NCBI GenBank assembly: GCA_045580085.1
Contig: JAZNND010000049.1
Coordinates: forward strand, 1,144-65,143
Reading direction: 5' to 3'
Length of the DNA: 64,000 nt
DNA from: Eubacteriales bacterium
Lineage (GTDB): Bacteria > Bacillota > Clostridia > Oscillospirales > CAG-272
In this document: positions 1 through 64,000 of the stretch, one piece after another
Position numbering within the stretch: the first letter of the stretch is position 1
How the letters are laid out: the number at the start of each line of letters is the position of its first letter
Notes under the pieces: model-generated
Seen by the model: the letters and a program-made list of their open reading frames with translations, nothing else
Told to the model about the DNA's origin: nothing
Database searches by the model: none
Position numbers and translations under genes: made by a program

Positions 1-1271
1 GATGCTCCGAGATGAGACGCCAAGAGGGCGGTGGGAATAGCAAATGCCCAAAGCGAACCGATGTCAAACACGGTTGCCGCCAGGGTATCTCCTCCCGATC
101 GGAAGACACCGACGATTTGCACATAGGGAATGTTTCGGATGGGAAGCTCCAAACTGTAAATCAGGATCATGCCCGCCGCTGTTGCAAGCGTGATGGCAGG
201 GAGTGTTCCGCTGAGGTTGAAGAAGGCGAGAATGGGAGAACGCAACGCGATCAGAAGCCCACCGACGAACACCGAGAAAAGCGGAATGATCAATGAAAAA
301 CGCTTTGCGTCGCGTACGGCGTTTTCCGTTTCTCCCGCGCCGATGCTTTTTCCGATGCTGACACAGCAAGCGGCACCGAGACCTTGCACGAACGCAAAAG
401 CAATGCTCTCACAATTTTTAAAGATGGTTACGCCGCCGTACTCGTCTTTGCCGAGATTGGCATAGATGAGCGCAACAGTCCATGTGCCGAGCCCCCACAA
501 GCCTTCGTTGCAGATTACGGGAATCATCCGTTTTAAAACCGCAGTCAATTCCTTTTTGGTAAAGCGGAAAAAAGCGGCGGGAAGCGCACGGATTGCCGTT
601 TTACGCATCACGGACAGTACGATCAAAAGAATCGGACCGAGCCATGCCGAGATGACGGTTGCGACAGCGGCACCCGTAACGCCCATGGCGGGAATGGCAC
701 CGAGCCCAAAGATAAAAATATAGTTGAGCGCTGCGTTAGCGACGGTTGTGATACCCGATACCGCCATCGGCAGATTTACACATTCCGTGGAGCGAAGGGT
801 AGCCGATACCACGCTGTTGAGCATGATGGCGGGATAGGACCAGATGGCAACGGATAAATATGCCGCACCGACCGAAACGATCGTGGGATCCTGGTTGAAC
901 AAGGATATGACAAAAGGAGCAGATACGAGAGGTATGATGAGGATGGGGAGCATGATCACGCATGAAACAAGAAGTGCGATTCCCGTTACGCGGTGAATGC
1001 CCGGCATGTCTCTGACGCCCCAGTATTGAGCGAGAAAGACCGAGGCACCCGAGGAAACGCCGAACATAAAGATGTTTAACAACCATGCCCATTGCCCTGC
1101 CATACCCACTGCGGAAAGCTCGGTACCGCCCAACTGACTGACCATGGCGGTATCAATCAAGGCGAAAGAGGATATTAAAATGTTCTGAATTGCTATGGGG
1201 AGCGCAAGTCTTAGGCAGGAACGCCAAAAGGGGGCGTCTCCGAGATAGCGTGTTATTTTTGTTTTTACCAT
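1..1271 (-). CDS. MATE family efflux transporter (3' end cut by window edge)
   Basis: Absent from the ORF track because no stop lies inside the window. My minus-strand translation from the ATG at 1271 gives MVKTKITRYLGDAPFWRSCLRLALPIAIQNILISSFALIDTAMVSQLGGTELSAVGMAGQWAWLLNIFMFGVSSGASVFLAQYWG... The frame stays open to base 1 (...VGVFRSGGDTLAATVFDIGSLWAFAIPTALLAS). This is a typical MATE polytopic sequence. Confidence 0.8.
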   Translation of the reverse strand, partial: MVKTKITRYLGDAPFWRSCLRLALPIAIQNILISSFALIDTAMVSQLGGTELSAVGMAGQWAWLLNIFMFGVSSGASVFLAQYWGVRDMPGIHRVTGIALLVSCVIMLPILIIPLVSAPFVISLFNQDPTIVSVGAAYLSVAIWSYPAIMLNSVVSATLRSTECVNLPMAVSGITTVANAALNYIFIFGLGAIPAMGVTGAAVATVISAWLGPILLIVLSVMRKTAIRALPAAFFRFTKKELTAVLKRMIPVICNEGLWGLGTWTVALIYANLGKDEYGGVTIFKNCESIAFAFVQGLGAACCVSIGKSIGAGETENAVRDAKRFSLIIPLFSVFVGGLLIALRSPILAFFNLSGTLPAITLATAAGMILIYSLELPIRNIPYVQIVGVFRSGGDTLAATVFDIGSLWAFAIPTALLASHLGA

Positions 1272-1315
1272 TTTTGCAAGAAGGGGAGAGAGCAAAACGC
1301 TCTCTCCGATGTTTT

Positions 1316-2548
1316 TTAAAATGTTACTTTAGCGACTCTGACTACATAGCTTGTGCCGTAAGGATAGCCGGTGCAGTTTACGGTCAGCTCGCCGTTTTCT
1401 TGGCGGAATTCCAGCTTTTCGCCGTCATCGAGCCATTCAATGCTCTTGACCTTGCCTTCGATGCCGCGGAATACCTTGTCTCCGCATCCGCCGCCCGCAA
1501 CGGTAACGTTGGCATCGCCGCGGCGGGAGAGGTTGTGTACAAAGAGGAATACTTCGCCTTTTTCATTTTTAAGGCCGAAGTTCTTGTAATCGCCCTCAAT
1601 ACCGCAGGGAACGGTATCATAAATGGCTTCGCCGAATACACGGAGCCATCCGCCGATGGCTTTCAGCGTTTCCTTTTGCAAAGGATCGAGCAAGCCTTGT
1701 TCGCGCGGACCGATGTTAAGCAGATAGTTGGCACCGACACGGCGGCAGTGGCAAAGCGTTTCAATCAGCGCAGAGGTGGACTTGCAGTTGAAGTCGCCCG
1801 CACCGTAGCCCCAGTGGTCGTTGATCGTTTCACACATTTCGCATGCAACATATTTCGGCATGCCTTCGCGGTTCAAGGGCTCGGGGCGGCCTTGCTCAAA
1901 GGTGACACTGTCGATCTCGGGATTGCCGAATGCACCTCTGGCGGAAAGACCGGTGTTGTTGACGATGATGGCATCGGGTTGGTAGTGGCGGATGGTGGCA
2001 TAGAGTTCATCCTCTTTCCAGTCTGCGTCCTTTTTGGACCAGTTACCGTCAAACCAAAGACCGCCGATTTTGCCGTAGTTTGCGCAGAGAACCTCTACGG
2101 ATTTGCGCAAATACTCGAGATACTCGTCAAAGTTTTCGTTGAAGGACTTGACATACCAGTCAAGCGTGGTGTGATAGAAAAAGGGAATAATGCCTTCCTC
2201 GTTGCACGCGTCCACATATTCACGGATCAAGTCGCGCCCTGCGGGGGAGTGGGGGGCATCAAAATCCGAAAGCCCCTTGGTGTCGTAGAGAGAAAAGCCC
2301 TCGTGATGGCGTGTGGTCAGCACGATATATTTGGCACCTGCCGCTTTGGCGGTACGGGCTATATCTTTGGCGTCAAAATCTTCGGCGGTGAAGGTGTCAA
2401 AGAGTTTGTTATATTCTTCATCCGGAATTCCTTCGATGTACTTTGCCCATTCGCCTTTTCCTCTTTGAGAATAAAGACCGAAATGAATGAACATGCCGAA
2501 GCCGAGCTTTTCAAAATCACGGATGTACTTTTTTGGTGTAGGTGTCAT
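1316..2548 (-). CDS. alpha-L-fucosidase (GH29)
   Basis: 410-aa ORF with FGMFIHFGLYS, VLTTRHHEGFSLYDT and TLDWY blocks typical of GH29 fucosidases. The long + strand ORF opposite it is a shadow. Confidence 0.85.
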   Translation of the reverse strand: MTPTPKKYIRDFEKLGFGMFIHFGLYSQRGKGEWAKYIEGIPDEEYNKLFDTFTAEDFDAKDIARTAKAAGAKYIVLTTRHHEGFSLYDTKGLSDFDAPHSPAGRDLIREYVDACNEEGIIPFFYHTTLDWYVKSFNENFDEYLEYLRKSVEVLCANYGKIGGLWFDGNWSKKDADWKEDELYATIRHYQPDAIIVNNTGLSARGAFGNPEIDSVTFEQGRPEPLNREGMPKYVACEMCETINDHWGYGAGDFNCKSTSALIETLCHCRRVGANYLLNIGPREQGLLDPLQKETLKAIGGWLRVFGEAIYDTVPCGIEGDYKNFGLKNEKGEVFLFVHNLSRRGDANVTVAGGGCGDKVFRGIEGKVKSIEWLDDGEKLEFRQENGELTVNCTGYPYGTSYVVRVAKVTF

Positions 2549-3597
2549 GATGATACTCCTTTATGCTTTTTTTCTACCAAAAGGTGATAGATGGTCGCTA
2601 ACTGTTTATCGGTGAGACGTGCGTATTCTTTTAGGTAAGAGGCTGCCTTCTCTCGCAAGCTCTTGCCGGGCAGAGCTTGAAACTTTTCCACGAATTCCAT
2701 AAATTTTGGGTAATTTCTTGATCTGGTACCCCAGATGGAAAGGCTGGTAAATTCATATTCAAAAATTAAGTCCGCATAGCTCATACCGAGAAACGCACCC
2801 AAAACGAAAGCAAAGGTACCGGTGCGGTCAGCACCGCCCCAGCAATGATAGTAAATGGGGTAGTTTTTCGGATTGGCAAAAACGCGATAAAAACGGTTGA
2901 TGGCTTTGATCTGCTTGCGGTCGAAAACCTCTTCGTAAGGAACGGAAGGAACAAAAACGCGTTGCATCCCGACAAGCTCGCTTGTGGGGAAGTCTACCTT
3001 GCCGATGGCTTCTCCGCGCATGTCAAGATCCGTGCGCATGCCCACGCGGCGAAGCTCTTGCACGCCCTCGGGCGAAAGATGCATATGGAGTTCAAATTCG
3101 CCGCCGCGATAGACAAGACCTTGGCGAATGGTGCCCTCTTCTACCGTATAGCCGCCCATATCGCGCACGTTGGAAACGGCATCGATTTTTAGGCAACGGG
3201 GAAGAGCAAGCTCTGTTTGAAAAGAGGAAACCGAACTTCGCTTTCCTTCCTTTTGTACGCACCAAAAGTAGGATGTGCCGACTTTGAGGTTATATATTTC
3301 ATGCGTTGTCTCTTTGGTCATATATACCCAAGGTTCACGCATATCGGCGGATTCGGATATGAGAAGATAGTAATAAGCGTCTACCGCCTTTTCTTCTTCG
3401 CCAAGAATCTCTTCCCATGAGAAAACGGCGGGAAGAGGAAGCGAACGGTCGCATCCTTCTTTTTCAAGAGCGTACCATTTGAAGGTTAAAGCACCGTCCA
3501 TGGCGGCGCGGCGGTCTTCTTCCGCGATAAATGCTTTTTGAATGGAGGTTTGCAAGGTCACGGTCGCGCCTTCAAGCGGCGTTTTTAATTTGATCAT
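2545..3597 (-). CDS. protein-tyrosine/dual-specificity phosphatase-like protein with extra N-terminal domain
   Basis: 350-aa ORF. The C-terminal HCWGGADRTG matches the CX5R(S/T) phosphatase P-loop. Its stop overlaps the fucosidase start by 4 nt (2545-2548), suggesting co-translation. Confidence 0.7.
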   Translation of the reverse strand: MIKLKTPLEGATVTLQTSIQKAFIAEEDRRAAMDGALTFKWYALEKEGCDRSLPLPAVFSWEEILGEEEKAVDAYYYLLISESADMREPWVYMTKETTHEIYNLKVGTSYFWCVQKEGKRSSVSSFQTELALPRCLKIDAVSNVRDMGGYTVEEGTIRQGLVYRGGEFELHMHLSPEGVQELRRVGMRTDLDMRGEAIGKVDFPTSELVGMQRVFVPSVPYEEVFDRKQIKAINRFYRVFANPKNYPIYYHCWGGADRTGTFAFVLGAFLGMSYADLIFEYEFTSLSIWGTRSRNYPKFMEFVEKFQALPGKSLREKAASYLKEYARLTDKQLATIYHLLVEKKHKGVSS

Positions 3598-3608
3598 AGC
3601 AGCTTCCT

Positions 3609-4373
3609 TTACTGATTCTTTCCGAGTGCCAAGGCACGGCGGAATAATTCGGTGGCATCGTTGTAATTCTTTTCGGCTCGGTCCGCACCGAAAAATGCGT
3701 TCGTGGGAGAAGGCTTACGGATGCAAAGGATCGTGTTTTCGGGTAAGGACGATATGCCGGCTCTTTGACCGAAAGCGGTTTTGGAAAGCTGAACCCCGTA
3801 GGGCGTGCTCTTGCCGTTTTTATCGCGTGCGTAAATATCGTCTCCCCAATCGGCGATTTCGGGAAGAATATCGGTCACCGCGACAAAACCGTTTTCTTGG
3901 TTCACCATATGGAAAAGGTGGGGCGAGACCAAGAAGACCGTCAAATTCCCTGCTTGGACTTCATCGAGGTACATTTCTTGGTTTTTAAGGGAATGATTCA
4001 TGCTGTAGCTGATGTCCGAGGATGTCATGTCTTTGTATTGCTCGGAATCGGGAGAAATGTTCTCATCCACCCAATAGGAAACGAGGTTGACGGTTTTCTT
4101 ACCGTCTCCCGTACGGTCGAAACCCAAATCGGCAAAGGCTGCCTCAATATCCAAAATGGTTTGCTTATTGTTGAGGTTATAGGGACCGGCGTAAAGAACC
4201 TCGTAATCATAATCGTCTTTTTTGCACATCTGCAAGGAACAAATCAATATCACAACCACAAGAAACAAGGCTATGATGGAGTGCCATTTATAGTGATACC
4301 AATAGTTTTCGAGTTTTTTGAAAAAAGGGGAAGAAACTTTGATTTCCCCCACGGTTTGCTTTTCTTCTTCCAA
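3609..4373 (-). CDS. hypothetical single-pass membrane protein
   Basis: The ORF-track model starts at a TTG at 4433, which lies inside a strong promoter (see next feature). An in-frame TTG at 4373 sits 5 nt after AAAAGGAGA. The product MEEEKQTVGEIKVSSPFFKKLENYWYHYKWHSIIALFLVVVILICSL... has one TM segment and an extracytoplasmic domain. I recognise no family. Confidence 0.55.
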   Translation of the reverse strand: MEEEKQTVGEIKVSSPFFKKLENYWYHYKWHSIIALFLVVVILICSLQMCKKDDYDYEVLYAGPYNLNNKQTILDIEAAFADLGFDRTGDGKKTVNLVSYWVDENISPDSEQYKDMTSSDISYSMNHSLKNQEMYLDEVQAGNLTVFLVSPHLFHMVNQENGFVAVTDILPEIADWGDDIYARDKNGKSTPYGVQLSKTAFGQRAGISSLPENTILCIRKPSPTNAFFGADRAEKNYNDATELFRRALALGKNQ

Positions 4374-4421
4374 AACACATCTCCTTTTTATAAAAGCGAG
4401 GATAGGAAACAATCCAAGAGT

Positions 4422-4450
4422 ATTGTAGCACAATTCCCTTATTCCGTCAA
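4422..4450 (-). promoter_or_regulatory. sigma-A type promoter (TTGACG-17-TACAAT, TGn extended -10)
   Basis: The minus strand reads TTGACGgaataagggaattgtgcTACAAT, with -35 at 4450..4445 and -10 at 4427..4422. It is upstream of the 3609..4373 CDS. Confidence 0.6.
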
Positions 4451-4598
4451 GGGTTTTCGCCGTTTTTCAAAAAGTAAAAATACAAGGGTAATATGCGTGG
4501 TATTCCAAACTGAATATTTTATTTTTGTCCGCAGATGGAGTGCTTACAAAGAGAAAAGAGCAGAGACCGTAAAAATTCTCTGCTCTTTCTTATGGTTT

Positions 4599-5249
4599 TT
4601 ACATATGTTCTTTTATGAACGCGGCAATCTCGCGTGCGAGTACGAGGTGTCCCTCGGGATTGGGGTGGCAACCGTCGATGGTATGCTTTTTCCAGAAAAA
4701 ATTGCTTTTCTCGTGAAGATTTAAAACGGGGAAACCGTATTTTTCAGCCACATGCGCGACGGCGTCGGAGTAGTCGCCGAGAACATGACCGTTGAAGTTT
4801 TCTTCGGATGTGTCATGCTCCGAGGACTGATGCCAGTCTTCTCCTCCCGCAAAATTTCCGATGCCGTGATGGCGGTAGGGTGTGACAAACAGAACACGGA
4901 TATCCTTGTATACGGTTCGACAGCTTTCACAAATGTTACAAAGTGCTGTATAAAAATAGTCGGTGCCGTCGTTTTCTCCCTTCGGGAAAATGGGGCGGTC
5001 GCTCCAAAAATAATCATTGGTACCGCCGAAAACAATGGCGATGTCCGCCCCTTTGATGAGAGGGAGACGATCGATAAAGGCGTTTTTATCCGTTCTGTTA
5101 AGCCCTGCGCGGGCGACAAGTGTTCCCGTAATGCCGAGATTGATTTCCTCGGCTTGGAGCATATTCGCAACAAGAGTAGCAAAGCGTTCTTTTTTGTCGG
5201 TAAGACCGTAACCGAGCGTGATGCTGTCTCCCAAAAACGCGATTTTCAT
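4599..5249 (-). CDS. SGNH/GDSL family hydrolase (esterase)
   Basis: 216 aa. Contains MKIAFLGDSITLGYG (block I GDS), FGGTNDY (block III) and DGCHPN (block V DxxH). Confidence 0.85.
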   Translation of the reverse strand: MKIAFLGDSITLGYGLTDKKERFATLVANMLQAEEINLGITGTLVARAGLNRTDKNAFIDRLPLIKGADIAIVFGGTNDYFWSDRPIFPKGENDGTDYFYTALCNICESCRTVYKDIRVLFVTPYRHHGIGNFAGGEDWHQSSEHDTSEENFNGHVLGDYSDAVAHVAEKYGFPVLNLHEKSNFFWKKHTIDGCHPNPEGHLVLAREIAAFIKEHM

Positions 5250-5267
5250 TTTATAACCGTTCCTTTC

Positions 5268-6164
5268 TTACCCCATGCAAAGCAAAAGTACCGCGACAGT
5301 ACCCGAAGCAAGCCCAAGCCACTGCTTGAGCGTGAGACGCTCGCGAAAGAGAAGAAAAGCGGAAAGTGTTGTTAAAATCAACCCGCCTCCATTGACCAAT
5401 GGGAAAAATACCGCACTGTCCATAGCACCCGAAAGGTAAAGATTGAGTTTGTTGTTGAGCGCGACGCAAACGCCGCCCACAACCATCATAGCCCACGGCA
5501 GGGCGCGAATCAGCCACGACACATTTTGTGTGCTTTCTTGAGGGGGTTCTTTTCTCTTTAAGAAGAGTGCCATCATAGCAGAATACAGGAAGGAAACGGC
5601 GAAGGCAATCACGAGAAAAGCGTTGAGTTCTTCCTTATAAGAAGAGGACTGATGCCATTTTTGCATGACACCGATGCCGCCCGTGCAAAGAAAGGCGATA
5701 GCGCAAAACAAAAGCCAACGGAAAGAGGCTTTGCGCTTTTCGGTGTCACCGCTATTCTCAACCGAGAGAATCAAGCAAACGACCATGAAAAGAATACCGA
5801 TGATTTGCCATGCGCTGATATTCTCATGCCAGATCAATGCACCGGAAAGCGTGGGAATCAGCATGGAGAGGGACGTGATCACGGTGGTATACGCCCATGG
5901 TCCGTTTTCCATGGCTTCGAGTGTGGTAATTTGTTGCACGGCGGTGACGATGCCGAATACGATACCTAAGATCAAGGTAAAAGCAGAGATCGAAGAGATT
6001 CCGCCCCAAAGAAACAAAACAAGTGCCGCCATAACGGAGGTCGTTGCGTTGTAGATATGACGGGCGGATCCCACACCGCCATAGCGTTCGGTATAAAACT
6101 TGCGGATGATACCGCCGATGAGGGCGGCGATCATAGAAACGGTTAATGAAATCGGAATGTTCAT
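5268..6164 (-). CDS. DMT/EamA-like 10-TM permease
   Basis: Polytopic hydrophobic ORF. I chose the second ATG (6164) because GGAGA lies 7 nt upstream. It has two internally similar halves. Its C-terminal half resembles the 26054..26956 protein (FPLVNGGGLILTT... versus FPILTGGSVIIAG...). Confidence 0.6.
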   Translation of the reverse strand: MNIPISLTVSMIAALIGGIIRKFYTERYGGVGSARHIYNATTSVMAALVLFLWGGISSISAFTLILGIVFGIVTAVQQITTLEAMENGPWAYTTVITSLSMLIPTLSGALIWHENISAWQIIGILFMVVCLILSVENSGDTEKRKASFRWLLFCAIAFLCTGGIGVMQKWHQSSSYKEELNAFLVIAFAVSFLYSAMMALFLKRKEPPQESTQNVSWLIRALPWAMMVVGGVCVALNNKLNLYLSGAMDSAVFFPLVNGGGLILTTLSAFLLFRERLTLKQWLGLASGTVAVLLLCMG

Positions 6165-6237
6165 GCTTTTTTCTCCTTGCACTTGACTTTTTGATCACAA
6201 TGCATTATAATTATAGCACGATAAAATTTGCATTTCT

Positions 6238-7104
6238 ATGAGAAAGCAATCAAAAAATATAGAAAATCGTTCATTTGGAGATGCCATGGTTCACTTGCCT
6301 ATTTTAAACCGCACAGCAACGCTTTGCGATACGAGCTATGTGGTCAGCTATCACACCGACTATCTTTTGCCGGACGATGAGAGACTGGACGAATCGCACA
6401 TCCACGGTTGTTACGAGATCTATTTCAATTTGTCGGGTGATGTTTCTTTTCTTGTCAACAATCATCTTTATGCCATCGAAAGCGGTGATATCATCGTCAC
6501 ACGTCCGGGGGACGTACACCTTTGCATTTTGAACAAGGCATGTGTGCACGAGCATTATTGCTTGTGGATCGATGCGGCGGCAGGTTCTGCCATAGCGGAT
6601 CTTTTCGCAAGAGCTTTTCAAGATGTGTGCTATTCGCTGAAGGGGAAAAAAGAACGAGCCGCGAATCTGTTCAAGCAGCTTTATGAGGGAGAAAATTCGA
6701 CACTCAAGGACACTGCCATTCTTCTCTCACTTCTCTTCTTTTTGGAAGAGCAAGGAGAACAGCATATAGATGCAGATGCGCATGCTATGCCTGCCGAAAT
6801 GCAAACAATAGTTGACGATATTAATGAAAAATTTGCGGATATTCGATATATTGAAGATATCCTTGCCCGTTATTACGTTAGCCAGGCAACTTTGAACCGT
6901 TGGTTCCGAAAATACATGCATCTGTCTCCCAAGGAGTTTTTGGAAGCGAAGAAGCTTTCCTATGCCAAAGGGCTTTTGGCAAGCGGCGCAAGTGTGATTG
7001 ATGCGTGCACAAAGTCCGGGTTCAACGACTGCTCTCATTTTATTTCGGTTTTTAAAAAACGGTTTGGAGAAACTCCTTTTCGGTATAAATGCAGACATAA
7101 ATAA
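6238..7104 (+). CDS. AraC family transcriptional regulator
   Basis: 288 aa. Has a cupin-like N-terminus and a C-terminal double HTH (YYVSQATLNRWFRKYMHLSPKEFL ... DCSHFISVFKKRFGETPFRY). Confidence 0.85.
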   Translation: MRKQSKNIENRSFGDAMVHLPILNRTATLCDTSYVVSYHTDYLLPDDERLDESHIHGCYEIYFNLSGDVSFLVNNHLYAIESGDIIVTRPGDVHLCILNKACVHEHYCLWIDAAAGSAIADLFARAFQDVCYSLKGKKERAANLFKQLYEGENSTLKDTAILLSLLFFLEEQGEQHIDADAHAMPAEMQTIVDDINEKFADIRYIEDILARYYVSQATLNRWFRKYMHLSPKEFLEAKKLSYAKGLLASGASVIDACTKSGFNDCSHFISVFKKRFGETPFRYKCRHK

Positions 7105-7106
7105 AA

Positions 7107-7140
7107 AACGGATTTGCCCTCAAAGAGCAAACCCGTTTTT
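7107..7140. terminator. bidirectional stem-loop between araC-like gene and lysS
   Basis: aacggatttgc (7107-7117) pairs with gcaaacccgtt (7127-7137) with one mismatch. The stem is flanked by A-runs and T-runs. Confidence 0.55.
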
Positions 7141-7145
7141 TTTAT

Positions 7146-8624
7146 TTAATCAATCGGTTTCATGGTGGGGAACAGCAGTACGTCGCGGATGGAGGCACTG
7201 TCGGTCAACAGCATGACGAGACGGTCGATACCGAATCCGAGACCGCCCGTGGGAGGCATGCCGTATTCAAGTGCCGTTACGAAGTCGTAGTCTACTTCGC
7301 TCTTGGAGGAGGGATCTTCTGCGTGCTTAGCGGCAACCTGCTTTTCAAAGCGTTCTTTTTGGTCAATGGGATCGTTGAGCTCGGAGAAAGCGTTGCCAAA
7401 TTCCGTTGCGTTGATGAAATACTCAAAACGCTCGGTGAAAGCGGGATCTTCGGGCTTTCTCTTGGCGAGAGGGCTGTTCTCAACAGGGTAGTCATAAATA
7501 AAGGTAGGCTGAATGAGGTGCTCTTCTACGAAAGCATCGAAGAATTCTACAAGCACCGTACCCTTGGTGGCTCCCTCGGGAACCTCTACGTGATGCTCCT
7601 TAGCGCAAGCGCGGGCATCTTCGTCGGTTGCCCAGTCATTGAAATCACAACCGGAATACTTCTTGACAGCTTCGACCATGGTAAGTCTTTCCCATTTGCC
7701 CATATCGATCTCGTTGCCTTGATAGGTGATGACGGTGGAGCCGCAGATGGTTTTCGTGAGCTTGCTGTACATATCTTCTACAAGATCCATCATGCCCTTG
7801 TAATCGGTATAGGCTTGATAGAGCTCAATGGTGGTAAATTCGGGGTTGTGCTTGGGATCCATGCCCTCGTTGCGGAAAATTCTTCCGACTTCGTATACAC
7901 GATTCATACCACCCACGATGAGACGCTTTAAGTAAAGCTCGGTCTCAATACGCAGATACATGTCCATATCCAGCGTGTTATGGTGGGTAGCGAAGGAGCG
8001 TGCCGATGCGCCGATTTCCAGCGGAACGAGAATAGGCGTGTCTACTTCAAGGAAGCCTTTTTCGTCAAGATAAGAACGAAGCTCTTTCAGAATGCGGGAA
8101 CGCTTGATAAAGGTTTCTTTTACTTCGGGATTGACGATAAGGTCAACGTATCTTTGGCGGTAGCGGGTTTCGGTATCTTTCAGTCCGTGAAATTTTTCGG
8201 GAAGAGGCAAAAGGGATTTTGCGAGAAGTTTGATCGCTTTTGCATGAACCGATACTTCGCCTGTCTGGGTACGGAATACAAAGCCTTCGATGCCGATGAT
8301 ATCGCCGATGTCCCATTTCTTGAAATCGGCATAATCCTCTTCGCCCACCTCATCGCGGCGGACATAGAGTTGAATTTGACCTTCGCCGTCGTAAAGATGA
8401 ACGAAGGAAGCCTTGCCCATGATGCGGCGGCTCATCATTCTGCCTGCGAGACGAACGGTTTTTTCTTCGTAATTGTCAAAATCGGAAATAATATCGGGTG
8501 CCTTTGCTGTGACGTCGTAACCTGTTACGGTGAAGGGATTCTTGCCGTTTTCCACAAGCGCGGTAAGCTTATCACGGCGCACCTGAAGCTCCGAGGTAGC
8601 GTTAAGCTTGATTTCTTCTGCCAT
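7146..8624 (-). CDS. lysS: lysine--tRNA ligase (class II)
   Basis: 492 aa. Has an N-terminal OB anticodon-binding region and class II motifs (FRNEGMDPKHNPEFTTIELY, GGLGFGIDRLVMLLT). The greA-lysS gene order is classic. Confidence 0.95.
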   Translation of the reverse strand: MAEEIKLNATSELQVRRDKLTALVENGKNPFTVTGYDVTAKAPDIISDFDNYEEKTVRLAGRMMSRRIMGKASFVHLYDGEGQIQLYVRRDEVGEEDYADFKKWDIGDIIGIEGFVFRTQTGEVSVHAKAIKLLAKSLLPLPEKFHGLKDTETRYRQRYVDLIVNPEVKETFIKRSRILKELRSYLDEKGFLEVDTPILVPLEIGASARSFATHHNTLDMDMYLRIETELYLKRLIVGGMNRVYEVGRIFRNEGMDPKHNPEFTTIELYQAYTDYKGMMDLVEDMYSKLTKTICGSTVITYQGNEIDMGKWERLTMVEAVKKYSGCDFNDWATDEDARACAKEHHVEVPEGATKGTVLVEFFDAFVEEHLIQPTFIYDYPVENSPLAKRKPEDPAFTERFEYFINATEFGNAFSELNDPIDQKERFEKQVAAKHAEDPSSKSEVDYDFVTALEYGMPPTGGLGFGIDRLVMLLTDSASIRDVLLFPTMKPID

Positions 8625-8641
8625 TTTTATAAAGTCCTTTC

Positions 8642-9127
8642 TTATGCACCTGCGCGGCGAACATTCTTGACAACAAGCGAGATGATCTTGCCGTTAGGAA
8701 GCTCGATGGATACCTTTTCTCCCGATTGAGTGCCGAGAAGTCCGGCACCGATTGCGGATTGGTCGGAAATTTTGCCGGCAAGAGGATCTGCCTCATAAGA
8801 GCCGACGATATGATAGGTCTTCTTAACCTTGGTTTCGGTGTTTTCTACTTCCACGATTGAGCCGACGGAAACGCGGGTGTGGTCAATCTCGGATTCGTCG
8901 ATGACGTGAGCGACCGCGATCATTTCCTCAAGTTCGTGAATGCGCATTTCGATCTTGGCTTCTTCGTTCTTTGCCTCATCGTATTCGCTGTTCTCAGAAA
9001 GGTCTCCGTAGCTTCTTGCCTTGGCTACCTCTTCTTTAATCTCGTTGCGGCGAACGTTTTTGAGTTCATTCAGCTCCTTTAACAGTGCATCGTAACCCGC
9101 TTGGGTATAATTCTTTGCTTCAGCCAT
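8642..9127 (-). CDS. greA: transcription elongation factor GreA
   Basis: 161 aa. MAEAKNYTQAGYDALLKELNELK...ARSYGDLSENSEYDEAK is the GreA coiled-coil with its acidic tip. Confidence 0.95.
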   Translation of the reverse strand: MAEAKNYTQAGYDALLKELNELKNVRRNEIKEEVAKARSYGDLSENSEYDEAKNEEAKIEMRIHELEEMIAVAHVIDESEIDHTRVSVGSIVEVENTETKVKKTYHIVGSYEADPLAGKISDQSAIGAGLLGTQSGEKVSIELPNGKIISLVVKNVRRAGA

Positions 9128-9153
9128 GATAATTCTCCCTTATGATAATGTTT

Positions 9154-10905
9154 TTAATTTTGATTGGTACCGTCATCGGAACCGATTACGGTGGTATCTG
9201 TCGGCGGTGCGAACAGATCGGTTTCTTTTCTTCTTCTGGTCAGAACCCAAACAAAGAAAGCGGTAAGCGATACGGCGGCAAACGCAAGAATGCCGAACAG
9301 AGTCCAGAAGAAAGCATCGCTTTTAAAGAAGGGAACCTTTTCTTGATAAGGAACGCCCTCTTGCTGATTTAAGAAAGAAACGGCAGCCAACAGCTGGTTG
9401 TCGATCTCTTCCGTCAGCTTGTAGAAGTTCAAAGCGGCAGCCTCTTCGGAGAGCTCCGTGATCACGTTTGGCGTGATACCGACGCCTTCATAATTGGAAG
9501 TTTTTGCCGTATGATAACGGAAGGTGGAAATGTTGACGATGGCTTCACGGAAGAGGGTGGTATTTAAACCTTCGTATGCGTAGTAGTCGGTCATATAAAA
9601 ACCGCTTTGCCCGGTTCCTTTGCCATAGGTTTTTGTACCAAAGGAGGTAGCAACCCCGAAATCCATTAAGCAGGATGTGAAAAGCTCGCCTGCAGAAGCG
9701 GTAAACTCATTGCAAAGAACGGCAATGGGTGCTTTAATTTCGTGGTTTTTAGCATCCTTATAAAGCTTCTCGAGCGTATCGTTTCCGTCGATATAATCAA
9801 AAAGCGAACGGTAGGTGACGGTTTCGTCTTTGTATTGCATATGGAGCAAGGGAAGATCCGTATCGTCGGGGAGGATATATTCGAGAACTGCGAGCACGGA
9901 ATCCAAGCGGCCGCCCGGATTGTTTCTGACATCGAATATATACTTTTCCGCGCCGGATTTTCCGAGAGACTCATAGGCGTTTTTGAATTGGCCGAATGTG
10001 CCCTCGTCGAACTGTGAAATGCGGATATAGCCGATTTTACCGTCTGCGGCAGAAAGCATACGGTATTCTACCGTATATTCCGTCAGCTTTTCGCGTGTTA
10101 AAGTGTAAGTGTTATAGCTTTCACCGCGTTTAAAGGTGATATCTACGGTCGTTCCGGTCTCACCGCGAATCAGGTTGATGGCAGCGGAATAGCCGATTGT
10201 GGCAAAGTCTTCGCCGTTGACGGCGGTGATGATATCGCCGGGCAACACCCCTGCTTTTGCCGCGGGGGAGTCGGGCGTAACACCCAAAACCTCGGCATAT
10301 CCGTCATCAAGCAAGGTAACCGTAACGCCGATGCCGCTGTATTCGGCGGCGTTGTCCGCTTCGTATTCGGCAAAGGTTTCTTCATTGTAATAGCTGGCAT
10401 AGGTATCGCCGACCATACGCATGTAGGCGTAGATGACCGCATCCGTTACCATTTCGGTGTCGGTCAGCTTATCCAGGTAAAATGCAGTAGGGAAAAAGTC
10501 CGCGATCTCGTCTGCCAAATCCGCCATAGAGGTATAGGTTCCCACGTAATTTTTTTCGTAAAGATCGTCCACAATGGCGAGCAGATAGCCATGCGCGGTA
10601 TAAGCTCTCAGATAAGCGGCATCTAGGAAAAGCTTGTCGATATAAGCATCCATATCGATGTCGTTGCCCGCCTCGTCCTTGAGCACGGTATCGTTTGCGA
10701 GATACTCGGAAGCTTCCACTTCCAGTTCGTCCGCTTTTGCATCAAAAGCGGAGTCCAGTGCTGCCCAAATGAGATCGCCGCGCGTGCTTAAGCCCGGATG
10801 GAGATTCGTGTTTGCGGCAGAGAGAGGAAGTGATGAAAGTACGGAAAGCAGAACAAGAAGAATAACGGCGAGGCTGACGGCTTTTGTTTTGCGTTTGATA
10901 AACAT
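9154..10905 (-). CDS. S41 family C-terminal processing peptidase with PDZ domain and C-terminal TM anchor
   Basis: 583 aa. Has a signal/TM N-terminus, a PDZ domain (GVTPDSPAAKAGVLPGDIITAVNGEDF), the S41 blocks VRNNPGGRLD and FTASAGELF, and a C-terminal hydrophobic stretch FFWTLFGILAFAAVSLTAFFVWVL. Confidence 0.85.
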   Translation of the reverse strand: MFIKRKTKAVSLAVILLVLLSVLSSLPLSAANTNLHPGLSTRGDLIWAALDSAFDAKADELEVEASEYLANDTVLKDEAGNDIDMDAYIDKLFLDAAYLRAYTAHGYLLAIVDDLYEKNYVGTYTSMADLADEIADFFPTAFYLDKLTDTEMVTDAVIYAYMRMVGDTYASYYNEETFAEYEADNAAEYSGIGVTVTLLDDGYAEVLGVTPDSPAAKAGVLPGDIITAVNGEDFATIGYSAAINLIRGETGTTVDITFKRGESYNTYTLTREKLTEYTVEYRMLSAADGKIGYIRISQFDEGTFGQFKNAYESLGKSGAEKYIFDVRNNPGGRLDSVLAVLEYILPDDTDLPLLHMQYKDETVTYRSLFDYIDGNDTLEKLYKDAKNHEIKAPIAVLCNEFTASAGELFTSCLMDFGVATSFGTKTYGKGTGQSGFYMTDYYAYEGLNTTLFREAIVNISTFRYHTAKTSNYEGVGITPNVITELSEEAAALNFYKLTEEIDNQLLAAVSFLNQQEGVPYQEKVPFFKSDAFFWTLFGILAFAAVSLTAFFVWVLTRRRKETDLFAPPTDTTVIGSDDGTNQN

Positions 10906-10925
10906 CGCTCGATTCTCCTCGAATA

Positions 10926-12014
10926 TCAGAACTTAGTGGGCTTGTTGATAAGATATTTCTTAACCATAAGCGCGACTTTGAAGGTGATTGCCTGGTCAAA
11001 GTTGCGAAGGTCAAGCCCTGTGATTTTGCGAATCTTTTCGAGGCGGTATACCAGCGTGTTGCGGTGCACAAAAAGATTGCGGGAGGTTTCGGAGACGTTT
11101 AGATTGTACTCAAAGAAACGCTGAACCGTGTCAAGCGTGTCTCTGTCAAGCGATTCGAGCGATCCTTTTTTGAAAACCTCTTGCAAAAACGCTTCACAAA
11201 GAGTGGTGGGAAGCTGATAGATCAATCTTCCGATGCCGAGATTGTCATAACTTATGATATTCTTCTCGGTGTCAAATACCTTGCCCACTTCAAGTGCCAC
11301 GCGGGCTTCTTTGTAAGCGCGTGCAAGATCCTTGAGCCCCGTTACCATGGAAGAAACACCGATGGCAACCTTGGAATAGAACTCTGTGGAAAGCGTTTGA
11401 GAGATGCTCTTGGCAAGCTCTTCGATGTCTTCTGCCTCTTCGTTCGCCGACACTTCCTTGACAAGCACAATGTCTTGCTCGCTGATGTTGATGACATAAT
11501 CGGCGTTCCTGTCGGGGAACATATCTTGGATGATCTCAAAGGGAAGCATATCGGTGTGGTTATAGAACTTAATCAAAAAGACCACACGGCAGGAGTCGTT
11601 GTCGAAATGGAGCTCCTTGCTCTTGATAAAGATATCGCTTTGCAGTATGTTGTCCAGCATTACATTCTTAATAAAGGATGCCTTATCATACTTTTCATCA
11701 TACAGATTTTTGATGCTTCCGAGTGAAACGGCAAGCACCGAGGAAAGCTCCTCCGCCTTCTTATCTTCGCCTTCTACGAAAACAAAGCAATCGGATTTGC
11801 CGCTGCCCGTGACCAAAAAACGGTAAGTATAGCCATTTTGCTGGAGCGCATTCGAGGTGAACACGAGCTCCTCTTTTACACCGGATACCATTTCTCCGAT
11901 GCGTTTCATATCGCTTGAAGCGATGATCATGCCGTTTTCATCAATGACACCTACCACACGAGAGATGGTATCCTTCATCTGATGAATGACACTCTGAAAC
12001 AAACGGTTAGCCAT
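10926..12014 (-). CDS. PucR/CdaR family transcriptional regulator
   Basis: Has the C-terminal PucR-type HTH (ETSRNLFVHRNTLVYRLEKIRKITGLDL). I chose the start at 12014 (MANRLFQSV...) because GGAG lies 7 nt upstream and the predicted TSS (~12054) is too close to the ATG at 12050. Confidence 0.75.
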   Translation of the reverse strand: MANRLFQSVIHQMKDTISRVVGVIDENGMIIASSDMKRIGEMVSGVKEELVFTSNALQQNGYTYRFLVTGSGKSDCFVFVEGEDKKAEELSSVLAVSLGSIKNLYDEKYDKASFIKNVMLDNILQSDIFIKSKELHFDNDSCRVVFLIKFYNHTDMLPFEIIQDMFPDRNADYVINISEQDIVLVKEVSANEEAEDIEELAKSISQTLSTEFYSKVAIGVSSMVTGLKDLARAYKEARVALEVGKVFDTEKNIISYDNLGIGRLIYQLPTTLCEAFLQEVFKKGSLESLDRDTLDTVQRFFEYNLNVSETSRNLFVHRNTLVYRLEKIRKITGLDLRNFDQAITFKVALMVKKYLINKPTKF

Positions 12015-12060
12015 AAAAAACTCCTTCTTTTGCATGAAGCAATTTGTCATATTGCACTAT

Positions 12061-12089
12061 ATTATAGCGGATATTTTGTTATTTTTCAA
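12061..12089 (-). promoter_or_regulatory. sigma-A type promoter (TTGAAA-17-TATAAT)
   Basis: The minus strand reads TTGAAAaataacaaaatatccgcTATAAT, upstream of the CdaR-like gene. Confidence 0.5.
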
Positions 12090-12181
12090 TAGGTAAAATG
12101 AAATTTTTTATTAAAACTGACTAAAAAATTTGTTTATTTTTTGATTATTTTCGAAAAAACACAAAAATGGTTTTTTATGGG

Positions 12182-12916
12182 TTATAATTCGTATAAACAA
12201 GAGAGCGCGGAGAGGGCATAGATGGGGGCTGTCTCACAGCGCAAAATTCGCTTGCCGAGCCCTGTCATGGCAAGACCTGCCGCAGCTGCCGCTTCGGCTT
12301 CTTTGGCGGAAAAGCCGCCTTCGCTTCCCACAACCAAAGCGATTTCTTTTAAATCGGGACACGAGGCACAGATCTCTTTCAAAGACCTCGTGCCGTCGCC
12401 CTCGTAGCAGAACAGGCACAGCGGATAATGGCTTGCCTCGCGGAGCATGTCCTCGAACTGTATGGGAGTATGAACTTGCGGCAAAAGCGAACGGCCGCAT
12501 TGCTTGGCGGCTTCGGCGGCGATCTTGTTTTGACGTTCGGCGATATGGGCAATTTTGTCGGCTTTGGGGCGTTTGATACAGCGTTCGCTTTCAAACGGTG
12601 TGATCTCGGCAACACCAAGCTCTACTGCTTTTTGAATGATAAATTCCAATTTGTCGGCTTTGGGGTAAGCTTGAAAAAGATGGATGCGAACGGGGGATTC
12701 ATTTTCGGACGGAAAGCTTTCAAGCACGGTGGCTTTTACGGTTTCACCGTCAAGCATATCCAAACGGCAGATATGCGTTTGCCCTTTCATATCACATACC
12801 GTGACCGTTTCCCCTGCCGCCATGCGCAACGCAAAGGAAATGTGGTGAGCGTCACTGCCTTCAATGGTGACCGTTTCTCCCGAAAAACCGCTGTCGGGCA
12901 CAAAAAATCTCGGCAT
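12182..12916 (-). CDS. rsmE: 16S rRNA (uracil1498-N3)-methyltransferase
   Basis: 244 aa. MPRFFV...HHISFALRM N-terminus (PUA-like) and a SPOUT C-terminus (VVGSEGGFS...E). It lies downstream of prmA, as in many Firmicutes. Confidence 0.85.
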   Translation of the reverse strand: MPRFFVPDSGFSGETVTIEGSDAHHISFALRMAAGETVTVCDMKGQTHICRLDMLDGETVKATVLESFPSENESPVRIHLFQAYPKADKLEFIIQKAVELGVAEITPFESERCIKRPKADKIAHIAERQNKIAAEAAKQCGRSLLPQVHTPIQFEDMLREASHYPLCLFCYEGDGTRSLKEICASCPDLKEIALVVGSEGGFSAKEAEAAAAAGLAMTGLGKRILRCETAPIYALSALSCLYEL

Positions 12917-12971
12917 AAAAGCACCTTGCCTTAAAATGGCATCCTTTCACTGGGGTGGAGTATAAAAGCAA

Positions 12972-13895
12972 TCAAATTTTCTGCGCCAAAAGTGCGAACC
13001 AATCGCGCTCTTCCATTTCGCGCACAAGGCGGAAACCATAGCGGGGCAGAGCTTCCTTGACTGCGTCGACGCGCATGCCGACGATGCCGGAAAGAATCAC
13101 CTTGGCGTCTTTCTTCATGTAGGCACCGAGATCGGGCAAAAGTTTTAGAATAATGTCAGCTACGATGTTGGCAAGAACAAAATCATAGCCGCCGCCTTGG
13201 GTATCGACGTTGGATAAGAGGTCGGACACATCGCAGTATACGTTGTCAGCTCCGTCGGCGGCGATGTTTTCCCTTGCCACGCGCACAGCCATCGGATCGA
13301 TATCATAAGCATAACATTCTTTTGCGCCGAGTTTCGAAGCGCAAAGAGCCAAAATGCCGCTTCCCGTTCCCACATCCAAGACTCTTTCTCCGCCGTGAAT
13401 CTCTTCTTGCATCATTTCCATGACGAGTCTGGTCGTTTCATGTGTGCCGGTGCCGAATGCCATTCCGGGATCCATGCGAATGATGCTTTCGCCTTCCTTG
13501 GGGGTATATTCTTCCCATGCGGGGACGATGGTTACTTTACCAAGCGGAATGGGATGATAGTATTTTTTCCAAACATGCGCCCAATCCTCCTCGCACATGC
13601 TCTCGGTTTCGATCTCGGCATGCAATCCGAGCGTATCGATGCGCTCACGCAAAAAGGCGATCGCTTCGGGAATGCTTCTTTCTGCCGAAAGAAATACAGA
13701 AACAACAGCGCGGGTTTTGTCGGCGTTTAAAATCGATTCGTCGATCAAGGCACCGTACATGCCGTCGGTGGTAATATCACTGTAATCCTCAATCATAATC
13801 CCGTTATCGATCATGCTCATCACAGCGGCAAGGGTTTCCGCTTCGTCGTGCTTTCCGACCAGTGAAAGCTTGATCCATTCGTTTGCCTGACTCAT
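12972..13895 (-). CDS. prmA: ribosomal protein L11 methyltransferase
   Basis: 307 aa. WKKYYHPIPLG, MDPGMAFGTGTHETT and the SAM motif VLDVGTGSGILA are PrmA hallmarks. Confidence 0.9.
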   Translation of the reverse strand: MSQANEWIKLSLVGKHDEAETLAAVMSMIDNGIMIEDYSDITTDGMYGALIDESILNADKTRAVVSVFLSAERSIPEAIAFLRERIDTLGLHAEIETESMCEEDWAHVWKKYYHPIPLGKVTIVPAWEEYTPKEGESIIRMDPGMAFGTGTHETTRLVMEMMQEEIHGGERVLDVGTGSGILALCASKLGAKECYAYDIDPMAVRVARENIAADGADNVYCDVSDLLSNVDTQGGGYDFVLANIVADIILKLLPDLGAYMKKDAKVILSGIVGMRVDAVKEALPRYGFRLVREMEERDWFALLAQKI

Positions 13896-14776
13896 TTTAT
13901 TTTTTTCCTTTCTGTTTGGGCAAGATCGAGCGCAAGCTGTGCTCTTAATGCCTCTATACTTTCAAACTGTTTTTCATCGCGCAATCTGCGTATAAAGGAA
14001 ACGGCAAGTTCTTTGCCGTACAGATCGCCCGAAAAATGCGGAATGTGGGTTTCCATGCGTCTTTCCCCCTTTTTCTCTGCCGTGGGGCGAAAGCCTATGT
14101 CGGTCAAAGCGGCATAGATCATCCCATCGATGAGAACACGGGTTTCATACACTCCGTTTTTGGGTAAAAGCTCATTCGGTTTCATGTTGGCGGTGGGAAA
14201 ACCGATGGTGCGCCCAAGGGCTTTGCCGCGGTCCACAACGGCTTTTACGGTGTAGGGCTTGCCCAAAAGACGCGCGGCATCCTCTACCGCCCCTTGTTCA
14301 AGAAGGTTTCTCACACGGGTAGCGGAGACTGCCTCTCCGCCTTGCTTTACGGGATCGAGCACGATGCTTTCGGGAAGATGCTCTTGCAAAAAAGCAGCGT
14401 CTCCGACCGCATTTTTTCCAAAACGAAAATTAAAACCGCATACAGCCGCGCTTGCATGGCAAATATTCTTAAGGATGCTTTCGATAAAATCTTCGGGAGA
14501 AAGCTCTTTGAGTGCCCCGAAATCGGCGGTGAATACCACTTCAATGCCGTGCAGTGCAAAGCGAGAAAGCCGTTCTTCGAGCGAGAGAAGCCTTTCGCCC
14601 GTTTTGTGCGGTGCGTCCGTAAAGGTGAAAACGGCGGGGATGAGTTTCTTTTCTTTTGCGAACGCAACCGTTTTTTTCAACAGTGCGGTGTGCGCAATGT
14701 GCACTCCGTCAAAAAAACCGAGTGCCGTCACGGTGGCTTTTTCATACGGTTGACACGGCAGTTTTAAAATTTCCAT
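13892..14776 (-). CDS. ribF: bifunctional riboflavin kinase / FMN adenylyltransferase
   Basis: 294 aa. Contains GFFDGVHIAH (FAD synthetase nucleotidyltransferase motif) and a C-terminal riboflavin kinase (GFPTAN, ETHI..F.GDLYG). It overlaps the prmA start by 4 nt. Confidence 0.9.
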   Translation of the reverse strand: MEILKLPCQPYEKATVTALGFFDGVHIAHTALLKKTVAFAKEKKLIPAVFTFTDAPHKTGERLLSLEERLSRFALHGIEVVFTADFGALKELSPEDFIESILKNICHASAAVCGFNFRFGKNAVGDAAFLQEHLPESIVLDPVKQGGEAVSATRVRNLLEQGAVEDAARLLGKPYTVKAVVDRGKALGRTIGFPTANMKPNELLPKNGVYETRVLIDGMIYAALTDIGFRPTAEKKGERRMETHIPHFSGDLYGKELAVSFIRRLRDEKQFESIEALRAQLALDLAQTERKKIK

Positions 14777-14869
14777 AACGGCTCCTTTCCGGTTTGTTTA
14801 TCCCATCTATTATATATGAGTTGTGAAAAAAAGTCAATCCTTTTTGCAAGAAAGAGCCGCTTTTCGCGA

Positions 14870-14898
14870 TTGACAAGCGGAGATTCTTGTGGTACAAT
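14870..14898 (+). promoter_or_regulatory. sigma-A type promoter (TTGACA-17-TACAAT, TGn extended -10)
   Basis: TTGACAagcggagattcttgtggTACAAT lies directly upstream of the MFS transporter gene. Confidence 0.6.
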
Positions 14899-14929
14899 AA
14901 AAAAGATAAAATAAAGAAAGGTGAATATC

Positions 14930-16270
14930 ATGCATCTGAACACAAGTCGCACCTTCCGTATCGGACTTGCTTTTATGTCCATTTCGCTCTTTTGGCAGTT
15001 CTACGACCAAGTCATCCCCTATATGCTCGAATATTCCTTCGGCGCACGTATGGAGGAGATTTTCGGTGTCGGCACACGCACGGTTGTGACCAACACCATC
15101 ATGTCGTTTGATAATATCTTGGCTTTGTTTATGTTGCCCTTGTTCGGGGCTTTGTCGGACAGAGTGAAGTCGCCGCTTGGTAAGCGTACCCCTTTTATCC
15201 TTTTCGGAACGGCGGGGGCGGTCAGCTGCTTGGTATTCTTAGGGCTTTTTGAAAGTGCAGATGCCTTTTGGCCCTTTTTCATCGCCCTTTTCTTGCTTCT
15301 CCTTTTTATGGGCACCTATCGCTCCCCCGCGGTTGCCTTGATGCCCGATTTGACACCCAAGCCGCTTCGCAGCCGCGCCAATGCCATCATCAATGTGATG
15401 GGTACCGTCGGTGCCGGCATTTCCTTGCTTGCGGTGATGCTGCTGGTGAAAAAAGAGACTATGCCGAACGGTGAAAGCGCCCCCATTGAAAACACCAATT
15501 ATTTGCCGCTTATCCTGGCGGTTGCCGCCGGTATGCTTCTTCCCATCGTTATTTTCCTCTTAACCGTACGCGAAAATACCCTTGCCGCTTTCGTGCCCAA
15601 GGAAGAAAACGAAGAGGAGAGCGCGGATAACGGCGAAAAGTTACCCCGCCCCATGCTTATTTCTCTTCTTTTGATCCTCTTTTCCGTCTTTTTCTGGTTT
15701 ATGGCATATAACGGAGCCACCACGGCTCTTTCCCGCTATTGCCAAGAGGTTTTGGGGCTTGGGTTGGGTAAATCCTCCGGTTTTGTGATGGTCGCGCTCA
15801 TTGTTGCCACGGTAAGCTACATTCCCGTCGGTATTCTTTCCTCTCGTCTCGGCAGAAAAAAGATGATTCTCACGGGTGTCGTGCTTTTGTTCGCAGGCTT
15901 TCTTTCCGCCTCTTTCATTACGGCGGATGTTTATGCCAAGATTCCATTTATTCTTTATGTCGTTTTTGCCGTGGTCGGTGTCGGATGGGCATCCATCAAT
16001 GTCAATTCCTTTCCGATGGTTGTGGAAATCAGCAAAACGGGCAGTATCGGACGGTATACGGGATACTATTATACCTTTTCAATGGCGGCGCAGGTCTTTA
16101 CCCCCATTTTGTCGGGTGTTTTGATTGCGAATGTCGGTTATCGCGTTGTATTCCCGTATGCGACGGTCTTTACCGTGCTTGCCTTCGTTACTATGCTGTT
16201 TGTACGGCACGGTGACGTTCGCCCCGACCGCAAAAGCCTTCTTGAAAATCTTGATGTAGGAGATGATTAA
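14930..16270 (+). CDS. MFS transporter (sugar/glycoside-cation symporter-like)
   Basis: 12-TM hydrophobic profile, with an LSDR..SPLGKRTPF loop motif typical of the MFS/GPH-SLC45 type. I preferred the ATG at 14930 (AAAGGTGA 5 nt upstream) to the GTG at 14921. Confidence 0.75.
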   Translation: MHLNTSRTFRIGLAFMSISLFWQFYDQVIPYMLEYSFGARMEEIFGVGTRTVVTNTIMSFDNILALFMLPLFGALSDRVKSPLGKRTPFILFGTAGAVSCLVFLGLFESADAFWPFFIALFLLLLFMGTYRSPAVALMPDLTPKPLRSRANAIINVMGTVGAGISLLAVMLLVKKETMPNGESAPIENTNYLPLILAVAAGMLLPIVIFLLTVRENTLAAFVPKEENEEESADNGEKLPRPMLISLLLILFSVFFWFMAYNGATTALSRYCQEVLGLGLGKSSGFVMVALIVATVSYIPVGILSSRLGRKKMILTGVVLLFAGFLSASFITADVYAKIPFILYVVFAVVGVGWASINVNSFPMVVEISKTGSIGRYTGYYYTFSMAAQVFTPILSGVLIANVGYRVVFPYATVFTVLAFVTMLFVRHGDVRPDRKSLLENLDVGDD

Positions 16271-16273
16271 ACC

Positions 16274-17119
16274 GTGAAAGCTCTCTTTTGGGTGATTTTT
16301 GCGCTCGCATGCTTGATTCTTATTTATTTGTTCCTTTTGACACCGCGCCGCCGCCGTAAGGAGGCGGAACCCTTTATGCAGTCTTCCTATGCGCATCGCG
16401 GTCTTTGGGGAAAAGAGGCACCCGAAAACAGTCTTGCCGCTTTTCGCCTTGCTGTGGAAGCGGGTGTCGGCATCGAGCTTGACGTTCAGCTTTCTTCCGA
16501 CGGAGAGGTTATGGTTTTTCACGATGAAAATCTTTTACGCATGACGGGTGTAGACGCTTCTCTTTACGAAAAAGATGCCGCTTTTTTGAAATCGCTTTCT
16601 CTGGGCAAGTGCACCGAAACCATTCCTACTTTTAAAGAAGTCCTCACGCTTATCGACGGCAAGGTGCCGCTTTTGGTCGAGATCAAGAGCGATCACGCGT
16701 GGCAAGCGGTTTGCGAAAAGACTGCCGCACTTTTGGACGGGTATCACGGCGCGTATATGGTCGAATCCTTTCACCCTTTTGCCGTGGCGTGGTTTCGCAA
16801 AAACCGTCCCGACACGGTGCGCGGACAGCTTTCCGCACGGCTATGGAAAGAAAAACACTTGCGCACGCCTTCTCATTTGATTGTGCAAAGTCTTTTGCTG
16901 AACTTTTATGCGCGTCCCGATTTTATCGCGTACGATGTCAATGATCGCCGTTCTTTTTCCTTTTGTCTTACACGGCTTATCTTCCGCCCCTATAGTGTGG
17001 CATGGACGGTGAAGGACGCAAAAGATTTCCAAAATGCGCACGGTTTTGACAGCGTGATCTTTGAAGAGGGCGCGCTTGCCGATGTGCAAAAAAAGAAAGA
17101 AAAAGGTAAAAACAAATGA
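16274..17119 (+). CDS. glycerophosphodiester phosphodiesterase family protein (N-terminal TM)
   Basis: 281 aa. YAHRGLW...ENSLAAF..A...G.GIELDVQLSSDGEVMVFHD is the GDPD catalytic signature. GTG start. Confidence 0.8.
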   Translation: MKALFWVIFALACLILIYLFLLTPRRRRKEAEPFMQSSYAHRGLWGKEAPENSLAAFRLAVEAGVGIELDVQLSSDGEVMVFHDENLLRMTGVDASLYEKDAAFLKSLSLGKCTETIPTFKEVLTLIDGKVPLLVEIKSDHAWQAVCEKTAALLDGYHGAYMVESFHPFAVAWFRKNRPDTVRGQLSARLWKEKHLRTPSHLIVQSLLLNFYARPDFIAYDVNDRRSFSFCLTRLIFRPYSVAWTVKDAKDFQNAHGFDSVIFEEGALADVQKKKEKGKNK

Positions 17120-18231
17120 CACTTGAACTCGTTGCCACCTGCCTTTTCGGACTTGAACATTTGCTTGGGGAAGAAATCGATGCCTTGGGCTTTGACCGCG
17201 TTTCGACCATAGACGGCAGAGTAACCTTTCGCACCGACGAAGAGGGAATCGCACGTGCCAACATCGGTTTGCGGTTTGCCGAGCGTGTCTATATTCGCAT
17301 GGGCGGATTTCGCGCCGAGACTTTCGACGAGCTTTTTGAAGGAACGCGCGCGTTGCCTTGGGAAATGTGGGTTGGCAAAAACGATTGCTTTCCGGTCAAG
17401 GGGCACGCCATTCGTTCCCGTCTCTTTTCGGTGCCGGATTGTCAAAAGATCGTCAAAAAGGCCATCGTGAGCCGTCTGTCGCAAAAATACGGGCTTTCTT
17501 GGTTCGAAGAAAGCGGTGTGAAGTACCAAATTGAATTTTTCATTTTAAAGGATGAGGCGACCTTGATGATCGATACCTCGGGCACTCCTCTTCACAAAAG
17601 AGGATACCGTCCCGTTGCCAATGAAGCTCCCATCCGTGAAACGCTTGCCGCCGCTATCGCCGCCATTTCTCGCCCGAGAGACAATGTTCTTTTTTGGGAT
17701 CCGCTTTGCGGCTCCGGTACCATTGCCATTGAGGGTGCCATGCTCGCGCGCCGTATCGCGCCGGGCAAAAACCGTTCGTTTGCCGCCGAAGCTTTTCCGA
17801 ATATTCCGCATGCTGTTTTTTCTCTTGCCAGAGAAGAGGCAGTGGCGGCAGAACTTTCGGGCGATTTCGAGGCGTATGCCAGCGATATTGATCCCGAAAC
17901 GGTTGAAATCGCCCGTGCGAATGTTGCCCGCGCGGGACTTTCGGACACCGTCAAAGTTTTCGAGGCGGACGCAAGGTGTATCTCTGCCGAGGGCAGGCGG
18001 GGAACGATCGTCACCAACCCTCCTTACGGCGAAAGACTTATGACCAAAAATGAAGCGGAGGAGCTTTATCGCGAACTTGGAAAACATTTCCGTTCTCTCG
18101 CTCCGTGGCAGGTCTATATCATCACCTCGGACGCTTCTTTCGAACGTTTTTACGGCAAGCGCGCCGATCGCGTGCGCAAGCTTTATAACGGCATGATACC
18201 GGCATATTTATATCAGTATTTTAAAAACTGA
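17116..18231 (+). CDS. THUMP-domain class I SAM-dependent RNA methyltransferase (RlmL/YpsC-like)
   Basis: 371 aa. Has a THUMP N-terminus, DPLCGSGTIAIEGA (SAM motif I) and VTNPPYGERL (motif IV). Confidence 0.8.
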   Translation: MTLELVATCLFGLEHLLGEEIDALGFDRVSTIDGRVTFRTDEEGIARANIGLRFAERVYIRMGGFRAETFDELFEGTRALPWEMWVGKNDCFPVKGHAIRSRLFSVPDCQKIVKKAIVSRLSQKYGLSWFEESGVKYQIEFFILKDEATLMIDTSGTPLHKRGYRPVANEAPIRETLAAAIAAISRPRDNVLFWDPLCGSGTIAIEGAMLARRIAPGKNRSFAAEAFPNIPHAVFSLAREEAVAAELSGDFEAYASDIDPETVEIARANVARAGLSDTVKVFEADARCISAEGRRGTIVTNPPYGERLMTKNEAEELYRELGKHFRSLAPWQVYIITSDASFERFYGKRADRVRKLYNGMIPAYLYQYFKN

Positions 18232-18242
18232 AAGGACAAGCT

Positions 18243-19208
18243 ATGCTTTCGGCTTTTCTGTTCGCGCTTTCCGCCATTGCTCCCATTTTGCTTTATATGG
18301 GGATCGGTTATTTTCTTCGCCTCGTGTATATCAAGGACGACGCCTTTTGGAAACGGCTTAACGGTTTGATCTTCCGTGTGTTTCTTTCGGTGCTTTTGTT
18401 TGTCAATGTTTACGATGTGGAGAGTTTTTCCGATATTGATTTCCGCGGTCTTGCGCTGATCGTTTTTGTTGTTTTTTCCCTGATTGCTTTGGGTGCTCTT
18501 ACCTCTTTTTTCGTCAAAAAAAGAGAAAAAAAGAGCGTGATTTGGCAGGTTACATACCGTTCTAATTATGCCGTTGTCGGCATCCCACTTGCCGAGTCCA
18601 TCGGCGGTTCGAGCGCGGTCACTTTTGCATCCCTTGTTTCGGCGGTTACGATTCCCATTTATAATACTTTCTCCGTTTTTATGCTTTCTTTCTTTGCGCA
18701 CGATAAGGAACATAAGCAAAAAATAGGGCATACGATTTTGTCGGTTTTTAAAAATCCGCTTATTTTAGGTGTTTTGGCGGGACTTTTGGCACTCGGCATT
18801 CGTGCTTTGTTGCCTACCGACGCGTACGGAGTGCCTGTTTTTTCCCTCAAAGAGGATCTTGCTCCTATCTATACGGTTTTGTCGGCAATAGCAAAAGCAT
18901 CCTCGCCTCTTGCGCTGATTGTGTTGGGGGCACGCTTTGATTTTGCGGCGTTGCGCCGCAGTTTCGGCGTTCTTTCTTACGGCACTTTTTTACGTATAGT
19001 GCTTTCGCCCATCTTGGCTCTCGGTATCGGTATTTTGGCGGATAAGCTCGGTATTGTTTCCGTTGGCAGTGCACAATATGCCACATTGGTCGCCATCGGC
19101 GGTACCCCCGTTGCCGTTTCAAGCGCAGTTATGGTCAGTGTGAGCTTGGAGGTGACGAATCGCTTGCCACGGGGCTTGTGGCTTCCACCAGCCTGTTTTC
19201 TATGGTGA
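18243..19208 (+). CDS. AEC (auxin efflux carrier) family transporter, C-terminus disrupted by apparent 1-nt frameshift
   Basis: Typical AEC N-terminus (MLSAFLFALSAIAPILLYMGIGYFL). The listed frame ends in non-membrane-like sequence. The conserved AEC C-terminus (GGDESLATGLVASTSLFSMVTLTFIITFLRSFGLI*) continues in another frame to 19255. Confidence 0.75.
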   Translation: MLSAFLFALSAIAPILLYMGIGYFLRLVYIKDDAFWKRLNGLIFRVFLSVLLFVNVYDVESFSDIDFRGLALIVFVVFSLIALGALTSFFVKKREKKSVIWQVTYRSNYAVVGIPLAESIGGSSAVTFASLVSAVTIPIYNTFSVFMLSFFAHDKEHKQKIGHTILSVFKNPLILGVLAGLLALGIRALLPTDAYGVPVFSLKEDLAPIYTVLSAIAKASSPLALIVLGARFDFAALRRSFGVLSYGTFLRIVLSPILALGIGILADKLGIVSVGSAQYATLVAIGGTPVAVSSAVMVSVSLEVTNRLPRGLWLPPACFLW

Positions 19209-19341
19209 CGCTGACCTTTATTATTACATTCTTACGCTCTTTTGGATTGATATGAGGTATAACAACCCTTTTTTTGCCGCATACTTGTAAAAAAGTGTGC
19301 GGCTTTTTTTGCCGCCTTACGCAGAAAGGAATAGCTACTTT

Positions 19342-20793
19342 ATGCAAATACTTTCCCCAAGCTATGAGGAAAATCTGACTTATTTCAAACACCTTCTGAA
19401 ACCGGGGCAGAATTTTGATATCATTTGCCGTGAAATGCATATCGGTGCGGAGAATGTTGCCTTCTTTTACGTTGACGGTTTCACCAAGGACGAGGTGCTT
19501 TTAAAGCTTTTTCAGTATTTCATCGGACTGAAAGAAATCGAAAAAGGGAAAAACGCCGCTTTGCATTTTGCAACCAAGCATATCCCGTATGTCGAGGTGG
19601 AGGTCGGTCGCGAAACCGAGCATCTGACAACCATGATCCTTTCGGGCGCGTGTGTGATGCTTGCTGAGAGCTTCGGCGATCAGGCGGTTGTGATGGATAC
19701 CCGTACCTATCCCGCCCGTATGACGGAAGAACCGAACGATGACCGCGTGATGCAGGGGGCGCATGACGGTTTTGTGGAGACTTTGATTTTTAATACCGCC
19801 TTAATCCGTCGCCGCTTGCGTGATCCGCGCCTTTCCATGCGCTATATCAATATGGGGGGCTCTTCACGTACCGATGTGGTTATTTGTTATATGGAGGGAA
19901 AAGCCGATGCCAAATACGTCAAATGGCTGGAAGGCAAGATTGCTTCCGTGCGCCCCGCCTCCTTGACGCTCGGTGCGCAAAGCCTTGCGGAAGCTCTTAT
20001 TCCGCGGCGATGGTTCAATCCCTTTCCTAAGATACGTTACATCGGACGCCCCGATGCCGCCGCCGCGGAGCTTGTGGAGGGGAGGGTGCTTGTTCTTTGC
20101 GACACCTCGCCGCAGGTGATGGTTTTGCCGACAGCCATCTTTGACTTTATGCAAGAAACAGACGATTTTTACCTACCTCCCATCACGGGATGTTATATGC
20201 GCCTTTTGCGCCATGCGATTTTCGCGCTCGCGCTTTTCTTTATTCCCACTTGGTATATGCTTCTCGGTTATCCCGATGTTCTCCCCGATTTTTTAGCCCC
20301 CCTCGTGCCCAAAAACGCGGGTATGTTGCCGCTTCTTTTACAGCTCTATCTTGCCGAGTTTGCCGTAGACGGGTTAAAGCTTGCCTCAATGAATACCCCC
20401 GATATGCTGACCAATTCTTTGAGCGTGATCGGCGGTCTTATTCTCGGAGAATTTGCCGTGGAGATCGGCTGGCTTTCCCCCGATGTCATTTTCTATATTG
20501 CGTTGGTCGCCATTGCCGGCTTTTCGCAACAGAATCACGAGCTCGGGTACGCCTTTAAGTTCTTGCGCATGATTTGGCTTGCTGTAACAGCCGTGTTCGG
20601 CGTGTGGGGCTATCTTGCCTTTTTGCCCGTGATTCCTTTGCTTCTTGTTTGCAATCGCACCGTCAACGGCGGTCAAAGCTATCTCTATCCCCTGATTCCT
20701 TTTCATCCCCGCGCCTTTTTGCGTCTCTTCTTGCGCTTGAAAAAGAATGATGTGGAGCGTAGACCATATCCCGATAAATATGAAAAAATGTAA
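19342..20793 (+). CDS. spore germination protein, GerA/SpoVAF family (A subunit-like)
   Basis: MQILSPSYEENLTYFKHLL...FYVDGFTKDE..., DDRVMQGAHDGFVETL, and a C-terminal 4-5 TM region typical of the GerA-family A subunit. I preferred the ATG at 19342 (AAAGGA upstream) to the GTG at 19297. Confidence 0.8.
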   Translation: MQILSPSYEENLTYFKHLLKPGQNFDIICREMHIGAENVAFFYVDGFTKDEVLLKLFQYFIGLKEIEKGKNAALHFATKHIPYVEVEVGRETEHLTTMILSGACVMLAESFGDQAVVMDTRTYPARMTEEPNDDRVMQGAHDGFVETLIFNTALIRRRLRDPRLSMRYINMGGSSRTDVVICYMEGKADAKYVKWLEGKIASVRPASLTLGAQSLAEALIPRRWFNPFPKIRYIGRPDAAAAELVEGRVLVLCDTSPQVMVLPTAIFDFMQETDDFYLPPITGCYMRLLRHAIFALALFFIPTWYMLLGYPDVLPDFLAPLVPKNAGMLPLLLQLYLAEFAVDGLKLASMNTPDMLTNSLSVIGGLILGEFAVEIGWLSPDVIFYIALVAIAGFSQQNHELGYAFKFLRMIWLAVTAVFGVWGYLAFLPVIPLLLVCNRTVNGGQSYLYPLIPFHPRAFLRLFLRLKKNDVERRPYPDKYEKM

Positions 20794-20806
20794 ACTTTAG
20801 TATGAA

Positions 20807-20840
20807 GGGGCTGCTTCACGACAAGCGAAGCAGCCCCTTT
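20807..20840 (+). terminator. rho-independent terminator
   Basis: ggggctgcttc (20807-20817) pairs perfectly with gaagcagcccc (20827-20837) and is followed by TTTGATT. Confidence 0.7.
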
Positions 20841-20970
20841 GATTGTAAACCAAAAATTCAAAAGATGACTTGAAGCCATCAAAGGAAACCGAGTAGGAAA
20901 GGTTTCGTGTTTTCAGTTTCATATGAATAAAAATCTTTTCTGTGACGCATTTTACGGTGCGACGGTTTTA

Positions 20971-22143
20971 TCATTTTAAATAAGTCGCCATGGAATCACC
21001 GCCGTCCAAAACAGCCATGATCATATAAAGTCTCGGAATATGGAAGGGACCTTTGAAAATATTGCCCTTCAGCGTGGTCGAGGGGGTATTGTCGTAGTGC
21101 AAATAACCGTACCATTCTCCGTATGTCTCGTCGAGAAAGAAACGGCGGCAATACGCTTCGGTGTCTTGATAAAGTTTTTGATATTTTTCTTCGCGGAACA
21201 GTGTGTAAGCCAGGCGTGCGGCGATCATGGTCTCACATTGCGGCCACCACAGCTTCATATCCCATTCCAGTTGCACCGGCGGTTTTCCCGAAACATCGGT
21301 GAATGCAATGATACCGCCGTTTTTTTGATCCCATCCGAGGGGAAGAGTCAGATCAATGATCTTTTTACCTGCTTCTATCGCCTCTCGGTTGTCGGTGAGC
21401 AAGCCTTCCGCCATCACAAACCAAGCTGCTTCCATGGAGTGACCGGGATTGACAATTCTGCCTGTCGGGCTGTCCACCCTCTTGCCATCGGTTGAGACGC
21501 TCTCAAAAAGTGCCTCATCCGTTAAAAAGCCGCCGTAAAGAATTTCATCTAAGCACTCTTTGGCAATAGCGGCATAGCGATCGGCTTTTTCGGAATCGAT
21601 CGCGCGCATGGTTTGCGCGGTTGAAAGCATGATCATCACGGGCGAAAGAGCTTTGAGCGCACGGGTTTCGCTGTTGAATTTGGGTGCGGTGGGGCGTGCG
21701 CCGGTGAAGCAATCGTAGGCAATATCAAAATATTTGCGAGCCGCTGTCAGCGCCGCGACCTCTCCGCCGGCACGGTAGTATTCGGCGCAACCGATGGCGG
21801 CGAAGGTTTCGGAAAAGTAATATCTTCTTTTTTGGATCCCCCTGCCGTCGGCGGTAACGGTGAAATACATTCTGCCGTCGCTGTCCTCGCATTTCGGCAA
21901 AAAGGAAAAAAGGCTTTTTGCCGCGTCGAGATAGCGGGGATTCTTTTCAATGAGGTTATATGCTTTGGCAAAGGTCCAGAGTGCGCGCCCTTGAAACCAA
22001 ACGCTTTTTTCGTCTCCGTATCTCTCCCCTGTCTCATCCAAGCAGGTAAAGATTCCGCCGTTTTCGGTATCCATGGCATGGGTAAGCCAAAACGGTAAAA
22101 TGTTTTCCGTAAGTTCTTTTCTGTAATTCATATTTATAGCCAT
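20971..22143 (-). CDS. N-acylglucosamine 2-epimerase (AGE) family epimerase/isomerase
   Basis: 390 aa. ILPFWLTHAMDTENGGIFTCLDETG...WFQGRALWTFAKAY and repeated (alpha/alpha)6 barrel segments are typical of AGE/RENBP-like enzymes. Confidence 0.8.
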   Translation of the reverse strand: MAINMNYRKELTENILPFWLTHAMDTENGGIFTCLDETGERYGDEKSVWFQGRALWTFAKAYNLIEKNPRYLDAAKSLFSFLPKCEDSDGRMYFTVTADGRGIQKRRYYFSETFAAIGCAEYYRAGGEVAALTAARKYFDIAYDCFTGARPTAPKFNSETRALKALSPVMIMLSTAQTMRAIDSEKADRYAAIAKECLDEILYGGFLTDEALFESVSTDGKRVDSPTGRIVNPGHSMEAAWFVMAEGLLTDNREAIEAGKKIIDLTLPLGWDQKNGGIIAFTDVSGKPPVQLEWDMKLWWPQCETMIAARLAYTLFREEKYQKLYQDTEAYCRRFFLDETYGEWYGYLHYDNTPSTTLKGNIFKGPFHIPRLYMIMAVLDGGDSMATYLK

Positions 22144-22208
22144 TCCTTTCTGTGAGAGGTTGCTTCAAATACGGTGGGGCTTGTCTTTTTGAAAAAAGGT
22201 TGAAGATA

Positions 22209-22237
22209 TTGACAAGAGTTGTTCTCTCGTTTATAAT
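22209..22237 (+). promoter_or_regulatory. sigma-A type promoter (TTGACA-17-TATAAT)
   Basis: TTGACAagagttgttctctcgttTATAAT has perfect hexamers. It lies inside the GTG-extended ORF-track model, which argues for the ATG at 22311 as the true start. Confidence 0.7.
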
Positions 22238-22310
22238 TGTAGTGTATTTATCTTTCGATATCTATAAAAATTTTGGCAAAAAATATCACTGTATTGACAT
22301 TGAGGGCAAA

Positions 22311-23165
22311 ATGTTTAGAGATGAGTTCAAAGAACGCTATACCACCATTCCCTTTGCCATCCATCGAACCTGCTTCGAAACACCTATGCAAGAGATCCTT
22401 TCCCATCAGCATAGGGAAATTGAGTTGATTGCCATGGAGGAGGGATGCGCGGATTTTTACATCGACTCCGAGCTTTATAAGGCGAAAGCGGGAGACGTTT
22501 TACTCATACCGCCCTATGCGATCCATCGCATTCGAATGAGTGGGGAAGCGGTTAGCTCACATTTGTGTATTTGTTTTGATTTAAAACTGCTTTGCGATGA
22601 GGATTTAAAAAACGGGCTTGAAAATTACACGCTCACTGCCCATCCTTTGCTTGAACGTTCGCATCCCGATACGGCTCTTTTGGCACGGTTGATCGAGTCG
22701 GCCTTTTCGGCGTGTGAAAAAAGCGAGGCGGGGTGGGAGCTTGCGGCGGTAGGAAGCATGTCTCTTTTCTTCGGTATATTAAAAAAGAACGCGGTTTTTA
22801 CACCGCGTTTGCAAGATAAAAAAGAAAAAGAGTTTGGGAAGAATACCATGGCGTATATCACCGAACATTTTGCCGATTCCATTACTTCACATACGGCGGC
22901 AAAAGCTTTTTTCATGAATCACAGCTATTTCTGCCGCCTGTTTAAGAAAACATTCGGATGCTGTTTTTCGGAGTACATTCTTGCGTACCGCCTTGAAAAG
23001 GCAAAGCACTCTTTGGCAGGTACGACTCTTCCCGTTTCACAGATCGCTTCCGCCACAGGCTTTAACAGTTTCAGCTATTTCGGAAAGAAATTCAAGGAAA
23101 AATTCGGTCTGTCTCCGTTGAATTACCGAAAGAGCGCGCAGGAACTGTTGCTGAGAAAAGAATAA
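22311..23165 (+). CDS. AraC family transcriptional regulator
   Basis: Has a cupin-like N-terminus and a C-terminal AraC HTH (HSYFCRLFKKTFGCCFSEYI...GFNSFSYFGKKFKEKFGLSP). GAGGG lies 5 nt before the ATG at 22311. Confidence 0.8.
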   Translation: MFRDEFKERYTTIPFAIHRTCFETPMQEILSHQHREIELIAMEEGCADFYIDSELYKAKAGDVLLIPPYAIHRIRMSGEAVSSHLCICFDLKLLCDEDLKNGLENYTLTAHPLLERSHPDTALLARLIESAFSACEKSEAGWELAAVGSMSLFFGILKKNAVFTPRLQDKKEKEFGKNTMAYITEHFADSITSHTAAKAFFMNHSYFCRLFKKTFGCCFSEYILAYRLEKAKHSLAGTTLPVSQIASATGFNSFSYFGKKFKEKFGLSPLNYRKSAQELLLRKE

Positions 23166-23181
23166 AAAAGGGGATAGAACC

Positions 23182-24099
23182 ATGAAGATCTTTGCTCCCG
23201 AATACTATCGGGATTTTAGATGTATCGCGTCGCGCTGTCGGCATAATTGTTGTATCGGTTGGGAGATCGATATCGACCGCGCGACTATGGAAAAATACCA
23301 AGCGCAAACGGGTGCTTTCGGTAAACGCCTGCGGGAAAATATTCGGGTGAGCGAAGGTGTAGCCTCTTTCCGCTTGGATAAGGATGACCGTTGCCCTTTC
23401 TTGAATAAAGAAGGGCTTTGCGATATCATTCTTCATAGCGGAGAGGATTCGCTTTCGGAGATTTGTGCCTTACATCCCCGTTACCGCCATTTCTTTTCCG
23501 ATCGAGTTGAGATTGGGCTTGGCATCGCTTGCGAGGAGGCATGCCGCTTGCTTTTGCAGCATAAAGAACCGCTTTCTCTCGTTTTAATCGGGGAAGACGG
23601 CGAGAGGGAAGTACCGTGTGATGCTTGGGAGAAAGAAATCCTTGCGCAACGGGAAGATTTGCTTCGCATGGCACAAGATCGCAGTATGGCTCTTTCTTCG
23701 CGTATGCGGGCAATTTTAAAGACTTGCGGTGTTTCTCTTTTTGCTCGAAGCTATGCCGAATGGGCGGATTTTTATCGCTCGCTTGAAAGGCTTGACGGCG
23801 CATGGGATACCTGCCTTGACCGTTTGGCAAACGGGATAGACCTGCCCGACGGCTTTAACGAATGCGAAGGCGAACAGCTTTTGTCCTATTTCCTTTTGCG
23901 CCATATTCCGGACGCTTTTGATGCGGAGGATCTTGCTTGCCGAGCCGCATTTGCCGTGCACGCCTGTTCCGTGATTCTTGCTTTGGCTTATGTCGGCGTT
24001 TTTGACATGGCAGAGGTCGCGCGCCTTTATTCCTCCGAAATTGAATATTCCGAGGAAAACACCGAAGCAATTTTGGATGAAATATCTCGGTTTATGTAA
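23182..24099 (+). CDS. Cys-rich FliB-family protein (family annotated as flagellin lysine-N-methylase)
   Basis: The N-terminus FRCIASRCRHNCCIGWEIDIDRATMEKY plus DDRCPFLNKEGLCDI resembles the Cys-cluster signature I recall for FliB/YkgJ-like proteins. I assign the family from memory of the motif only. Confidence 0.5.
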   Translation: MKIFAPEYYRDFRCIASRCRHNCCIGWEIDIDRATMEKYQAQTGAFGKRLRENIRVSEGVASFRLDKDDRCPFLNKEGLCDIILHSGEDSLSEICALHPRYRHFFSDRVEIGLGIACEEACRLLLQHKEPLSLVLIGEDGEREVPCDAWEKEILAQREDLLRMAQDRSMALSSRMRAILKTCGVSLFARSYAEWADFYRSLERLDGAWDTCLDRLANGIDLPDGFNECEGEQLLSYFLLRHIPDAFDAEDLACRAAFAVHACSVILALAYVGVFDMAEVARLYSSEIEYSEENTEAILDEISRFM

Positions 24100-24107
24100 A
24101 AAAATGT

Positions 24108-24995
24108 TTACATCGGTTCTTTTTTTCGAAAGGCGGTCGGCGTCATGCCTGTTTGCGCGTGAAAACAGGCGGCGAAGTAGCTGTAGCTTTGAAAACCGCA
24201 AGACTCGGCAATTTCTTCCAACGGTGTTTCAGTGCTTTCCAAAAGGAATTTGGCTTGCTCAATGCGCACGCGCGTCAGTTTTTCAATAAAACTTAGACCA
24301 AACGCGCGCCTGACAAGGCGCGATGCTTGTCTGGAAGAGACGCGCAACGCCAAAGCAAGATCGTCTAATGTCACTTTTTCGGGGTATTTATGCCGCAAGA
24401 ACCGTTCAATTTGGTTGCGGAAATAACTGCTGTGCCTCAGTTCCTCCGATGGAAAGACGGCGGATGTATCTATTTGGCTTAAACGGATGATGTCCGTTAA
24501 AAGAAGTCCGCACACCGCCCTGACGCAATCATAGTATCCCTGCTTTTTTTCTTTCAGTTCAAGCCGTAAGCGTTCAAGGTGCGGCTGTAAAATTCCTTCG
24601 CTGTCATGAAGCAGACGAATTTTCGATAAGAGAGAGAGCATAGCGATATGCCCTCTTTTTTCTTCCGCCCCTGCGCTTTTGGAAAGCGGTTTGAGGGAAA
24701 AGCGTAAGCTGTACCGCGCCGTTTGATCGGCGAGCGTAGAGGCGGACTGATGATGGTATTCACCGGGCTTTAAAAGCAAAAGATCTTTGGCGGTATAAGG
24801 ATAACATACTCCTTCTATTTCTTGGATGCCGTGTCCCGTGTCGGTGTAAAACAGTTCATAATCGCTGTGGTCGTGCGGAAAAGAGGCGCATGCTTGCCCT
24901 TTTAAATACAGGTTTTCATATACAAAAAAAGAAACGGATACCATTCCCACCTTGACAGGAAATTCCAAGGCGAACGGGAGTTTGTTTTCTTCCAT
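24108..24995 (-). CDS. AraC family transcriptional regulator
   Basis: 295 aa. Has a cupin-like N-terminus and the C-terminal HTH pair (LDDLALALRVSSRQASRLVRRAFGLSF ... GFQSYSYFAACFHAQTGMTP). It is divergent from the NanA-like gene. Confidence 0.85.
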   Translation of the reverse strand: MEENKLPFALEFPVKVGMVSVSFFVYENLYLKGQACASFPHDHSDYELFYTDTGHGIQEIEGVCYPYTAKDLLLLKPGEYHHQSASTLADQTARYSLRFSLKPLSKSAGAEEKRGHIAMLSLLSKIRLLHDSEGILQPHLERLRLELKEKKQGYYDCVRAVCGLLLTDIIRLSQIDTSAVFPSEELRHSSYFRNQIERFLRHKYPEKVTLDDLALALRVSSRQASRLVRRAFGLSFIEKLTRVRIEQAKFLLESTETPLEEIAESCGFQSYSYFAACFHAQTGMTPTAFRKKEPM

Positions 24996-25113
24996 GCCGA
25001 ACCCTTCTTTCGCATTTTTTTCTATTTTATACCTTTTTTCTCATAAATGCAATAGCGAAAGCCATAATTTAAATATTAGGACACATTTTGAACAAAGAGG
25101 TCGTTTTTTTATA

Positions 25114-25142
25114 TTTACTTTTTCTTCTTTCGATGATACAAT
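25114..25142 (+). promoter_or_regulatory. candidate promoter (TTTACT-17-TACAAT)
   Basis: TTTACTttttcttctttcgatgaTACAAT lies about 40 nt upstream of the NanA-like start. Confidence 0.4.
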
Positions 25143-25178
25143 GCAAGAAGAAAAACAAAACCGAAAGGAATACACATT

Positions 25179-26054
25179 ATGAAATTTACCGGAGTTATGC
25201 CCGCCATCATTACCCCTATCAATAAGGAAGGAAAGCTCAATGTCACCGCGCTTGAAAAGCTCGTTAACGACTTGATCGCGCAAGGTGCCGACGGTTTCTA
25301 TGTTTGCGGTGCTACAGGTGAGGGACTTACCATCAATAAAGATTTGCACAAAGCAATGACGCGTGAGACCATTCGCATCGTCGGCGGCAGAGTGCCGAAC
25401 ATCGTGCATGTTGCCAGAATGAATTTCGATGAGATGATCGAGCTTGCCAAGTATGCGGAAGCAGAGGGTGCCGATGCCATTTCCGCCGTTCCTCCGCTGT
25501 TCTACAAATACAGCGATGACGGTATCTATGATTACTACAAAGCCCTTTGCGATTCTGTCAAGATTCCCGTTGTCATCTATAACAACCCCAACACCGGCGT
25601 TTCCTTTGGCGCGGATCTTTTGGAGCGTTTGTTCTCCATTCCCAACCTTACCTCCATTAAATGGACCAACTATGATTTCTTTTCCGTTCTTCAGCTCAAA
25701 GCGCGCGTACCCGACGCAAACGTCATCAACGGCCCCGATGAAATGGTTGCCATGGGCCTTATGGCAGGGTGCGACGCTTGCATCGGTACCACCTACAACT
25801 TCCAGCTTCCCCTCATCAAGTCCATCTACGACGCATTCCGCGCCGGCAAGATCGACGAGGCAAGAGCCCTTCAAACCAAAGCGGATAAAATTATCGCCGC
25901 GCTCTGCTCGAAAAACGTTATCATGGGCACCAAGGCAGTCCTTGCACGTATGGGCTATGATGTAAACTATGCGGTGTTCCCCATGCATCTGATTGAGGGA
26001 GACGAGGAAGAGGCGTACATTCAAAATCTCCGCAAGGCAGGCCTTGAGATCTGA
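25179..26054 (+). CDS. nanA: N-acetylneuraminate lyase-like DapA/DHDPS-family aldolase
   Basis: 291 aa. The DHDPS-family fold signature is present (GVMPAIITPI, CGATGEG, IPVVIYNNP). The NanA assignment rests on context (AGE epimerase nearby) and is not proven. Confidence 0.65.
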   Translation: MKFTGVMPAIITPINKEGKLNVTALEKLVNDLIAQGADGFYVCGATGEGLTINKDLHKAMTRETIRIVGGRVPNIVHVARMNFDEMIELAKYAEAEGADAISAVPPLFYKYSDDGIYDYYKALCDSVKIPVVIYNNPNTGVSFGADLLERLFSIPNLTSIKWTNYDFFSVLQLKARVPDANVINGPDEMVAMGLMAGCDACIGTTYNFQLPLIKSIYDAFRAGKIDEARALQTKADKIIAALCSKNVIMGTKAVLARMGYDVNYAVFPMHLIEGDEEEAYIQNLRKAGLEI

Positions 26055-26956
26055 TGCAATATTACCTTCTTTTGGCACTCAGTTGCCTTTTCGGCGGTGT
26101 GCGCCTCGGGTTCAATAAGCTCTATGTCAACAAGTACGGCTCAACGCTGAAAAGTGCCCTTTGGTTTCTCTTTCTTTGCTGCGGTGCCTTCTTTGTGATG
26201 ATGCTTTGTATTCAAAGAACGCTTGCTTTCTCCGTCTTTTCGGTGATACTCGCGCTCATCTTCGCCGTAATCAATGTCGGATGCACCCTCTTCGGGTTTG
26301 CTACGCTTGCCATCGGAAACGTTGCGACCTATAACCTGGTGCTCATGCTCGGCGGTATGCTTGTGCCCTTCCTTTACGGTGTTACCTTAGGCGGCGAACC
26401 TGTCACCCTCCCCAAGGCTATTTGTATGTTGCTCATCACCGCCGCCCTCGTGGTTGGCATGGAGCGTAAAGCGGGCGAAAAGTCCTCGAAAAAAGCATGG
26501 ATTTATTACGGATTGCTCTTTACCCTTAACGGCTTGGCTTGCATCGTGCTCAGCATTCACCAAACGCTACCTACGCCCTTTGGAGCTACCGCGGTAGATA
26601 CTACCTCCTTTACCATGCTTTACATGATCTTCACCTCGCTTTTGGCACTTTGTGCCTTTGTGGTGATTCGCTTGAAGAACGGCAAAGAGAAAACCGCGGT
26701 CAAAAGAGGCCCCGATATCGCCCTTTCGGCAGGATACGGCCTCTTTTACGGGCTCGCCAATCTCATAAGTGCTTTCTGCTTGCTTCATATCGAAACCTCC
26801 GCCCAGTTTCCCATTCTCACCGGCGGAAGCGTTATCATAGCGGGTGTGGTCGGTCTTTTCTTCAAAGAAAAAATCACGCCGCGCTTCTTAATCGCCGCCT
26901 CCCTCGTGATGGTCGGCACACTCCTTCTTCTCCCTTGGGGTGAAATTTTTGCATAA
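26054..26956 (+). CDS. DMT/EamA-like 10-TM permease, translationally coupled to the NanA-like gene
   Basis: The ATG overlaps the nanA TGA by 1 nt (ctgATGc). The 300-aa polytopic protein is a paralog-like match to the 5268..6164 product. Confidence 0.55.
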   Translation: MQYYLLLALSCLFGGVRLGFNKLYVNKYGSTLKSALWFLFLCCGAFFVMMLCIQRTLAFSVFSVILALIFAVINVGCTLFGFATLAIGNVATYNLVLMLGGMLVPFLYGVTLGGEPVTLPKAICMLLITAALVVGMERKAGEKSSKKAWIYYGLLFTLNGLACIVLSIHQTLPTPFGATAVDTTSFTMLYMIFTSLLALCAFVVIRLKNGKEKTAVKRGPDIALSAGYGLFYGLANLISAFCLLHIETSAQFPILTGGSVIIAGVVGLFFKEKITPRFLIAASLVMVGTLLLLPWGEIFA

Positions 26957-26964
26957 ATAAAAAA

Positions 26965-27012
26965 GAAGCTATTTCAACGCCATTGATTTGCGTTTGAAGT
27001 AGCTTTTTTTAT
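26965..27012 (+). terminator. rho-independent terminator
   Basis: gaagctatttcaacgc pairs with gcgtttgaagtagctt (one bulge, one wobble) and is followed by TTTTTTT. Confidence 0.65.
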
Positions 27013-27037
27013 TTTATTATTACATTTGTGGTACACT
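27009..27037 (+). promoter_or_regulatory. weak candidate promoter for recombinase gene (TTATTT-17-TACACT with TGn)
   Basis: An extended -10 (TGgTACACT) is present, but the -35 is poor. Confidence 0.3.
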
Positions 27038-27076
27038 AAAGAACAAACAAGGCTAAAAAAGAAAGGATTTGTTTTT

Positions 27077-27916
27077 ATGTATACCGTTTCAAATGAGATG
27101 ATTTTATCGTTTAAGCAATGTCTGCTTGAAAATGAACGTGCCACAGCTACTGTGGATAAATATTTGCGAGATGTCAACACTTTCGTGATATGGCTTGCGG
27201 GAAGGCTGCTTCATAAATCACTTGTGCTTGATTATAAAAAGTATTTAAGCGAACGCTATGCCGTTCGGAGCGTTAATAGTATACTATCGTCTTTGAACGC
27301 CTTCTTTTCATTTCTTAACCGGAATGAGCTTCGCGTGAAGACGCTGAAAGTGCAACGTGAAATTTTTTCGTCTTCCGATAAAGAACTAAGCAAAACAGAA
27401 TATGAACGTTTGCTTTCTGCCGCTAAATCCAAGAAAAATGAGCGCCTCTATCTTTTGATTCAAACAATTTGCGCTACAGGTATTCGTATTTCCGAGCTTC
27501 GCTTTATCACTTGCGAAGCAATCGCAAACGGTTATGCCGATGTTAATAATAAAGGAAAACGCCGCCGCGTTTTTATACCGCGTATGCTGTGCAAAATGCT
27601 TGCGGTATATGTCAAAGATCAGAAAATAAAAAAAGGTTCCGTCTTCGTCACTAAAAACGGAAAACCGCTTGATCGTTCCAACGTTTGGAGCGATATGAAA
27701 AAGCTTGCCAAGAGTGCACATGTTTCCGCAAGTAAGGTTTTTCCCCATAATCTTCGGCATCTTTTTGCGCGCACCTACTATTCTGTTCAAAAAGATATCG
27801 TTCGCCTCGCTGATTTGCTCGGGCACACAAGCATCAACACAACACGCATCTACACAGTTGAAAGCGGTGAAATTCATCGTCGCCATATCGAACGCCTTGG
27901 CCTTTTGCGATGTTAA
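27077..27916 (+). CDS. site-specific tyrosine recombinase (XerC/D / phage-integrase family)
   Basis: 279 aa from the ATG at 27077 (GAAAGGA upstream). Has an N-terminal SAM-like core-binding domain and a catalytic set ATGIRISEL (R), NKGKRRRV (K), HNLRHLFA (HxxR), LLGHTSINTT (H) and RIYT (Y). Confidence 0.9.
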   Translation: MYTVSNEMILSFKQCLLENERATATVDKYLRDVNTFVIWLAGRLLHKSLVLDYKKYLSERYAVRSVNSILSSLNAFFSFLNRNELRVKTLKVQREIFSSSDKELSKTEYERLLSAAKSKKNERLYLLIQTICATGIRISELRFITCEAIANGYADVNNKGKRRRVFIPRMLCKMLAVYVKDQKIKKGSVFVTKNGKPLDRSNVWSDMKKLAKSAHVSASKVFPHNLRHLFARTYYSVQKDIVRLADLLGHTSINTTRIYTVESGEIHRRHIERLGLLRC

Positions 27917-27940
27917 CCACATAATAGTGATTATGTGGTA
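27916..27940. repeat. left inverted repeat (IRL) of candidate invertible switch; lox/dif-like core site
   Basis: ACCACATAATAGTGATTATGTGGTA. It starts on the last base of the recombinase stop codon. It is internally palindromic except for the central AGTG. Confidence 0.85.
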
Positions 27941-27971
27941 GAATGTTCGAAAATTAAAATAATATGAACAA

Positions 27972-28000
27972 ATTATAGCACTTTAGAAAAGAGAAGTCAA
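27972..28000 (-). promoter_or_regulatory. near-consensus sigma-A promoter inside the switch, currently pointing toward the recombinase gene (OFF for the giant gene)
   Basis: The minus strand reads TTGACTtctcttttctaaagtgcTATAAT. The -35 is at 28000..27995, the -10 at 27977..27972, the spacer is 17 nt, and there is a TGn extended -10. Confidence 0.75.
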
Positions 28001-28122
28001 CCTTTTTCCCTAAAAAAATCAATTAAAATTTCAAAATTTACATATTAAGCCCCCATATCTTTTTTCGCCATCAAATTTCTGGGATATTGTTTTTGTCATA
28101 AAGATATTTTTAATTTTGGCAA

Positions 28123-28147
28123 TACCACATAATCACTATTATGTAGT
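28123..28147. repeat. right inverted repeat (IRR) of candidate invertible switch
   Basis: TACCACATAATCACTATTATGTAGT is the reverse complement of IRL with one mismatch (A at 28145 where G is expected). Its central CACT is inverted relative to the AGTG of IRL. Confidence 0.85.
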
Positions 28148-28251
28148 GTTTTCCGAGAGTGGTTGATTCGAAAATATGAAAATAAGACTTATGTGAATGT
28201 GCATCACATTTGCATCAAGGGTATCATATAAAACTCAAAAGGAGAAAAGAC

Positions 28252-28338
28252 ATGAAAAAAATTATTTCGGGCTTTCTGGCAGTTTTAATGGCGGTTATGG
28301 TTTTTCCGTTTGCCGCATTGCCGTTAGACGCTTCTGCG
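28252..28338 (+). other. Sec signal peptide of giant protein (no lipobox Cys)
   Basis: KK n-region, hydrophobic core, and an ASA-A cleavage-type site at residues 27-30. Confidence 0.7.
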
Positions 28339-31300
28339 GCTGAAGCGGACACTGCTTCGCAAAATGCGCGTAGTGCAAATTATGCCGCGCAAGCGACTTC
28401 AGCAGAGGGGGAACCGATTGACGTATGGGACGGCACGGTTGCATCCGGTTTTGAGTACGGAAGCGGTACGGAAGAAGATCCTTATATCATCGCCACCGCG
28501 GAGCAGTTGGCATATTTATCAAAAATATCTGCTTCTAATTATTGCTGGGACTATTACTCTTTGGCGACCAGCATAGATTTGAATGGAAAAACATGGACTC
28601 CAATTCAAAATTTTTGTGGTTTTTTTGAAGGGAATGGCTATACTATTAGAGGCCTTTCTGTTTTAGAACCTATAAACGGAACTGTGGGACTTTTTTCTAC
28701 TTTGGGTTGCTACCTTCATATCGATGGTGGCAATGCAGGTACTGTAATCCAACCATGCGAGATTAGCAATCTGACGATTGAAATAAGCAGTATTAGAATC
28801 GCATATGATTGTTTGGATGTAGGTGGTTTAGTAGGAACAATGTATTGTGGAACGGTGAAAAATGTTTCTGTGTTTGGCGATATAAGCATTAGTAGTACAT
28901 CTGTAAATGTCGGGGGATTGGTTGGCAACTTTACAATTCCAAGTGATGCGCGTGGCAGTACTTATAGAGATATAATAGATTCTTCTTATTCGGGAAACAT
29001 TTCTGCAAGTGCAACGGGAAGCAGTGCAGGAGGAATTTGTGGCCTAATTTCCAATGCCAATATGAATACGTGTAGGTCAGCCGGAACTATTCAAGCAGAT
29101 TGTTCTGGTGGCCTTTGCGGCACAGCTACAGATTGTCTGGTGCTTAATTCGTATTCTAAAGCTACAATATATGGAAGAGGGGGTTTTTCTCCCAAAAGCG
29201 GTGGCTTATTTGGGGTAACTGAGAATTCTTATATTAGGAATTGCTATGCTTCAGGAGATATCAATGTTATTGCCGTTTGGGATTCAGTTGTATGGGCAGG
29301 CGGGGTGATTGGAGAAAGTAAAAAAGGAAGTGTGGAAAACAGCTTTTCTTTCAATAATTCTGTTTGGGGTGTAATAGAAAGTACAGCACAATCAACGGTC
29401 CGTGAAGCGAAAGTGGGAAAATTAATTGGAGACTCTTCCAATACATCCATTTCCTATTCTTATGTAAAAAGTAATACATCAATTCAACGTTCCGGACATC
29501 AAGTACATGATAATGGATGCAAGGATGATACGTATAGCCATCCTACCTTGACGACTCCTTCCAATCAAGTGGAAACAGGAACGATTTCTTCTGTTACTAA
29601 TGCCTTCATTTTCTCCACCCTTGGTTGGGATCGCTCTGTTTGGGCTCTTGACTCGGGCGAGTTGCCGCATTTGAAATGGGAAGATAAGCTTGGTTGCACC
29701 ACTCGCTTTATCAAGGACGGAAAAGTAATCGGCGTTGAATACAAAGAAGTAGATTACGGCGCAACCTATACGTGCAAAGCCGATCCCATTACCGGATACA
29801 ACGCCGGAGAAATCAATACCAAGGTCTACGCAGATAATAGTTTTTACACCATTGAATATACACCGAAAAACGATTGCAAATTGACGGTCGTGTGCAAGTC
29901 AACTACTACCGATAAAGTAATTGATGAAAAAGTTTTTACAAAAGGTGTATTTGACAAAGATTATACAATTAGTGCCGATCAACTGAATGTTACGGGATAT
30001 GAACGCGAGAATACCGCTGTCACCGTTACCATGACAGCGACCGAAAAAACGGTGGATGTTTATTTTACGCCGGTTGAGTCCGAGATTATAGTAACGCATG
30101 TGTACTATGACAAAGATGGAAACGTAGAAAGCCGCGAAACGGATCCTGTCCGTAAAATAAAATATGATGAGACAGTGACCGTATACCCTCGTACAAGAGA
30201 GGGCTACACGACATCGCAGGAGTCAATTGAAATTTCAGGTCAAACGGCATATAACGGCGGAACGCGCAAGTATGAAAGAGAATTTTATTATAATACCAAA
30301 ATTGTTACATATACGATCAAGTTCGTGGATGAAAACGGCACAGAAATAAGAGAGCATGAAGTAATTGAGCAGATAGAGGGCGAAAGGATTGAGCTTACCG
30401 CCGATACTGCGCCAAAAATCGAAGGATATTCTCTTGATGCTGACTCCCTTTTTGCAGAAAAGGCGATGGAGAACACCACGAAAACAATTAGGTATACTCA
30501 CAATAAATATGACGTTTATATCGAGTACGTGGTGGTGGATTACGATGGTAACGAGGATAAGTTCTGTTCGGATCCTGTAGCAACGGATGTTCCTTACGGT
30601 GACACAATAGAGGTTGCTTTAGATGATAAATATAGTAATTTGAACGGCTTTAATGGTAAAATAAAAATTACGCTTAATAAGTCCGAAGTTTTGTATCAAG
30701 AAAATGGCGGGCATTATGAGAAAGTGGTGCTGACTGACGAAGGGTGCATTGTTACCGTGGAAACACAGTATGAAGATGATGCCGATGCTACCACAGTATC
30801 TAAACCAGAGGTGGTTCACCACGGCGGACAAGTTCTGATTGAGCCTTCTGCCAAAGAGTTTTATACCGTTTATTTGTATGAAAAGCGCGAGAATGGTAGT
30901 TTGATTCAAGTAGGGCCTTGCGGCGAAGGCGTTTTGATCACCGATATCCAAAGCAATCGCTATTTTGTGGTGAAATATCAAAGAAATACCATTGCCTCAG
31001 GTGTGTGCGGCGATTTTATGCTTTGGACTCTCTATGAGGGAAATAATCTTTTGAAGATTAAGGGTACCGGTGACATGTATGATTATGCACAAGGAGAAGC
31101 TCCTTGGTATAATTATGCGGAAGAAATTTATGAGGTTCAAATTGCAGACGGTGCAACCTCCATCGGTTCTTATGCGTTTGACGGATGCGTAAATCTCACC
31201 AAGCTTCAAATCGGTGACAGTGTAACGAGTATTGGTTCACGCGCTTTGGAAGGCTGTTCGTCACTCCGCACATTAAGCCTCCCTGCGTCTTTGCAAAAAG

Positions 31301-34300
31301 TAGGAACCGCAGCCTTTGCCGGTTGTGCTCAATTAGAGGCGTTCACGCTTTCTTCGGATAATACATCGTTCGTATTGGATGGCGGTGCGCTTTATCACCT
31401 TGAAAGCAAAGCGCTGATCGCTTATCCGGCATCTCGAACGGGCTCGCTCTTCACGCTTCGAGAAGGGATCGTGGCGATAGCACCCTATGCTTTTTACGGT
31501 AATAAAAGAATTTCTTTTTTGAAGATCCCGCAACCTGTTCTCAAGGAGGACGGAAAGCCAACCTTTGAGTCCTTAAAAACCATCGGTGCGTATGCTTTTG
31601 CAAACAGCTACTTGAATACACTGGAACTTCCGTCTTCCGTAACGGAAATTGAGGAATATGCTTTTGCCGATGCTTATTGTACGAAGATCATCATTTATGG
31701 TGATTTGAGCTCCGTCGGAGACGGTGCTTTCAGTACAAAATGGTACAGCAATTTAAAAATCTATTTCAAGGGCAATGCGCCACTTAGCGTTGGTGAAAAG
31801 ATTTTCGGCGAAGCCAATGAAAAAATTTGCATCTACTATGCTTCCAATAATACCACTTGGCAAGATCAGATCACATATGATACCGTAGATTTAATGAAAT
31901 ATCCTTACTGGAATGATTATTTGGCATACGGTCACAGTAATATGGCGAGCGTTTCCGTTTATAACAGCGGAAATGAAAGCATATATGCCATTTTCGTCAT
32001 GTGCGACAAAACTCCGATTGAAGGTGTGAAGGTCTCCTTCGGTTCCGCCGATCCCAAAGTGACGGATGCAGACGGATTTGTATATTTCACCCATACAAGC
32101 ACAGTCACACAGGTTACTCTATCCGTACAAAAGGAAAATTATTATAGCATATACGACGTTTCATGTACGTACAATTTAAAATCGTTGGGCGTGGATTATA
32201 TCGATCTTGATACAAATTCCTCCGTCAAAGGAATTTCCAGTTTCGGCAATGATATTGCTAACGATACACAGAGCATCAACAACAAATACGACGGAACCAT
32301 TCCGATTTTGGTCAAAGGTGACACGGAGTTTGAGATCACAGCCATGCACTTGGTACAATGGGTATACGATGCCCAAAATCCTTCTTCCGAGCCAATCAAG
32401 AAGGTTCTTCAAACGGTGAAAGCCGGGGATCGTGATCTGGATGCGGATGGATACTGTTTGTTTAAAGTGGAGGCATCCGCATTTTCCTACAAGAAAAATG
32501 AGAATTTGCCGATTGCTGTGGTAATGGAAACAACATCCGGTGAAGAGCCTGTTGTAGAGTTTTTGAACTTAGAGGTTATCTCTGTTTCTTTGGAAATCAG
32601 TTTTGATGATTTGTTCGGTGATGCTAAACCGATATCGTTAGGGGACCTCGGACTTGATTTTTTGGGCGGCGTTTCGATTGATCTTGAAGAAGAAACAGAA
32701 TCAAGCAAGCTGAAGTTTAAAATCGTAAATGATGAAATTTACATTACTTATGATGTGGATTCCGACAAGATCTGGAAAGGTATCGATGCTTTTGAGGATA
32801 ATGTAATGTCTTTGACAGGTTCCGATCATCGGAAACTCAGCGAAATCGTTGAAAGTGCCAACACGCGCGGCAATCAATTTTTGAAAGAGGCGGCGGAGGG
32901 TACGAATAAACGGATGCAAAGGATGGGGGCATCGAGTAAAGTAAACAGCAATTTTTCCATTGAACCTATCTTGAGTGCAGGTATTGCGATCAAACTGACG
33001 AATGACGGCATAAGATCAATACGTACGGAAATGAAGCTCGGCGTTGCTTTTGGAGCTGAATGGAATGCTAATATTACGGTTGTATACGTTCCCATCACAT
33101 TCGGTGCGGAAATAAAGCTTGAGGCATTGGTTGATGTCCCCGATTTGGAGTATGATTTTTCCAAAAAGAAGCTTGGCTTTTCCGACAGCTTTTCGCTTGA
33201 ACTCGGCGGCTCGGTGAAAGTAAATGCCGGGCTCGGCTTCTCCTATCCCGTTGCTGCGGCACATTTAGGCTTTTATGGCAAATGCAGTGCAAAAGTTGAG
33301 ATAGCTCTCGGCAAAACAACTTATTTTGAATATTTGATGCTTTCCGGAGAGCTTGGTGTTTATATTAAACTTAAAGTCGGACCGTTTTCAGTCTTGGATG
33401 AAGAGTATGCACTTCTAAAAGGAAAATATGAGAAGTGGTATACCGAGAACGGCGTCTTAGTGCCGCGTGAACAGATTATGCTATTATCCGAGGATGATCC
33501 GTCAGGTGCTTTTGGAACCTATAATGGCATAGCAATCTATGACCTGTCATCTTACAGTCTTAGAAATTCTACAGCTGAACTCGATCTTGACGATGTGGAA
33601 TGGGGAGAAGAATTCGGCTTGACGGTGGAAAACAATACCTACGTTTATGCGGAACCGCAAATAATCGATTGCAACGGCATTTACGTGGCAGTATATATGG
33701 CACAAGCGGAAGAGCGCGCCGCGGCTGATGCTCAATGCTTGATGTACCGTATATACGATGCGAAAACAGAAACATGGTCGGAAGCTTCTCTCTTGGAAAA
33801 CGACGGCATGAGCGATTCGACTTTTTCTGCAAAATTCCATAACGGGAAATTGTATATCGCTTATGCGCATGCCAACAAAGTGATTGGTGAAGTTTCCGAA
33901 GAGAATGAGACCGAAGCCATCATTGATATGGCGAGAGCGCAAGACATTGCCATTTGTGTTTTGAATCCGCAAACAGGAACGGTGGAGAATATCACTGCTA
34001 TTTCCTCCGATGATGTTTATGAATTTTTGCCCGTTTTGCAGGAAGTGAACGGAACGCTTTATTTGGCGTGGATGTCGAATGATAAAGCAGATGCCCATTC
34101 CGTTTTCGGTATGAACACGAACAACAGTATTTGGGTAAGTACGCTTTCCGGCGGCGCATGGAGTGCACCTAACTGCTTGTTGTCGGATTGCAACCCAATT
34201 GCCGAAATGACACTTGGAAGCTATCAAAACCAACCTTACATCGCGATGATCTTGGATGACGATGCCGATTATTATACCTCACTTGACAGGAACGTATATC

Positions 34301-37300
34301 TTTTAGACACGGAAGGCAATGTGACATTCATCGATTGCGGCGGTATGGGACTTATCTCCTTGCAAAGTGCGGTGGTGGATGGAGAAGAAACATTTGCTTT
34401 CCACAGCAAAGGAAATATTCTCTATATGGATTCTAAAGGTGAATTTTCGGCATGGTACAGTGGAGCGCATGGTGCCGGCATTGATTACAAGCTTCTTTCT
34501 TTAACGGAAGACATCACCATGCTTTTGTGGAGTGAAGCTTCTTTGGAGAATGAGAAGGGGGAATCCATCTCAAAGGTTTATTTTGTACTGCATGAAGACG
34601 GTGGCGAATGGGGAGATGTGAGAGAACTCTTGACGGCATCCCAAAATATGATTTCGTTCGCTGCTACAGCCAACAACGGTGATGTTCAGGTAATCTATGT
34701 CTCGGCACTCATTCAGTCAGCTGAAAATGAGCTTATCATGCTTGGAAACATGTATTCCGATTTCTTTGATATGGATTACAGTTTCTTAGTAGAGGCAACG
34801 GATTTGGTATACAATTCCGAGGCGAACACGATTTCTTCCAAAGCAACGGTCATTAACACCGGTGTAAAAGAGATCAAACGGCTTGCCGGCATGGTTGCAG
34901 TGCTTGATTCTCAAAGCACTGTACGAAAGGTAAAGAAGTATTATCCCATCGGTCTTTATGATGTTAGTATTGGTTACGGTGAAACCGACAGCTGGGATAT
35001 GACTGCTGTTTTGCATCCGGATTGGGTGCAAAGTGAATGCGAGGTCGTCTTTACTGTTTTTGAGGGAAATGAAGAGGATTATCTTGCATATGTTGAACTT
35101 TTGAATCAAGCCATCGAAAACGGCGAAAGTGGCGAAAATATGGGAAGCAGCAGTAGCGGTAGTATCACGGATAAGAATGAAACAAACGGGATGCCGGCAA
35201 CTGCAAATAATGATTTTTATATCAACGGCGAACATATTATCGTTGGCGAAGCCGAATACTTATCGCTTAAGGTAGGAAAAAGCGGTAATGGGATGATGGG
35301 AATGGGTGAAAATGTTTTGAAGGTCTATAAAATCCATGAAGACGGCAAGGAGTTGATTTACAGCGAAAAAATTACGATACATGATGCTCGCCAAATGCAA
35401 TACTTCTTGGTAGAACTGCAAAAAGATTTTTACAGCGAAACAGATGCAGTTTTCGAATGCGTCATCGAGATTAGCAACACTGAGGATGTTGATTTGAGCA
35501 ATAATGTAGTGAGCATCCATGCGGAAAAGCCCGAAAATGCGGCACCAACCCTGTACGATAAAACGGCAATCGCGGCTGAGCTTTCGGCGTATTTCGGAAC
35601 CTTCGATAAATTCAAAGGGGAAGATTTGACTTTGGATATCACCCCCAACGGAAACGGCATATACGGTGTCACGGAGTCGGAGGGCGTGGTTAACAAGGTG
35701 GGTACCGTGGAAGAAAACGGGGTTCTCCATGCTACGGTTTCCGCAGAACAGCTTTCTCAGCTGTCTCTCGGTGAGCATGAGCTTCGTTTCCTGTTTAGCA
35801 CAAAGAACGGCTTTATTGATTGCGTTTTCAATCTCACCGTGATAGATAGCACTCCGATTCCCGTAGAGGGCACCGTTTCGATTCTTGGAACGCCTTCTCG
35901 CGGCAATAGGGTAACAGCGGATATATCCGGAGTCAGCACAAAAGAATTGACATATGAATGGATTATCAATGGAGAAGTGCTTTCAACGGAAAGTAGCTAT
36001 CAGATCACCAATAAAGATCTAGGCAAGGAACTTGTTGTTCGCGTTAGCGGTACCGGTTTTCATCAAGGCACTTTACAAAGCACCCCTGTTTATGTAGAAA
36101 AGCTACCGAGAACCTTGGGTGCTTTGAAAATCTCTTCTGCCATGGATTCTTCTGTTTCTTTGAAAAACATGTTCTATGTCGGTGACGGTGAAATCTATTA
36201 CGGATATTCGCAAGCGAACGATCCTTATGCGGTAACTAATTGGCAAGAGAGTACAAGCTTTGTGCTTCCTGAGGTAGGACAATACTTCTTCTTCGCTAAG
36301 GTTGCCGACAGTGCGACGTATCAAGATTCTTATACCGAAGGACTCTCGTATTCGTATCATAATGACAGCGGTCTGACCGTTGCCGGCTCTACCTTGTCCA
36401 TTCAAAGCGATATTACGATCAATTATTATGTTGATGCTTCCTTCTTGGAAACATATGATAATGTGTATATGGTATTTGCGCACACGAAGCATTTGAATGG
36501 TGGTGGAACGATTGATACGTTTGAAACGATTACCAATTATACCATTCGTCAAAGCGGAAAGTATATTGTTTTCTCTTATGAGGGAATTGCCGCAAAAGAG
36601 ATGGGCGATATGATTCGCGCTGTTGTATATGCGGAAAATGGCGAAACTTTGTATTGCGGTCCCACCGATTATTACAGCGTTTCCGCCTATGCATACAATA
36701 GAATTCAAAATTCTGCGGATGAGAAGATGGTGACTTTGGCAATTGATATCTTAAATTACGGAGCGAGTGCACAGATTTACTTTGGATACAATGAAAAGAA
36801 TCTTGTGAACAGCGAGTTGACACAAGAGCAAAAAGATTACGTAAAAGACGAAGTGCTTGTGGATAATGTTAAAGAATATATTCCCGGTGCGAATGCAAAT
36901 GTAGTGTTTGCAGGTTCTGCATTGCTCTTGGAGGAAAAAGTAGCCATTAAATACTATTTTAATGCCGAAGAATACCTGAAAACGCATTCGGATTTGAGTG
37001 ATCTCCAACTTGTGATTACCTTTGCGGACCAAACCGTTGTTATTCAAGGTGATGCCTTCGTTCATTCTGAGAAGAGTATTTATTATGCGGTTCTGGATGA
37101 ATTGGCAGCAAAGGATATGCGTGTAATATGTCGCGCAACGTTCTATTCCGATTACATGGGTGCGAGTGAGATTGAGCAAAGTGAAACGATGGTTTACAGT
37201 GTTGAGTCTTATGCGTACAGCATGCAAAACAGCACAAATGCGAATATGGTATCGCTAGTAAATGCGATGATGATTTACGGTGATGCCGCAAAGGATTATA

Positions 37301-37308
37301 TAGGATAA
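28252..37308 (+). CDS. giant secreted surface/adhesin-like protein (3018 aa): signal peptide, GLUG repeats, MucBP-like repeats, BspA-type LRR, large uncharacterised C-terminal part
   Basis: One uninterrupted ORF. I preferred the ATG at 28252 (AAAAGGAGAAAAGAC-ATG) to the TTG at 28210. The N-terminus MKKIISGFLAVLMAVMVFPFAALPLDASA/AEA is a Sec signal peptide. See the sub-features below. Confidence 0.9.
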   Translation: MKKIISGFLAVLMAVMVFPFAALPLDASAAEADTASQNARSANYAAQATSAEGEPIDVWDGTVASGFEYGSGTEEDPYIIATAEQLAYLSKISASNYCWDYYSLATSIDLNGKTWTPIQNFCGFFEGNGYTIRGLSVLEPINGTVGLFSTLGCYLHIDGGNAGTVIQPCEISNLTIEISSIRIAYDCLDVGGLVGTMYCGTVKNVSVFGDISISSTSVNVGGLVGNFTIPSDARGSTYRDIIDSSYSGNISASATGSSAGGICGLISNANMNTCRSAGTIQADCSGGLCGTATDCLVLNSYSKATIYGRGGFSPKSGGLFGVTENSYIRNCYASGDINVIAVWDSVVWAGGVIGESKKGSVENSFSFNNSVWGVIESTAQSTVREAKVGKLIGDSSNTSISYSYVKSNTSIQRSGHQVHDNGCKDDTYSHPTLTTPSNQVETGTISSVTNAFIFSTLGWDRSVWALDSGELPHLKWEDKLGCTTRFIKDGKVIGVEYKEVDYGATYTCKADPITGYNAGEINTKVYADNSFYTIEYTPKNDCKLTVVCKSTTTDKVIDEKVFTKGVFDKDYTISADQLNVTGYERENTAVTVTMTATEKTVDVYFTPVESEIIVTHVYYDKDGNVESRETDPVRKIKYDETVTVYPRTREGYTTSQESIEISGQTAYNGGTRKYEREFYYNTKIVTYTIKFVDENGTEIREHEVIEQIEGERIELTADTAPKIEGYSLDADSLFAEKAMENTTKTIRYTHNKYDVYIEYVVVDYDGNEDKFCSDPVATDVPYGDTIEVALDDKYSNLNGFNGKIKITLNKSEVLYQENGGHYEKVVLTDEGCIVTVETQYEDDADATTVSKPEVVHHGGQVLIEPSAKEFYTVYLYEKRENGSLIQVGPCGEGVLITDIQSNRYFVVKYQRNTIASGVCGDFMLWTLYEGNNLLKIKGTGDMYDYAQGEAPWYNYAEEIYEVQIADGATSIGSYAFDGCVNLTKLQIGDSVTSIGSRALEGCSSLRTLSLPASLQKVGTAAFAGCAQLEAFTLSSDNTSFVLDGGALYHLESKALIAYPASRTGSLFTLREGIVAIAPYAFYGNKRISFLKIPQPVLKEDGKPTFESLKTIGAYAFANSYLNTLELPSSVTEIEEYAFADAYCTKIIIYGDLSSVGDGAFSTKWYSNLKIYFKGNAPLSVGEKIFGEANEKICIYYASNNTTWQDQITYDTVDLMKYPYWNDYLAYGHSNMASVSVYNSGNESIYAIFVMCDKTPIEGVKVSFGSADPKVTDADGFVYFTHTSTVTQVTLSVQKENYYSIYDVSCTYNLKSLGVDYIDLDTNSSVKGISSFGNDIANDTQSINNKYDGTIPILVKGDTEFEITAMHLVQWVYDAQNPSSEPIKKVLQTVKAGDRDLDADGYCLFKVEASAFSYKKNENLPIAVVMETTSGEEPVVEFLNLEVISVSLEISFDDLFGDAKPISLGDLGLDFLGGVSIDLEEETESSKLKFKIVNDEIYITYDVDSDKIWKGIDAFEDNVMSLTGSDHRKLSEIVESANTRGNQFLKEAAEGTNKRMQRMGASSKVNSNFSIEPILSAGIAIKLTNDGIRSIRTEMKLGVAFGAEWNANITVVYVPITFGAEIKLEALVDVPDLEYDFSKKKLGFSDSFSLELGGSVKVNAGLGFSYPVAAAHLGFYGKCSAKVEIALGKTTYFEYLMLSGELGVYIKLKVGPFSVLDEEYALLKGKYEKWYTENGVLVPREQIMLLSEDDPSGAFGTYNGIAIYDLSSYSLRNSTAELDLDDVEWGEEFGLTVENNTYVYAEPQIIDCNGIYVAVYMAQAEERAAADAQCLMYRIYDAKTETWSEASLLENDGMSDSTFSAKFHNGKLYIAYAHANKVIGEVSEENETEAIIDMARAQDIAICVLNPQTGTVENITAISSDDVYEFLPVLQEVNGTLYLAWMSNDKADAHSVFGMNTNNSIWVSTLSGGAWSAPNCLLSDCNPIAEMTLGSYQNQPYIAMILDDDADYYTSLDRNVYLLDTEGNVTFIDCGGMGLISLQSAVVDGEETFAFHSKGNILYMDSKGEFSAWYSGAHGAGIDYKLLSLTEDITMLLWSEASLENEKGESISKVYFVLHEDGGEWGDVRELLTASQNMISFAATANNGDVQVIYVSALIQSAENELIMLGNMYSDFFDMDYSFLVEATDLVYNSEANTISSKATVINTGVKEIKRLAGMVAVLDSQSTVRKVKKYYPIGLYDVSIGYGETDSWDMTAVLHPDWVQSECEVVFTVFEGNEEDYLAYVELLNQAIENGESGENMGSSSSGSITDKNETNGMPATANNDFYINGEHIIVGEAEYLSLKVGKSGNGMMGMGENVLKVYKIHEDGKELIYSEKITIHDARQMQYFLVELQKDFYSETDAVFECVIEISNTEDVDLSNNVVSIHAEKPENAAPTLYDKTAIAAELSAYFGTFDKFKGEDLTLDITPNGNGIYGVTESEGVVNKVGTVEENGVLHATVSAEQLSQLSLGEHELRFLFSTKNGFIDCVFNLTVIDSTPIPVEGTVSILGTPSRGNRVTADISGVSTKELTYEWIINGEVLSTESSYQITNKDLGKELVVRVSGTGFHQGTLQSTPVYVEKLPRTLGALKISSAMDSSVSLKNMFYVGDGEIYYGYSQANDPYAVTNWQESTSFVLPEVGQYFFFAKVADSATYQDSYTEGLSYSYHNDSGLTVAGSTLSIQSDITINYYVDASFLETYDNVYMVFAHTKHLNGGGTIDTFETITNYTIRQSGKYIVFSYEGIAAKEMGDMIRAVVYAENGETLYCGPTDYYSVSAYAYNRIQNSADEKMVTLAIDILNYGASAQIYFGYNEKNLVNSELTQEQKDYVKDEVLVDNVKEYIPGANANVVFAGSALLLEEKVAIKYYFNAEEYLKTHSDLSDLQLVITFADQTVVIQGDAFVHSEKSIYYAVLDELAAKDMRVICRATFYSDYMGASEIEQSETMVYSVESYAYSMQNSTNANMVSLVNAMMIYGDAAKDYIG
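28650..29450 (+). other. GLUG-motif repeat region of giant protein
   Basis: Recurrent G-G-[LIV]-x-G motifs about every 25-30 aa: VGGLVGTM, VGGLVGNF, AGGICGLI, SGGLCGTA, SGGLFGVT, AGGVIGES. Confidence 0.6.
29690..30850 (+). other. MucBP-like beta-repeat region of giant protein
   Basis: Four to five repeats of roughly 70-90 aa with the pattern x-V-x-Y..D..G..I........G......P.I.GY (for example YTIKFVDENGTEIREHEVIEQIEGERIELTADTAPKIEGYSLD). Confidence 0.5.
31000..31870 (+). other. BspA-type leucine-rich repeat (LRR_5-like) region of giant protein
   Basis: Repeating ...I.IGDSVTSIGSRALEGCSSLRTLSLPASLQKVGTAAFAGC..L... and TIGAYAFANSYLNTLELPSSVTEIEEYAFAD units. Confidence 0.7.
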
Positions 37309-37314
37309 AAAAGA

Positions 37315-37342
37315 GGAATGCCGTATACTTGTACGGCATTCC
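37315..37342 (+). terminator. stem-loop after giant gene (no T-run; possible attenuator/processing site)
   Basis: ggaatgccgta (37315-37325) pairs perfectly with tacggcattcc (37332-37342). It is followed by CGAACC rather than a U-tract. Confidence 0.4.
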
Positions 37343-37363
37343 CGAACCTAAAGGAATCTATGT

Positions 37364-38116
37364 ATGATTGAACAAATTGATCTTGGCTTTTTTGAAATCA
37401 GCTTATACTATTTTTTTCATGTATTAGGATTTGCCACTGTTGCGGCTTTTAATGTTTGGTATGGTAAGAAATACGGTATCTCGTGGCATAAAGCACTTAT
37501 CTTTACGGCTATCGTCTACAGTTTGACTTACCTATGGATCCATGTTCAATTTTGGATTGAAACCGGCTTCAAGATTTGGGGCGGTCAAAACATAGTGAGG
37601 GGTTTTGTATACGTACCCTTGATAGCTTATCCTATAGCGCGATTAATGAGAATGCAATGGAGAAAAACTTGTGATTTTATTGCGCCGTGTGTTTGCATTG
37701 CGCAAGGTGTCAGCCATGTGGGGTGCATTTTCCCGGGGTGTTGTCACGGATATCCGTGGCAATGGGGTATATACAACAACAGCTTGGGCGTGAGAACATT
37801 TCCGGTTCAGCTGTTGGAGGCTGCAACGGCGTGGATCATTGTTTTTGTTATTGTCTACCGCGCCTATGAAAAAAAATATGCGTCGGATGGGGTTTCCTAT
37901 CCTTTGATGCTTTTTCTGTTTGGCAGTACGCGTTTTTTGTGGGAATTTATGAGAGATAATGATAAGATCTTTTTAGGTTGTTCTTCGTTGTCTTTTCATG
38001 CACTTTTTATGGCGGCGGTAGGAGGTGCTTTTTTGCTGATCTTGTCTTGTCGAGAGAAGCGAACGGCGAAATTAAACAAAAAACTATGCCGTAGAAAACA
38101 AAAAAAGAGAAAATAG
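37364..38116 (+). CDS. Lgt (prolipoprotein diacylglyceryl transferase) family paralog, divergent
   Basis: 250 aa, polytopic. CDFIAPCVCIAQGVSHVGCIFPGCCHGYP aligns by eye to the Lgt block D-F-I-A-P...G-R-x-G-N/C-F-x-N-G-E/C. FPVQLLEAATAWIIVF matches P-x-Q-L-Y-E, and GSTRFLWEFMRDN matches R-x-x-x-E-F-x-R. Confidence 0.7.
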   Translation: MIEQIDLGFFEISLYYFFHVLGFATVAAFNVWYGKKYGISWHKALIFTAIVYSLTYLWIHVQFWIETGFKIWGGQNIVRGFVYVPLIAYPIARLMRMQWRKTCDFIAPCVCIAQGVSHVGCIFPGCCHGYPWQWGIYNNSLGVRTFPVQLLEAATAWIIVFVIVYRAYEKKYASDGVSYPLMLFLFGSTRFLWEFMRDNDKIFLGCSSLSFHALFMAAVGGAFLLILSCREKRTAKLNKKLCRRKQKKRK

Positions 38117-38149
38117 AAAAATTCAACCATGCGAAAGGAGGATCTATGA

Positions 38150-38284
38150 ATGGAAAAGTATGAGAAACCGTGGTTTAGTGTGATAGAAATCGCGGTAGAA
38201 GATATTATGGTGGTTTCGGGTGGCTCTAAACCACCGGCCACTGAAGAAGACGATGACAATGAGACGGAATTTGATCCTCGTTGA
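38150..38284 (+). CDS. unlisted 44-codon ORF: MEKYEKPWFSVIEIAVEDIMVVSGGSKPPATEEDDDNETEFDPR
   Basis: It is not in the ORF track, presumably because it falls below the track's length cutoff. AAAGGAGG lies 8 nt upstream of the ATG at 38150. It is followed at 38291 by a strong terminator. The coding status is unproven. Confidence 0.4.
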   Translation: MEKYEKPWFSVIEIAVEDIMVVSGGSKPPATEEDDDNETEFDPR

Positions 38285-38290
38285 CAAACG

Positions 38291-38328
38291 AAAAGAGACT
38301 TTCAGCATCATGCATGAAAGTCTCTTTT
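38291..38328. terminator. bidirectional rho-independent terminator (small ORF / mutY)
   Basis: aaaagagactttc (38291-38303) pairs perfectly with gaaagtctctttt (38316-38328). A-runs and T-runs lie on both sides. Confidence 0.75.
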
Positions 38329-38330
38329 CC

Positions 38331-39401
38331 TTAGTTCTCAATTTGCCTTTTAAACACTCCGAAGGCGGAGGCAATGGGGTAAACGGTTTTGATTTCGTCG
38401 GATGTGGCGAGGACAAAGCCGTTTTTTTCTTCCCATGCGGTGCATTCGATCAAATAGCCCGACATATGCCATTCCTTGTGGGTGAAAATGTGGATGCCGC
38501 CTTCGGCGGCTATCGCGCCGTCGGCGTGGACACCGAGGGTGTGGGCGAAGGCAAGCGCATCCTCTGCCGAGAGCGTGCCATCGGTGTTCGGGAATTCCCA
38601 AAGTCCGCCGAGCAAGCCCTTGGCGGGGCGTTTGTGTAAAACGAATTTTCCTTCTTTTTCATCGGCAATATGAAGAATGAGAACGGTTTTTTTCTCTATT
38701 TTTCGCTTGGCTTTTGGGGTTCTGTGAGGAAGAGTGAGGGCTGTGCCGTTTTCGGCGGCTTGGCAAATAGAGCGAAGCGGACAAGAATCGCACAGCGGTG
38801 CGCCGTTCGGGAGGCAAAAGCGTTGCCCGATCTCCATCATGCCTTGCGTGACATCCGCTGAGCGATTCTTGGGAAAGGCGGCGGAAAGACGCTCGGTGAT
38901 TTCTTTTTTGACGGCGGCGTTTAGAATATCTCTTTCGTCTTCAAAAACGCGGGCATAAATGCGAAGCACATTCCCATCCACCGCCGCACGCGGAATACCG
39001 AAACAAATGCTTCCGATTGCCGCGGCGGTATATTCTCCCACCCCGGGGAGTGTGAGAAGCTGTTCGTAGCTTTCGGGAAAATGACCGTCATATGTTTGAA
39101 TGATTTCTTTGGCGGCGCGGTGTAAGTTGCGAGCGCGACTGTAATAACCGAGCCCTTCCCACAGCTTCAAGACGGTTTCTTCTTCTGCCTCGGCTAAAGC
39201 GGAAAGTGAGGGCAGCGTGTCTAAAAAACGGTGAAAATAAGGGATGACTGCCTCCACGCGCGTTTGCTGAAGCATGATTTCCGAAAGCCAAACTTTATAG
39301 GGAGAGATGTCTTCGCGCCACGGGAGCATACGACCGTTTTGACGGTAAAAATCTGCTATGATTTCTAAGAGTTGTTTGCATTTTTGCATGTTTGTGACCA
39401 T
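38331..39401 (-). CDS. mutY: A/G-specific adenine DNA glycosylase
   Basis: 356 aa. Contains LPWRED..PYKVWLSEIMLQQTRV, the HhH-GPD motif (LPGVGEYTAAAI), a 4Fe-4S cluster loop (C..C..C.....C) and a C-terminal NUDIX-like domain. Confidence 0.9.
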   Translation of the reverse strand: MVTNMQKCKQLLEIIADFYRQNGRMLPWREDISPYKVWLSEIMLQQTRVEAVIPYFHRFLDTLPSLSALAEAEEETVLKLWEGLGYYSRARNLHRAAKEIIQTYDGHFPESYEQLLTLPGVGEYTAAAIGSICFGIPRAAVDGNVLRIYARVFEDERDILNAAVKKEITERLSAAFPKNRSADVTQGMMEIGQRFCLPNGAPLCDSCPLRSICQAAENGTALTLPHRTPKAKRKIEKKTVLILHIADEKEGKFVLHKRPAKGLLGGLWEFPNTDGTLSAEDALAFAHTLGVHADGAIAAEGGIHIFTHKEWHMSGYLIECTAWEEKNGFVLATSDEIKTVYPIASAFGVFKRQIEN

Positions 39402-39512
39402 ACCATTCTGTATAATGTGCGTCGGTTTCTTTTCACATCAAAGTATAGCATATTTTTTCTTTTCCGTCAACTGTTCAAAAAACGGAAATGACGCAAAGAT
39501 GGAAAAAAAGGG

Positions 39513-39541
39513 TTGCGTAAAATCGAAAAATGTGCTACAAT
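39513..39541 (+). promoter_or_regulatory. candidate promoter (TTGCGT-17-TACAAT, TGn)
   Basis: TTGCGTaaaatcgaaaaatgtgcTACAAT lies about 40 nt upstream of the 39581 start. Confidence 0.4.
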
Positions 39542-39580
39542 ACTTTGTGGTTACAGTGATATGAAAGGAAGGGATTTAAA

Positions 39581-41080
39581 ATGGGCATCATAATTAATGA
39601 TGATTTTGAGATATATACCAAACACCTATGGCGGCAAGGTATATCCGAGAGTGCCGGTGAGGCACAAGCGCGTTCCTATATTCGCCGTTACGCGAATACG
39701 CAGGTGACCGCCATTTTTTTCAATGTGAACGCACAGCTTTCCAGCTCTCCCAGTGAGGTTTTGGAAACCGTCGGTGAAAAATATCTCAAAAAAGAAGTGG
39801 ACGGTATTCCCGTTGATTTTTCCGATACATTGCATAAAGGATGGTATGATCAGTTTGTTCGAAATGGCCTTGATCTGTATGCCATCTTTGTCGACGAATG
39901 CCGCGCGTGCGGTATCTCTCCGTGGCTCTCTTTCCGTCTCAATGATACACATGATAATTTGGAACCCACGGGCGGTTTGCGTCAAAGCAATTTTACTCAT
40001 ACGGCGCGCCGCGATGGCAGAAGCCGTTGCCGTCACAGAGAAGTAACGGGTTATTACGATAACTGCCTTGATTATGCCGTGCCTGCCGTACGCGAGCTTT
40101 TTTTGGCGTATGTAAGAGAACAGTTAGACCGTTATGATGTTGACGGAATTGAAATTGATTTTCTGCGAGAGCCTTTTCTTTTCTCGCCGGGGTATGAGGA
40201 TGAGGGAAGAGAAATCGTAAAAGAAATGATAAAGAAGGTTCGCTCTTATGCAGATGCCGCGGCAGAGATGTACGGGCACCCTGTTCAGCTTTCCGTGCGC
40301 ACCTTCCGAGATCCCGAAAGTGATTATTACGCAGGTATTGACACGCCAACTTTAGCGCGAGAGGGGATTGTCGATGCCGTTACGGTGTCCTGCCGTTGGG
40401 AAAGTACCGACAGCGATATACCGCTTGCACATTGGCGCGCGATTTTGCCCGCCGAGACGCGCTTATCGCTTTCTTCCGAAATGAATTACCGTGCTCCGAA
40501 CAGAGAAGATGCACGCTGTACCCCTGAGCTTTTGCGCGGACTTGCCAATTATGCACTTTCGGCAGGCGCGGATGATTTTTATATGTTCAATTACTCTTAT
40601 CTTGCGCTTCCCACAGGGGAAGGTCTGCCGGAATGCCCTAGTGCTGAGCCTTTCTTGGCACTTTTAAATGAGGTCGGCAGTCTTGACACATTGCGTGCGC
40701 TCCCGCGCCGCCATGTGCTTACCTATAACGATCTGACCGCATACGGTATGCGCACGCGCCCCACCCTCCCTCTTGAGGTCACGCGCCGCCATGAAAAGTC
40801 TGCCGTGCGTCTCTTTACAGGTGAACCGCGCGAAAAAATGTATTTGCTCCTCGATATCGATACCGATGCGGAAAATCTTTCGGTCTATCTCAATGCCGCG
40901 CCTGTTCGATATCTTGGCAAGGCAAAGGTGGAAGAGGCATACGCCTCTTGTGCGCTTCATGTTTTTGAGGCAGACTGCCTTCGCCCCGTTACGCAGATGC
41001 TTGAAGTCGGTGTCAAAGACGAGGAAAGCTATTTGCTGAAATATGCTGAGCTTTGTACCGAACGTCCCACGCTTGTCTAA
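39581..41080 (+). CDS. hypothetical protein, possibly TIM-barrel glycoside-hydrolase-like
   Basis: 499-aa ORF with good coding appearance. DVDGIEIDFLREPFLF and LSFRLNDTHD resemble strand-end motifs of GH-like TIM barrels. The family is not recognised with confidence. Confidence 0.5.
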   Translation: MGIIINDDFEIYTKHLWRQGISESAGEAQARSYIRRYANTQVTAIFFNVNAQLSSSPSEVLETVGEKYLKKEVDGIPVDFSDTLHKGWYDQFVRNGLDLYAIFVDECRACGISPWLSFRLNDTHDNLEPTGGLRQSNFTHTARRDGRSRCRHREVTGYYDNCLDYAVPAVRELFLAYVREQLDRYDVDGIEIDFLREPFLFSPGYEDEGREIVKEMIKKVRSYADAAAEMYGHPVQLSVRTFRDPESDYYAGIDTPTLAREGIVDAVTVSCRWESTDSDIPLAHWRAILPAETRLSLSSEMNYRAPNREDARCTPELLRGLANYALSAGADDFYMFNYSYLALPTGEGLPECPSAEPFLALLNEVGSLDTLRALPRRHVLTYNDLTAYGMRTRPTLPLEVTRRHEKSAVRLFTGEPREKMYLLLDIDTDAENLSVYLNAAPVRYLGKAKVEEAYASCALHVFEADCLRPVTQMLEVGVKDEESYLLKYAELCTERPTLV

Positions 41081-41105
41081 AATTTATACTATACAGGAGA
41101 CTCTT

Positions 41106-41837
41106 ATGGAATTTAATGTTAATCATCCCATTCTGTTTGTGTTTGCCGCCGTGATCATCATAGCGGTGCTCGGTCAGTCTTTCTATTTTCTTTTCCGCGC
41201 ATGTATGCGCGCGAAGGAACTTGGCATGGATAAAGCCAAAATCAGAAAAACCATAACCTCTGCCGCCATATTTACCGTTGCGCCGGCTGTTTCTATTTTG
41301 GTTGGCGTTCTGGTTCTTTCCAAAAAGCTCGGTGTTGCGCTTCCTTGGCTCAGACTTTCCATCATCGGTTCTCTCAGCTATGAAACGGTTGCCGCTGAGA
41401 CAACCATCGAACAACTTGGTGTGGAAGGCACCGAAGCTATCACGGCATCCGGTTTTGTTACCGTTCTTTGGGTGATGACGCTTGGTATTATTCTCGGACT
41501 GGCACTGGTTCCCGTGCTTGCCAAACGCATTCAAAAGGGAATCAAAAAAATGGAAAAAAGGGATAACCGTTGGGGCGAGATCTTCAATAACGCCATGTTT
41601 CTCGGCATGATTTCCGCTTTTCTCGGCTATGTTTTTTGCGATGTTTCCACCATCTTCTCAGGCGACGCGTCGGGGCTTATTCCCGTATGCGTTATGGCCG
41701 TGTCGGCGTTGATCATGGTCGTGTGCGGTTTGCTCTCCAAAAAGCTCGGTGCCCGCTGGCTGACGGATTATGCCTTGCCCTTCAGCCTCATTGGCGGCAT
41801 GGCAGCTGCTATTCCGATTACGGCGTGGTTGATTTAA
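41106..41837 (+). CDS. polytopic membrane protein of unknown function (DUF5058-like by recollection)
   Basis: I chose the start at the ATG at 41106 (AGGAG 8 nt upstream), since the ORF-track start overlaps the previous gene. The 243-aa product is hydrophobic. Confidence 0.55.
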   Translation: MEFNVNHPILFVFAAVIIIAVLGQSFYFLFRACMRAKELGMDKAKIRKTITSAAIFTVAPAVSILVGVLVLSKKLGVALPWLRLSIIGSLSYETVAAETTIEQLGVEGTEAITASGFVTVLWVMTLGIILGLALVPVLAKRIQKGIKKMEKRDNRWGEIFNNAMFLGMISAFLGYVFCDVSTIFSGDASGLIPVCVMAVSALIMVVCGLLSKKLGARWLTDYALPFSLIGGMAAAIPITAWLI

Positions 41838-41859
41838 AGATAAGGGAGGAAAAGTAATC

Positions 41860-42564
41860 ATGGATGAAAAGAATATGGAAATAAAAGCGGAAAAATCTTC
41901 GGTCGAAAGCACCCCCTATTTGGAAAGCGTACATCGGTCCGGCCGTGCTTGGGGTTTTGTAATCTTGGCTTTGATTTTGGCTTTCCCAATCGCTACTATG
42001 ATCGTTTTCGGTGCTGCACCCGAATGGGAGGCGTTTTTCAGCGGTCTTGTTGCCATTCTGCCCATGTATTGGGCTGTGGGCTTGGTTGAACTTTTTACTT
42101 ATGTGCCGATGCTCGGCGCGGGAGGTGCTTACCTTTCTTTTGTAACGGGTAATATCTCTAATCTCAAGCTTCCCTGTGCCTTGGACGCCATGGAGAGAGC
42201 CAATGTAAAGGCGAGCACGGAAGAGGGGGAGATCATTTCCACCATCGCCATTGCCACTTCCAGCATTGTAACGACTTTAATTATTTGCGTTGGCGTTATT
42301 TTTATTGTACCGCTGACACCTTTGCTCAACGCTCCCATTCTTGCACCTGCTTTTGATATGATTCTGCCTGCGCTTTTTGGCGGTCTTGCGGTAGTGTTTA
42401 TCTCGAAAAATGCCAAGCTTTCGATCGCTCCCATTGTTTTGATGCTTATTCTTTTTATTTTCGTTCCCGCACTCAACGAAAGTACGGTTGGCATTATGGT
42501 TCCCGTTGGCGTGGTCTTTACCATCCTTACGGCGCGTATTCTCTATAAAAAAGGAATTATTTAA
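41860..42564 (+). CDS. polytopic membrane protein of unknown function
   Basis: 234 aa, about 6 TM segments, tightly packed between the previous membrane protein gene and the M20 peptidase gene. Confidence 0.55.
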   Translation: MDEKNMEIKAEKSSVESTPYLESVHRSGRAWGFVILALILAFPIATMIVFGAAPEWEAFFSGLVAILPMYWAVGLVELFTYVPMLGAGGAYLSFVTGNISNLKLPCALDAMERANVKASTEEGEIISTIAIATSSIVTTLIICVGVIFIVPLTPLLNAPILAPAFDMILPALFGGLAVVFISKNAKLSIAPIVLMLILFIFVPALNESTVGIMVPVGVVFTILTARILYKKGII

Positions 42565-42566
42565 AA

Positions 42567-44015
42567 ATGGAAATTTTAGTTTACATTTTAATGGCATTGG
42601 CGGTCCTTTTGTTGGCGTTTTTGGGTGTAATTATCGGAAGAGCCCTGGCGTTTCGCCCCCAAAAACAAGTTCCCATTGATGAAAGAGAGATTCACTTTGA
42701 TCAAGAGAAAAGTTTGGAAAATTTCCGAACGCTCGTGCGTTTCCCCACGATTTCGAATGCCGCCCCCGCCCTTGAGGATGACGGTGCATTTGAGGCGCTC
42801 ATTGCTGCTTTGCCTTCGCTCTATCCGAATGTATTTGCCCATTGCTCTTTTGATCGCTTGCCCGACCGCGCACTTTTGTTTCGCTTGAAAGGTAAAAAGG
42901 GTGGTGAGCCTGCCGTTTTGATGGCGCATTACGACGTAGTGCCCGTCAATGAAAAGGATTGGGAAAAGCCTCCGTTCGATGCCGTTTTGGAGAACGGAGT
43001 GATTTGGGGGCGAGGAACACTTGATACCAAGATCACCTTCCACTCGGTTCTTTTTGCCGCCGACACGCTTCTTAAAGACGGTTTTGTTCCCGAAAATGAC
43101 GTTTATTTCGCCTTTTCGGGCGGAGAAGAGGTCAACGGAAACGGTGCCAAAAATATTGTTTCCTATTTCAAAGAGAATGGTATCACGCCTGCCTTTGTGT
43201 TAGACGAGGGCGGAGCCGTTGTAGAAAATGTTTTCCCCGGTGTGAAGATGCCTTGCGGTATGATCGGTATTGCCGAAAAGGGAATGATGAATGTCCGCTA
43301 CAGCACATCGTCGAACGGCGGTCACGCCTCGGCACCCAAACCTCATACGCCGGTCGGACTTTTATCCCGCGCTTGTACACGCATCGAAAACCACCCTTTC
43401 CCTTATCATATTTCAAAACCCGCTTACGCTATGTTCGATACGCTTGGCAGGCATTCAAGCTTTCTTTACCGCGTCATTTTTGCCAACCTCTGGTGTTTTT
43501 CTCCCTTGTTGAATAAAATTTGCAAAGCGGGAGGCGGAGAACTCAATGCTCTTTTGCGCACTACGGTTGCCTTCACGCAGATGCAAGGCAGTTCCGCCGC
43601 CAATGTAATTCCGCCTGAGGCTTCTATGATCTCCAATATCCGTTTGAATCCCTGCGATAATGCCGAGGAAGCTCTTGCATATCTTCGCAAGACCGTTTCG
43701 GATGAAAATGTTAAGATTGAGGCACTTTACGCCATGGATCCGAGTCCTGTCTCACGTATTGATGTTGAAGGGTGGCAAAAGGTTTCCGCCGCTGTCGCTT
43801 CCACGTGGAAAGGCTCGATCGTTTCTCCATACTTGATGATGCAATGCTCCGACAGCCGTCATTATGCTGAAATATCCGATCGTGTATACCGCTTTTCGGC
43901 AATGGATCTTACCAAAGAAGAACGTGCCACCATTCACGGCAACAACGAGCGCATCCGCGTAGAAACGGCGCACCGTGCAGTTGAATTTTATATCCGTTTG
44001 CTCGGCTCTTGCTGA
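42567..44015 (+). CDS. M20 family metallopeptidase with N-terminal TM anchor
   Basis: 482 aa. Has an N-terminal hydrophobic helix, then MAHYDVVPV, WGRGTLDTK and GGEEVNG, the metal-binding blocks of the M20/M25/M40 family. Confidence 0.85.
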   Translation: MEILVYILMALAVLLLAFLGVIIGRALAFRPQKQVPIDEREIHFDQEKSLENFRTLVRFPTISNAAPALEDDGAFEALIAALPSLYPNVFAHCSFDRLPDRALLFRLKGKKGGEPAVLMAHYDVVPVNEKDWEKPPFDAVLENGVIWGRGTLDTKITFHSVLFAADTLLKDGFVPENDVYFAFSGGEEVNGNGAKNIVSYFKENGITPAFVLDEGGAVVENVFPGVKMPCGMIGIAEKGMMNVRYSTSSNGGHASAPKPHTPVGLLSRACTRIENHPFPYHISKPAYAMFDTLGRHSSFLYRVIFANLWCFSPLLNKICKAGGGELNALLRTTVAFTQMQGSSAANVIPPEASMISNIRLNPCDNAEEALAYLRKTVSDENVKIEALYAMDPSPVSRIDVEGWQKVSAAVASTWKGSIVSPYLMMQCSDSRHYAEISDRVYRFSAMDLTKEERATIHGNNERIRVETAHRAVEFYIRLLGSC

Positions 44016-44042
44016 GTTGCTATAACAAAAGGAGGGCTTAGG

Positions 44043-44948
44043 ATGTATCTTGAAAGCTTTCGTCTTCCGTCGCGTGACGATGAGGACGCTTATGTTCTTT
44101 CTTATCCCGCAAAGCTTGAAATGCGTTGCTACAGCGATAACGTATATCCTTTTAAGCTGTTTGCGATGAGAGATATGCCGCAGCTCTCTTTTGTGACACC
44201 CATTACGCTTTTTTACGGCGGAAACGGTTCCGGAAAAAGCACGCTTCTTAATATCATTGCCGAAAAGTTGGGGCTTGCTCGGGAAGCCGCTTTCAATCGC
44301 ACTCCGTTTTACGAGGATTACTTGACTCTCTGTTCTTACCGATTGGCGCGCGGTATCCAAACTTTGCCCAAGGGGAGCCGTATCATCACGAGCGATGACG
44401 TATTTGACTATCTGCTTGATATTCGCGCCGTCAACGAAGGAATTGATCGCAAGAGAGAAGACCTTTTTCGCGAATATGATGCCTTGACGGAGCTGAAAGA
44501 CGAGCCTGTGCTCCTAACTTCATTAGATGAGCACGAGTCTTTTAAAAGAATGCTTGAAGCAAAGCGCAAAACAAAATCCGCTTTTGCAACACCGCGTCTC
44601 AAAAGAGAATACCGCACACGCTCTAACGGTGAGAGTGCGTTTTTCTACTTCACCGAGCATATCAAAGAGGGGGCACTCTATCTGCTTGATGAGCCTGAAA
44701 ACAGTCTTTCCGTAGAACTTCAAAAATCGCTTGCGGCTTTCGTGGAGGATTCCGCCCGCTTTTATCGCTGTCAGTTCGTCATTTCCACCCATTCACCTTT
44801 TCTTCTTTCTATGAAGGGGGCGCGCGTATATGATCTTGACGCGCTGCCCGTTGCAGAAAAGGAATGGACGGCACTTCCGAATGTTCGTCTTTTTTATGAT
44901 TTTTTTGAAGCGCACCGAGCATCTTTTGAAAAAAATAAAAAAATGTGA
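44043..44948 (+). CDS. AAA/ABC-type ATPase (AAA_21-like), orphan
   Basis: 301 aa. Walker A GGNGSGKST, Walker B/D-loop LYLLDEPENSLS, and an H-loop-like STHSP. Confidence 0.7.
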   Translation: MYLESFRLPSRDDEDAYVLSYPAKLEMRCYSDNVYPFKLFAMRDMPQLSFVTPITLFYGGNGSGKSTLLNIIAEKLGLAREAAFNRTPFYEDYLTLCSYRLARGIQTLPKGSRIITSDDVFDYLLDIRAVNEGIDRKREDLFREYDALTELKDEPVLLTSLDEHESFKRMLEAKRKTKSAFATPRLKREYRTRSNGESAFFYFTEHIKEGALYLLDEPENSLSVELQKSLAAFVEDSARFYRCQFVISTHSPFLLSMKGARVYDLDALPVAEKEWTALPNVRLFYDFFEAHRASFEKNKKM

Positions 44949-44978
44949 ATTTTTTTGTGGAAAAATAGCAAAAACATC

Positions 44979-45007
44979 TTGATTTTAGTGAGATGATGTG
45001 TTAAAAT
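44979..45007 (+). promoter_or_regulatory. sigma-A type promoter of the T-box operon (TTGATT-17-TAAAAT, TGn)
   Basis: TTGATTttagtgagatgatgtgtTAAAAT. Confidence 0.6.
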
Positions 45008-45013
45008 ATACCC

Positions 45014-45270
45014 ATCAAATGCGTTTGAGCGAAAAAGAGTAACCGTAATCTTAGTCTCAGAGAACTGTCGGTTGGTGCGAGACAGTGGCGATGGTGCGGC
45101 GAATACCTTTCGTGAGCAGTGCACCGAACGGAAACCAGTAGGCTGCAACGGGTGCTCCCGTCACAGAGCAAAAGGGTGAATGCCCTATGAGGTTCGCTTT
45201 GCGGATAAAATGAGGTGGTACCACGGGAATTTCTCGTCCTCTGCTTTTTGAAGAAGGACGGGATTTTTTT
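45014..45270 (+). promoter_or_regulatory. T-box riboswitch leader, probable Tyr (UAC) specifier
   Basis: Stem I has a K-turn (GCGA.../...CGTGAGC), an AGTA/GAA S-turn, an AGAGA bulge (45058-45062) and a TGGTGCGA distal loop (45073-45080). The specifier GAA-TAC-C is at 45101-45107. The T-box sequence AAATGAGGTGGTACCACGG is at 45208-45226, followed by the terminator. Confidence 0.85.
45235..45270 (+). terminator. T-box terminator hairpin
   Basis: CGTCCT (45235-45240) pairs with AGGACG (45255-45260) and is followed by ATTTTTTT. It competes with the antiterminator that contains the T-box sequence. Confidence 0.75.
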
Positions 45271-45373
45271 GTTCCGGCCTTCGGTGAGAAGGCGCATAAA
45301 AATTGATACAGCTATGCAATAAGCCTTCTCGAAGTGCGCAGGATGACATCTGCGCATGATGGAGGAAAATGTC

Positions 45374-46921
45374 ATGGACATGTTTGTGAAAATTGCGTTA
45401 TTGGTTGTGTTCTTTGCCGTGATGATCCTCGTCGGCTTCTATTGCAGACGAGCTGCCAAAGACGTAAACGGTTTTGTGCTCGGCGGGCGAACCGTCGGAC
45501 CGTGGCTTACGGCGTTTGCATACGGCACTTCGTATTTCTCGGCAGTTATTTTCGTCGGTTATGCAGGTCAGTTTGGTTGGAAATTCGGTATCGCGTCCAC
45601 TTGGATCGGCATCGGTAACGCGGTGATCGGTTCGCTTCTCGCTTGGGTGATCCTCGGCAGACGTACCCGTTTGATGACACAGCATCTCGGCAGTGCCACC
45701 ATGCCGGAATTTTTCGGTAAACGCTTTGGAAGCCCGGCCCTTAAGATTGCGGCGTCTGTCATTGTATTTATCTTCTTAATTCCCTATACGGCTTCGCTGT
45801 ATAACGGTCTTTCCCGTCTCTTCTCCATGGCGTTCCCCGGTATCAGTTACACGGTTTGCGTTATTATCATGGCAATTTTGACGGGTATTTACGTGGTTGC
45901 CGGCGGTTATATGGCTACTGCCGTCAATGATTTCATCCAAGGTATTATCATGCTTGGCGGTATTATTGCTGTCATCGCCGTCGTTTTGAACGGGCAGGGC
46001 GGCTTTACCGCAGCACTTGAAGGGCTTGCTTCCGTTCACGTAGAAGGCAACGCACCCGGTGCCTTCAATTCCTTCTTCGGCCCCGATCCGCTTTCTCTTC
46101 TTTTCGTCGTTATCCTTACCTCTCTGGGTACATGGGGCTTGCCTCAGATGGTGCAGAAATTTTACGCCATCAAGAGCGAAAAAGACATCAATAAAGGTAC
46201 TATTATTTCCACCCTCTTTGCAGTTGTCGTTGCCGGCGGATGCTACTTCCTCGGCGGCTTTGGCAGACTCTTTACCAATGAGCTGAATGTTACAAACGGT
46301 ATGCCCGAAGGCGGATATGATGCTATCATTCCCACCATGCTCAGTAACCTGCCCGCTGTCGTGATCGGCGTTGTGATCGTGCTTGTGCTTTCGGCATCCA
46401 TGTCGACGCTTTCGTCTCTCGTTCTCACCTCATCCTCTACCATGACGCTTGACCTCGTGCGCGGTCATATCGTCAAGAAGATGAGTGATAAGGTTCAGGT
46501 TTTGGTTATGCGCATTTTGATCGTTGTTTTCATCGCCATTTCCGCTTTCATTGCTTTGAATAAAGATAAACTCGGTTACATTGCCGATATGATGGGTATT
46601 TCTTGGGGTGCGCTGGCAGGCGCATTCCTCGCACCCTTCCTCTACAGCCTCTACTCCAAGCGCATCACCAAGGTTTCCGTATGGGTAAGCTTTGCTGTCG
46701 GTGCGGGTGTGATGGTATTCAATATGGTAGCAAGAAATATTTTCCCCGCCATTTTGCAATCCCCCATCAATTGCGGTGTTGTTGTGATGTTGCTCGGGCT
46801 TATTCTTGTTCCCATCGTCAGCCTCTTCACACCCAAGCAGAAGAAGGAAGAGGTAGATGAAATGTTTGCTTGTTATGATAAAGAGGTCGTTGTTCCGTCG
46901 AAAGAATCGTTGGGCAAATGA
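45374..46921 (+). CDS. sodium:solute symporter (SSS) family transporter
   Basis: About 515 aa, 13-14 TM segments. The N-terminal block GGRTVGPWLTAFAYGTSYFSAVIFVGYAG is typical of the SSS (PutP/PanF-like) family. The ATG at 45374 has GGAGGA 7 nt upstream. Confidence 0.85.
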   Translation: MDMFVKIALLVVFFAVMILVGFYCRRAAKDVNGFVLGGRTVGPWLTAFAYGTSYFSAVIFVGYAGQFGWKFGIASTWIGIGNAVIGSLLAWVILGRRTRLMTQHLGSATMPEFFGKRFGSPALKIAASVIVFIFLIPYTASLYNGLSRLFSMAFPGISYTVCVIIMAILTGIYVVAGGYMATAVNDFIQGIIMLGGIIAVIAVVLNGQGGFTAALEGLASVHVEGNAPGAFNSFFGPDPLSLLFVVILTSLGTWGLPQMVQKFYAIKSEKDINKGTIISTLFAVVVAGGCYFLGGFGRLFTNELNVTNGMPEGGYDAIIPTMLSNLPAVVIGVVIVLVLSASMSTLSSLVLTSSSTMTLDLVRGHIVKKMSDKVQVLVMRILIVVFIAISAFIALNKDKLGYIADMMGISWGALAGAFLAPFLYSLYSKRITKVSVWVSFAVGAGVMVFNMVARNIFPAILQSPINCGVVVMLLGLILVPIVSLFTPKQKKEEVDEMFACYDKEVVVPSKESLGK

Positions 46922-46950
46922 TCTAAGAATCCCCCGAAAGGAAAAATATT

Positions 46951-48588
46951 ATGCCAATTACGGAAGTTCTCCAAAAAAATGCGGATTTTTATCCCGCCGA
47001 TGTCAGTTTGGTTGAGATCAATCCCAAGCTTGAAAACCAAACACGCATGACATGGCGCGAGTATTCGCTGATCGAAGCCAATCCCAATGAGGCGTATCGC
47101 AATGAGATCACATGGAGTGAGTTCAATCGCCGTGCCAACCGTTTTGCCAATTTTCTTTTGACGCGCGGCATCAAAAAAGGCGATAAGGTTGCCATTCTCT
47201 TGATGAACAGCCTTGAATGGCTCCCCATCTATTTCGGTGTACTCAAAACGGGTGCGCTTGCCGTGCCCCTCAATTATCGCTATGCCGCGGATGAGATCAA
47301 ATATTGCCTTGAGCTTGCGGATGCCGATGTTTTGGTGTTTGGTCCCGAGTTTACAGGACGTGTGGAGGAAATCTGCACACGTGTCGCACGCGTAAAAATG
47401 TGGTTATATGTCGGTGAAGATTGCCCCACTTTTGCGGAGAGCTATGATAATCTTGTTTCCTATTGTTCCTCGAAAAGTCCTCGCATCAAGCTGACCGATG
47501 ACGATGATGCCGCTATTTACTTTTCTTCGGGTACCACCGGTTTCCCGAAAGCCATCATCCATAAGCACAGAAGCTTAATGCATGCCGCCATGACTGAGCA
47601 AAATCACCATGGTCAAACCAAGGACGATGTGTTCCTTTGTATCCCCCCTCTCTATCATACCGGTGCCAAGATGCACTGGTTCGGCAGCTTTTTGGTGGGC
47701 GGCAAAGCGGTTATTTTAAAGGGCATTAAACCCGAATGGATTCTCCGTGCCGTTTCTGAAGAGAAGTGTTCCATCGTTTGGTTGCTTGTTCCGTGGGCGC
47801 AGGATATTCTTGATGCCATTGATCGCGGAGAGATCTCTCTTGCGGATTATGATCTGTCTCAGTGGCGCTTGATGCACATCGGTGCGCAACCCGTTCCTCC
47901 CAGTTTGATCAAACGCTGGAAGGCGATATTCCCTCACCACGCCTATGACACCAATTACGGTCTTTCCGAGTCCATCGGTCCCGGTTGTGTACATCTTGGC
48001 GTAGAAAACGAACACAAGGTTGGCGCGATCGGCAAAGCCGGTTTTGGTTGGGCGACCGATATTGTGGACGAAAAAGGCAAAACTGTTCCTAAAGGTGAAG
48101 TCGGTGAGCTTGCCGTCAAAGGCCCCGGCGTAATGACTGCCTATTACAAGGATGAAAAAGCAACAGCTGAAGTATTGCACGGCGAATGGCTTCATACGGG
48201 TGATATGGCGTTTGAAGATGAGGACGGTTTTATTTTCTTGGTAGACCGCAAAAAGGATGTCATCATTTCGGGCGGTGAAAATCTTTATCCCGTGCAGATC
48301 GAAAACTTCATCCGCAAGCATGATGCCATAAGCGATGTTGCCGTGATCGGGCTTCCCGATGCGCGCCTTGGTGAAATTGCCGCCGCCATCGTTCAGTTGA
48401 AGGAAGGTTATACGCTGACGGAAGAGCAGTTCAATGATTTTTGCATGGAGCTTCCTCGCTATAAGCGTCCTCGCCGCGTGATCTTTGCGGACGTTCCCCG
48501 TAATCCCACGGGTAAGATCGAAAAGCCCAAGCTTCGCAAGATCTATTGCGGTGAAAGCGTAGTGGCACAGCAAAATGAAATTAAATGA
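46951..48588 (+). CDS. AMP-dependent acyl-CoA synthetase/ligase (ANL superfamily)
   Basis: 545 aa. AMP-binding motif YFSSGTTGFPKAI, then YHTGA, GELAVKGPGVMTAYY, TGDMAF.DEDGF...VDRKKD and PRNPTGKI. Confidence 0.85.
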   Translation: MPITEVLQKNADFYPADVSLVEINPKLENQTRMTWREYSLIEANPNEAYRNEITWSEFNRRANRFANFLLTRGIKKGDKVAILLMNSLEWLPIYFGVLKTGALAVPLNYRYAADEIKYCLELADADVLVFGPEFTGRVEEICTRVARVKMWLYVGEDCPTFAESYDNLVSYCSSKSPRIKLTDDDDAAIYFSSGTTGFPKAIIHKHRSLMHAAMTEQNHHGQTKDDVFLCIPPLYHTGAKMHWFGSFLVGGKAVILKGIKPEWILRAVSEEKCSIVWLLVPWAQDILDAIDRGEISLADYDLSQWRLMHIGAQPVPPSLIKRWKAIFPHHAYDTNYGLSESIGPGCVHLGVENEHKVGAIGKAGFGWATDIVDEKGKTVPKGEVGELAVKGPGVMTAYYKDEKATAEVLHGEWLHTGDMAFEDEDGFIFLVDRKKDVIISGGENLYPVQIENFIRKHDAISDVAVIGLPDARLGEIAAAIVQLKEGYTLTEEQFNDFCMELPRYKRPRRVIFADVPRNPTGKIEKPKLRKIYCGESVVAQQNEIK

Positions 48589-48622
48589 TGTATTTAAACT
48601 TTGACAAAAAGGAAATAAGTAT

Positions 48623-50359
48623 ATGAAAAAACTTTTACTCGGAAATGCCGCCGTTGCGCGCGGTGCGTACGAAGCGGGAGTGAGAGTGGTCTCCTCTTAT
48701 CCCGGAACTCCTTCTACGGAGATCACCGAAGAGATCGTTAAATTTGAAGAGGTATACGCCGAATGGGCACCCAACGAAAAGGTCGCCGCAGAGGTTGCCA
48801 TCGGTGCTTCTATCGGCGGCGCGCGTGCCATGAGCTGTATGAAGCACGTCGGTCTCAATGTGATGGCGGATCCCGTATTCACCGTCAGCTATACCGGCGT
48901 GGGCGGAGGATTGGTTCTTTGCGTAGCGGATGATCCCGGCATGCACTCTTCTCAAAACGAGCAGGATTCCCGCCACTACGCCAAGGCGTCTAAGATCATG
49001 ATGCTTGAGCCTGCAGATTCTTCCGAGTGTAAAGAATTTACCAAAATCGCCTTTGCTCTTTCCGAACAGTTTGATACCCCTGCCTTTATTCGCCTTTCCA
49101 CTCGCGTATCCCACTCTCAAAGCTTGGTTGCGCTCGGTGAAAGAGAAGAGAAGGATTTGCTTCCCTATGAAAAGAACATCGGCAAGTATGTCATGATGCC
49201 CGGTAATGCCATCAAACGTCACGTCGTTGTGGAGGACCGTATCAAAGCCCTTACCGCATTCGCGGAAGAGACGGAACTAAATGCGGTAGAAAACAACGGT
49301 TCCCGCATTGGTGTTATCACCGCGGGTATCTCTTACATGTACGCGAAAGAGGCTTTGGGCGAAAAAGCAGATTACTTAAAGCTCGGCATGGTATATCCGC
49401 TTCCCGTGGAAAAAATAAAGGCTTTTGCCGCCTCTCATGATGAAATTTACGTGATTGAGGAATTGGATCCTTTCATTGAGGAACATTGCAAAGCACTCGG
49501 ACTGCAGGTAAAAGGTAAAGAACTCTTTACACTTTTGGGTGAATACACCCCTGCTATGATCAAAAAGGCGGTGCTTGGCGAAAGTGCACCCGATGTATTG
49601 CGTGCCGAAGAGCCCATTCCTGTTCGTCCTCCCGTGATGTGCGCGGGATGTCCGCACAGAGGTACCTTCTATGTCTTAAAGAAGCTTGGTTGTGTTGTTT
49701 CGGGTGATATCGGATGTTACACGCTCGGTGCAACCATTCCGCTTCAATCTGTGGATACCACCATTTGCATGGGTGCTTCTGTCAGTGCCGCACTCGGCAT
49801 GGCGAAGGCGAGAGGGATGGAGTTTAATAAAAAGCTGGTCTCCGTGATCGGCGACTCTACCTTTATGCATTCCGGTATTACGGGCCTTGTGGATATTGTT
49901 TATAACAAAGGTGCCAATACTGTGATCATTCTTGACAACTCCATCACGGGTATGACAGGGCATCAAAATAACCCTACCACAGGTTATACCATTCGCGGTG
50001 AAGAAACCAAGCAGGTCAATCTTGTGGATCTTTGCCACTCTGTAGGCGTAGCTCATGTGGTGGTTGCCGATCCTTTTGATATCAAGAATTTTGAAAAGGT
50101 TGTAAAAACCGAACTTGAGAGAGAAGAACCCTCTGTTATTATCGCACAGCGTCCTTGCGCGCTGTTGAAAACCGTCAAATACACCGGTCACTGTGTTATC
50201 ACTGACAAATGCAAGAATTGCAAAATGTGCATGAAGCTTGGCTGTCCTGCCATCACGGTTAAAAACGGTAAAGTCATGATTGATCCTACGCAGTGCAACG
50301 GATGCGGACTTTGCGTGAACGTTTGCCCCTTCGGCGCGATTGAAAAGGAGGAAAACTGA
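48623..50359 (+). CDS. iorA: indolepyruvate (arylpyruvate) ferredoxin oxidoreductase subunit alpha
   Basis: 578 aa. LLGNAAVARGAYEAGV..SSYPGTPSTEI N-terminus, a TPP-binding region GDIGCYTLG...GDSTFMHSG, and a C-terminal 2x[4Fe-4S] ferredoxin (CKNCKMC...CP; CNGCGLCVNVCP). Confidence 0.9.
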   Translation: MKKLLLGNAAVARGAYEAGVRVVSSYPGTPSTEITEEIVKFEEVYAEWAPNEKVAAEVAIGASIGGARAMSCMKHVGLNVMADPVFTVSYTGVGGGLVLCVADDPGMHSSQNEQDSRHYAKASKIMMLEPADSSECKEFTKIAFALSEQFDTPAFIRLSTRVSHSQSLVALGEREEKDLLPYEKNIGKYVMMPGNAIKRHVVVEDRIKALTAFAEETELNAVENNGSRIGVITAGISYMYAKEALGEKADYLKLGMVYPLPVEKIKAFAASHDEIYVIEELDPFIEEHCKALGLQVKGKELFTLLGEYTPAMIKKAVLGESAPDVLRAEEPIPVRPPVMCAGCPHRGTFYVLKKLGCVVSGDIGCYTLGATIPLQSVDTTICMGASVSAALGMAKARGMEFNKKLVSVIGDSTFMHSGITGLVDIVYNKGANTVIILDNSITGMTGHQNNPTTGYTIRGEETKQVNLVDLCHSVGVAHVVVADPFDIKNFEKVVKTELEREEPSVIIAQRPCALLKTVKYTGHCVITDKCKNCKMCMKLGCPAITVKNGKVMIDPTQCNGCGLCVNVCPFGAIEKEEN

Positions 50360-50360
50360 T

Positions 50361-50927
50361 ATGACAAAGAATATCATGATCGTCGGTGTAGGCGGCCAAG
50401 GCACCCTCCTTGCCAGCCGTATTCTCGGCAATACCGTTATCAGCGAAGGCTATGACGTAAAAGTCTCCGAGGTGCATGGCATGAGCCAGCGCGGTGGAAG
50501 TGTTGTTACTTATGTGAAATATGGCGAAAAGGTCTACTCTCCCATCATCGGTGAGGGCGAGGCGGATGTTATTCTTGCGTTTGAGCTTCTCGAGGCTTAC
50601 AGAGCCCTGCCTTATCTCAAAAAAGGCGGAAAGATCATCGTCAATACTCAAGAAATCGATCCCATGCCTGTCATCACGGGTGTGGCGGCGTATCCCGAAA
50701 AGATTGCAGAAAAGATTGCCGCCGCCGCGGATCTTGTAACGGTTGACGCGCTTTCCCTTGCTAAAGAGGCGGGTACCATCAAGGCTGTCAATGTTGTTTT
50801 GATCGGCGTTATGGCAAAAGCAAGCGACATTTCTTATGAAAGATGGGTGGAAACACTCAAAACAACTGTTCCCGCAAAATTCCTTGAAGTCAATCTCAAG
50901 GCATTTGATCTTGGATATAATCTTTAA
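50361..50927 (+). CDS. iorB: indolepyruvate ferredoxin oxidoreductase subunit beta
   Basis: 188 aa from the ATG at 50361 (AAAGGAGG upstream). IVGVGGQGTLLASRILG...VKVSEVHGMSQRGGSV is the IorB/gamma-subunit signature. Confidence 0.9.
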   Translation: MTKNIMIVGVGGQGTLLASRILGNTVISEGYDVKVSEVHGMSQRGGSVVTYVKYGEKVYSPIIGEGEADVILAFELLEAYRALPYLKKGGKIIVNTQEIDPMPVITGVAAYPEKIAEKIAAAADLVTVDALSLAKEAGTIKAVNVVLIGVMAKASDISYERWVETLKTTVPAKFLEVNLKAFDLGYNL

Positions 50928-50944
50928 TAAAGAGGTGAAAAAAC

Positions 50945-52249
50945 ATGGCTTTCTGGCAGAAAGAAATTGAAACCATGCCCCGCCCCGCGCTCGAAAAACT
51001 GCAGAGCGAACGCCTCGTGTGGCAGGTAAGAAGAATGTATGAAAAGGTGGAGCTTTTTCGCCGCCGTATGGATGAATTGGGGTTGAAGCCCGAAGATATT
51101 CATGGCATTGAAGATCTTCACAAGCTTCCGTTCTCCTACAAACAGGACCTCCGTGATTATTACCCCTATGGGCTTTTTGCAACTCCCATGAAGGATATCC
51201 GCCGCGTGCATGCCTCCTCGGGTACCACCGGAAAGCAGATTGTTGTCGGTTATACCGATAATGATCTTGAAATGTGGGCGGATTGCTTTGCCCGTATGCT
51301 GATCGCCACGGGCGGTGATGAAAACTCCTTCGTTCAGGTTTCTTACGGTCTTGGACTTTTTACAGGCGGCTTCGGTGCGCATGACGGTGCTGTTCGCATT
51401 GGCGCAACGGCTATTCCGATCTCTGCCGGAAACACCCAACGCCAGATTCAAACGATGATCGATTTCGGTGCTACCGTTCTTTGTTGCACGCCTTCCTATG
51501 CGCTTTATCTCGGTGAGACAATTGCCGAAATGGGCGTGAAGGATCAGCTGAAGCTCAAAGCAGGTATTTTTGGCGCTGAGCCTTGGACCGAAGAGATGCG
51601 TGCGCAGATCGAGGAAAAGCTCGGTTTAAAAGCTTACGATATTTACGGCCTTTCCGAGATCATGGGCCCGGGTGTATCTTATGAATGCGACGGGCAGTGC
51701 GGTATGCATGTTTGCGAGGACAACTTTATCCCCGAGATCATTGATCCCGATACAGGCGAAGTGCTTCCCGCAGGTGCGCAGGGTGAGCTTGTCTTTACCA
51801 CGATTACCAAGGAAGGCTTCCCCCTCATCCGTTACCGCACGCGTGATATTTGTTCTCTCAATTACGAGGTTTGTAAGTGCGGAAGAACCCATGTCCGCAT
51901 GAATAAGCCGCAGGGCAGAACCGACGATATGCTGATCATCCGCGGTGTCAATGTATTCCCCTCTCAGATCGAAGAGGTTCTTCTTAAAGTCGGCGACGGT
52001 GTTACGCCCAACTATCAGATCGTGGTGGACCGTGAAAACAATACCGACACCTTCCTTGTTAATGTAGAGATGAGCGAAAGCCTCTTCTCCGACGGCATCA
52101 AGGCGATTGAAAAGCTTGAAAAGAACATCACCGAAATGCTTAAGAGTATGCTTGGTATTGCTCCCAAAGTCAAGCTCGTCAATCCCAAGAGCATCGAGCG
52201 CAGTGAGGGCAAAGCAAAGCGTGTCATCGATAAGCGTAAGCTGAAATAA
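50945..52249 (+). CDS. paaK: phenylacetate--CoA ligase family protein
   Basis: 434 aa. [35 protein letters not shown] and RYRTRD are PaaK-type blocks. Confidence 0.9.
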
Positions 52250-52261
52250 GGAGGAAAAAAT

Positions 52262-52687
52262 ATGTTTATCAAACAGCTTTCTGTTTTTGTGGAAAATTCC
52301 GCCGGCAGTCTGCAACATGTTGTAGATGCTCTCAGTGAAAATCATATCAACATCCGCGCGCTTTCTTTGGCGGATACTTCGGAGTTTGGCATTCTTCGTT
52401 TAATTGTTGACAATGAAGAAAAGGCTCTTGCGGCGCTTCGCGGCATCGGTGTGGTCTCAAAGGTCAGCGACGTGATCGCCGTTGCTATGGATGACTGCGC
52501 GGGCGGTCTTGCCAATGTTACTCGCTTGATTTCCGAAGCGGGGATCAATATGGAATACAGCTATGCTTTCCTTGGCAGAAAAGAGGGCAGAGCACTGCTT
52601 GTCATCAAGGCAACCGATGAAGCACTTGCCGAAAAAGTGCTCCGTGAAAACGGCGTAGCACTTGCTACGGAAGAGGATCTTAAATAA
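52262..52687 (+). CDS. ACT domain-containing protein
   Basis: 141 aa. Tandem ACT-like beta-alpha-beta-beta-alpha-beta pattern (LSVFVENSAGSLQHVVDALSENHINI...). This gene commonly follows ior-paaK in anaerobes. Confidence 0.8.
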   Translation: MFIKQLSVFVENSAGSLQHVVDALSENHINIRALSLADTSEFGILRLIVDNEEKALAALRGIGVVSKVSDVIAVAMDDCAGGLANVTRLISEAGINMEYSYAFLGRKEGRALLVIKATDEALAEKVLRENGVALATEEDLK

Positions 52688-53526
52688 TGAAAATCCAGTA
52701 TCTTGGCACTGCTGCCGCAGAGGGGACTCCGTCCCCTTTTTGCGAGTGTGATGTGTGCGAATATGCGCGAGCGCATGGCGGAAAAAACATTCGCACGCGC
52801 ACGCAGGCTTTGCTGGACGGCAGACTGTTGATCGATTTCTCTCCCGACACTTTTTTGCACACCTTGCGGGATGGCAGTCGGCTTTGCTATCTTGACGGCT
52901 GTCTGATCACCCATCCGCATAGCGATCATTTCGCTCCCAAGGAGCTGTTTTGGTGCGTCAAAAGCGTCGGTATGATGAAAACGCCGAAGAGCTTTCATAT
53001 TTACGGTTCCGATGACGTAATGGATCAGTTGCGCGCCGAAAAATATGATGTTGACGTGATCGCGCTTGAAAAAGAGGGCGGTGTTACCCTGCATCCCTTG
53101 AAGGTTTTTGAGCCGTCAGAGGTGGCAGGTTACCGTGTGACGCCCTTGAAAGCCGACCATCCCACGCGTGAGCCCTTTCTCTATATCATCGAGAAAGGCG
53201 GAAAAAGCATGCTTTACGCTACCGATACCGGTATGCTTCCCGAGGTAACATGGGAGTATCTTGCTAAGATTGATACGGTTTTTGATCTCGTTTCGTACGA
53301 TGCGACGTATCTTTTGCGTGAAGCGGATAACCGCTATCACATGAATTTAAAGGGTAATGCCGAAATGCGCGAACGGCTCGCTTCCATGGGCAGAGTGAGT
53401 AAGGACACTAAGCACGTCTTGCTTCATTTTTCCCATAAAGGTACCCTTTCGCATGACGCGCTTGAACCCATCGCCCGAGAAAGAGGGTTTATCCCTGCCT
53501 ACGACGGGCTTGAAATTGAGTTTTGA
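52687..53526 (+). CDS. MBL-fold metallo-hydrolase (PhnP-like)
   Basis: 279 aa. An ITHPHSDHF (HxHxDH) motif and a Cys-rich N-terminal knuckle (CECDVC). The start overlaps the ACT gene stop by 1 nt. Confidence 0.8.
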   Translation: MKIQYLGTAAAEGTPSPFCECDVCEYARAHGGKNIRTRTQALLDGRLLIDFSPDTFLHTLRDGSRLCYLDGCLITHPHSDHFAPKELFWCVKSVGMMKTPKSFHIYGSDDVMDQLRAEKYDVDVIALEKEGGVTLHPLKVFEPSEVAGYRVTPLKADHPTREPFLYIIEKGGKSMLYATDTGMLPEVTWEYLAKIDTVFDLVSYDATYLLREADNRYHMNLKGNAEMRERLASMGRVSKDTKHVLLHFSHKGTLSHDALEPIARERGFIPAYDGLEIEF

Positions 53527-53534
53527 TGCAAAAA

Positions 53535-53560
53535 GGGGCTGTCTTTCGTGAGACAGCCCC
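53535..53560. terminator. bidirectional terminator (operon end / sigG end)
   Basis: ggggctgtct (53535-53544) pairs perfectly with agacagcccc (53551-53560). An A-run precedes it and GGCGTTTTATT follows. Confidence 0.7.
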
Positions 53561-53597
53561 GGCGTTTTATTCAACAGACAAAAGATATGAATTGTTG

Positions 53598-54368
53598 TTA
53601 AAGCATCTTTTTAACCTTCTCAAGCGCGCCTTTTTCAAGGCGGGAGACTTGTGCTTGTGAGATGCCGATTTCTTCGGCAATCTCCATTTGCGTTTTGCCT
53701 CGGTAGAATCGCATAAGAAGAATATGCCGTTCCCGTTCCCCGAGCCGTCGCATGGCTTCTTTTAAGGAAATGTCTTCGATCCAGTCCTCGTCCGTTTCCC
53801 CGCCTTCCAATTGATCGATGACAAAAACAGAATCCTCTCCGTCGTTGTATACCGAATCATAGAGAGACACGGGTTCTACGATGGCTTCCAAGGCGTGAGA
53901 AACCGCCTTTTTTTCTTCTCCGAGCAGAGTCGCAATCTCCTCCACCGTAGGCTCGGTGCCTTTAGCGTGCGTTAAAGCATCGCGTGCTTGCAGAGCTCTG
54001 TAGGCAAGATCTCTGACCGAACGGGAAATGCGGATGGCGTTATTGTCACGCAAATAGCGTTTGACTTCACCGATGATCATGGGTACCGCGTAGGTTGAAA
54101 ATTGTACGTCAAGATCGGTGTTGAAATTATCCACCGCTTTGATAAGCCCGATGCACCCCACTTGAAAAAGATCGTCAAGGCTTTCCTTTCTGCCTGTGAA
54201 TCGCTGAATGATGCTGAGCACCAGCCTAAGATTGCCGTATATGAGCTTGTCTCTTGCCTCCTTGTCTCCCTCCTTGACGCGCAAGAGAAGCGCGCGCTTT
54301 TCTTCACTCGTTAAAATCGGAAGTTTTGCGGTGTTAACACCGCAAATTTCCACCTTGTTATTGTACAT
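53598..54368 (-). CDS. sigG: RNA polymerase sporulation sigma factor SigG
   Basis: 256 aa. MYNNKVEICGVNTAKLPILTSEEKRALL...GNLRLVLSIIQRF...DDLFQVGCIGLIKAVDNF...STYAVPMIIGEVKRYLRDNN closely parallels B. subtilis SigG as I recall it. The VEICGV.T.KLP N-terminus favours SigG over SigF. Confidence 0.85.
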   Translation of the reverse strand: MYNNKVEICGVNTAKLPILTSEEKRALLLRVKEGDKEARDKLIYGNLRLVLSIIQRFTGRKESLDDLFQVGCIGLIKAVDNFNTDLDVQFSTYAVPMIIGEVKRYLRDNNAIRISRSVRDLAYRALQARDALTHAKGTEPTVEEIATLLGEEKKAVSHALEAIVEPVSLYDSVYNDGEDSVFVIDQLEGGETDEDWIEDISLKEAMRRLGERERHILLMRFYRGKTQMEIAEEIGISQAQVSRLEKGALEKVKKML

Positions 54369-54424
54369 AGCGTTATCCTTTTCGGCAAGGACAATCTTGC
54401 GCCGGCGCCGTCCTTACGTTTGTA

Positions 54425-54454
54425 AGTATTGGCAAAGAAGGAGTTTTCTTATGC
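54425..54454 (-). promoter_or_regulatory. tentative forespore-type (SigF/SigG-like) promoter upstream of sigG
   Basis: The minus strand reads GCATA-18 nt-CAATACT, loosely like the GHATR / CAtnnTA consensus. The -10 match is imperfect. Confidence 0.3.
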
Positions 54455-54513
54455 AGTTTCAAGGATGGTAAAAGTTTGAAATTGATCGGAAGAGAAAAGA
54501 GACCTCTTTCCTC

Positions 54514-54542
54514 TTGACTTTGCAAGGAAAAAGGTCTATAAT
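54514..54542 (+). promoter_or_regulatory. sigma-A type promoter (TTGACT-17-TATAAT)
   Basis: TTGACTttgcaaggaaaaaggtcTATAAT lies about 35 nt upstream of the 54576 start. Confidence 0.65.
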
Positions 54543-54575
54543 AATACTGTTCTACATGCTTTTTGGAGGTATGTC

Positions 54576-55334
54576 ATGAAATTTTCGGTTTCGCTTCCGT
54601 GCTTTTTTAAGAACATTCCCTTTGCCGATATGATTCGCCGCGTAGCTTCTCTTGGCTATACTGCGGTGGAGTCGTGGGATATGTCGAAAAGTGAAAACTT
54701 GCGGGAGATTCGCCTTGTGTGCGACTCGCTCGGCGTTCGTTTCGTTGCCCTATGTCCGCCCGAGTTTCGGATGAACGATTCCGCCTACAGAGGTGCCTAT
54801 TTAGATGGGTTAAAGGCAGGGTGCGAAGCGGCATCTATCCTTGGTGCCGATCGGCTGATCACACAAGTCGGTGATGATACGGGCGCACCGCGCGAATTTC
54901 AGCATGCGGCAATCCTTGAGACGCTTGAAGGGGCAAAGCCTATTCTCGAAGCTTACGGCAAGACTTTAATGCTTGAGCCTTTGAATACTTATTTCGACCA
55001 TAAGGGCTATTATTTGGATTCTTCGCGCGAGGGCTTCCGTCTTATCGAAGAGGCTTCGCACCCTCTTATTAAGACTGTATATGACATATATCATATGCAG
55101 ATTATGGAAGGAAATATCATTCCTACCGTGACGGCAAATTTAGACAAAATCGCGCATTTACATGCCGCGGGACATCCCGGCAGGCATGAAATGCAATTTG
55201 GTGAAACAGACTATCGCAACGTTTTTGCCGCCATAGATGAGGCAGGCTATCAAGGCTATTGCGGCCTTGAATACCGCCCTACGCTTGATCCCCTCGAAAG
55301 CTTAAAACAAGTAAAAAATATATACGGAAAGTAA
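54576..55334 (+). CDS. hydroxypyruvate isomerase-like / xylose-isomerase-like TIM-barrel protein
   Basis: 252 aa. LEPLN, VYDIYHMQIMEGN, HLHAAGHPGRHE and GYQGYCGLEYRP resemble Hyi-family blocks. Confidence 0.75.
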   Translation: MKFSVSLPCFFKNIPFADMIRRVASLGYTAVESWDMSKSENLREIRLVCDSLGVRFVALCPPEFRMNDSAYRGAYLDGLKAGCEAASILGADRLITQVGDDTGAPREFQHAAILETLEGAKPILEAYGKTLMLEPLNTYFDHKGYYLDSSREGFRLIEEASHPLIKTVYDIYHMQIMEGNIIPTVTANLDKIAHLHAAGHPGRHEMQFGETDYRNVFAAIDEAGYQGYCGLEYRPTLDPLESLKQVKNIYGK

Positions 55335-55339
55335 AGAAA

Positions 55340-56065
55340 ATGTCATTTAGAGATTTCAAACGCGGTATGCTGCATGGCGTTCCGATTTTTTTAGGGTATC
55401 TCGCCGTTTCCTTTTCCTTTGGCATCTTTGCGGTTGGGCAAGGGCTTTCGGTGATTGAAACCGTTTTTATCTCCATGTTTAATTTAACATCGGCCGGGCA
55501 ACTTGCGGGCGTACCCATTATCGCGGCGGGAGGTTCTTACTTGGAGCTTGCGCTCGGTCAGCTTGTCATCAATTTGCGCTATTCGCTCATGTCGGTGTCC
55601 TTATCACAAAAGCTGGATCATACGGTGAAGCTCGGGCACCGCTTTCTCATTGCCTTTGCCAACACCGATGAGGTGTTTGCCGTTTCGGCATCGCAACCGG
55701 AGCAGGTTTCGAAAAGCTACATGTACGGACTCATCACGCCTCCCTATCTCGGATGGACGGTGGGCACGCTTCTGGGGGCTTTGGCTGGCACCATTCTCCC
55801 CGCTATGGTCATTTCGGCACTCGGTGTTGCTATTTACGGCATGTTTGTTGCCATTGTTGTGCCCGAGATGAAGGCGCATAAAATGACTGCCTTGTGCGTT
55901 CTTTTTGCCATTCTTTTGAGCTGTCTTTTCTATTATTTGCCCGTTCTTAATCAAGTTTCAGGCGGTTTCGTTATTATCATTTGCGCGGTGGCGGCAAGTG
56001 CTCTTTTTGCCCTTATCGCTCCCATTCCCGTTGAAGGCGAAAAGAAAGGAGGGAATGACGCATGA
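55340..56065 (+). CDS. azlC: AzlC family branched-chain amino acid permease subunit
   Basis: 241 aa. PIFLGYLAVSFSFGIFAV..G, NLTSAGQ and LVINLRYSLMS are AzlC hallmarks. Confidence 0.85.
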   Translation: MSFRDFKRGMLHGVPIFLGYLAVSFSFGIFAVGQGLSVIETVFISMFNLTSAGQLAGVPIIAAGGSYLELALGQLVINLRYSLMSVSLSQKLDHTVKLGHRFLIAFANTDEVFAVSASQPEQVSKSYMYGLITPPYLGWTVGTLLGALAGTILPAMVISALGVAIYGMFVAIVVPEMKAHKMTALCVLFAILLSCLFYYLPVLNQVSGGFVIIICAVAASALFALIAPIPVEGEKKGGNDA

Positions 56066-56385
56066 GCATTCGTCCTATGTTCTTTCTTTATCTTGCGGTG
56101 ATGGCGGGGGTAACCTATCTTGTCCGCATGCTTCCCCTCGTTTTGATCAAAAAAAAGATAGAAAACCGTTTTTTGCTATCTTTTCTTTACTATATGCCGT
56201 ACGCTGTTCTTTCTGTGATGACCGTTCCCGCTATTTTTTATGCCACGGAATCCGCTGTGGCGGCGGCTGTCGGGTTCGTTATAGCCATAGCTCTGGCGTA
56301 TTTCGGCAAAAGTCTCGTCACGGTCGCAGGGATCTCTTGCCTAACCGTCTTTTTAGCCGAACTTGTCATACAGCATTTCTTTTAA
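56062..56385 (+). CDS. azlD: AzlD family protein
   Basis: 107-aa small hydrophobic protein whose start overlaps the azlC stop by 4 nt. LAVMAGVTYLVRMLPLVL is typical. Confidence 0.8.
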   Translation: MSIRPMFFLYLAVMAGVTYLVRMLPLVLIKKKIENRFLLSFLYYMPYAVLSVMTVPAIFYATESAVAAAVGFVIAIALAYFGKSLVTVAGISCLTVFLAELVIQHFF

Positions 56386-56390
56386 AAAAT

Positions 56391-56430
56391 AGGCACGCAA
56401 GGTTAACCTTTGCGTGCCTTCTCGTTTTTT
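56391..56430. terminator. bidirectional terminator (azlD / HAD hydrolase)
   Basis: aggcacgcaagg (56391-56402) pairs with cctttgcgtgcct (56407-56419) with one bulge. It is followed by TCTCGTTTTTTATTTTT. Confidence 0.7.
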
Positions 56431-57109
56431 ATTTTTCTACTCGTGTGATCAAAAGATCAAAGCTCTCTCCCTCAGAAAGATAAATATCCGATGCCGCGGC
56501 AAGGCGGTCTTGGCTGTAATTGTTGGGATCAAAAATGCCAACAGTTTTGCAACCGATGCCTTTGGCGGTCTCAAGTGCTACATAAGAGTCTTCGAAAACG
56601 CATGTTTCCTCAGGCTCACTTCCGAGTTCTTCCATGGCTTTTAAGTAAATGTCGGGCATGTCCTTGCCCTTTCCGATGTCTGCGCAGGAGAGAATCGTGT
56701 CGAAGTAATCCGAAAGCCCATGGCAGGCAAGCGCATGCTTGATATATTTCAGCTCGGTCGCCGAGGCAAGGCAGATCTTGATTCCTTTTGCGCGCAGATC
56801 TTCCAAAAATGCTCTCGCTCCCGCTTTGACGGTGGCTTCATGCTCGTAAAAGTCGGCAAGACTGTCGGAAGCAAAGTGGGCTAACTCTTCATATGTGGCG
56901 GAAAGCCCATATGCCGTGCGGATTGCTTCCAGTGCTTCTGTGAAAATCATGGTGCGCACACGGCGATCAAGATCTTTGTCATAGTCAAAGTTTTTCTTTC
57001 CCAGATACTTTTCGCCGAAAACACGCCAAAAACTTTCCCAATAAAAAAGTGAATCGATAATCGTTCCGTCCATATCAAAAATTGCCGCTTTGATTTTCAT
57101 TTTAACCAA
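56429..57109 (-). CDS. HAD-IA family hydrolase (beta-phosphoglucomutase/phosphatase-like)
   Basis: IFDMDGTIIDS (motif I DxDGT), a cap domain, and C-terminal ..EDS....A..AG. The start is ambiguous: TTG at 57109 or ATG at 57100. Confidence 0.85.
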   Translation of the reverse strand: MVKMKIKAAIFDMDGTIIDSLFYWESFWRVFGEKYLGKKNFDYDKDLDRRVRTMIFTEALEAIRTAYGLSATYEELAHFASDSLADFYEHEATVKAGARAFLEDLRAKGIKICLASATELKYIKHALACHGLSDYFDTILSCADIGKGKDMPDIYLKAMEELGSEPEETCVFEDSYVALETAKGIGCKTVGIFDPNNYSQDRLAAASDIYLSEGESFDLLITRVEK

Positions 57110-57210
57110 CTTACTTCGCTTAACGAAGTTTTCCTTTCCTTTTTAGTCAACCGATGGATATTTTAGCATAATCAAGGCGAAAAGTCAAGCCGGGATGACA
57201 TTTCATTTTA

Positions 57211-57239
57211 TTGACATCGCGTGGATTTTGTGTTATAAT
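57211..57239 (+). promoter_or_regulatory. sigma-A type promoter (TTGACA-17-TATAAT, TGn)
   Basis: TTGACAtcgcgtggattttgtgtTATAAT has perfect hexamers and lies about 45 nt upstream of the 57283 start. Confidence 0.7.
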
Positions 57240-57282
57240 CTAATATCATCCATGAATCTAATGTCAGAAGGAAGAAATAATC

Positions 57283-58815
57283 ATGAAAAAGAATTTTTTT
57301 GATTCCGATTGGGAAAAATATCTGCCGCGCCCTGTGTGCGACGATCATCCCGAGTACGATGTTTTGTATAAAAAAGCGTGGGAGTTGGCGCACGATCATA
57401 TAAAATTCATTGACGGCATGCCCCAATCCCCTTATATGGATGAGGCGTTTTGCGATACACAGATTTGGATATGGGATACCTGCTTTATGACCTTTTTCTG
57501 CAAATATGCGGCAGAGGTCTTTCCCGGTGTTGAAAGCTTGAATAATTTTTATGAGGTTTTGCATGGCGAAGGATCGCTTCCGAAGGTTGTTCCCACCGAA
57601 AAAGAGCCCACATGGACGGGGGCTGTTCCCGGTGTGCCCAGAACCATTGATATCCATATTGCGGATAATCCGCCTCTTTTTGCGTGGGCGGAATACGAAA
57701 ATGCTCTTATCCACGGTGATAAAGAGTATATCAAGACGCTCCTTTATCAGAAGCAAGCCCTCCAAAAGCATTATGAATGGATTGAGTCTCTCAAAACGGC
57801 AGTGAAGCCGCGCGGCGTTTTGTTGCCCACCTGCTTGATTCACGAAGAATGCGGTTATAAATGGGAGGGCGGCAGATCCGGTATGGACAACACCCCTCGC
57901 GGAAAAACAACCGAAACGGCGCAAGCCGAACGCCCCAATAACCCCGATATGCTCTGGGTTGACGCAATTTGTCAGCAAGCTCTCGCCGCCAAAATGATAG
58001 CGAATCTTTTTGATATTGTGGAAGATACGGCAAAATGCGACGCTTGGAACAAAAAATACGCCGAGAAAAAGGCGTTGGTCAACCGTCTTTATTGGGATAA
58101 AAATGACGGTTTTTATTACGATATTGACTGCAAAACCCACGAGTTTTATAAAGTTATGACACCGGCATCCTTTTGGGCACTGACGGCAGGTATCGCAAGC
58201 GAAGAGCAGGCGAAGGCTATGGCAGCGTATGTTCAGGATGAAAAAACGCTTGGCGGTAACGTACCGCTGCTGTCTCTTTCGAGGAGCGACAGTGATTTTA
58301 ACGCCAACGGAAAATATTGGCGCGGATCGCTTTGGATGCCGACCGCCTATGCCGCACTGAAGGGGCTCGGAGAATATAAGCTTTACGGTATTGCCCACGA
58401 AGCCGCACGGAAAATACTCGACCATATGTTAAAAACCTATCTTGAGTACGAACCGCATACCATTTGGGAGTGTTATGCCCCCGATGCGTGTACCCCTGCC
58501 ATGCAGGTGGACGGCGAAGAGGTAGTGCGTCCCAATTTTTGCGGATGGTCGGCACTCGGGCCGATATGCGTCTACATCGAGTACCTTTTGGGCTTCCATA
58601 CCGTCAATGCTTATAAAGGCATTGTCGAATGGGAAAAACCTGTTGGCTTAGAGAAAAAAATCGGCATTTGCAATCTTCGTTTCGGGGATGTCGTCACGGA
58701 TATCGTAGCGGAAAATGGTGTTTGTACGGTTACCTCCAACCTGCCCTACACCTTAAAAATAAACGGAAAAAGCTTCTCTGTTTTAGAGGGAACCAATCAT
58801 ATTCCTTTGGCTTAA
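57283..58815 (+). CDS. (alpha/alpha)6-barrel glycoside hydrolase, GH63/trehalase (MGH1)-like
   Basis: 510 aa. WIWDTCFM, NPPLFAWA, GMDNTPRG and YWRGSLWMPTAY resemble GH63/GH37-type catalytic-domain blocks. The family-level call comes from motif memory only. Confidence 0.6.
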   Translation: MKKNFFDSDWEKYLPRPVCDDHPEYDVLYKKAWELAHDHIKFIDGMPQSPYMDEAFCDTQIWIWDTCFMTFFCKYAAEVFPGVESLNNFYEVLHGEGSLPKVVPTEKEPTWTGAVPGVPRTIDIHIADNPPLFAWAEYENALIHGDKEYIKTLLYQKQALQKHYEWIESLKTAVKPRGVLLPTCLIHEECGYKWEGGRSGMDNTPRGKTTETAQAERPNNPDMLWVDAICQQALAAKMIANLFDIVEDTAKCDAWNKKYAEKKALVNRLYWDKNDGFYYDIDCKTHEFYKVMTPASFWALTAGIASEEQAKAMAAYVQDEKTLGGNVPLLSLSRSDSDFNANGKYWRGSLWMPTAYAALKGLGEYKLYGIAHEAARKILDHMLKTYLEYEPHTIWECYAPDACTPAMQVDGEEVVRPNFCGWSALGPICVYIEYLLGFHTVNAYKGIVEWEKPVGLEKKIGICNLRFGDVVTDIVAENGVCTVTSNLPYTLKINGKSFSVLEGTNHIPLA

Positions 58816-58829
58816 TACCGAATGAAAAG

Positions 58830-58875
58830 CGTGGCTATCGCACAGAGATCGTGCGATAGCCACGAAAACTTTTTA
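58830..58875 (+). terminator. rho-independent terminator
   Basis: cgtggctatcgcac pairs perfectly with gtgcgatagccacg (a 14-bp stem at 58830-58864) and is followed by AAAACTTTTT. Confidence 0.65.
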
Positions 58876-58939
58876 AAGGTATTTTTCAGCGTAAAGCGGC
58901 AAGGCGGACGCGTTTGCTTTGGCGGCATATAGCCTGTTG

Positions 58940-59755
58940 TTATTTTTCGCGCAGGGAACTTCTGTATTTTTGAGGCGAAACTCCTGTCTTTTTCTTAAAG
59001 GCATCGCAAAAATAGGAAGGAGAGGAGAAGCCTATCATATTGCCGATTTCGCCCACGGGGATGCTTTCGTCTTCCAACAATTCCTTGGCGTGCTCAATGC
59101 GGAGCTTGTTTCTGTATTCAAGGGGGGATGTGCCCGTGATGTCTTTAAACACGCGAAGAAAGTGAAATTTGCTCATTCCGGCAACAGCGGCATATTCTTC
59201 CAAGGAGTAGTTTTTATAATATTCACGGTTCATGGATTGCATCACGGGGGTGATGCGGTCCGCGTATTTTTGGATGGGAATGGCGGCGGGGCAGTTGCGG
59301 CGTGCGAGACGGGAAAGTAACTCAAAAAACTTCGCCGTGGCAATCTTCTCATAGAAAAGTTCTTTGCGTTCAAGTTCGCCGATGATCTCTTCGAAAAGGT
59401 CGCGCAGATACCCGGAATGTCTTCCGTGATAGACGTGAGAAGAAAAAAGACCGAAAAGATCAAAATCCGAAGGAGCAGAGAAGTGCACGTAATAGAACTC
59501 AGCCGTTTTATCAAAAAGACAAATGTGTTCTTGTGCCTCGTGCGGTTTAAAAATGATAAAAGAGCCTTCGTCGGCATCGGTTTCGGTTGGTGTATAAAAA
59601 TGTTCGCATCCTTTTGCAACGTAGAACAAAAGCCAATCCTCTCGCCCTAAGGGGCGGGATATGGTTCTGCCTTGTTTGGCGAAAATGTGTCCCGCACTTT
59701 GCACAGAATATTCAAAAAGTCCCCGATCGGTGTCGGAATAGGCATTGAATATCAT
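58940..59755 (-). CDS. AraC family transcriptional regulator
   Basis: 271 aa. Cupin-like N-terminus and a C-terminal HTH pair (LEEYAAVAGMSKFHFLRVFKDITGTSPLEY ... GFSSPSYFCDAFKKKTGVSP). Confidence 0.85.
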   Translation of the reverse strand: MIFNAYSDTDRGLFEYSVQSAGHIFAKQGRTISRPLGREDWLLFYVAKGCEHFYTPTETDADEGSFIIFKPHEAQEHICLFDKTAEFYYVHFSAPSDFDLFGLFSSHVYHGRHSGYLRDLFEEIIGELERKELFYEKIATAKFFELLSRLARRNCPAAIPIQKYADRITPVMQSMNREYYKNYSLEEYAAVAGMSKFHFLRVFKDITGTSPLEYRNKLRIEHAKELLEDESIPVGEIGNMIGFSSPSYFCDAFKKKTGVSPQKYRSSLREK

Positions 59756-59814
59756 ACCTGACCGTTCCTTTCTTTGGAAAAAAGCTGCCCTTTTTAGAGG
59801 ACAGCTTTTTGTTT

Positions 59815-61722
59815 TTACGAGTTCCTTCGTTTTGTTGCAACGATGCTGTCTTTTCGTTTGTCCTCTTCGGGAAGATCATCGAAGCAGACCAAGTTGTGAT
59901 GCATTTTTCCAAGATTGTTGCGCGATCTTTTGTCCTTGCTTCCGCTGTATACGTAACCCTCGGAGCGCATGTAAGCATTCCAACGGCGGTGCTCCAACAC
60001 TTCGATAAAAGCAAGTTCACGCTCGGTGAGCGTACCCTCTTCCTTGCCGGCACCGGGAACGTCCAGCTGAACACGGATGGAATTGTGGATAGCGGATGCC
60101 ATGGAGGAATTATAGTTGTATTCGTATCCCCAGAAGGAAATACGGTCGGGATCTTTCTCCATGTCTTCGGCACTCATATAACGTTCGTGGATCGCCAACG
60201 CCTCTTTTTCAAGCTTCGAATCAATGATGATGTCGGCAGAATAGAGTGTGTCACGGTCACCCACAAAATCGATCATATATTCGTCGCCGAACGCGTTTTT
60301 TGCGTTTTCAAGCGCTTTTTTGTTCTTGGAGTCGTAAACGACCGCTTGGATGATCGTTTTTTCTTTGGGCAAATGCATACGTTCGAAAAGGGTGCGTAAT
60401 GCCACCGCGGTTTTGACGTTGAGCTCATCCGAGCCGAGAGACACAAACACGTAAGACACAAGCCCGATCTGCTTTACCTTGTTGATGAAGGTGGAGGTGT
60501 CAACATCGATCTTTCCATGAATGTCAATGCGGTATTGCGCTTCGCCGTCCACATAAATGCCGTTGTATGCCTCATCCAAGAGCTCAGGGCAGAGCGCTTC
60601 GAATTTTTCTTTAGCGTTCTTGTCTCTATCAAATCCGTTGATTTTGATACGGTATTTGGTGTCGAGCGTTTCCATTTGTCCGAACCAAGAAAGTGCTTTG
60701 ATCATCTCGCCGCCCTGACCGCCTGTGCCGAGCACCAAAACCGAGATCAGCTTTTCACCGTTGCCGATGTCGATGGCGTTGTCAAACAATGTCTTTCCTT
60801 GATTGTAAAGCGTGCGATTAACCAAGGCACGGATATCGTTGACGCGTTTGACAAGAATGCGAGGTCTTTTTTTGCCGTTTTCAGCACATTCTTCACGAAT
60901 GCCCGATTGAATATTACTGAGCACAAGCTCACCTTCCGCTGTTACGGAGAATACAAACAGTCTTGTGTTTTTGCGGTAACGGTAAGGACCTTCCTTGCGT
61001 GTTAAATACAAGGCTTGGGAAATGTTCTCGGAGTCATCCTCGCCTATGGCGAACAAATAGATCTTACTTTCGGGTGCGCGAGGCGGAAGGTGCAAGGAGA
61101 TAATGTCGTTTTTAAAGCAAATACCGTCAAGCTCCTTGACTTTTTCAATCAGCTCTGCTAACTTTTCCTCCTCTTTTTCGTAAACGTCCGTGAAGAGGAG
61201 AAGGGCATTTTTATCTTTTTTACGGATGCTTTGCGCGAGAGAAACGGATTTTTCGTTGAGATCCGAAAAAATGTAGGCATCTGCACCGGGACGGACCAGT
61301 ACCTTGCGGTATGCTGAGAAATTTTTGAAGAAAGAAAGGATAAAGCCGAAGGTTAAAAGCGGAGCCGCGACGTATAGGATCGCGCCGTGCGCGACAAAGA
61401 GCCCTCTGATAAAAGGAACACTGTGATACACGCTCGATTCGACAATGTCAAAATCACTGTCAATGGCAAAGAGTCGAATGGTGTGATGCAAAGCAATCAA
61501 AATGGTGTTGCTGATGCTGGCAATGGGAGAACCCCTCAGCCAAAGCTTGGTGCTGTAAATCGGTAAAAAGTAGATAAAAATGGAAAATGCGGTACCGACG
61601 AACAAAATTTTGGAAGGTGTGAAAAAACGCCCCGCTTTGTATTTCATGATGGAAAATCGCAATGCGGCGATCACAGAGATCCAAAACAGAAAAAATGAGA
61701 AAAAGTAAGCAAATGTTTCCAT
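59815..61722 (-). CDS. membrane protein with Rossmann-like (TrkA-N-like) modules and C-terminal RyR-like domain
   Basis: 635 aa. About 5 N-terminal TM helices. Two candidate Rossmann-like segments (...ADAYIFSDLNEKS..., VLVLGTGGQGGEMIKAL). The C-terminus EALAIHERYM...LEHRRWNAYMRSEGYVYSGSKDKRSRNNLGKMHHNLVCFDDLPEEDKRKD resembles bacterial RyR-domain repeats. Confidence 0.55.
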   Translation of the reverse strand: METFAYFFSFFLFWISVIAALRFSIMKYKAGRFFTPSKILFVGTAFSIFIYFLPIYSTKLWLRGSPIASISNTILIALHHTIRLFAIDSDFDIVESSVYHSVPFIRGLFVAHGAILYVAAPLLTFGFILSFFKNFSAYRKVLVRPGADAYIFSDLNEKSVSLAQSIRKKDKNALLLFTDVYEKEEEKLAELIEKVKELDGICFKNDIISLHLPPRAPESKIYLFAIGEDDSENISQALYLTRKEGPYRYRKNTRLFVFSVTAEGELVLSNIQSGIREECAENGKKRPRILVKRVNDIRALVNRTLYNQGKTLFDNAIDIGNGEKLISVLVLGTGGQGGEMIKALSWFGQMETLDTKYRIKINGFDRDKNAKEKFEALCPELLDEAYNGIYVDGEAQYRIDIHGKIDVDTSTFINKVKQIGLVSYVFVSLGSDELNVKTAVALRTLFERMHLPKEKTIIQAVVYDSKNKKALENAKNAFGDEYMIDFVGDRDTLYSADIIIDSKLEKEALAIHERYMSAEDMEKDPDRISFWGYEYNYNSSMASAIHNSIRVQLDVPGAGKEEGTLTERELAFIEVLEHRRWNAYMRSEGYVYSGSKDKRSRNNLGKMHHNLVCFDDLPEEDKRKDSIVATKRRNS

Positions 61723-61778
61723 TGATTTGCATCAATCCTTTCTTATAAACATGAGAACGGTTTTTTGAAAAACATATA

Positions 61779-63938
61779 TTATTTTTGAGCTTTCAGATGC
61801 ATCATAAAGCTCCATTCATCCTGCCCGTCGGGATGAATAAAAATGCCTTTTTTAAGCTCTTTTCCGGTGTATTCTTTGCCGGAAAGAAGATCGGTGTAGA
61901 CCAAGTCTTTTTGGGCGGCTTGTAAAGAAAATTGCAAAGCGGAAGCATCGCCTTTGGCTTGTAAAGCCGTGAAAAGTATTTCGTCGTCTTTGACGTAGTA
62001 ATAGGCGTAGGTGGAGCTTTCGTAGGGAGAAGAGAGCTCGTAATAATCACCGCCTTCGGGCAGGTGCGCGTAGCTCTTGTATTCTTCAATCTGGGCCTTG
62101 ACGGATGCGCAAAGCGCATCGGAGCATTCCGAAAGATTGAATTCATAGCCAAGCGGTCCCGCCGCCGCCACCGCATAGCGGAAACGAAGCGTGCGAGGCT
62201 TGCCTTCGCAGATGTTTTCGCGGTTGGCAACATGGCAACTCATCGTAGGAGCAGGATAACCCATGAGAGAGGCGCACTGTATATCCATGCGCCAAACGGG
62301 ATCGGTATTGTCGCTCGTCCAAATCTGCTCGCCGTAGTACATCATACCAAGATCGTATCGACCGCCGCCGCCGCTGCAGGTTTCAAGCATGGCGTGGGGA
62401 AAAGTCTCTCTGAGCCAAGATAAAAGCTCGTATGTGCCGAGCATAAAGCGGTGCGCAGCCTCAGCTTGCCGTTCTGCGGGCAAGACGGAGGAATAAACAT
62501 CTGAAAGATGACGGTTGAAATCCCATTTAAAATAATCGATCGGAACTTCGCCGAGCGTCTCGCCCAAGGTTCGTTTAAGATAGGCAAGAACCGCGGGATT
62601 GCCCATATCAAGAACCAGTTGGTTTCTTGAGAGGGAAGGATCTACCGACGGTACGGCAAAAGCATACTCCGGATGTGCACGGTAAAGATCGCTGTCGGGG
62701 TTGACCATTTCGGGTTCAATCCAAATGCCGAAAGAAAGCCCCATATCTTTCACCTTTTGAACCGTGGAGGCAAGCCCGTTCGGGAATCGTTTCGGATTGA
62801 TAAACCAATCGCCAAGCCCCGCTGCGTCGTTCACGCGCGCACCAAACCAACCATCGTCCATCACCAGCATTTCAATGCCGTTTTGGCTTGCCGCGCGGGC
62901 ATAATTGAGAATCAGGGGTTCATTGACGTCGAACCAAGTGCCTTCCCATGTGTTGAGTACGATGGGAGCACGCGCCTCTTTTCTGGGATAAAGAACATAA
63001 TTCTTTACAAAGCGGTGGGTTTGGCGGCGCATCTCGCCGATGCCGAATGCCGAATAGCACATGGTTGCCTCCGGTGTCTCAAAGCTTTCGCCTTTGGCAA
63101 GAAGCCACGAAAAGTTGTGGTCGCCCAGCCCCGAAAGCACGCGCACAGCACGGTAAGGTGTCAACTCTACCGTGTTGGTATACGCGCCGCTATAAATGAG
63201 ATTGAAGGCGTAAGCGTCGCCCGAGTCCTCGGTTGCGCTATGAGAAACCAAAGCGAAATAAGGGTTCATTTGATGCCCTGAAGCACCTCTGTGGGAGGTC
63301 ATCACATAATTGCCTTGGCGAAGCGGTGCTCTTTCGATATGACGCTCAAAATAATAAGTGCCGGGAAGGTTGATAAGATCAAATTCGCCTTGGGCGGGGA
63401 AATCCACGCAAAGACTCATCACGTTCGAAAGGCGAACGCTTTTTTTGGTCTTGTTCTCATACCGAACCGAACGCACAATGGTGTCGGTATCGGGATAAGC
63501 GGAATAGCTTACATAGGCAAAAATACCGGAAAAACGGTCTTTCAAGGTAAGCTCAAGCGTTTCTACCGTCTCATCCGCACGCGCGTGAGGCAGGGAAGAG
63601 GAGAGGGGCTTGCCTTTGTATATGCGAGCGCTTAAAAAACGAAAATCGGTTGCCGAAGCTCCCGTTTTGTCCGTAACGCGTATGGCTTCCGCCCGATAAT
63701 CGCCCGCGCCGTAACCGGGCAGCTCGGCGGGGATAATGTCGTGAGAAAGATGGGCAGGTTTTTCCTTGTCGTTGGGAGAAAAACCGTAGTTGTGCGGATA
63801 GGGGGCGATCGGTGCATTTCTCACTTTTCGCCCATAATAAATATGCTCCACTCTTTCTCCGCGAAGCGCACGGAGCGCGTAAAGCGTATGTTCGGTTTCT
63901 ATGCGGAAAATATGCGTTTTTGCGTTTTTGCGTATCAT
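61779..63938 (-). CDS. alpha-galactosidase (GH36)
   Basis: LVMDDGWFGARVNDAAGLGDW, YFKWDFNR and ETCSGGGGRYD are GH36 catalytic blocks. I preferred the ATG at 63938 (GAGG 6 nt upstream), because the longer model would include a perfect stem-loop. Confidence 0.9.
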   Translation of the reverse strand: MIRKNAKTHIFRIETEHTLYALRALRGERVEHIYYGRKVRNAPIAPYPHNYGFSPNDKEKPAHLSHDIIPAELPGYGAGDYRAEAIRVTDKTGASATDFRFLSARIYKGKPLSSSLPHARADETVETLELTLKDRFSGIFAYVSYSAYPDTDTIVRSVRYENKTKKSVRLSNVMSLCVDFPAQGEFDLINLPGTYYFERHIERAPLRQGNYVMTSHRGASGHQMNPYFALVSHSATEDSGDAYAFNLIYSGAYTNTVELTPYRAVRVLSGLGDHNFSWLLAKGESFETPEATMCYSAFGIGEMRRQTHRFVKNYVLYPRKEARAPIVLNTWEGTWFDVNEPLILNYARAASQNGIEMLVMDDGWFGARVNDAAGLGDWFINPKRFPNGLASTVQKVKDMGLSFGIWIEPEMVNPDSDLYRAHPEYAFAVPSVDPSLSRNQLVLDMGNPAVLAYLKRTLGETLGEVPIDYFKWDFNRHLSDVYSSVLPAERQAEAAHRFMLGTYELLSWLRETFPHAMLETCSGGGGRYDLGMMYYGEQIWTSDNTDPVWRMDIQCASLMGYPAPTMSCHVANRENICEGKPRTLRFRYAVAAAGPLGYEFNLSECSDALCASVKAQIEEYKSYAHLPEGGDYYELSSPYESSTYAYYYVKDDEILFTALQAKGDASALQFSLQAAQKDLVYTDLLSGKEYTGKELKKGIFIHPDGQDEWSFMMHLKAQK

Positions 63939-63958
63939 AAAATACCTCTTGAATAAAG

Positions 63959-63985
63959 CGGAGATGCGCAATTTGCGCATCTCCG
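63959..63985. other. perfect 13-bp-arm palindrome/stem-loop upstream of the GH36 gene (terminator of upstream gene or operator)
   Basis: cggagatgcgcaa-t-ttgcgcatctccg. On the minus strand it is followed by CTTTATTC. Confidence 0.45.
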
Positions 63986-64000
63986 TGAATTGTGCAATTA

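Follow-up and report, generated by a model that had tools for sequence, protein, structure and literature searches.

A probable phase-variation switch between an Xer-like recombinase gene and a giant adhesin-like gene belongs to a large, little-studied family of switches in gut Clostridia

Results and Discussion

Organization of the putative switch locus

The window (the whole stretch of 64,000 nucleotides analysed here, from a contig of an Eubacteriales bacterium) contains a tyrosine recombinase gene and a gene for a giant adhesin-like protein, separated by two inverted repeats that enclose a short segment with a promoter-like site. The features are as follows, with the basis of the assignment in brackets.

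27077..27916, plus strand: Xer-like tyrosine recombinase gene, 279 aa, presumed invertase (Pfam, NCBIfam, structure match)
27916..27940, no strand: left core site, IRL (arm ACCACATAA at 27916-27924, centre TAGTGA at 27925-27930, arm TTATGTGGT at 27931-27939)
27941..28122, no strand: putative invertible segment, AT-rich and non-coding (182 nt between the 25-nt arms)
27972..28000, minus strand: predicted promoter inside the segment (consensus scan)
28123..28147, no strand: right core site, IRR (arm (T)ACCACATAA, centre TCACTA at 28133-28138, arm TTATGTAGT)
28148..28251, plus strand: fixed leader with Shine-Dalgarno AGGAG at 28240-28244 (sequence, promoter scan)
28252..37308, plus strand: cargo gene, 3018-aa adhesin-like protein (ORF, domain searches)

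The recombinase gene is transcribed towards the switch and its reading frame, stop codon included, ends at 27916, so that the stop codon and the left repeat have one base in common. The repeats at 27916-27940 and 28123-28147 are complementary at 24 of 25 positions (96%) and lie 182 nt apart, the centre-to-centre distance across segment 27941-28122 being 208 bp. This match beats all of 200 simulations with a first-order Markov model of the surrounding 2.2 kb, in which the best 25-nt inverted repeat with a gap of 50-400 nt reached 21/25. An earlier reading of this DNA, made from the sequence only (the sequence-only reading), had described a 24/25 inverted repeat around 182 bp of AT-rich non-coding DNA, with the recombinase stop overlapping IRL by 1 nt; the coordinates and the complementarity were reproduced here, and the ORF end at 27916 agrees with the overlap. 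Between 27 and 38 kb, a stretch that holds the recombinase gene, the giant gene and a weak Lgt-like gene, GC content is 39-45%, compared with 43-52% on either side. An Rfam search of 26500-29000 returned sub-threshold snoRNA noise only.

A consensus scan of 26800-28400 detected a single strong promoter-like site, on the minus strand at 28000..27972, which consists of a -35 TTGACT (28000-27995), a 17-nt spacer, a TG dinucleotide (27980-27979) and a -10 TATAAT (27977-27972), and which scores 11 of 12 consensus matches plus the TG of an extended -10 (TG-c-TATAAT). Its near-consensus sequence suggests that the TTGACT/TATAAT element acts as a promoter, with a predicted transcription start near 27965 and the recombinase gene, not the giant gene, ahead of it. 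The scan found no plus-strand promoter-like site matching at 9 or more of 12 positions between 27941 and 28251, and no terminator-like site was found in 27916-28251 on either strand or with the segment in either orientation. The sequence-only reading is upheld on these points, having proposed a leftward-firing minus-strand TTGACT-17-TGnTATAAT, no convincing fixed promoter for the giant gene and a copy captured pointing away from that gene; it had also calculated that inversion would put the promoter at 28063-28091 with a leader of about 150 nt, for which our recalculation gives a leader of about 154 nt and a start near 28098.

The recombinase and the giant protein

The recombinase matches the Pfam models Phage_integrase (PF00589; 94.5 bits against a cut-off of 27.1) and SAM_1 (PF02899; 24.5 bits against 22.3), and on these domain matches it is a member of the tyrosine recombinase superfamily. 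Its best NCBIfam matches are Xer models, each far under its cut-off (XerA 132/220, XerD 123/330, XerC 112/335 and XerS 68/267, score/cut-off), and the FimB/FimE-type invertase models are under cut-off as well (PRK09870, 26 vs. 221; PRK09871, 24.5 vs. 222), so that by sequence it is Xer-like and not FimB/FimE-like. Among solved structures the nearest is XerD (1a0p; E 1e-17), with which the catalytic R, K, HxxR, H and Y pair (ATGIRISEL, KGK, HNLRH, GHTS and RIY), and the reading frame is intact. We infer that this adjoining recombinase is the invertase of the segment. An exact look-up of the protein gave no match, and among the matches listed in a protein search it is on record from one contig only; a scan of viral contigs with the recombinase found no relatives, and phage records held no close relative, the best being 40% identical.

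The giant gene starts at ATG 28252 (not 28253) and extends to 37308. The protein has an N-terminal signal peptide and GLUG, MucBP and BspA-type LRR_5 domains, together with a weak CBM_X2-like match under the Pfam cut-off; an LPXTG motif and a C-terminal membrane or hydrophobic anchor were sought and neither was found. The signal peptide and domains support a secreted, adhesin-like protein, which is presumed to be a surface adhesin, anchored at the cell surface.

Core sites

Each repeat contains a complete tyrosine-recombinase core of 9-6-9 organization, which in the window reads ACCACATAA-TAGTGA-TTATGTGGT. The left site is palindromic about four bases (ACCACATAAT-AGTG-ATTATGTGGT, with the variable N4 AGTG at 27926-27929), as is the right site (ACCACATAAT-CACT-ATTATGTAGT, with CACT at 28134-28137), whose centre is the reverse complement of the left one. 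The inner arms are complementary at 11 of 11 positions, and both sites match perfectly at the 14 core positions conserved in the family described below. Even with two mismatches allowed, ACATAAT-N4-ATTATGT occurs in the 64 kb at these two sites only, against a chance expectation of 0.13. The core site of a tyrosine recombinase has two inverted binding arms with a short, asymmetric centre between them; recombining partner sites need matching overlap regions, and the asymmetry of the centre sets their relative orientation. As the two centres in the window are mutually reverse-complementary, this is the arrangement that gives inversion and not deletion.

Palindromic repeats of this kind could also be operators or RNA hairpins acting with no DNA rearrangement, for example attenuators flanking a divergent promoter. 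Each arm is a 10-bp palindrome capable of forming a hairpin and the whole region folds better than shuffled sequences (z about -5); the low folding energy is, however, a consequence of the long inverted repeat itself, and the stems are AT-rich and have no T-runs. Nor would operators or hairpins need the central four bases to be inverted between the copies, and we regard this explanation, which also leaves the inverted segments of related loci (below) unaccounted for, as highly improbable.

The window site has CATAA-T-N4-A-TTATG in common with dif of Escherichia coli, GGTGCGCATAA-TGTATA-TTATGTTAAAT. This likeness (CATAAT-N4-ATTATGT) and the Xer models among the best matches of the recombinase would both fit ordinary Xer/dif sites, which either serve to resolve chromosome dimers or mark where a dif-integrating element once sat, with no inversion switch. 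Every Xer equivalog cut-off is missed widely, which counts against such a reading, and dif is a single-copy site, with integrated elements flanked by direct repeats; the related loci allow this expectation to be compared with what is found.

A family of related loci

A scan of one genome per species revealed 42 loci with relatives of the recombinase (52-64% identical), almost all in Clostridia/Oscillospiraceae MAGs from animal and human guts, and a protein search, capped at 8000 candidates, listed at least 119 relatives besides the window protein itself (279-286 aa; 65-68% identity). The gene-site-promoter-site-cargo anatomy of the window is repeated at some 35 related loci, in Clostridia MAGs and Monoglobus, with recombinases 47-68% identical to its own, and the window locus belongs to this large, little-studied family of switches in gut Clostridia. 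In loci with enough downstream sequence for the spacing to be counted, nearly every one of which conforms, the first site mostly begins about 6-31 nt past the recombinase stop (outliers, 78 nt in L024 and 158 nt in L013). The inner length is 190-266 bp (median 221), the window segment being the shortest of the family with 190 bp between the 18-nt cores. The half-site consensus is (A)CCACATAAT, i.e., (A)CC-ACATAAT, with seven positions conserved at 96-100% (n = 140 half-sites). The central N4, by contrast with these conserved positions, takes 22 different values among 35 loci and is palindromic in none, and yet in 35 of 35 it is the exact reverse complement of the N4 of its partner site. Since recombining partners need matching overlap regions and the asymmetry fixes their orientation, this covariation is the pattern of a working site pair; it is what would be expected of the overlap region of a tyrosine recombinase whose site pair is kept inverted. 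An isolate-derived record of Monoglobus pectinilyticus (50% identity) has the sites ACATAAT-TTTG-ATTATGT and ...CAAA... with 252 nt between 22-nt arms, and a more distant relative (47.6% identity), on a megaplasmid of Pusillibacter faecalis, has this architecture but repeats of another sequence, before an S-layer-homology protein.

Each family segment carries one near-consensus extended -10 promoter of the form TTGACx-17-TGnTAtAAT (about 30 related loci). The minus strand carries it in about two-thirds of the distinct loci examined, at a distance of 54-77 nt from the left site (64 nt in the window), and the other loci have it on the plus strand, in the mirrored place; once set in one common orientation, with the promoter rightward, all segments align end to end. 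Some 50-60 nt upstream of the -35, most relatives also have a hairpin (AGACCAATG...CATTGGTCT) with a short T-run after it; compensatory changes affect 4 of its 8 pairs, and the window segment has no such hairpin.

In the relatives, the cargo gene is always co-oriented with the recombinase gene and comes next after the right site. Many cargoes are surface proteins, with SLH, cohesin, dockerin, LRR_5, Big_2, pectate-lyase-like adhesive or Listeria-Bacteroides repeat domains, in agreement with the LRR_5/MucBP/GLUG protein of the window. Other relatives are on apparent mobile elements, in a TnpV-(DUF6809)-HTH-recombinase context that recurs, and their cargoes are ABC transporters, SPFH/zinc-ribbon proteins, a YspA SLOG protein and TetR-like regulators, and a PADLOC scan of the relatives' cargo proteins gave generic ATPase matches only. 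The recurring mobile-element context and the variety of cargoes make the module look portable, and some genomes hold several copies (L016/L029 and L008/L039).

Evidence for inversion

Comparison of related loci demonstrates that the segment bounded by the sites has inverted. The flanks of L009 align colinearly with those of L010 (89% and 88% identity), while the site-bounded segment is 92% identical but inverted, and an inverted segment between colinear flanks is also seen in L001/L002 compared with L003 and in L011/L028 compared with L022/L024; between genomes, the identity of the inverted segment equals or exceeds that of the flanks. One element is seen in both states on L083 and L084, two metagenome contigs from different samples that encode an identical recombinase protein (P0020; 66% identical to that of the window), the flanks of which are 100% identical over 1852 nt upstream and 99.3% identical over 959 nt downstream, and the 247-nt site-to-site piece of which is 100% identical but inverted. 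L085 and L088 are in the L084 state and L089 is in the L083 state. At the end of one contig, L061, a recombinant site, ACTACATAAT-GAGA-AATATGTAGT, runs into the left flank in reverse complement, which is the left junction predicted after inversion; its parental sites have an exact run of only 12 nt in common there, too short a stretch to mislead an assembler into crossing it. Further contigs are broken at or within the switch (L016, L029, L030, L021, L062, L064 and L073). Taken together, the inverted segments, the P0020 contig pair, the L061 junction and the contig breaks indicate that the family flips in nature. Most assemblies of several relatives present a single orientation, suggesting that switching may be rare or biased. 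In a metagenome collection, the 29-mer of the window promoter and a 45-mer of the L009/L010 segment each gave 0 matches.

The sequence-only reading had proposed an invertible segment carrying a promoter, with which the family anatomy, the presence of both orientations among relatives and the L083/L084 pair all agree. The same observations bear on the ordinary Xer/dif explanation: 35 of 35 loci have inverted centres, separated by 190-266 bp and always enclosing a promoter, the segment is inverted between otherwise identical contigs (L083/L084), and several copies are present in some genomes (L016/L029, L008/L039), which together leave dimer resolution or an element scar with a nearly negligible probability.

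Proposed switching mechanism

We consider it likely that the locus is a phase-variation switch (inverton), driven by the recombinase and controlling the giant adhesin-like gene, a reading supported by the family anatomy, the promoter found both ways among relatives, the inverted L083/L084 piece and the L061 junction. In the mechanism that we propose, the recombinase would bind the four ACCACATAA half-sites of the two dif-like core sites and, presumably as a tetramer on these four equivalent half-sites, would synapse the two sites, after which strand exchange at the borders of TAGTGA/TCACTA would invert the 208-bp piece. The segment is predicted to carry one strong extended -10 promoter of sigma-A type. 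In the captured orientation, transcription from this promoter would cross the left site and run antisense to the recombinase gene at its 3' end, and the giant gene would be off or basal, as it has no promoter of its own and that of the segment fires leftward. After inversion the promoter would lie at 28063-28091 and transcription would start near 28098 and cross the right site, with a leader of about 154 nt ahead of the 9-kb gene; the flipped-state junction would read GCGATGTTAACCACATAATAGTGATTATGTGGTA joined to TTGCCAAAATTAAAAATATC. No terminator-like site lies between the recombinase and giant genes, so read-through could leak some expression in the "off" state. That the antisense transcription affects the recombinase gene is speculation. 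A terminator-like hairpin on the minus strand within the recombinase gene (27637-27662) was considered as the end of an antisense RNA and was dropped, as it is not conserved in 31 relatives.

The window copy itself may have kept the anatomy of an inverton and lost flipping, as a fossil or locked switch that leaves the giant gene silent or expressed by read-through only. Its segment, shorter than any other in the family, no longer has the conserved hairpin, a single assembly is on record, and a decayed relative exists in L087, which has the same recombinase protein as L083 and one site only. A dead switch, however, would be expected to gather changes in its sites, arms, recombinase and promoter, and in the window the 14 conserved core positions are perfect in both sites, the centres are exactly complementary, the inner arms match at 11/11, the recombinase ORF and its catalytic residues are intact and the promoter retains 11/12 matches with the TG. 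We therefore think a locked copy unlikely. The perfect conserved positions, matching centres, intact recombinase and strong promoter argue instead for a live switch, and the window copy presumably still flips.

Beyond control of a single gene, the recombinase and its two-site switch might constitute a self-contained, horizontally portable "phase-variation cassette" derived from Xer/dif, perhaps with orientation feedback, an idea that we put forward tentatively and hold to be somewhat doubtful. If it were true, the cassette would confer ON/OFF control on whichever gene follows, be it a chromosomal adhesin or the cargo of a TnpV-type mobile element, and the hairpin of the relatives would shield the cargo from recombinase read-through. 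Orientation feedback, if it exists, would mean that the captured-state promoter, running antisense through the recombinase gene, damps further switching.

Comparison with known systems

The E. coli fimS switch, inverted by FimB and FimE, resembles the window in having a promoter within a short invertible segment flanked by inverted repeats, a tyrosine recombinase gene immediately upstream that reads towards the switch, and a surface structure as the target of ON/OFF control. It has 9-bp repeats, a 314-bp segment and two recombinases, whereas the window has one recombinase, Xer-like and scoring about 25 bits against FimB/FimE cut-offs of about 221, dif-like 9-6-9 cores with palindromic arms and a 208-bp segment. 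The fimS logic invoked in the sequence-only reading accordingly applies to the promoter in a flipped segment, but not to the recombinase, which on the NCBIfam scores is not of the FimB/FimE type.

The Xer/dif systems (XerC/D-dif, XerS-difSL, XerH-difH and XerA-dif) have in common with the window the recombinase fold and catalytic set, and sites made of two inverted arms around a short centre with a CATAA...TTATG core. For XerS and XerH the site adjoins the gene, as it does in the window. The window family differs from all of these in having two inverted sites around a promoter, in inversion as opposed to resolution and in the several copies present in some genomes.

The cwpV/RecV system of Clostridioides difficile is also clostridial and likewise combines a tyrosine recombinase with an inversion of about 200 bp, upstream of the gene for a very large protein of the cell surface; the state mostly captured in the genome sequence is OFF (PMC2784873). 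The cwpV inversion region contains no promoter, however, and is proposed to act through a terminator in the OFF transcript; its repeats are 21 bp long and imperfect, and the recombinase is not described as adjoining the switch (PMC2784873). Compared by published description, the segment in the window encloses its promoter and has nothing terminator-like whichever way it faces, and since the cwpV segment is promoterless and acts through a terminator the two systems differ in kind. The relation to cwpV/RecV suggested earlier is consequently limited to an inversion switch before a large surface protein gene, the cwpV promoter lying outside a terminator-based element (PMC2784873).

In Mycoplasma agalactiae, the xer1 gene adjoins the vpma surface-protein genes, and site-specific inversions change which of them is expressed (PMC2268961). 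By analogy, Xer1/vpma is the closest precedent for an Xer-like enzyme beside the surface-protein genes that it switches, although there expression moves among six genes through multigene inversions, and the window would have a two-site, two-state promoter flip serving one gene.

A survey of hCom2, a defined gut community, catalogued an inverton group, 139, with 33 invertons in 17 strains, 32 of them in Clostridia (PMC11892184, 2025). Nearly all members of this group (invertase group 35) lie beside a tyrosine-type recombinase and flipping was seen in read data, and the example geometries (a repeat of about 25 nt with about 205 bp between, and one of about 13 nt with about 227 bp between) fit the window family, as does the recombinase adjacency (PMC11892184). 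The window family is probably this group, the match being one of geometry and description; the survey gives no site anatomy or dif-like interpretation (PMC11892184). Our literature search (site motif, Clostridia invertons and tyrosine recombinases) returned nothing specific beyond PMC11892184, and it yielded no account of the dif-like anatomy of the sites or of how their centres covary. The sequence-only reading had suggested that the combination may be undescribed, and this holds for the anatomy of the sites within the literature searched, but probably not for the type of switch, a clostridial inverton group of fitting geometry having been catalogued in 2025 (PMC11892184). The window switch is a previously unreported copy of a known switch type, from a large and barely characterized clostridial family.

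Biological implications

Clostridia make up a large share of the gut community. Phase variation by promoter inversion is, to our knowledge, well worked out in Bacteroides and E. coli and hardly at all in Clostridia. The family described here can be defined by two occurrences of CCACATAAT-N4-ATTATGTGG whose centres are mutually inverted, immediately following an Xer-like gene of 279 aa, and so precise a definition of the site makes such switches findable in assemblies that come with no read data. The dif-like core offers a simple route from an Xer gene with an adjoining site to an invertase module. Our data suggest that the giant BspA-LRR/MucBP adhesins, the S-layer-homology proteins and the cellulosome-type proteins of uncultured Clostridia are expressed heterogeneously, which would affect how adhesion, phage sensitivity and immune recognition are read from metagenomes.

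Inversion and genomic setting of the switch

For a related locus, both orientations of the switch are recorded within one sample by a fold-back contig (L061, JGI 3300024268 Ga0257090_10213608, positions 2323-2402), which reads in order through the recombinase gene, the left site, the invertible segment and a recombinant site, after which the left flank follows as its reverse complement. A second contig (L087, 1647-2165), whose recombinase protein is the same as that of the related loci L083 and L084, retains the left site and approximately 20 nt of the segment before passing into unrelated DNA that carries a DUF2971 gene and lacks a second site. L087 looks like a rearranged copy, presumably locked.

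Many relatives (among L045-L089) share the conserved order TnpV, (DUF6809), HTH, recombinase, switch and cargo, which is typical of mobile elements. Two contigs from one MAG (L016 and L029) have identical recombinase 3' ends and each stop 18 nt past them, a pattern suggestive of several copies per genome. In the window, the recombinase gene, the giant adhesin-like gene and the next gene (27000-38000) have a GC content of 39-45%, compared with 43-52% for DHDPS, an EamA-like transporter and MutY, the housekeeping genes on either side; this stretch may be an acquired island. The giant gene's stop codon is followed by a strong 12-bp hairpin (37314-37343) with a T-run on the minus strand only, and 20 nt past it starts the following gene:

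37364-38116, gene encoding 250 aa, matched by Pfam LGT (Lgt-like)

Its product falls below the NCBIfam Lgt cut-offs, and the signal peptide of the giant protein lacks a lipobox cysteine.

Hairpins in and near the switch

In most related loci the invertible segment contains, approximately 50-60 nt upstream of the -35 element, a hairpin conserved as (A)GACCAATG - 7-20 nt - CATTGGTC(T), with a short T-run after it, for example:

L001, 6991-7024
L003, 6934-6967
L083, about 2135-2170

Compensatory changes occur in four of its eight pairs (GACCGG/CCGGTC, GACCGAT/ATCGGTC). The hairpin could act as a terminator that keeps read-through from the recombinase gene out of the cargo; alternatively, it could be a palindrome bound by a protein. 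It is absent from window 27941-28122, and relative to most related loci this copy of the switch has lost it.

The off-state promoter has a separate terminator-like hairpin approximately 300 nt downstream of it, within the recombinase gene (27637-27662, minus strand). This hairpin proved not to be conserved among 31 relatives, so it is probably due to chance and was set aside.

Variation in the recombination sites

Site specificity has diverged in the wider recombinase family, as seen at one locus:

L044, 4824-5143, switch-like locus of Pusillibacter faecalis pMM59_01

The recombinase there (47.6% identity) sits in the family architecture of stop codon, repeat, 268 bp, repeat and S-layer-homology protein, and the repeat, TCCTATAGACAAAAACAACATTTCGT, is unrelated to the family site; a second, partial left copy is also present.

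Some relatives (L006, L011, L022, L024, L028 and L034) possess a third site, 32-33 nt from one end, left or right depending on the locus:

Positions of the three sites in related loci
L006: 6850, 6883, 7135
L011: 1092, 1355, 1388
L022: 1178, 1441, 1474
L024: 6903, 6935, 7206
L028: 4432, 4694, 4727

The arrangements seen are those that would be expected if either tandem site can serve inversion, in which case the switch would have more than two states.

Follow-up and report, generated by a model that had tools for sequence, protein, structure and literature searches.

A putative invertible promoter switch with dif-like core sites beside an Xer-like recombinase gene in a Eubacteriales bacterium

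The locus and its features

In the stretch of Eubacteriales DNA analysed here (64 kb, hereafter the window), the gene of an Xer-like tyrosine recombinase is followed by two inverted repeats, IRL and IRR, and then by the gene of a secreted surface protein (Table 1). The TAA stop codon of the recombinase gene (27914-27916) overlaps the first base of IRL. Upstream of the recombinase lie genes for an EamA transporter and a DHDPS, with no HTH gene there. The surface protein matches BspA-type LRR (LRR_5, 4.6e-33), MucBP (4.4e-5) and GLUG (5.5e-4) domains.

Table 1. Features of the locus, in window coordinates
Feature	Position	Strand	Basis
Gene of 279-aa Xer-like tyrosine recombinase, presumed invertase	27077..27916	+	Pfam, structure match, catalytic residues
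IRL, recombinase-proximal core site	27916..27939	no strand	direct reading, repeat tool, motif scan
IRL outer arm (ACCACATAA)	27916-27924		
IRL central hexamer (TAGTGA)	27925-27930		
IRL inner arm (TTATGTGGT)	27931-27939		
Putative invertible segment, 184 bp between the 24-bp cores	27940..28123	no strand	repeat tool; homologous segments in relatives
Sigma-70-type promoter within segment	27972..28000	-	11/12 consensus matches + extended -10
-35 element (TTGACT), followed by 17-nt spacer	28000-27995		
Extended -10 (TG)	27980-27979		
-10 element (TATAAT)	27977-27972		
IRR, cargo-proximal core site	28124..28147	no strand	direct reading, repeat tool, motif scan
IRR inner arm (ACCACATAA)	28124-28132		
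IRR central hexamer (TCACTA)	28133-28138		
IRR outer arm (TTATGTAGT)	28139-28147		
G-to-A variant in IRR outer arm, arm position 3	28145..28145		direct reading
RBS of surface-protein gene (AGGAG)	28240-28244		
Gene of 3018-aa secreted surface protein, putatively regulated	28252..37308	+	domain matches

The recombinase belongs to the tyrosine recombinase superfamily: it matches Pfam Phage_integrase (PF00589) at 8.4e-27, above the cut-off, with the R-K-H-R-H/W-Y residues in place, and also carries an N-terminal SAM-like domain. Its open reading frame is intact. R137, K159/161, H224, R227, H250 and Y259 align with the catalytic residues of XerD, which we take to be R148/K172/H244/R247/H270/Y279, and are invariant in 16 homologues. 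The closest solved structure is that of XerD (1a0p, E 1e-17), with XerA and XerH also among the closest, and the same comparison gave no match to Cre or FLP at E<=1e-5. The best NCBIfam matches are XerA, XerD and XerC, all far under their equivalog cut-offs (132 vs 220, 123 vs 330 and 112 vs 335 bits); for the 'tyrosine-type DNA invertase' models NF007370 and NF007371, presumably of the FimB/FimE type, the protein reaches 26 bits (cut-off 221) and 24.5 bits (cut-off 222). The pairing of the sites with a tyrosine recombinase, as supposed in an earlier note on this DNA, is thus borne out by an intact Xer-like gene that adjoins IRL and ends at it.

IRL reads A(27916)CCACATAAT-AGTG-ATTATGTGGT(27939). 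It is a perfect 24-bp palindrome, ACCACATAAT-AGTG-ATTATGTGGT, whose asymmetric part is the AGTG at 27926-27929, and it can be divided as 10+4+10 or, with TAGTGA as the centre, as 9+6+9. IRR reads A(28124)CCACATAAT-CACT-ATTATGTAGT(28147) and consists of the IRL arms around the reverse-complemented centre, the A for G at 28145 being the sole arm difference. A repeat tool reports the inverted arms as 27916-27940 and 28123-28147 (25 nt, 96% complementary, 182 nt between them). These readings agree with the earlier note, which had described IRL as itself palindromic around AGTG or TAGTGA and IRR as the same arms around CACT (TCACTA) with a G-to-A change at 28145. Its further claim on how orientation is encoded holds: besides the 4-nt centre, an inverted and a direct copy are told apart by 28145 and a single flanking base (27940 A / 28123 T) alone. 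The motif ACCACATAA-N6-TTATGTGGT occurs, at up to 3 mismatches, exactly twice in the window where 0.01 occurrences are expected, and two or more occurrences were found in 0 of 100 dinucleotide-preserving shuffles. IRL has no mismatch to the consensus of the related sites described below, and the central 18 bp of IRL and IRR alike equal that consensus.

The segment between the two sites is AT-rich (24% GC). Its promoter, the counterpart of a near-consensus promoter in nearly every related switch, is directed at the recombinase gene and away from the surface-protein gene, so that the assembled copy is, judged by its sequence, in the putative OFF orientation. It lies 32 nt from the repeat that it faces; in relatives this distance clusters at 23-25 and 33-36 nt. 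Inverted repeats, a promoter in a short segment between them and a drivable gene alongside together give the locus the layout of an inverton.

Sites and centres in related loci

The earlier note had proposed searching related genomes for the motif beside orthologous recombinases, and this search found the arms conserved and a paired, inverted centre in 78 loci. Among 80 species-level genome loci retrieved by recombinase homology alone (53-65% identity), 73 contain the site, nearly always no more than about 30 nt from the stop codon of the recombinase gene, and 66 of these 73 have a second copy 208-343 nt downstream (one outlier at 149 nt). The set that we tabulated comprises 84 loci, including the window and the loci L001, L091 and L092, with a second copy in 69; most loci without the full pair are contigs that end inside the switch. 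That loci found through the protein alone bring the site along with the recombinase speaks for the reading of the two as parts of one switch.

In a selection of pairs that disregarded the centre, the partner centres were reverse-complementary in 78 of 79 and direct in none; the one exceptional pair proved to be a spurious match, which leaves 78 pairs, all inverted. The 4-nt centres of these 78 loci fall into at least 40 classes, none of them palindromic, while the arms are conserved. The earlier note had left the centre at 4 to 6 nt. Its asymmetry stands, and the comparison speaks for 9-bp arms around a 6-bp core (TAGTGA) rather than a core of 4 bp, as judged from the sequences: partners never differ at positions 10-15, not even in those 10 loci whose sites lose their internal palindrome through a base other than T/A at position 10 or 15, whereas of 31 deviations within the arms (positions 4-9 and 16-21), 24 have no mirrored change in the partner (Fisher 1.7e-5, a value that, like the other p-values here, overstates independence since the family loci share ancestry). 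The sequences would fit a core of 6 bp and one of 8 bp alike, because positions 8-9 and 16-17 hardly vary.

Arm position 3, the site of the variant at 28145, varies more within the family than any other position of the arms, and the same variant occurs in 14/78 loci at that arm as against 12/234 at the other three arms (Fisher p 0.0013, with loci that are not fully independent). A variant at the least conserved position, enriched at one particular arm, makes a tuning role for the G-to-A change possible, its likeness to the asymmetry of fimS being one of analogy. Recombinase divergence does not correlate with changes at arm positions 4-10 (rho -0.04) and correlates weakly with changes in the outer triplets (rho -0.23, p 0.04); the comparison yields no usable signal of protein-DNA co-evolution.

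Both orientations and the spacing of the sites

The near-consensus promoter could be clearly called in 59 of 69 switches, of which 40 face the recombinase (OFF) and 19 the cargo (ON), and its distance from the faced repeat is mostly about 14-46 nt in both states. Homologous interiors occur flipped between loci, in agreement with the promoter state in 55 of 56 comparisons, and distinctive inner arms travel with the segment. Two loci, L093 and L103, illustrate this: their recombinase genes (89% identical) and cargo genes (82% identical) are oriented alike, but the 87% identity of their interiors emerges solely when one interior is reverse-complemented. At its end, the metagenome contig L099 runs from interior through inner arm and centre into the left outer arm and flank in reverse complement; read as sequence, this is a junction belonging to the opposite orientation, present within the same sample. 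Ten contigs that carry the identical recombinase P0065 show one orientation throughout, and heterogeneity was seen in the P0120 and P0057 sets only. The prediction of the earlier note that mutually inverted centres should lead to inversion and not deletion thus finds its counterpart in 78/78 inverted pairs and in both orientations, with mirror-image promoters, among relatives. For the window locus itself, an exact 24-mer search of metagenome contigs for the opposite (ON) orientation returned two loci only, both with other recombinases; exact-protein look-ups of the recombinase and its DHDPS and EamA neighbours gave no match, and no second assembly of the species was found.

Among relatives from numerous gut Clostridia, the centre-to-centre spacing of the paired sites follows whole turns of the helix on a lattice of 10.46 bp (R 0.81, phase offset 0.07 bp, p<0.0005), which is replicated in 11 IMG/VR loci, and at the family level the interiors show a 10.5-bp AA/TT periodicity (z 29). 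With 208 bp from centre to centre, or 20 helical turns minus 1.3 bp, the window is the shortest in-lattice member of the family; the periodicity of its own interior is not significant (p 0.25). In the literature searched, no paper on invertible DNA with inverted repeats was found to speak of helical phasing, and no description of a strict helical spacing rule for natural invertons was found; a search for the site motif strings returned unrelated primers and similar matches only. We tentatively suggest, while holding it to be rather less than an even chance, that these loci form a very large family of portable Xer-derived cassettes in which nearly universal arms recruit the enzyme, the freely evolving 4-6-bp centre serves as a private address that shields each switch from its paralogues, and the sites, synapsing without slack, lie an integer number of turns apart on intrinsically bent DNA. 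With such a bent, phased loop the cassette may need no bending proteins from its host.

Proposed mechanism and alternative explanations

We consider it likely, with a probability of roughly 85%, that the adjacent Xer-like recombinase runs an invertible promoter switch whose core recombination sites are IRL and IRR, a design that is in itself standard. The recombinase would bind as a dimer to the near-identical 9-bp arms of each site (ACCACATAA / TTATGTGGT), and the two sites would synapse across the 184-bp AT-rich loop. Strand exchange would then take place over the 6-bp central region (TAGTGA / TCACTA), the sole part predicted to need identity in the partners. The asymmetric AGTG/CACT core would set the relative orientation of the sites, from which inversion rather than deletion would follow. 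The TTGACT-17-TGnTATAAT promoter would thereby swing to its mirror position on the + strand (about 28063-28091) and face the surface-protein gene from some 150 nt upstream (ON). The predicted junctions of the flipped segment are IRL followed by the reverse-complemented interior, ATTATGTGGTATTGCCAAAATTAAAAATATC, and the reverse-complemented interior followed by IRR, TTTTCGAACATTCTACCACATAATCACTATTATGTAGT. The A at 28145 could weaken one half-site. Binding and cleavage are modelled here on Xer/dif by analogy, and the binding stoichiometry, the exact cleavage positions and present flipping of the window copy are inferred.

The palindromes might instead act as RNA hairpins, with IRL as a terminator or 3'-end stabiliser of the recombinase transcript, IRR as a leader hairpin of the surface-protein transcript and no recombination at all. 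Each repeat does fold as a 10-bp stem with a 4-nt loop, 61-nt stretches that surround the repeats reach minimum free energies of -16 and -12.6 kcal/mol (z -3.9 and -2.0), and IRL begins at the recombinase stop codon. This reading is nevertheless very unlikely, given that the arm sequence and not mere pairing is conserved in 78 loci, that the second copy invariably carries the 'loop' in reverse complement and that arm deviations mostly go unmirrored in the partner site; it also leaves the flipped interiors, the fold-back contig and the helical spacing lattice unexplained. As for a terminator in particular, no U-tract follows either hairpin and a scan of 27700-28400 found no terminator-like site, on which grounds we reject it; a secondary RNA role of the palindromes in transcripts is possible. 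A 10-4-10 palindrome is typical of the operators of HTH dimers, an XRE-type HTH gene lies just upstream of the recombinase in many relatives, and helical phasing is typical of repression loops too, all of which would suit a symmetric dimeric factor that represses the enclosed promoter by looping. We regard this as extremely improbable: the window keeps the same arms with an EamA transporter and a DHDPS gene in the place of the HTH gene, and an operator offers no reason for a hypervariable centre exactly reverse-complemented in 78/78 pairs, for interiors that occur flipped or for the co-occurrence of the site with the recombinase in loci retrieved by the latter alone.

An Xer-like recombinase and a dif-like site could also point to attachment or resolution sites of a mobile element, or to dimer resolution, with the enzyme as integrase or resolvase. 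The GC content of the 27-38 kb stretch (39-44%) lies under that of its flanks (47-52%), and relatives adjoin TnpV-DUF6809-HTH genes and have very diverse cargo. The inverted sites, 208 bp apart, however enclose the promoter only, neither recombinase nor cargo; dif is a single site per chromosome, there is no third matching site in the 64-kb window, and none of the related pairs is direct, so that we give this explanation very little credence. The switch module as a whole may well spread horizontally by other means, which is a question apart from the role of IRL and IRR. A further alternative accepts the switch as genuine by descent but takes it to be a locked OFF-state relic whose inversion was lost in this organism. 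It would account for the single orientation seen, the mutated arm, the 1.3 bp by which this shortest in-lattice member is off phase and the lack of significant A-tract phasing in its interior. We hold it to be unlikely, in view of the intact recombinase with all its catalytic residues, the consensus central 18 bp of both sites, the near-consensus promoter and the presence of the same arm variant in 14/78 loci.

Relation to known recombination systems

The invertible switch proposed here shares features with several characterised systems. In Cre/loxP and FLP/FRT, two inverted arms surround a short asymmetric spacer that sets polarity and must match between partners, which gives rise to heterospecific site variants. 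An asymmetric spacer identical in partners is also what AGTG/CACT and the family pairs present, and the spacer-matching rule thus has its comparative signature here. The dimensions differ, with 13-bp arms and an 8-bp spacer in lox/FRT and 9-10-bp arms around a 6-bp (4 variable) centre in the window. In the fimS switch of E. coli, a surface structure is under the control of a promoter segment of roughly 300 bp, which a tyrosine recombinase encoded next to it flips; fimS has 9-bp repeats with dissimilar flanking half-sites, directional bias of FimB/FimE, and IHF/Lrp sites. The likeness lies in a promoter segment flipped by an adjacent tyrosine recombinase with a surface target, while the features specific to fimS were not found at the window locus.

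Closest in its enzymes is Xer/dif (XerC/XerD; single-recombinase XerA, XerH and XerS), as seen in the structures of XerD, XerA and XerH and the aligned catalytic residues. The pattern ATAA-T....A-TTATGT is common to the dif sites of E. coli, B. subtilis and F. alni (PMC3025954), and ACCACATAA-TAGTGA-TTATGTGGT has it too, including the T...A ends of the 6-bp central region, with a 6-bp identity core supported by the comparative data. The kinship with dif in both protein and site (ATAA-TNNNNA-TTATGT) therefore upholds one part of the lox/FRT/dif-like architecture claimed in the earlier note, whereas lox and FRT do not stand as close relatives. Both window arms resemble the XerD half-site, as would be expected of a single homomeric recombinase. 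Xer/dif differs in having one site, at the terminus, that serves resolution; in the window, an inverted pair of sites spaced at 208 bp adjoins the recombinase gene, encloses a promoter and presumably serves inversion, a layout repeated in 78 loci. The central sequence of the family is moreover hypervariable between loci, and nothing suggests FtsK control.

Among invertible systems, the RecV-dependent cwpV switch of C. difficile is likewise found in Clostridia, with an XerC/XerD-family recombinase and a segment of roughly 200 bp upstream of a large cell-wall protein gene (PMC2784873). It has imperfect 21-bp repeats, a promoter outside the segment and control by terminator formation, and recV, which does not adjoin the locus, acts on several switches (cwpV, flgB and others) (PMC2784873); the window locus has its promoter within the segment, a neighbouring recombinase gene and dif-like palindromes as its sites. 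Locus-adjacent, Xer-named recombinases also invert DNA and thereby switch surface proteins in Mycoplasma and Ureaplasma (Xer1 at vpma, XerC at mba; PMC2268961, PMC3599477), where several genes are shuffled past one promoter via 5' UTR sites that, as described, are unrelated in sequence; paired palindromic cores that enclose a small promoter cassette are not reported there. A counterpart in gut Clostridia is inverton group 139 with invertase group 35, comprising 33 invertons, 32 of them in Clostridia and nearly all with an adjacent tyrosine recombinase, whose flipping was observed in sequencing reads (PMC11892184). The examples Clostridium sp. D5 (25-nt repeats, 206-bp interior) and Intestinimonas (241 bp start to start) both fit the 10.46-bp lattice, and geometry, taxon and adjacent recombinase fit the window; in the text consulted the dif-like 9+6+9 anatomy, the variable-centre rule and helical phasing do not appear (PMC11892184). 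The present switch is of a known kind which, by its geometry, taxon and adjacent recombinase, has probably already been listed as group 139.

Significance

For annotation and expression studies, the interval 27916-28147 is to be treated as a switch. The comparative data turn the palindromes into a defined site model, with 9-bp arms, a 6-bp core that requires identity and a 4-nt free code, and they tie a very abundant recombinase family of Clostridia (at least 8000 database proteins and 584 matches in species-representative genomes) to dif-like chemistry. The natural variety of the centres suggests an orthogonal site set for engineering which, if true, would offer dozens of sites for one small recombinase. 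The 10.46-bp lattice together with phased AA/TT would amount to a physical rule for closing loops of roughly 200 bp during inversion. In the organism itself, the 3018-aa BspA/MucBP-type, adhesin-like protein is probably expressed in a subpopulation only, with the assembly representing the silent state.

The Site Pair and the Adjacent Recombinase

On the comparative evidence, a tyrosine recombinase gene and a giant surface-protein gene in the window are separated by an invertible promoter switch, a kind of element already known, and this copy is predicted to invert. A repeat finder returns two 25-nt arms (27916-27940 and 28123-28147), 96% complementary and separated by 182 nt, which base-by-base reading resolves into two 24-bp sites: IRL, beside the recombinase gene, and IRR, on the side of the downstream (cargo) gene (Table). 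The sole difference between their arms is an A for G at 28145. With up to three mismatches allowed, the pattern ACCACATAA-N6-TTATGTGGT occurs at only two places in the 64-kb window, IRL and IRR, against a chance expectation of 0.01 matches per window, and no shuffle contained two. Direct reading and scan together confirm the palindromic repeats, mutually inverted centres and 28145 change reported in the earlier note.

Features of the switch region, in window coordinates
Feature	Position	Strand	Details
Tyrosine recombinase gene, 279 aa	ATG 27077, end 27916	+	Pfam Phage_integrase (8.4e-27) and N-terminal SAM-like domain
IRL	27916-27939		ACCACATAAT-AGTG-ATTATGTGGT; perfect palindrome save the 4-nt centre
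Promoter	28000-27972	-	TTGACT, 17 nt, TG-n-TATAAT; near consensus, 11/12 matches
IRR	28124-28147		ACCACATAAT-CACT-ATTATGTAGT; arms as IRL, centre reverse-complemented
Surface-protein gene, 3018 aa	start 28252	+	AGGAG ribosome-binding site ahead; BspA-type LRR, MucBP, GLUG

The stop codon of the recombinase gene shares its last base with the first base of IRL. The protein best matches the curated families XerA, XerD and XerC, all far under their cut-offs, and reaches 26 bits, where 221 is the cut-off, with the NCBIfam "tyrosine-type DNA invertase" NF007370, which we take to be a FimB/FimE-type model. Its nearest solved structures by sequence are XerD (1a0p, 1e-17), XerA and XerH, and R137, K159/161, H224, R227, H250 and Y259 align to the catalytic residues of XerD. 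It belongs to a very large set of proteins, 279 aa long, found in Oscillospiraceae and elsewhere in the Clostridia (at least 8000 matched), the closest non-self relative among the matches listed being 68% identical. In many related loci (L001-L010, L093-L112), conserved TnpV, DUF6809 and XRE-type HTH genes lie upstream of the recombinase gene; the window copy is without this set and has EamA and DHDPS genes there instead. Two loci (L104, L111) encode a second 279-aa product just upstream, of a size that fits the recombinase family, and by this size match may be tandem cassettes.

The promoter in the window points towards the recombinase gene, which therefore places the copy in the OFF state; after inversion, a mirrored promoter would lie at about 28063-28091 and face the large gene (ON). 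In the OFF state the promoter reads across IRL and enters the recombinase gene antisense, from its 3' end, a geometry common to 40 OFF-state relatives and one that could subject recombinase expression to state-dependent control.

Occurrence and Anatomy of the Sites in Related Loci

A profile of the recombinase, run against one genome per species, retrieved 584 relatives, and the best 80 of these loci were taken without any use of DNA motifs. The same site is present in 73 of the 80, nearly always no more than about 30 nt from the stop codon of the recombinase gene, and 66 of these 73 carry a second copy 208-343 nt downstream, with one outlier at 149 nt (69 of 84 tabulated loci when the window, L001, L091 and L092 are included). 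The exact IRL 24-mer was found in two metagenome contigs only, in both directly after a more distant recombinase gene and with a partner in inverted orientation at a distance of 251 or 343 nt. Thus the motif search beside orthologous recombinases that the earlier note had proposed yields paired sites in most loci, and since the sites are paired and recombinase-linked, they are not the ubiquitous unpaired hairpin that, according to the note, would have refuted its interpretation.

The anatomy of the site rests on 78 non-redundant pairs, whose consensus is ACCACATAAT-NNNN-ATTATGTGGT: it is almost fixed at positions 4-10 and 15-21 and less strict at 1-3 and 22-24, and it leaves the central four free. 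Among 79 pairs picked by arm match and distance only, the centres are reverse-complementary in 78 and direct in none, the single exception being a spurious intragenic match. None of the 40 centre classes is palindromic, where chance predicts about five palindromic centres in 78 loci (P 0.007 to 0.08, according to how far the loci are taken as independent). The proposed lox/FRT-like design, with an asymmetric centre that sets orientation, is borne out by these counts. Arms are unchanged across recombinases of 45-68% identity. Positions 10 and 15, usually T and A, deviate in 10 loci, and the partner always mirrors the change; such changes break the palindrome within the site, yet are kept in the partner. 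Deviations within the arms (positions 4-9 and 16-21) are not mirrored in 24 of 31 cases (Fisher 1.7e-5). Partner identity over a short core is the expected signature of the strand-exchange (overlap) region, and the contrast between mirrored and unmirrored changes therefore favours a must-match stretch of 6 bp (T-NNNN-A) with 9-bp arms, the alternative with a TAGTGA centre that the earlier note had also offered.

This layout bears on the likeness to lox, FRT and dif. The dif sites of Escherichia coli (GGTGCGCATAA-TGTATA-TTATGTTAAAT), Bacillus subtilis (ACTTCCTAGAA-TATATA-TTATGTAAACT) and F. alni (CACGCCGATAA-TGCACA-TTATGTCAAGT) (PMC3025954) have ATAA-T....A-TTATGT in common with the window site. 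Together with the Xer-like protein, the shared motif therefore identifies dif as the true relative among the three analogies.

The variant base at 28145 is arm position 3, the least conserved arm position. Across the family, mismatches to the consensus number 44 in the recombinase-proximal outer arm, where degeneracy is lowest, and 86 in the cargo-proximal outer arm, where it is highest. The T variant (at IRR an A on the + strand) is present in 14 of 78 cargo-proximal outer arms against 12 of 234 arms elsewhere (p 0.0013, from loci that are not independent). As a lead, recurrent weakening of one half-site may tune the rate or bias of switching.

Some relatives carry a third site copy close to one of the two paired sites, directly oriented and with the same centre: at 32-33 nt (L017, L024, L025, L046, L064, L065, L066, L073, L085), 41 nt (L119), 54-55 nt (L080, L090) or 102 nt (L057). 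It could permit alternative inversions or function in binding as a decoy or an accessory site; the 64-kb window contains none.

Evidence for Inversion in Related Loci

A near-consensus promoter (TTGACA-17-TGnTATAAT) is present in almost every related switch, with a strong, clear call in 59 of 69; 40 of these face the recombinase gene and 19 the cargo gene. The distance from the -10 element to the repeat it faces is mostly similar and short in both states (clusters at about 14, 23-25, 33-36 and 45 nt). Homologous interiors are flipped between loci, and in 55 of 56 comparisons this agrees with the state called from the promoter. The closely related loci L093 and L103 have recombinase genes 89% and cargo genes 82% identical in the same orientation, yet their interiors match, at 87% identity, only if one of them is reverse-complemented. 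In the subgroup with CGAA centres, a distinctive "GCA" inner arm belongs to IRR when the locus is OFF and to IRL when it is ON, so that inner arms move with the segment and outer arms stay. The outer triplets (1-3, 22-24) tend to be internally palindromic within sites of OFF loci (19 and 15 of 33); in ON loci the matching arms are split between the two sites (9 and 6 of 17). The sites would thus seem to be "pure" in the OFF state and hybrid in the ON state.

The end of contig L099 (2340-2402; JGI sample 3300024268) runs through interior, right inner arm and centre, and then into the left outer arm and 14 nt of left flank, both exactly reverse-complemented. Judged from its sequence, this fold-back is an opposite-orientation junction within the same sample. 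Its diagnostic arm variants confine the exchange to 24-mer positions 10-21, bounded by left outer-arm position 9 on one side and inner-arm position 3 on the other, an interval that includes the centre.

Loci without a full pair are mostly contigs that end inside the switch: 11 of the 80 break off after the recombinase gene but short of where IRR should lie, by a rough estimate far above chance. Assemblers typically break contigs at mixed-orientation regions. In all, many contigs, these 11 and several from IMG/VR among them, stop in or right after the switch (L027, L030, L033, L035, L039, L047, L050, L052, L077, L079, L088, L124-L131), and we regard such stops as assembly signatures of mixed-orientation populations.

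Longer relatives (L001:3494-3575, L093, L103) have one or two hairpins inside the segment, one followed by a T-run; in the OFF state their orientation suits them to terminate transcripts that continue past the recombinase gene towards the cargo. The short window segment contains no terminator-like site.

Helical Spacing and Phased AA/TT in the Interiors

Within the family (L001, L011-L092, L113-L135), centre-to-centre distances cluster at 208, 220, 230, 241, 251, 262, 272, 284, 294 and 303 bp. A period of 10.46 bp fits them best (bootstrap 10.32-10.66; vector strength 0.81, phase offset 0.07 bp), and 90% of 78 loci fall within 2 bp of this lattice of 20-29 helical turns, to which no random set comes close; 11 further IMG/VR loci lie on it as well. 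The window spacing, 208 bp or 20 turns minus 1.3 bp, is the shortest on-lattice member. Family interiors are AT-rich (29% GC) with a 10.5-bp AA/TT periodicity (z 29 against shuffles, 78 switches), a hallmark of intrinsically curved DNA, which suggests curved loop DNA at the family level; in the window's own 182-nt interior (27941-28122) the periodicity is not significant. A protein-bridged loop of only 20-29 turns needs phased spacing and curved DNA, and lattice and phased AA/TT argue for synapsis of the two sites in cis. A limited literature search found no earlier report of helical phasing of invertons.

Alternative Explanations

The repeats do form a 10-bp stem, as an RNA hairpin or terminator would, but a U-tract is absent after it, and mirrored centres, flipped interiors and phasing would all go unexplained. 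These three features equally count against the sites being operators for an HTH protein whose gene lies upstream in many relatives and is missing from the window.

Attachment sites of a mobile element are a further alternative. GC content at 27-38 kb, across the recombinase and surface-protein genes, is 39-44%, lower than the 47-52% of the flanking DNA, as would fit a module of switch and cargo acquired horizontally as a whole; relatives adjoin TnpV-like genes, and their cargo is very diverse (TetR, S-layer, TIR and others). The cassette is therefore probably mobile, but the pair itself encloses a promoter only, and a third site is absent from the window. The first gene 3' of IRR in 50 related loci encodes, among others, TetR (7), Band_7 with zinc-ribbon (3), BspA LRR (2), EAL/GGDEF (2), collagen-repeat, S8 peptidase, SLH, acyltransferase_3, ABC ATPase, TIR (CAP12/Pycsar-like), Wzy or MACPF proteins. 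That the window copy is a locked relic we consider improbable. The reading of the sites as crossover sites of a tyrosine recombinase is supported, and refined to a dif-like 6-bp core with 9-bp arms.

Significance

A 2025 survey of a defined gut community describes an "inverton group 139", 32 of whose 33 members come from Clostridia; a tyrosine recombinase lies adjacent, flipping was detected in reads, and the examples have 25-nt repeats enclosing 206 bp or a start-to-start distance of 241 bp (PMC11892184). By this description it is probably the same family, and the huge family to which the window switch belongs has thus probably been catalogued already. What makes the switch interesting is the helical-lattice rule, together with a definition of the site by comparison that is unusually clean.

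Follow-up and report, generated by a model that had tools for sequence, protein, structure and literature searches.

The locus and its giant secreted protein

Within the stretch of DNA analysed (64,000 nucleotides; the window), positions 28252-37308 of the + strand form a single ORF that translates into 3,018 aa without an internal stop. Apart from the frame spanning 28210..37308 (+), whose start ATG is at 28252, there is no other long ORF in the region, and an AAAGGAG ribosome-binding site (RBS) lies 7 nt 5' of that ATG. Upstream, 27026..27916 (+) encodes a tyrosine recombinase of 296 aa (Phage_integrase, 9.4e-27; Phage_int_SAM_1), a candidate invertase with Xer-type and weak tyrosine-type DNA invertase matches in NCBIfam, all below equivalog cut-offs. 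Directly 3' of this gene is a putative invertible promoter element (27916..28147), in which 25-nt inverted repeats that are 96% complementary (27916-27940 and 28123-28147) flank 182 bp. The enclosed promoter, TTGACT-17-TATAAT with TG on the minus strand (28000->27972), scores 11/12 for sigma-70 with an extended -10 and faces away from the giant gene, which is the OFF orientation, in the assembly.

Phase variation of surface proteins through promoter inversion by a dedicated tyrosine recombinase is known from C. difficile cwpV/RecV and from Bacteroides fragilis. The present locus resembles these switches in that a recombinase gene abuts inverted repeats enclosing a strong promoter upstream of the giant gene, but differs in that the promoter was seen in the OFF orientation only, in one assembly. 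The first-pass annotation had called the protein phase-variable, and the repeats, recombinase and enclosed promoter of this one assembly lend that claim sequence support. The promoter switch is absent from the orthologous loci L001 and L003.

Downstream of the giant gene are an Lgt-like gene (37364..38116, +) and a gene for a 44-aa peptide, MEKYEKPWFSVIEIAVEDIMVVSGGSKPPATEEDDDNETEFDPR (38150..38284, +), which is preceded by the RBS AAAGGAGGA. The gaps between the three genes are 55 bp and 33 bp, with an RBS in each. A strong hairpin in the first gap (37315..37342, +; dG -19.5 kcal/mol, z -6.7) lacks a U-run on the + strand, is terminator-like on the minus strand only and may be an attenuator or stabiliser. 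The operon closes with a second hairpin (38290..38330; dG -24.1 kcal/mol, z -7.0), which is convergent with mutY (38331-39401, minus strand) and is likely a bidirectional terminator even though a simple terminator scan did not flag it; no + strand terminator was found ahead of this hairpin. Judging from this arrangement, the giant, Lgt-like and peptide genes appear to be co-transcribed from the recombinase-controlled invertible promoter. The first-pass annotation had not included the Lgt-like and peptide genes, both of them conserved neighbours in the operon that matter for the question of retention.

The N-terminus of the giant protein, MKKIISGFLAVLMAVMVFPFAALPLDASA|AEA, has the n-region, hydrophobic core and A-S-A cleavage site of a Sec signal peptide (aa 1-29; 28252..28338, +), which ends in LPLDASA|AE. 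Its core, with a hydropathy of 2.41 (KD), is the sole TM-grade segment found in a hydropathy scan of all 3,018 residues. Since this core is long (about 22 residues), we considered that the signal peptide might stay uncleaved and serve as an N-terminal membrane anchor. This is highly improbable: in the giant protein and its two orthologues alike the core leads into a canonical A-x-A site (ASA|A, HAA|A, SSA|D), and an N-terminal tether on a 3,000-aa protein would bury the binding modules near the membrane. The earliest cysteine is residue 98, so the protein has no lipobox, and the motif [LVI][ASTVI][GAS]C, the Lgt/Lsp criterion for a lipoprotein, is absent from the end of the signal peptide. The ORF, RBS, A-S-A site and Cys98 thus all agree with the annotated secreted protein that has a Sec signal and no lipobox.

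No anchor emerged at the other end of the protein, which finishes in ...MMIYGDAAKDYIG as previously read. A regex and hydropathy scan found no LPXTG-like motif in the last 140 residues and no C-terminal TM helix, with a best C-terminal hydropathy of 1.07. Profiles for SLH, CWB2, LysM, SH3/SH3b, choline-binding, GW and WxL domains gave no whole-protein match at E<=1 (Pfam, NCBIfam), and those for SLH, CWB2, LysM, SH3b, choline-binding, GW and WxL gave none at E<=10 in segments of the protein; a dockerin was likewise missing from the whole-protein matches at E<=1 in both databases, and Dockerin_1 (PF00404) matched no segment at E<=10 in Pfam. Within the reach of these tools, the first-pass claim that the protein lacks a recognisable anchor holds, and the profile searches revealed no standard anchor that it had missed. 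We conclude that in this gut/rumen-type Clostridia bacterium 28252-37308 encodes a modular, Sec-exported and very acidic surface protein.

The N-terminal modules also proved to be as annotated, with all three above their Pfam gathering scores. The GLUG-repeat domain (aa ~55-480; 28414..29691, +) matches Glug (PF07581; cut-off 20.5 bits) in 4 stretches, scoring 20.6 bits when the full protein is searched and 26 bits when the segment is searched by itself, and is conserved in P0001 and in the orthologue L003g. It is followed by MucBP-like repeats (aa 481-915; 29692..30996, +) with 3 marginal MucBP matches (PF06458; 24.6-25.2 bits against a cut-off of 23); the match in P0001 is stronger (50.9 bits), and copy number differs between orthologues. 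The BspA-type LRR block (aa 916-1231; 30997..31944, +) matches LRR_5 (PF13306; 4.6e-33, 114.3 bits against a gathering cut-off of 27.7), and sequence matches in the PDB were to BspA-type LRR proteins only, over residues 931-1190 (4fs7, 4h09 and 4gt6 at 1e-28 to 1e-30, with 4fs7 at 1.8e-30).

Known adhesins share some of these modules. The LRR_5 block is like that of the BspA/LrrG/HupY adhesins, but the protein reaches only 51.7 bits in NF047961 against a cut-off of 1250, and the LRR makes up only ~10% of it and is dispensable in L003g, which lacks the block. In the same way, MucBP-type repeats behind a Sec signal recall the LPXTG-anchored MucBP adhesins of lactobacilli and streptococci, whereas the giant protein has no LPXTG, a marginal MucBP score and an otherwise unrelated architecture.

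A conserved core with a predicted sialidase-like propeller

Overall, the giant protein consists of a signal peptide, a set of swappable binding modules (GLUG, MucBP-like, BspA-LRR), a conserved core of ~1,450 aa and a swappable C-terminal module. The core opens with two beta-rich domains (aa 1232-1437; 31945..32562, +) that are conserved in all three orthologues and have no Pfam match at E<=10 and low AF2 confidence. The carboxypeptidase-regulatory-like segment proposed for aa 1232-1335 was not borne out, as CarboxypepD_reg (PF13620/PF13715) gave no match at E<=10 and AF2 pLDDT is about 30 there. The core ends in Ig-like domains, CARDB-like in relatives, with CBM_X2-like and PKD-like regions (aa 2160-2705; 34729..36366, +). 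The latter rest on weak Pfam matches that are below cut-off in the giant protein (CBM_X2, 1e-4; PKD_3, 2.8e-3) and stronger in P0001.

Between these lies a cassette of about 700 aa (aa 1438-2166; 32563..34749, +), which is predicted to comprise a beta-rich module containing two long helices (aa 1438-1760) and, after it, an Asp-box beta-propeller with six blades and a sialidase-like fold (aa 1761-2166; AF2 pLDDT 65-85, in a core model that is poor overall, with a mean pLDDT of 50). No Pfam family matches the cassette. An exhaustive profile search returned end-to-end matches to at least 2,586 protein clusters at E<=1e-3, 883 of them at E<=1e-30. Giant clostridial proteins that share the cassette form a large family without annotation. 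The more than 1,500 residues left unassigned by the first-pass annotation are thus a conserved core that includes this cassette with its putative sialidase-like propeller.

The cassette's relatives place the giant protein close to dockerin-based systems. Dockerin_1 was found in 15 of 30 sampled relatives, LRR_5 in 11/30, CARDB in 7/30, CBM26 in 3/30 and a true CarboxypepD_reg domain in one. Among the best 150 cassette matches, many C-termini are dockerins and many are Lys-rich fn3 domains, 7 are of the giant protein's own tail type and none carries an LPXTG; type I dockerins are the most frequent C-terminus in the family. Dockerin-bearing, non-enzymatic LRR/Ig/MucBP proteins are described in the cellulosome and amylosome systems of R. 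flavefaciens FD-1, R. bromii and 'R. difficilis' (PMC2930009, PMC4611034, PMC13463774). The likeness to these ruminococcal systems extends to giant modular secreted Clostridia proteins with LRR, Ig and mucin-binding-type modules, to the dockerins and CBM26 of the cassette family, and to the orthologue L003g (2388 aa), which ends in a dockerin (Dockerin_1 at 2316-2368, 3.6e-8).

The propeller raises the question of whether the core is catalytic, with the cassette acting as a glycoside hydrolase or lyase in a surface-displayed enzyme with targeting modules, which would be compatible with any model of retention. The best Foldseek matches are GH33 sialidases/trans-sialidases and PL24/PL42 lyases (E about 1e-8), three partial Asp-box-like D-G-x-x-W-[ST] motifs appear in the propeller alignment, Arg and Asp residues are invariant across the cassette family, and relatives bear dockerins and CBM26 as cellulosome/amylosome enzymes do. 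On the other hand, the Foldseek matches have TMt values of only 0.3-0.5 and 9-12% identity, the FRIP arginine is missing at the corresponding position (YAEPQII in the giant protein, YAKPQLV in P0001, NDAKPQIV in P0123), Pfam BNR, sialidase and GH families have no match in the giant protein even at E<=10, and Asp-box propellers are common among non-enzymes. We therefore regard catalysis as unlikely. The first-pass reading of an adhesin rather than an enzyme is in keeping with the adhesin-type modules, but the exclusion of an enzyme is not established since the core includes a putative sialidase-like propeller.

A tandem C-terminal tail and its companion peptide

The core is common to the giant protein and its two orthologues up to ~residue 2700, after which one orthologue has a dockerin at its end and the other a domain of an unrelated kind. 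In the giant protein, this place is taken by a tandem tail (aa 2700-3018 plus stop codon; 36349..37308, +), a candidate address or tether module. The 320-aa tail is predicted to fold into two copies of an Ig-like beta-sandwich plus helical hairpin (AF2 pLDDT 90, pTM 0.88), with no specific structural match in the PDB (TM about 0.2) and no Pfam match, and it sets the giant protein, for which no cohesin partner is implied, apart from the ruminococcal dockerin proteins.

Tail homologues number at least 155 secreted Clostridia proteins, with the domain at the extreme C-terminus: 51 of 53 aligned homologues have 0-10 residues after it, and PF00404 is listed for none of the 155. The passengers vary (GLUG, LRR, Flg_new, CBM77, CBM48-like) and include small full-length proteins of the form signal peptide-CBM77-tail and signal peptide-CBM48-like-tail. 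Since the tail is always terminal, in the dockerin's place, and never occurs with a dockerin among these 155 homologues, it may be read as an address module. On sequence grounds, the C-terminus would act as a swappable address, with the tail here and a dockerin or other module in orthologues; the case for an address position is architectural. Stand-alone proteins of about 320 aa, consisting of a signal peptide and the tail, also exist; they would be expected no less of a domain with a structural or ligand-binding role than of an anchor, and count against the tail as a tether.

Since the tail is acidic (pI 4.4), as is the domain uniformly (pI 4.2-4.9), charge-based binding of anionic wall polymers is unlikely, and docking to a protein or peptide fits it better than wall binding. 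The first-pass annotation had guessed at an unrecognised C-terminal wall-binding domain; a folded domain without Pfam or PDB relatives is indeed present, but its charge disfavours the wall-binding part of that guess.

The peptide gene provides a candidate partner for such docking. The window ORF 38150-38284 is recognised by a profile built from six external peptides (E=3.6e-5; next window segment, E about 7), and a small-peptide gene follows the tail gene in 9/10 external cases, or 10/11 with the window's own. The peptides of this small-ORF family are 35-44 aa long, match no NCBIfam model and carry a conserved E-[LT]-x-F-x-P motif. In other genomes, membrane-anchored acidic stalk proteins with the same motif are encoded beside the companion peptide genes, and those at L082, L083, L085, L087 and L090 end in ELPFVP[VA]E. 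In the window itself the 44-aa peptide is the only product with the motif, and neither a cohesin-like protein nor a stalk protein is encoded there. The peptide lacks a signal peptide, and the window shows no exporter near its gene. The tail gene at L086 has no peptide gene, a point against a partnership of tail and peptide.

The companion peptides also have a leader-like Y-x-x-P motif and a T-x-G junction, and in other genomes their gene is followed by genes for PqqD, an HprK-like ScmC, NTP_transf_5 and an ABC exporter; none of these PqqD, kinase, NTase and ABC maturation genes is present in the window. PqqD (RRE), an HPr-kinase-like enzyme and a nucleotidyltransferase are tailoring genes of paeninodin-type lasso RiPP clusters (background in PMC7533575), which the peptides may resemble in motifs and neighbours. 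Unlike lasso clusters, however, they have no lasso cyclase or B2 protease seen nearby, with an S26-like peptidase instead, and they are coupled to genes for tail-bearing surface proteins.

These findings bear on whether the giant protein is kept on the cell at all. In a rival reading, the protein is set free or adheres only loosely, and the tail would serve to bind substrate or host material, as a CBM-like or peptide-binding module, instead of acting as a tether; the protein would then be a soluble or matrix agglutinin or a cell-particle bridge. No anchor of a known class was found, strong acidity extends over the entire protein with its tail (pI 4.4, net charge about -205), secreted proteins made up of the tail alone exist, and its Ig-like sandwich is a fold shared with many CBMs, all of which speaks for release. 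Nevertheless, we consider it somewhat unlikely: tail and dockerin are mutually exclusive at the same position, a second substrate-binding module behind CBM77 or CBM48-like domains in small proteins is explained less easily than a tether, and a peptide gene so closely paired with the tail hints that the genome encodes a dedicated partner.

An Lgt-like neighbour and a model of retention

The gene directly after the giant gene encodes an Lgt-family paralogue of 250 aa with a rewired active site. The product of 37364-38116 matches Pfam LGT over its full length (PF01790; 60.6 bits against 24.9, profile positions 4-238 of 240) but falls far under the Lgt equivalog cut-offs (TIGR00544, 32.4 against 118.9 bits; NF000778, 53 against 334). 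It is the sole Lgt-family ORF in the window. We take the catalytic residues of E. coli Lgt (PDB 5AZB) to be Y26, H103, R143, N146, E151, G154, R239 and E243, with numbers drawn from the 5azb alignment and the E. coli sequence. Aligned to 5azb, the paralogue has the changes H103->V, R143->H, N146->C, E151->C, L152->C and Y235->F and keeps G154, R239, E243 and R246, along with DxxAP, the G145/G150/G154 scaffold, FPxQxxE and GxxRFxxEFxR. The active site is rewired systematically in 19 Lgt-like sequences.

Unlike E. coli Lgt, this paralogue is coupled genetically to giant secreted proteins that are not lipoproteins, and no lipobox substrate was found near its gene. The Lgt-like gene adjoins the giant gene in all three orthologous loci despite rearrangement, being downstream here and directly upstream in L001 and L003 (4-bp overlap or 5-bp gap). 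In 13 of 14 informative loci (paralogues of >=~30% identity), it lies directly against a gene for a large signal-peptide protein, and these large secreted partners are of varied families (Flg_new, LRR_5, GLUG). The Lgt-like enzyme thus accompanies both the giant protein's orthologous group and further giant secreted proteins as a conserved partner, and it probably helps mature or retain giant proteins at the membrane.

A stronger version would have the enzyme covalently attach the giant protein to a membrane lipid despite the missing lipobox, or otherwise process or tether it. The paralogue is a polytopic membrane protein with the Lgt fold in which the phospholipid-binding half of the active site (R239/E243/R246) is kept while its other half is replaced by a His and three Cys, and it is more conserved (56% and 44% identity to the counterparts adjoining the orthologues) than the giant proteins, at 33-37% against its 56%. 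Together with the adjacency, the systematic rewiring and the lack of a second Lgt-family ORF in the window, this speaks for such an attachment. However, the partner proteins share no common Cys or motif, with Cys98 the first in the giant protein. Some also have tethers of their own, namely the dockerin of L003g and repeats in L007n that were not called by Pfam but that by eye resemble wall-binding repeats of the choline-binding type. Further, the paralogue lies within a type IV pilus operon at L018 and L019, its GC[IV]F[AP]GCC motif is shared by distant Lgt-like proteins whose contexts are unrelated, the cluster of His and Cys might simply bind a structural metal, and we found no literature on a role for an Lgt-like protein in the retention of giant proteins. 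Such an attachment is accordingly quite doubtful.

Instead, we tentatively favor a model, drawn from sequence and predicted structure, in which the tail is an address module and the giant protein is retained non-covalently through docking of the tail to a candidate protein or peptide partner. The tail would hold the protein on the cell in a manner analogous to dockerin-cohesin pairing and unlike a wall-polymer binder. One candidate ligand is the E-[LT]-x-F-x-P motif of the companion peptides and, in other genomes, of the stalk proteins, while the Lgt-like enzyme may mature or retain the giant protein at the membrane. Since neither the external tail loci nor the cassette relatives P0126 and P0129 have an Lgt-like gene, the tail, peptide and Lgt-like features are separable and may serve unrelated roles. 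Altogether, a tail in the dockerin's place on a protein without a known anchor, encoded in a switchable operon with Lgt-like and peptide genes, points to an undescribed mode of retention.

Architecture and core of the giant protein

The giant protein is encoded by the sole long ORF of its region (28210..37308, + strand), which starts at ATG 28252 with AAAGGAG upstream and runs stop-free for 3018 residues. Its N-terminus (MKKIISGFLAVLMAVMVFPFAALPLDASA, followed by AEA) is a signal peptide of the standard Sec, signal peptidase I type, and since the first Cys is residue 98, there is no lipobox. Start codon, ribosome-binding site, hydropathy and Cys position therefore bear out the first-pass annotation, which had described a secreted, lipobox-free protein of this size. 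The signal peptide is also the only TM-grade hydrophobic stretch anywhere in the protein; that it stays uncleaved and serves as a signal anchor is highly improbable. We also observed that the giant gene (compared over 28001-38000) has a G+C content of 0.40-0.44, compared to 0.45-0.50 in the flanks, and a strongly positive GC skew (0.11-0.16), which could mean that it is foreign or that the acidic repeat protein imposes a strong compositional bias.

Among the modules proposed from the sequence, the BspA-type LRR block was clearly recovered (Pfam LRR_5, 4.6e-33), with BspA-type LRR proteins as the only PDB sequence matches, and the MucBP-like (24.6-25.2 bits vs 23) and GLUG-type repeats (20.6-26 bits vs 20.5) were recovered marginally by Pfam MucBP and Glug. 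The proposed carboxypeptidase-regulatory-like segment was lost, with no Pfam match at E≤10 and low AF2 confidence there. The protein had also been described as lacking a recognizable anchor, and Pfam and NCBIfam searches of the whole protein and ten segments, regular expressions and hydropathy all agreed: there was neither an LPXTG-type motif near the C-terminus nor a C-terminal helix by regular expression and hydropathy, and no Pfam or NCBIfam signal for SLH, CWB2, LysM, choline-binding, GW, WxL or dockerin modules. On these grounds, we rejected the standard anchors as a retention route.

Close relatives of the giant protein were very few in word-indexed searches. We found two orthologues, P0001 (2807 aa), which is 33-37% identical up to approximately residue 2700, and L003g (2388 aa), which was reached via a neighboring gene in a goat-rectum Clostridia MAG. 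A three-way alignment revealed a common signal peptide, GLUG domain and MucBP repeats of varying number, an LRR block present in the giant protein and P0001 and missing from L003g, and a conserved core (residues ~1232-2700 of the giant protein) followed by C-termini that all differ from one another. In a collection of 15 billion proteins, the exact 3018-aa sequence sits in a 90% cluster represented by a 52-aa fragment, and our first homology search, which used representatives, missed it for this reason; such filing possibly hides other giants from representative-based searches.

Within the core, residues ~1438-2166 form a cassette that recurs in otherwise unrelated proteins (P0123-P0129). At E≤1e-3, an exhaustive profile search with the cassette matched 2,586 representative clusters, 883 of which still passed E≤1e-30, in proteins of ~700-4,600 aa, most of which were matched almost end to end. 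The cassette has no Pfam model. The more than 1500 residues that the earlier view left unassigned are a conserved core, including the cassette with its sialidase-like propeller. The AF2 model of the core was built from a 7-sequence alignment and has a mean pLDDT of 50, and the second half of the cassette, the only half modeled with moderate confidence from this shallow alignment, is predicted to be a six-bladed propeller (pLDDT 65-85). Its best PDB neighbors are GH33 sialidases/trans-sialidases and PL24/PL42 lyases (E ~1e-8, TMt 0.3-0.5, 9-12% identity), and the cassette carries three Asp-box-like D-G-x-x-W-[ST] motifs, while the FRIP arginine is absent from the alignment. The propeller cassette may be catalytic, which we consider unlikely and which is a separate question from retention; "adhesin" is a label of convenience for this protein. 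The first half (aa 1438-1792) was modeled at pLDDT <50 as two long helices and very long beta-hairpins, and we rejected a structural reading of this beta-rich module as uninterpretable. The propeller is followed by Ig-like domains, which are CARDB in relatives, and by one CBM_X2-like and one PKD-like domain, and in 30 cassette relatives scanned for domains we found Dockerin_1 (15), LRR_5 (11), DUF6273 (8), CARDB (7) and CBM26 (3).

The C-terminal tail and its companion peptide gene

The C-terminus of cassette-type giants is a swappable module and a putative address. Among the best 150 cassette matches, many end in a dockerin and many in a Lys-rich fn3 module, seven carry the tail of the giant protein (its last ~320 aa), two have a TM helix and none combines LPXTG with a TM helix. 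The orthologues follow the same pattern, with a dockerin in L003g (residues 2316-2368 of 2388) and an unrelated domain of ~130 aa in P0001, which we rejected as a relative of the tail (hhalign probability 0.07). The Lys-rich fn3-like end (...YYVRVRAYKK..GKWSKVKKIKIKK) was seen in cassette proteins P0135, P0140, P0149, P0154 and P0156, and also in P0161, P0162, P0203, P0215 and others; being strongly positively charged, this module is a further candidate for an address that binds the wall or the membrane.

The tail is a tandem repeat, and AF2 modeling from a 54-sequence alignment (pLDDT 90, pTM 0.88) predicted two copies of a unit in which a helical hairpin comes after an Ig-like sandwich, a model for which Foldseek against the PDB returned only generic FnIII/Ig pairs (TM ~0.2). 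Its surface has conserved AAKEM and NYG..AQ.YF motifs. A tail profile search found at least 155 Clostridia proteins, with Ruminococcus, Oscillospiraceae and Clostridium sp. as named sources, and none of the 155 homologues has a Pfam domain on the tail or a dockerin. In 51 of 53 aligned homologues, the tail lies at the extreme end, with 0-10 residues beyond it. Its passengers include GLUG, LRR_5, Flg_new, CBM77, a CBM48-like module and a ubiquitin domain; minimal proteins consisting of signal peptide and tail (~320 aa) were also found. The ubiquitin-bearing homologue, P0102 (418 aa), has a signal peptide, a genuine ubiquitin domain (Pfam ubiquitin 1e-30) and a C-terminal tandem tail, and is a secreted and possibly surface-displayed bacterial ubiquitin. 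All 54 tails are acidic (pI 4.2-4.9), which makes it less likely that they bind the wall by charge, as basic wall-binding modules typically do, and fits better with protein or ligand docking. Alternatively, the giant protein may be released, with the tail as a ligand-binding module, a reading to which the missing anchor lends some weight and which we regard as a minority possibility.

The tail travels with a small gene. We found that nine of ten tail genes, across eight external loci, are followed ~15-90 bp downstream by a 35-39-aa ORF of the same family, which consists of MKERYETPEMEIVEFETEDIITTSG and a short acidic Pro-containing end, often E-[LT]-x-F-x-P. The profile of six external peptides matched the window at a single one of 1,774 segments, the ORF at 38150-38284 (E=3.6e-5; next ~7), whose 44-aa product ends in ...ETEFDPR. 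NCBIfam has no model for these small peptides. The pairing of tail and peptide gene is a solid genomic observation, and its tightness suggests a dedicated ligand.

In five external loci (L082, L083, L085, L087 and L090), the peptide gene is directly followed by a gene for a stalk, an acidic, low-complexity protein of 150-240 aa that ends in ...IELPFVP[VA]E. The stalks are anchored through lipid or in the membrane, with a lipobox in L083 (9789-10235), L085 (9577-10071) and L087 (7836-8318), and an N-terminal TM segment in L082 (9131-9736) and L090 (8416-9138). Their bodies are long and rich in Ser, Thr and Glu, with a conserved C-terminus of the form ...(I/V)ELPF(V/I)P(V/A)E. Behind the stalk gene, L083, L085, L087 and L090 encode an HprK-like ScmC protein, a PqqD-type recognition protein, an S26-like peptidase and an ABC exporter, with NTP_transf_5 in L083 and L087, and L082 encodes only the ABC exporter. 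A ScmC/PqqD/ABC/NTP_transf_5-type set is known as the tailoring genes of Firmicutes lasso-peptide clusters (PMC7533575), whereas the external peptide loci lack a cyclase. None of these maturation genes (ScmC, PqqD, S26-like peptidase, ABC exporter, NTP_transf_5) occurs in the window, and a search there for a stalk, lipoprotein or other protein ending in E[LT]xFxP yielded only the 44-aa peptide.

Together, these findings point, tentatively and at somewhat less than even likelihood, to the tail as the retention or address module of the giant protein, acting by non-covalent docking to a genome-encoded partner. We hypothesize that the tail docks onto the motif of the peptide family and that the stalk protein, where encoded, would serve as a wall-spanning tether.

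An Lgt-like gene in a putative phase-variable operon

A tyrosine recombinase gene (27026-27916) lies immediately upstream of a switch and the giant gene. Right after it, two 25-nt inverted repeats (27916-27940 and 28123-28147; 96% complementary) flank a minus-strand promoter close to consensus (TTGACT-17-TGnTATAAT). The orientation in the assembly is OFF for the giant gene, and inversion of the repeat-flanked segment would point the promoter at it. The giant-gene stop is followed on its 3' side by a strong hairpin that lacks a U-run (37315-37342, -19.5 kcal/mol), then by the Lgt-like gene (37364-38116) and the peptide gene (38150-38284), each with its own RBS, and by a second hairpin (38290-38330, -24 kcal/mol) that adjoins the convergent mutY gene. 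From their spacing and the lack of a + strand terminator, we infer that the three genes are co-transcribed and read them as a single phase-variable operon. Elsewhere in the window, a T-box leader (45015-45244, + strand; Rfam RF00230, 120 bits) precedes a 521-aa ORF (45356-46921); together with the origins of the relatives, it suggests a gut- or rumen-type source among the Firmicutes/Clostridia. Both the window (41043-41837) and the P0001 locus (L001 4592-5341) carry, a few kb at most from the giant gene, a DUF5058 gene and behind it an unannotated gene for ~220-234 aa, but on opposite sides, a case of rearranged synteny around the giant/Lgt-like pair.

The 250-aa Lgt-like product scores 60.6 bits with Pfam LGT, in a match that spans the whole protein, and falls far under the Lgt equivalog cut-offs (32 vs 119 bits); no second Lgt-family gene is present in the window. 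We aligned it to E. coli Lgt (5azb) and across 19 paralogues, taking the residue numbering to be that derived from our own alignment. DxxAP, glycines G145/G150/G154, FPxQxxE and GxxRFxxEFxR (R239, E243, R246) are kept, while G-R143-L-G-N146-F-I-N-G-E151-L is changed to S-H-x-G-C-[IV]-F-[AP]-G-C-C and H103 to V, from which we conclude that half of the phospholipid site is retained. The His/Cys cluster replaces E. coli residues that are reported to be essential for diacylglyceryl transfer.

The Lgt-like gene adjoins the giant gene at all three orthologous loci, rearrangement notwithstanding, and abuts a gene for a large signal-peptide protein in 13 of 14 informative loci (paralogues of at least ~30% identity, with more loci added by a metagenome scan), mostly lying immediately upstream of its partner and often overlapping it. 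The partner families vary (Flg_new, LRR_5, GLUG) and include the dockerin-bearing L003g and a protein, L007n, whose repeats resemble choline-binding-type wall-binding repeats by eye without a Pfam call. We conclude from this gene context that the Lgt-like protein is probably a conserved accessory of giant secreted proteins. A link of the gene to the tail was rejected, as it occurs in none of the eight external tail loci, and a link to the cassette was likewise rejected, as it is missing from the P0126 and P0129 loci. Lgt-like-dependent covalent or membrane-level retention would accord with this adjacency and the half-retained site, and we judge it quite improbable; the partner proteins share no Cys or motif beyond ordinary signal-peptide features, which gives no support to a classical thioether lipidation of the partner.

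Several further arrangements were observed. At L011 (3213-4662) and L012 (2-1457), a tandem pair of diverged Lgt-like genes comes before the gene for a secreted Flg_new protein of >3,000 aa, and the large neighbors at L008 (2655-8024 and 10778-12061) and L016 (2868-7973) have N-termini ending in ...TFAWM, SYAWLV or TFAWLT, which we take to resemble SipW/TasA-type signal peptides. A paralogue with 35% identity to that of the window (L018 5289-6023; L019 3952-4686) lies inside a type IV pilus operon with PilB/PilT/PilC-like genes, between 508-aa and 157-aa proteins with a prepilin-type N-terminus (GFTLVELIVVIAILGI). Distant Lgt-like proteins of many environments share the Cys motif of the window's Lgt-like protein in other contexts. 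In freshwater and soil metagenomes (L060-L062, L068, L070, L076, L078, L079), genes for such proteins with GC[IV]F[A]GCC lie 24-43 bp 3' of one for a ~456-479-aa protein starting M.N..IHR.E..IK.T.SRCP.C, so that the Cys-motif subfamily also has a conserved context of another kind.

A possible display system and its significance

The operon may jointly encode parts of an undescribed, sortase- and dockerin-independent display of giant proteins that combines a tail-peptide receptor with an Lgt-like membrane step, a proposal that we consider a long shot in this combined form. The tail would be the receptor for a genome-encoded short motif, E-[LT]-x-F-x-P, supplied by the small ORF 3' of tail-bearing genes and, in other genomes, also by the membrane-anchored acidic stalk, and tailored there by the RRE/kinase/nucleotidyltransferase set. 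A second step for giant secreted proteins, at the membrane and consisting of lipid attachment or processing, would fall to the rewired Lgt-like enzyme. Our literature searches, on ScmC and on Lgt paralogues with a link to adhesins or dockerins, gave nothing relevant; what comes closest is a hypothetical "Lgt-like" step that has been proposed in MYXO-CTERM sorting (PMC11980579).

Giant modular clostridial surface proteins are a known kind, with kin among the dockerin-bearing LRR/Ig proteins of ruminococcal cellulosome-like systems (PMC2930009, PMC13463774). Three points are new in the protein described here: its tail, which replaces the dockerin and is accompanied by a peptide gene; the Lgt-like gene dedicated to it; and its phase switch.

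Giant "adhesin-like" proteins without a recognizable anchor are numerous in gut and rumen Clostridia and raise the question of how they are retained on the cell. Our analysis adds a recurrent C-terminal domain (at least 155 clusters) that takes the place of the dockerin, its tight pairing with a small-peptide gene, a family of cassettes (at least 2,586 unannotated clusters) that is apparently the passenger shared by dockerin-type and other display systems, and an Lgt-like subfamily with a His/Cys-substituted active site that is genetically tied to giant secreted proteins. Should neither the tether nor the lipidation idea be true, there would still be a domain map of a protein type that is two-thirds blank in current databases. 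If the Lgt-like enzyme acts on lipobox-free proteins, knowledge of protein lipidation would be extended, and if the tail, or the tail together with the peptide, is the tether, it would represent a new class of Gram-positive surface display, a list that is short at present, and would improve surface-proteome prediction for uncultured gut bacteria.
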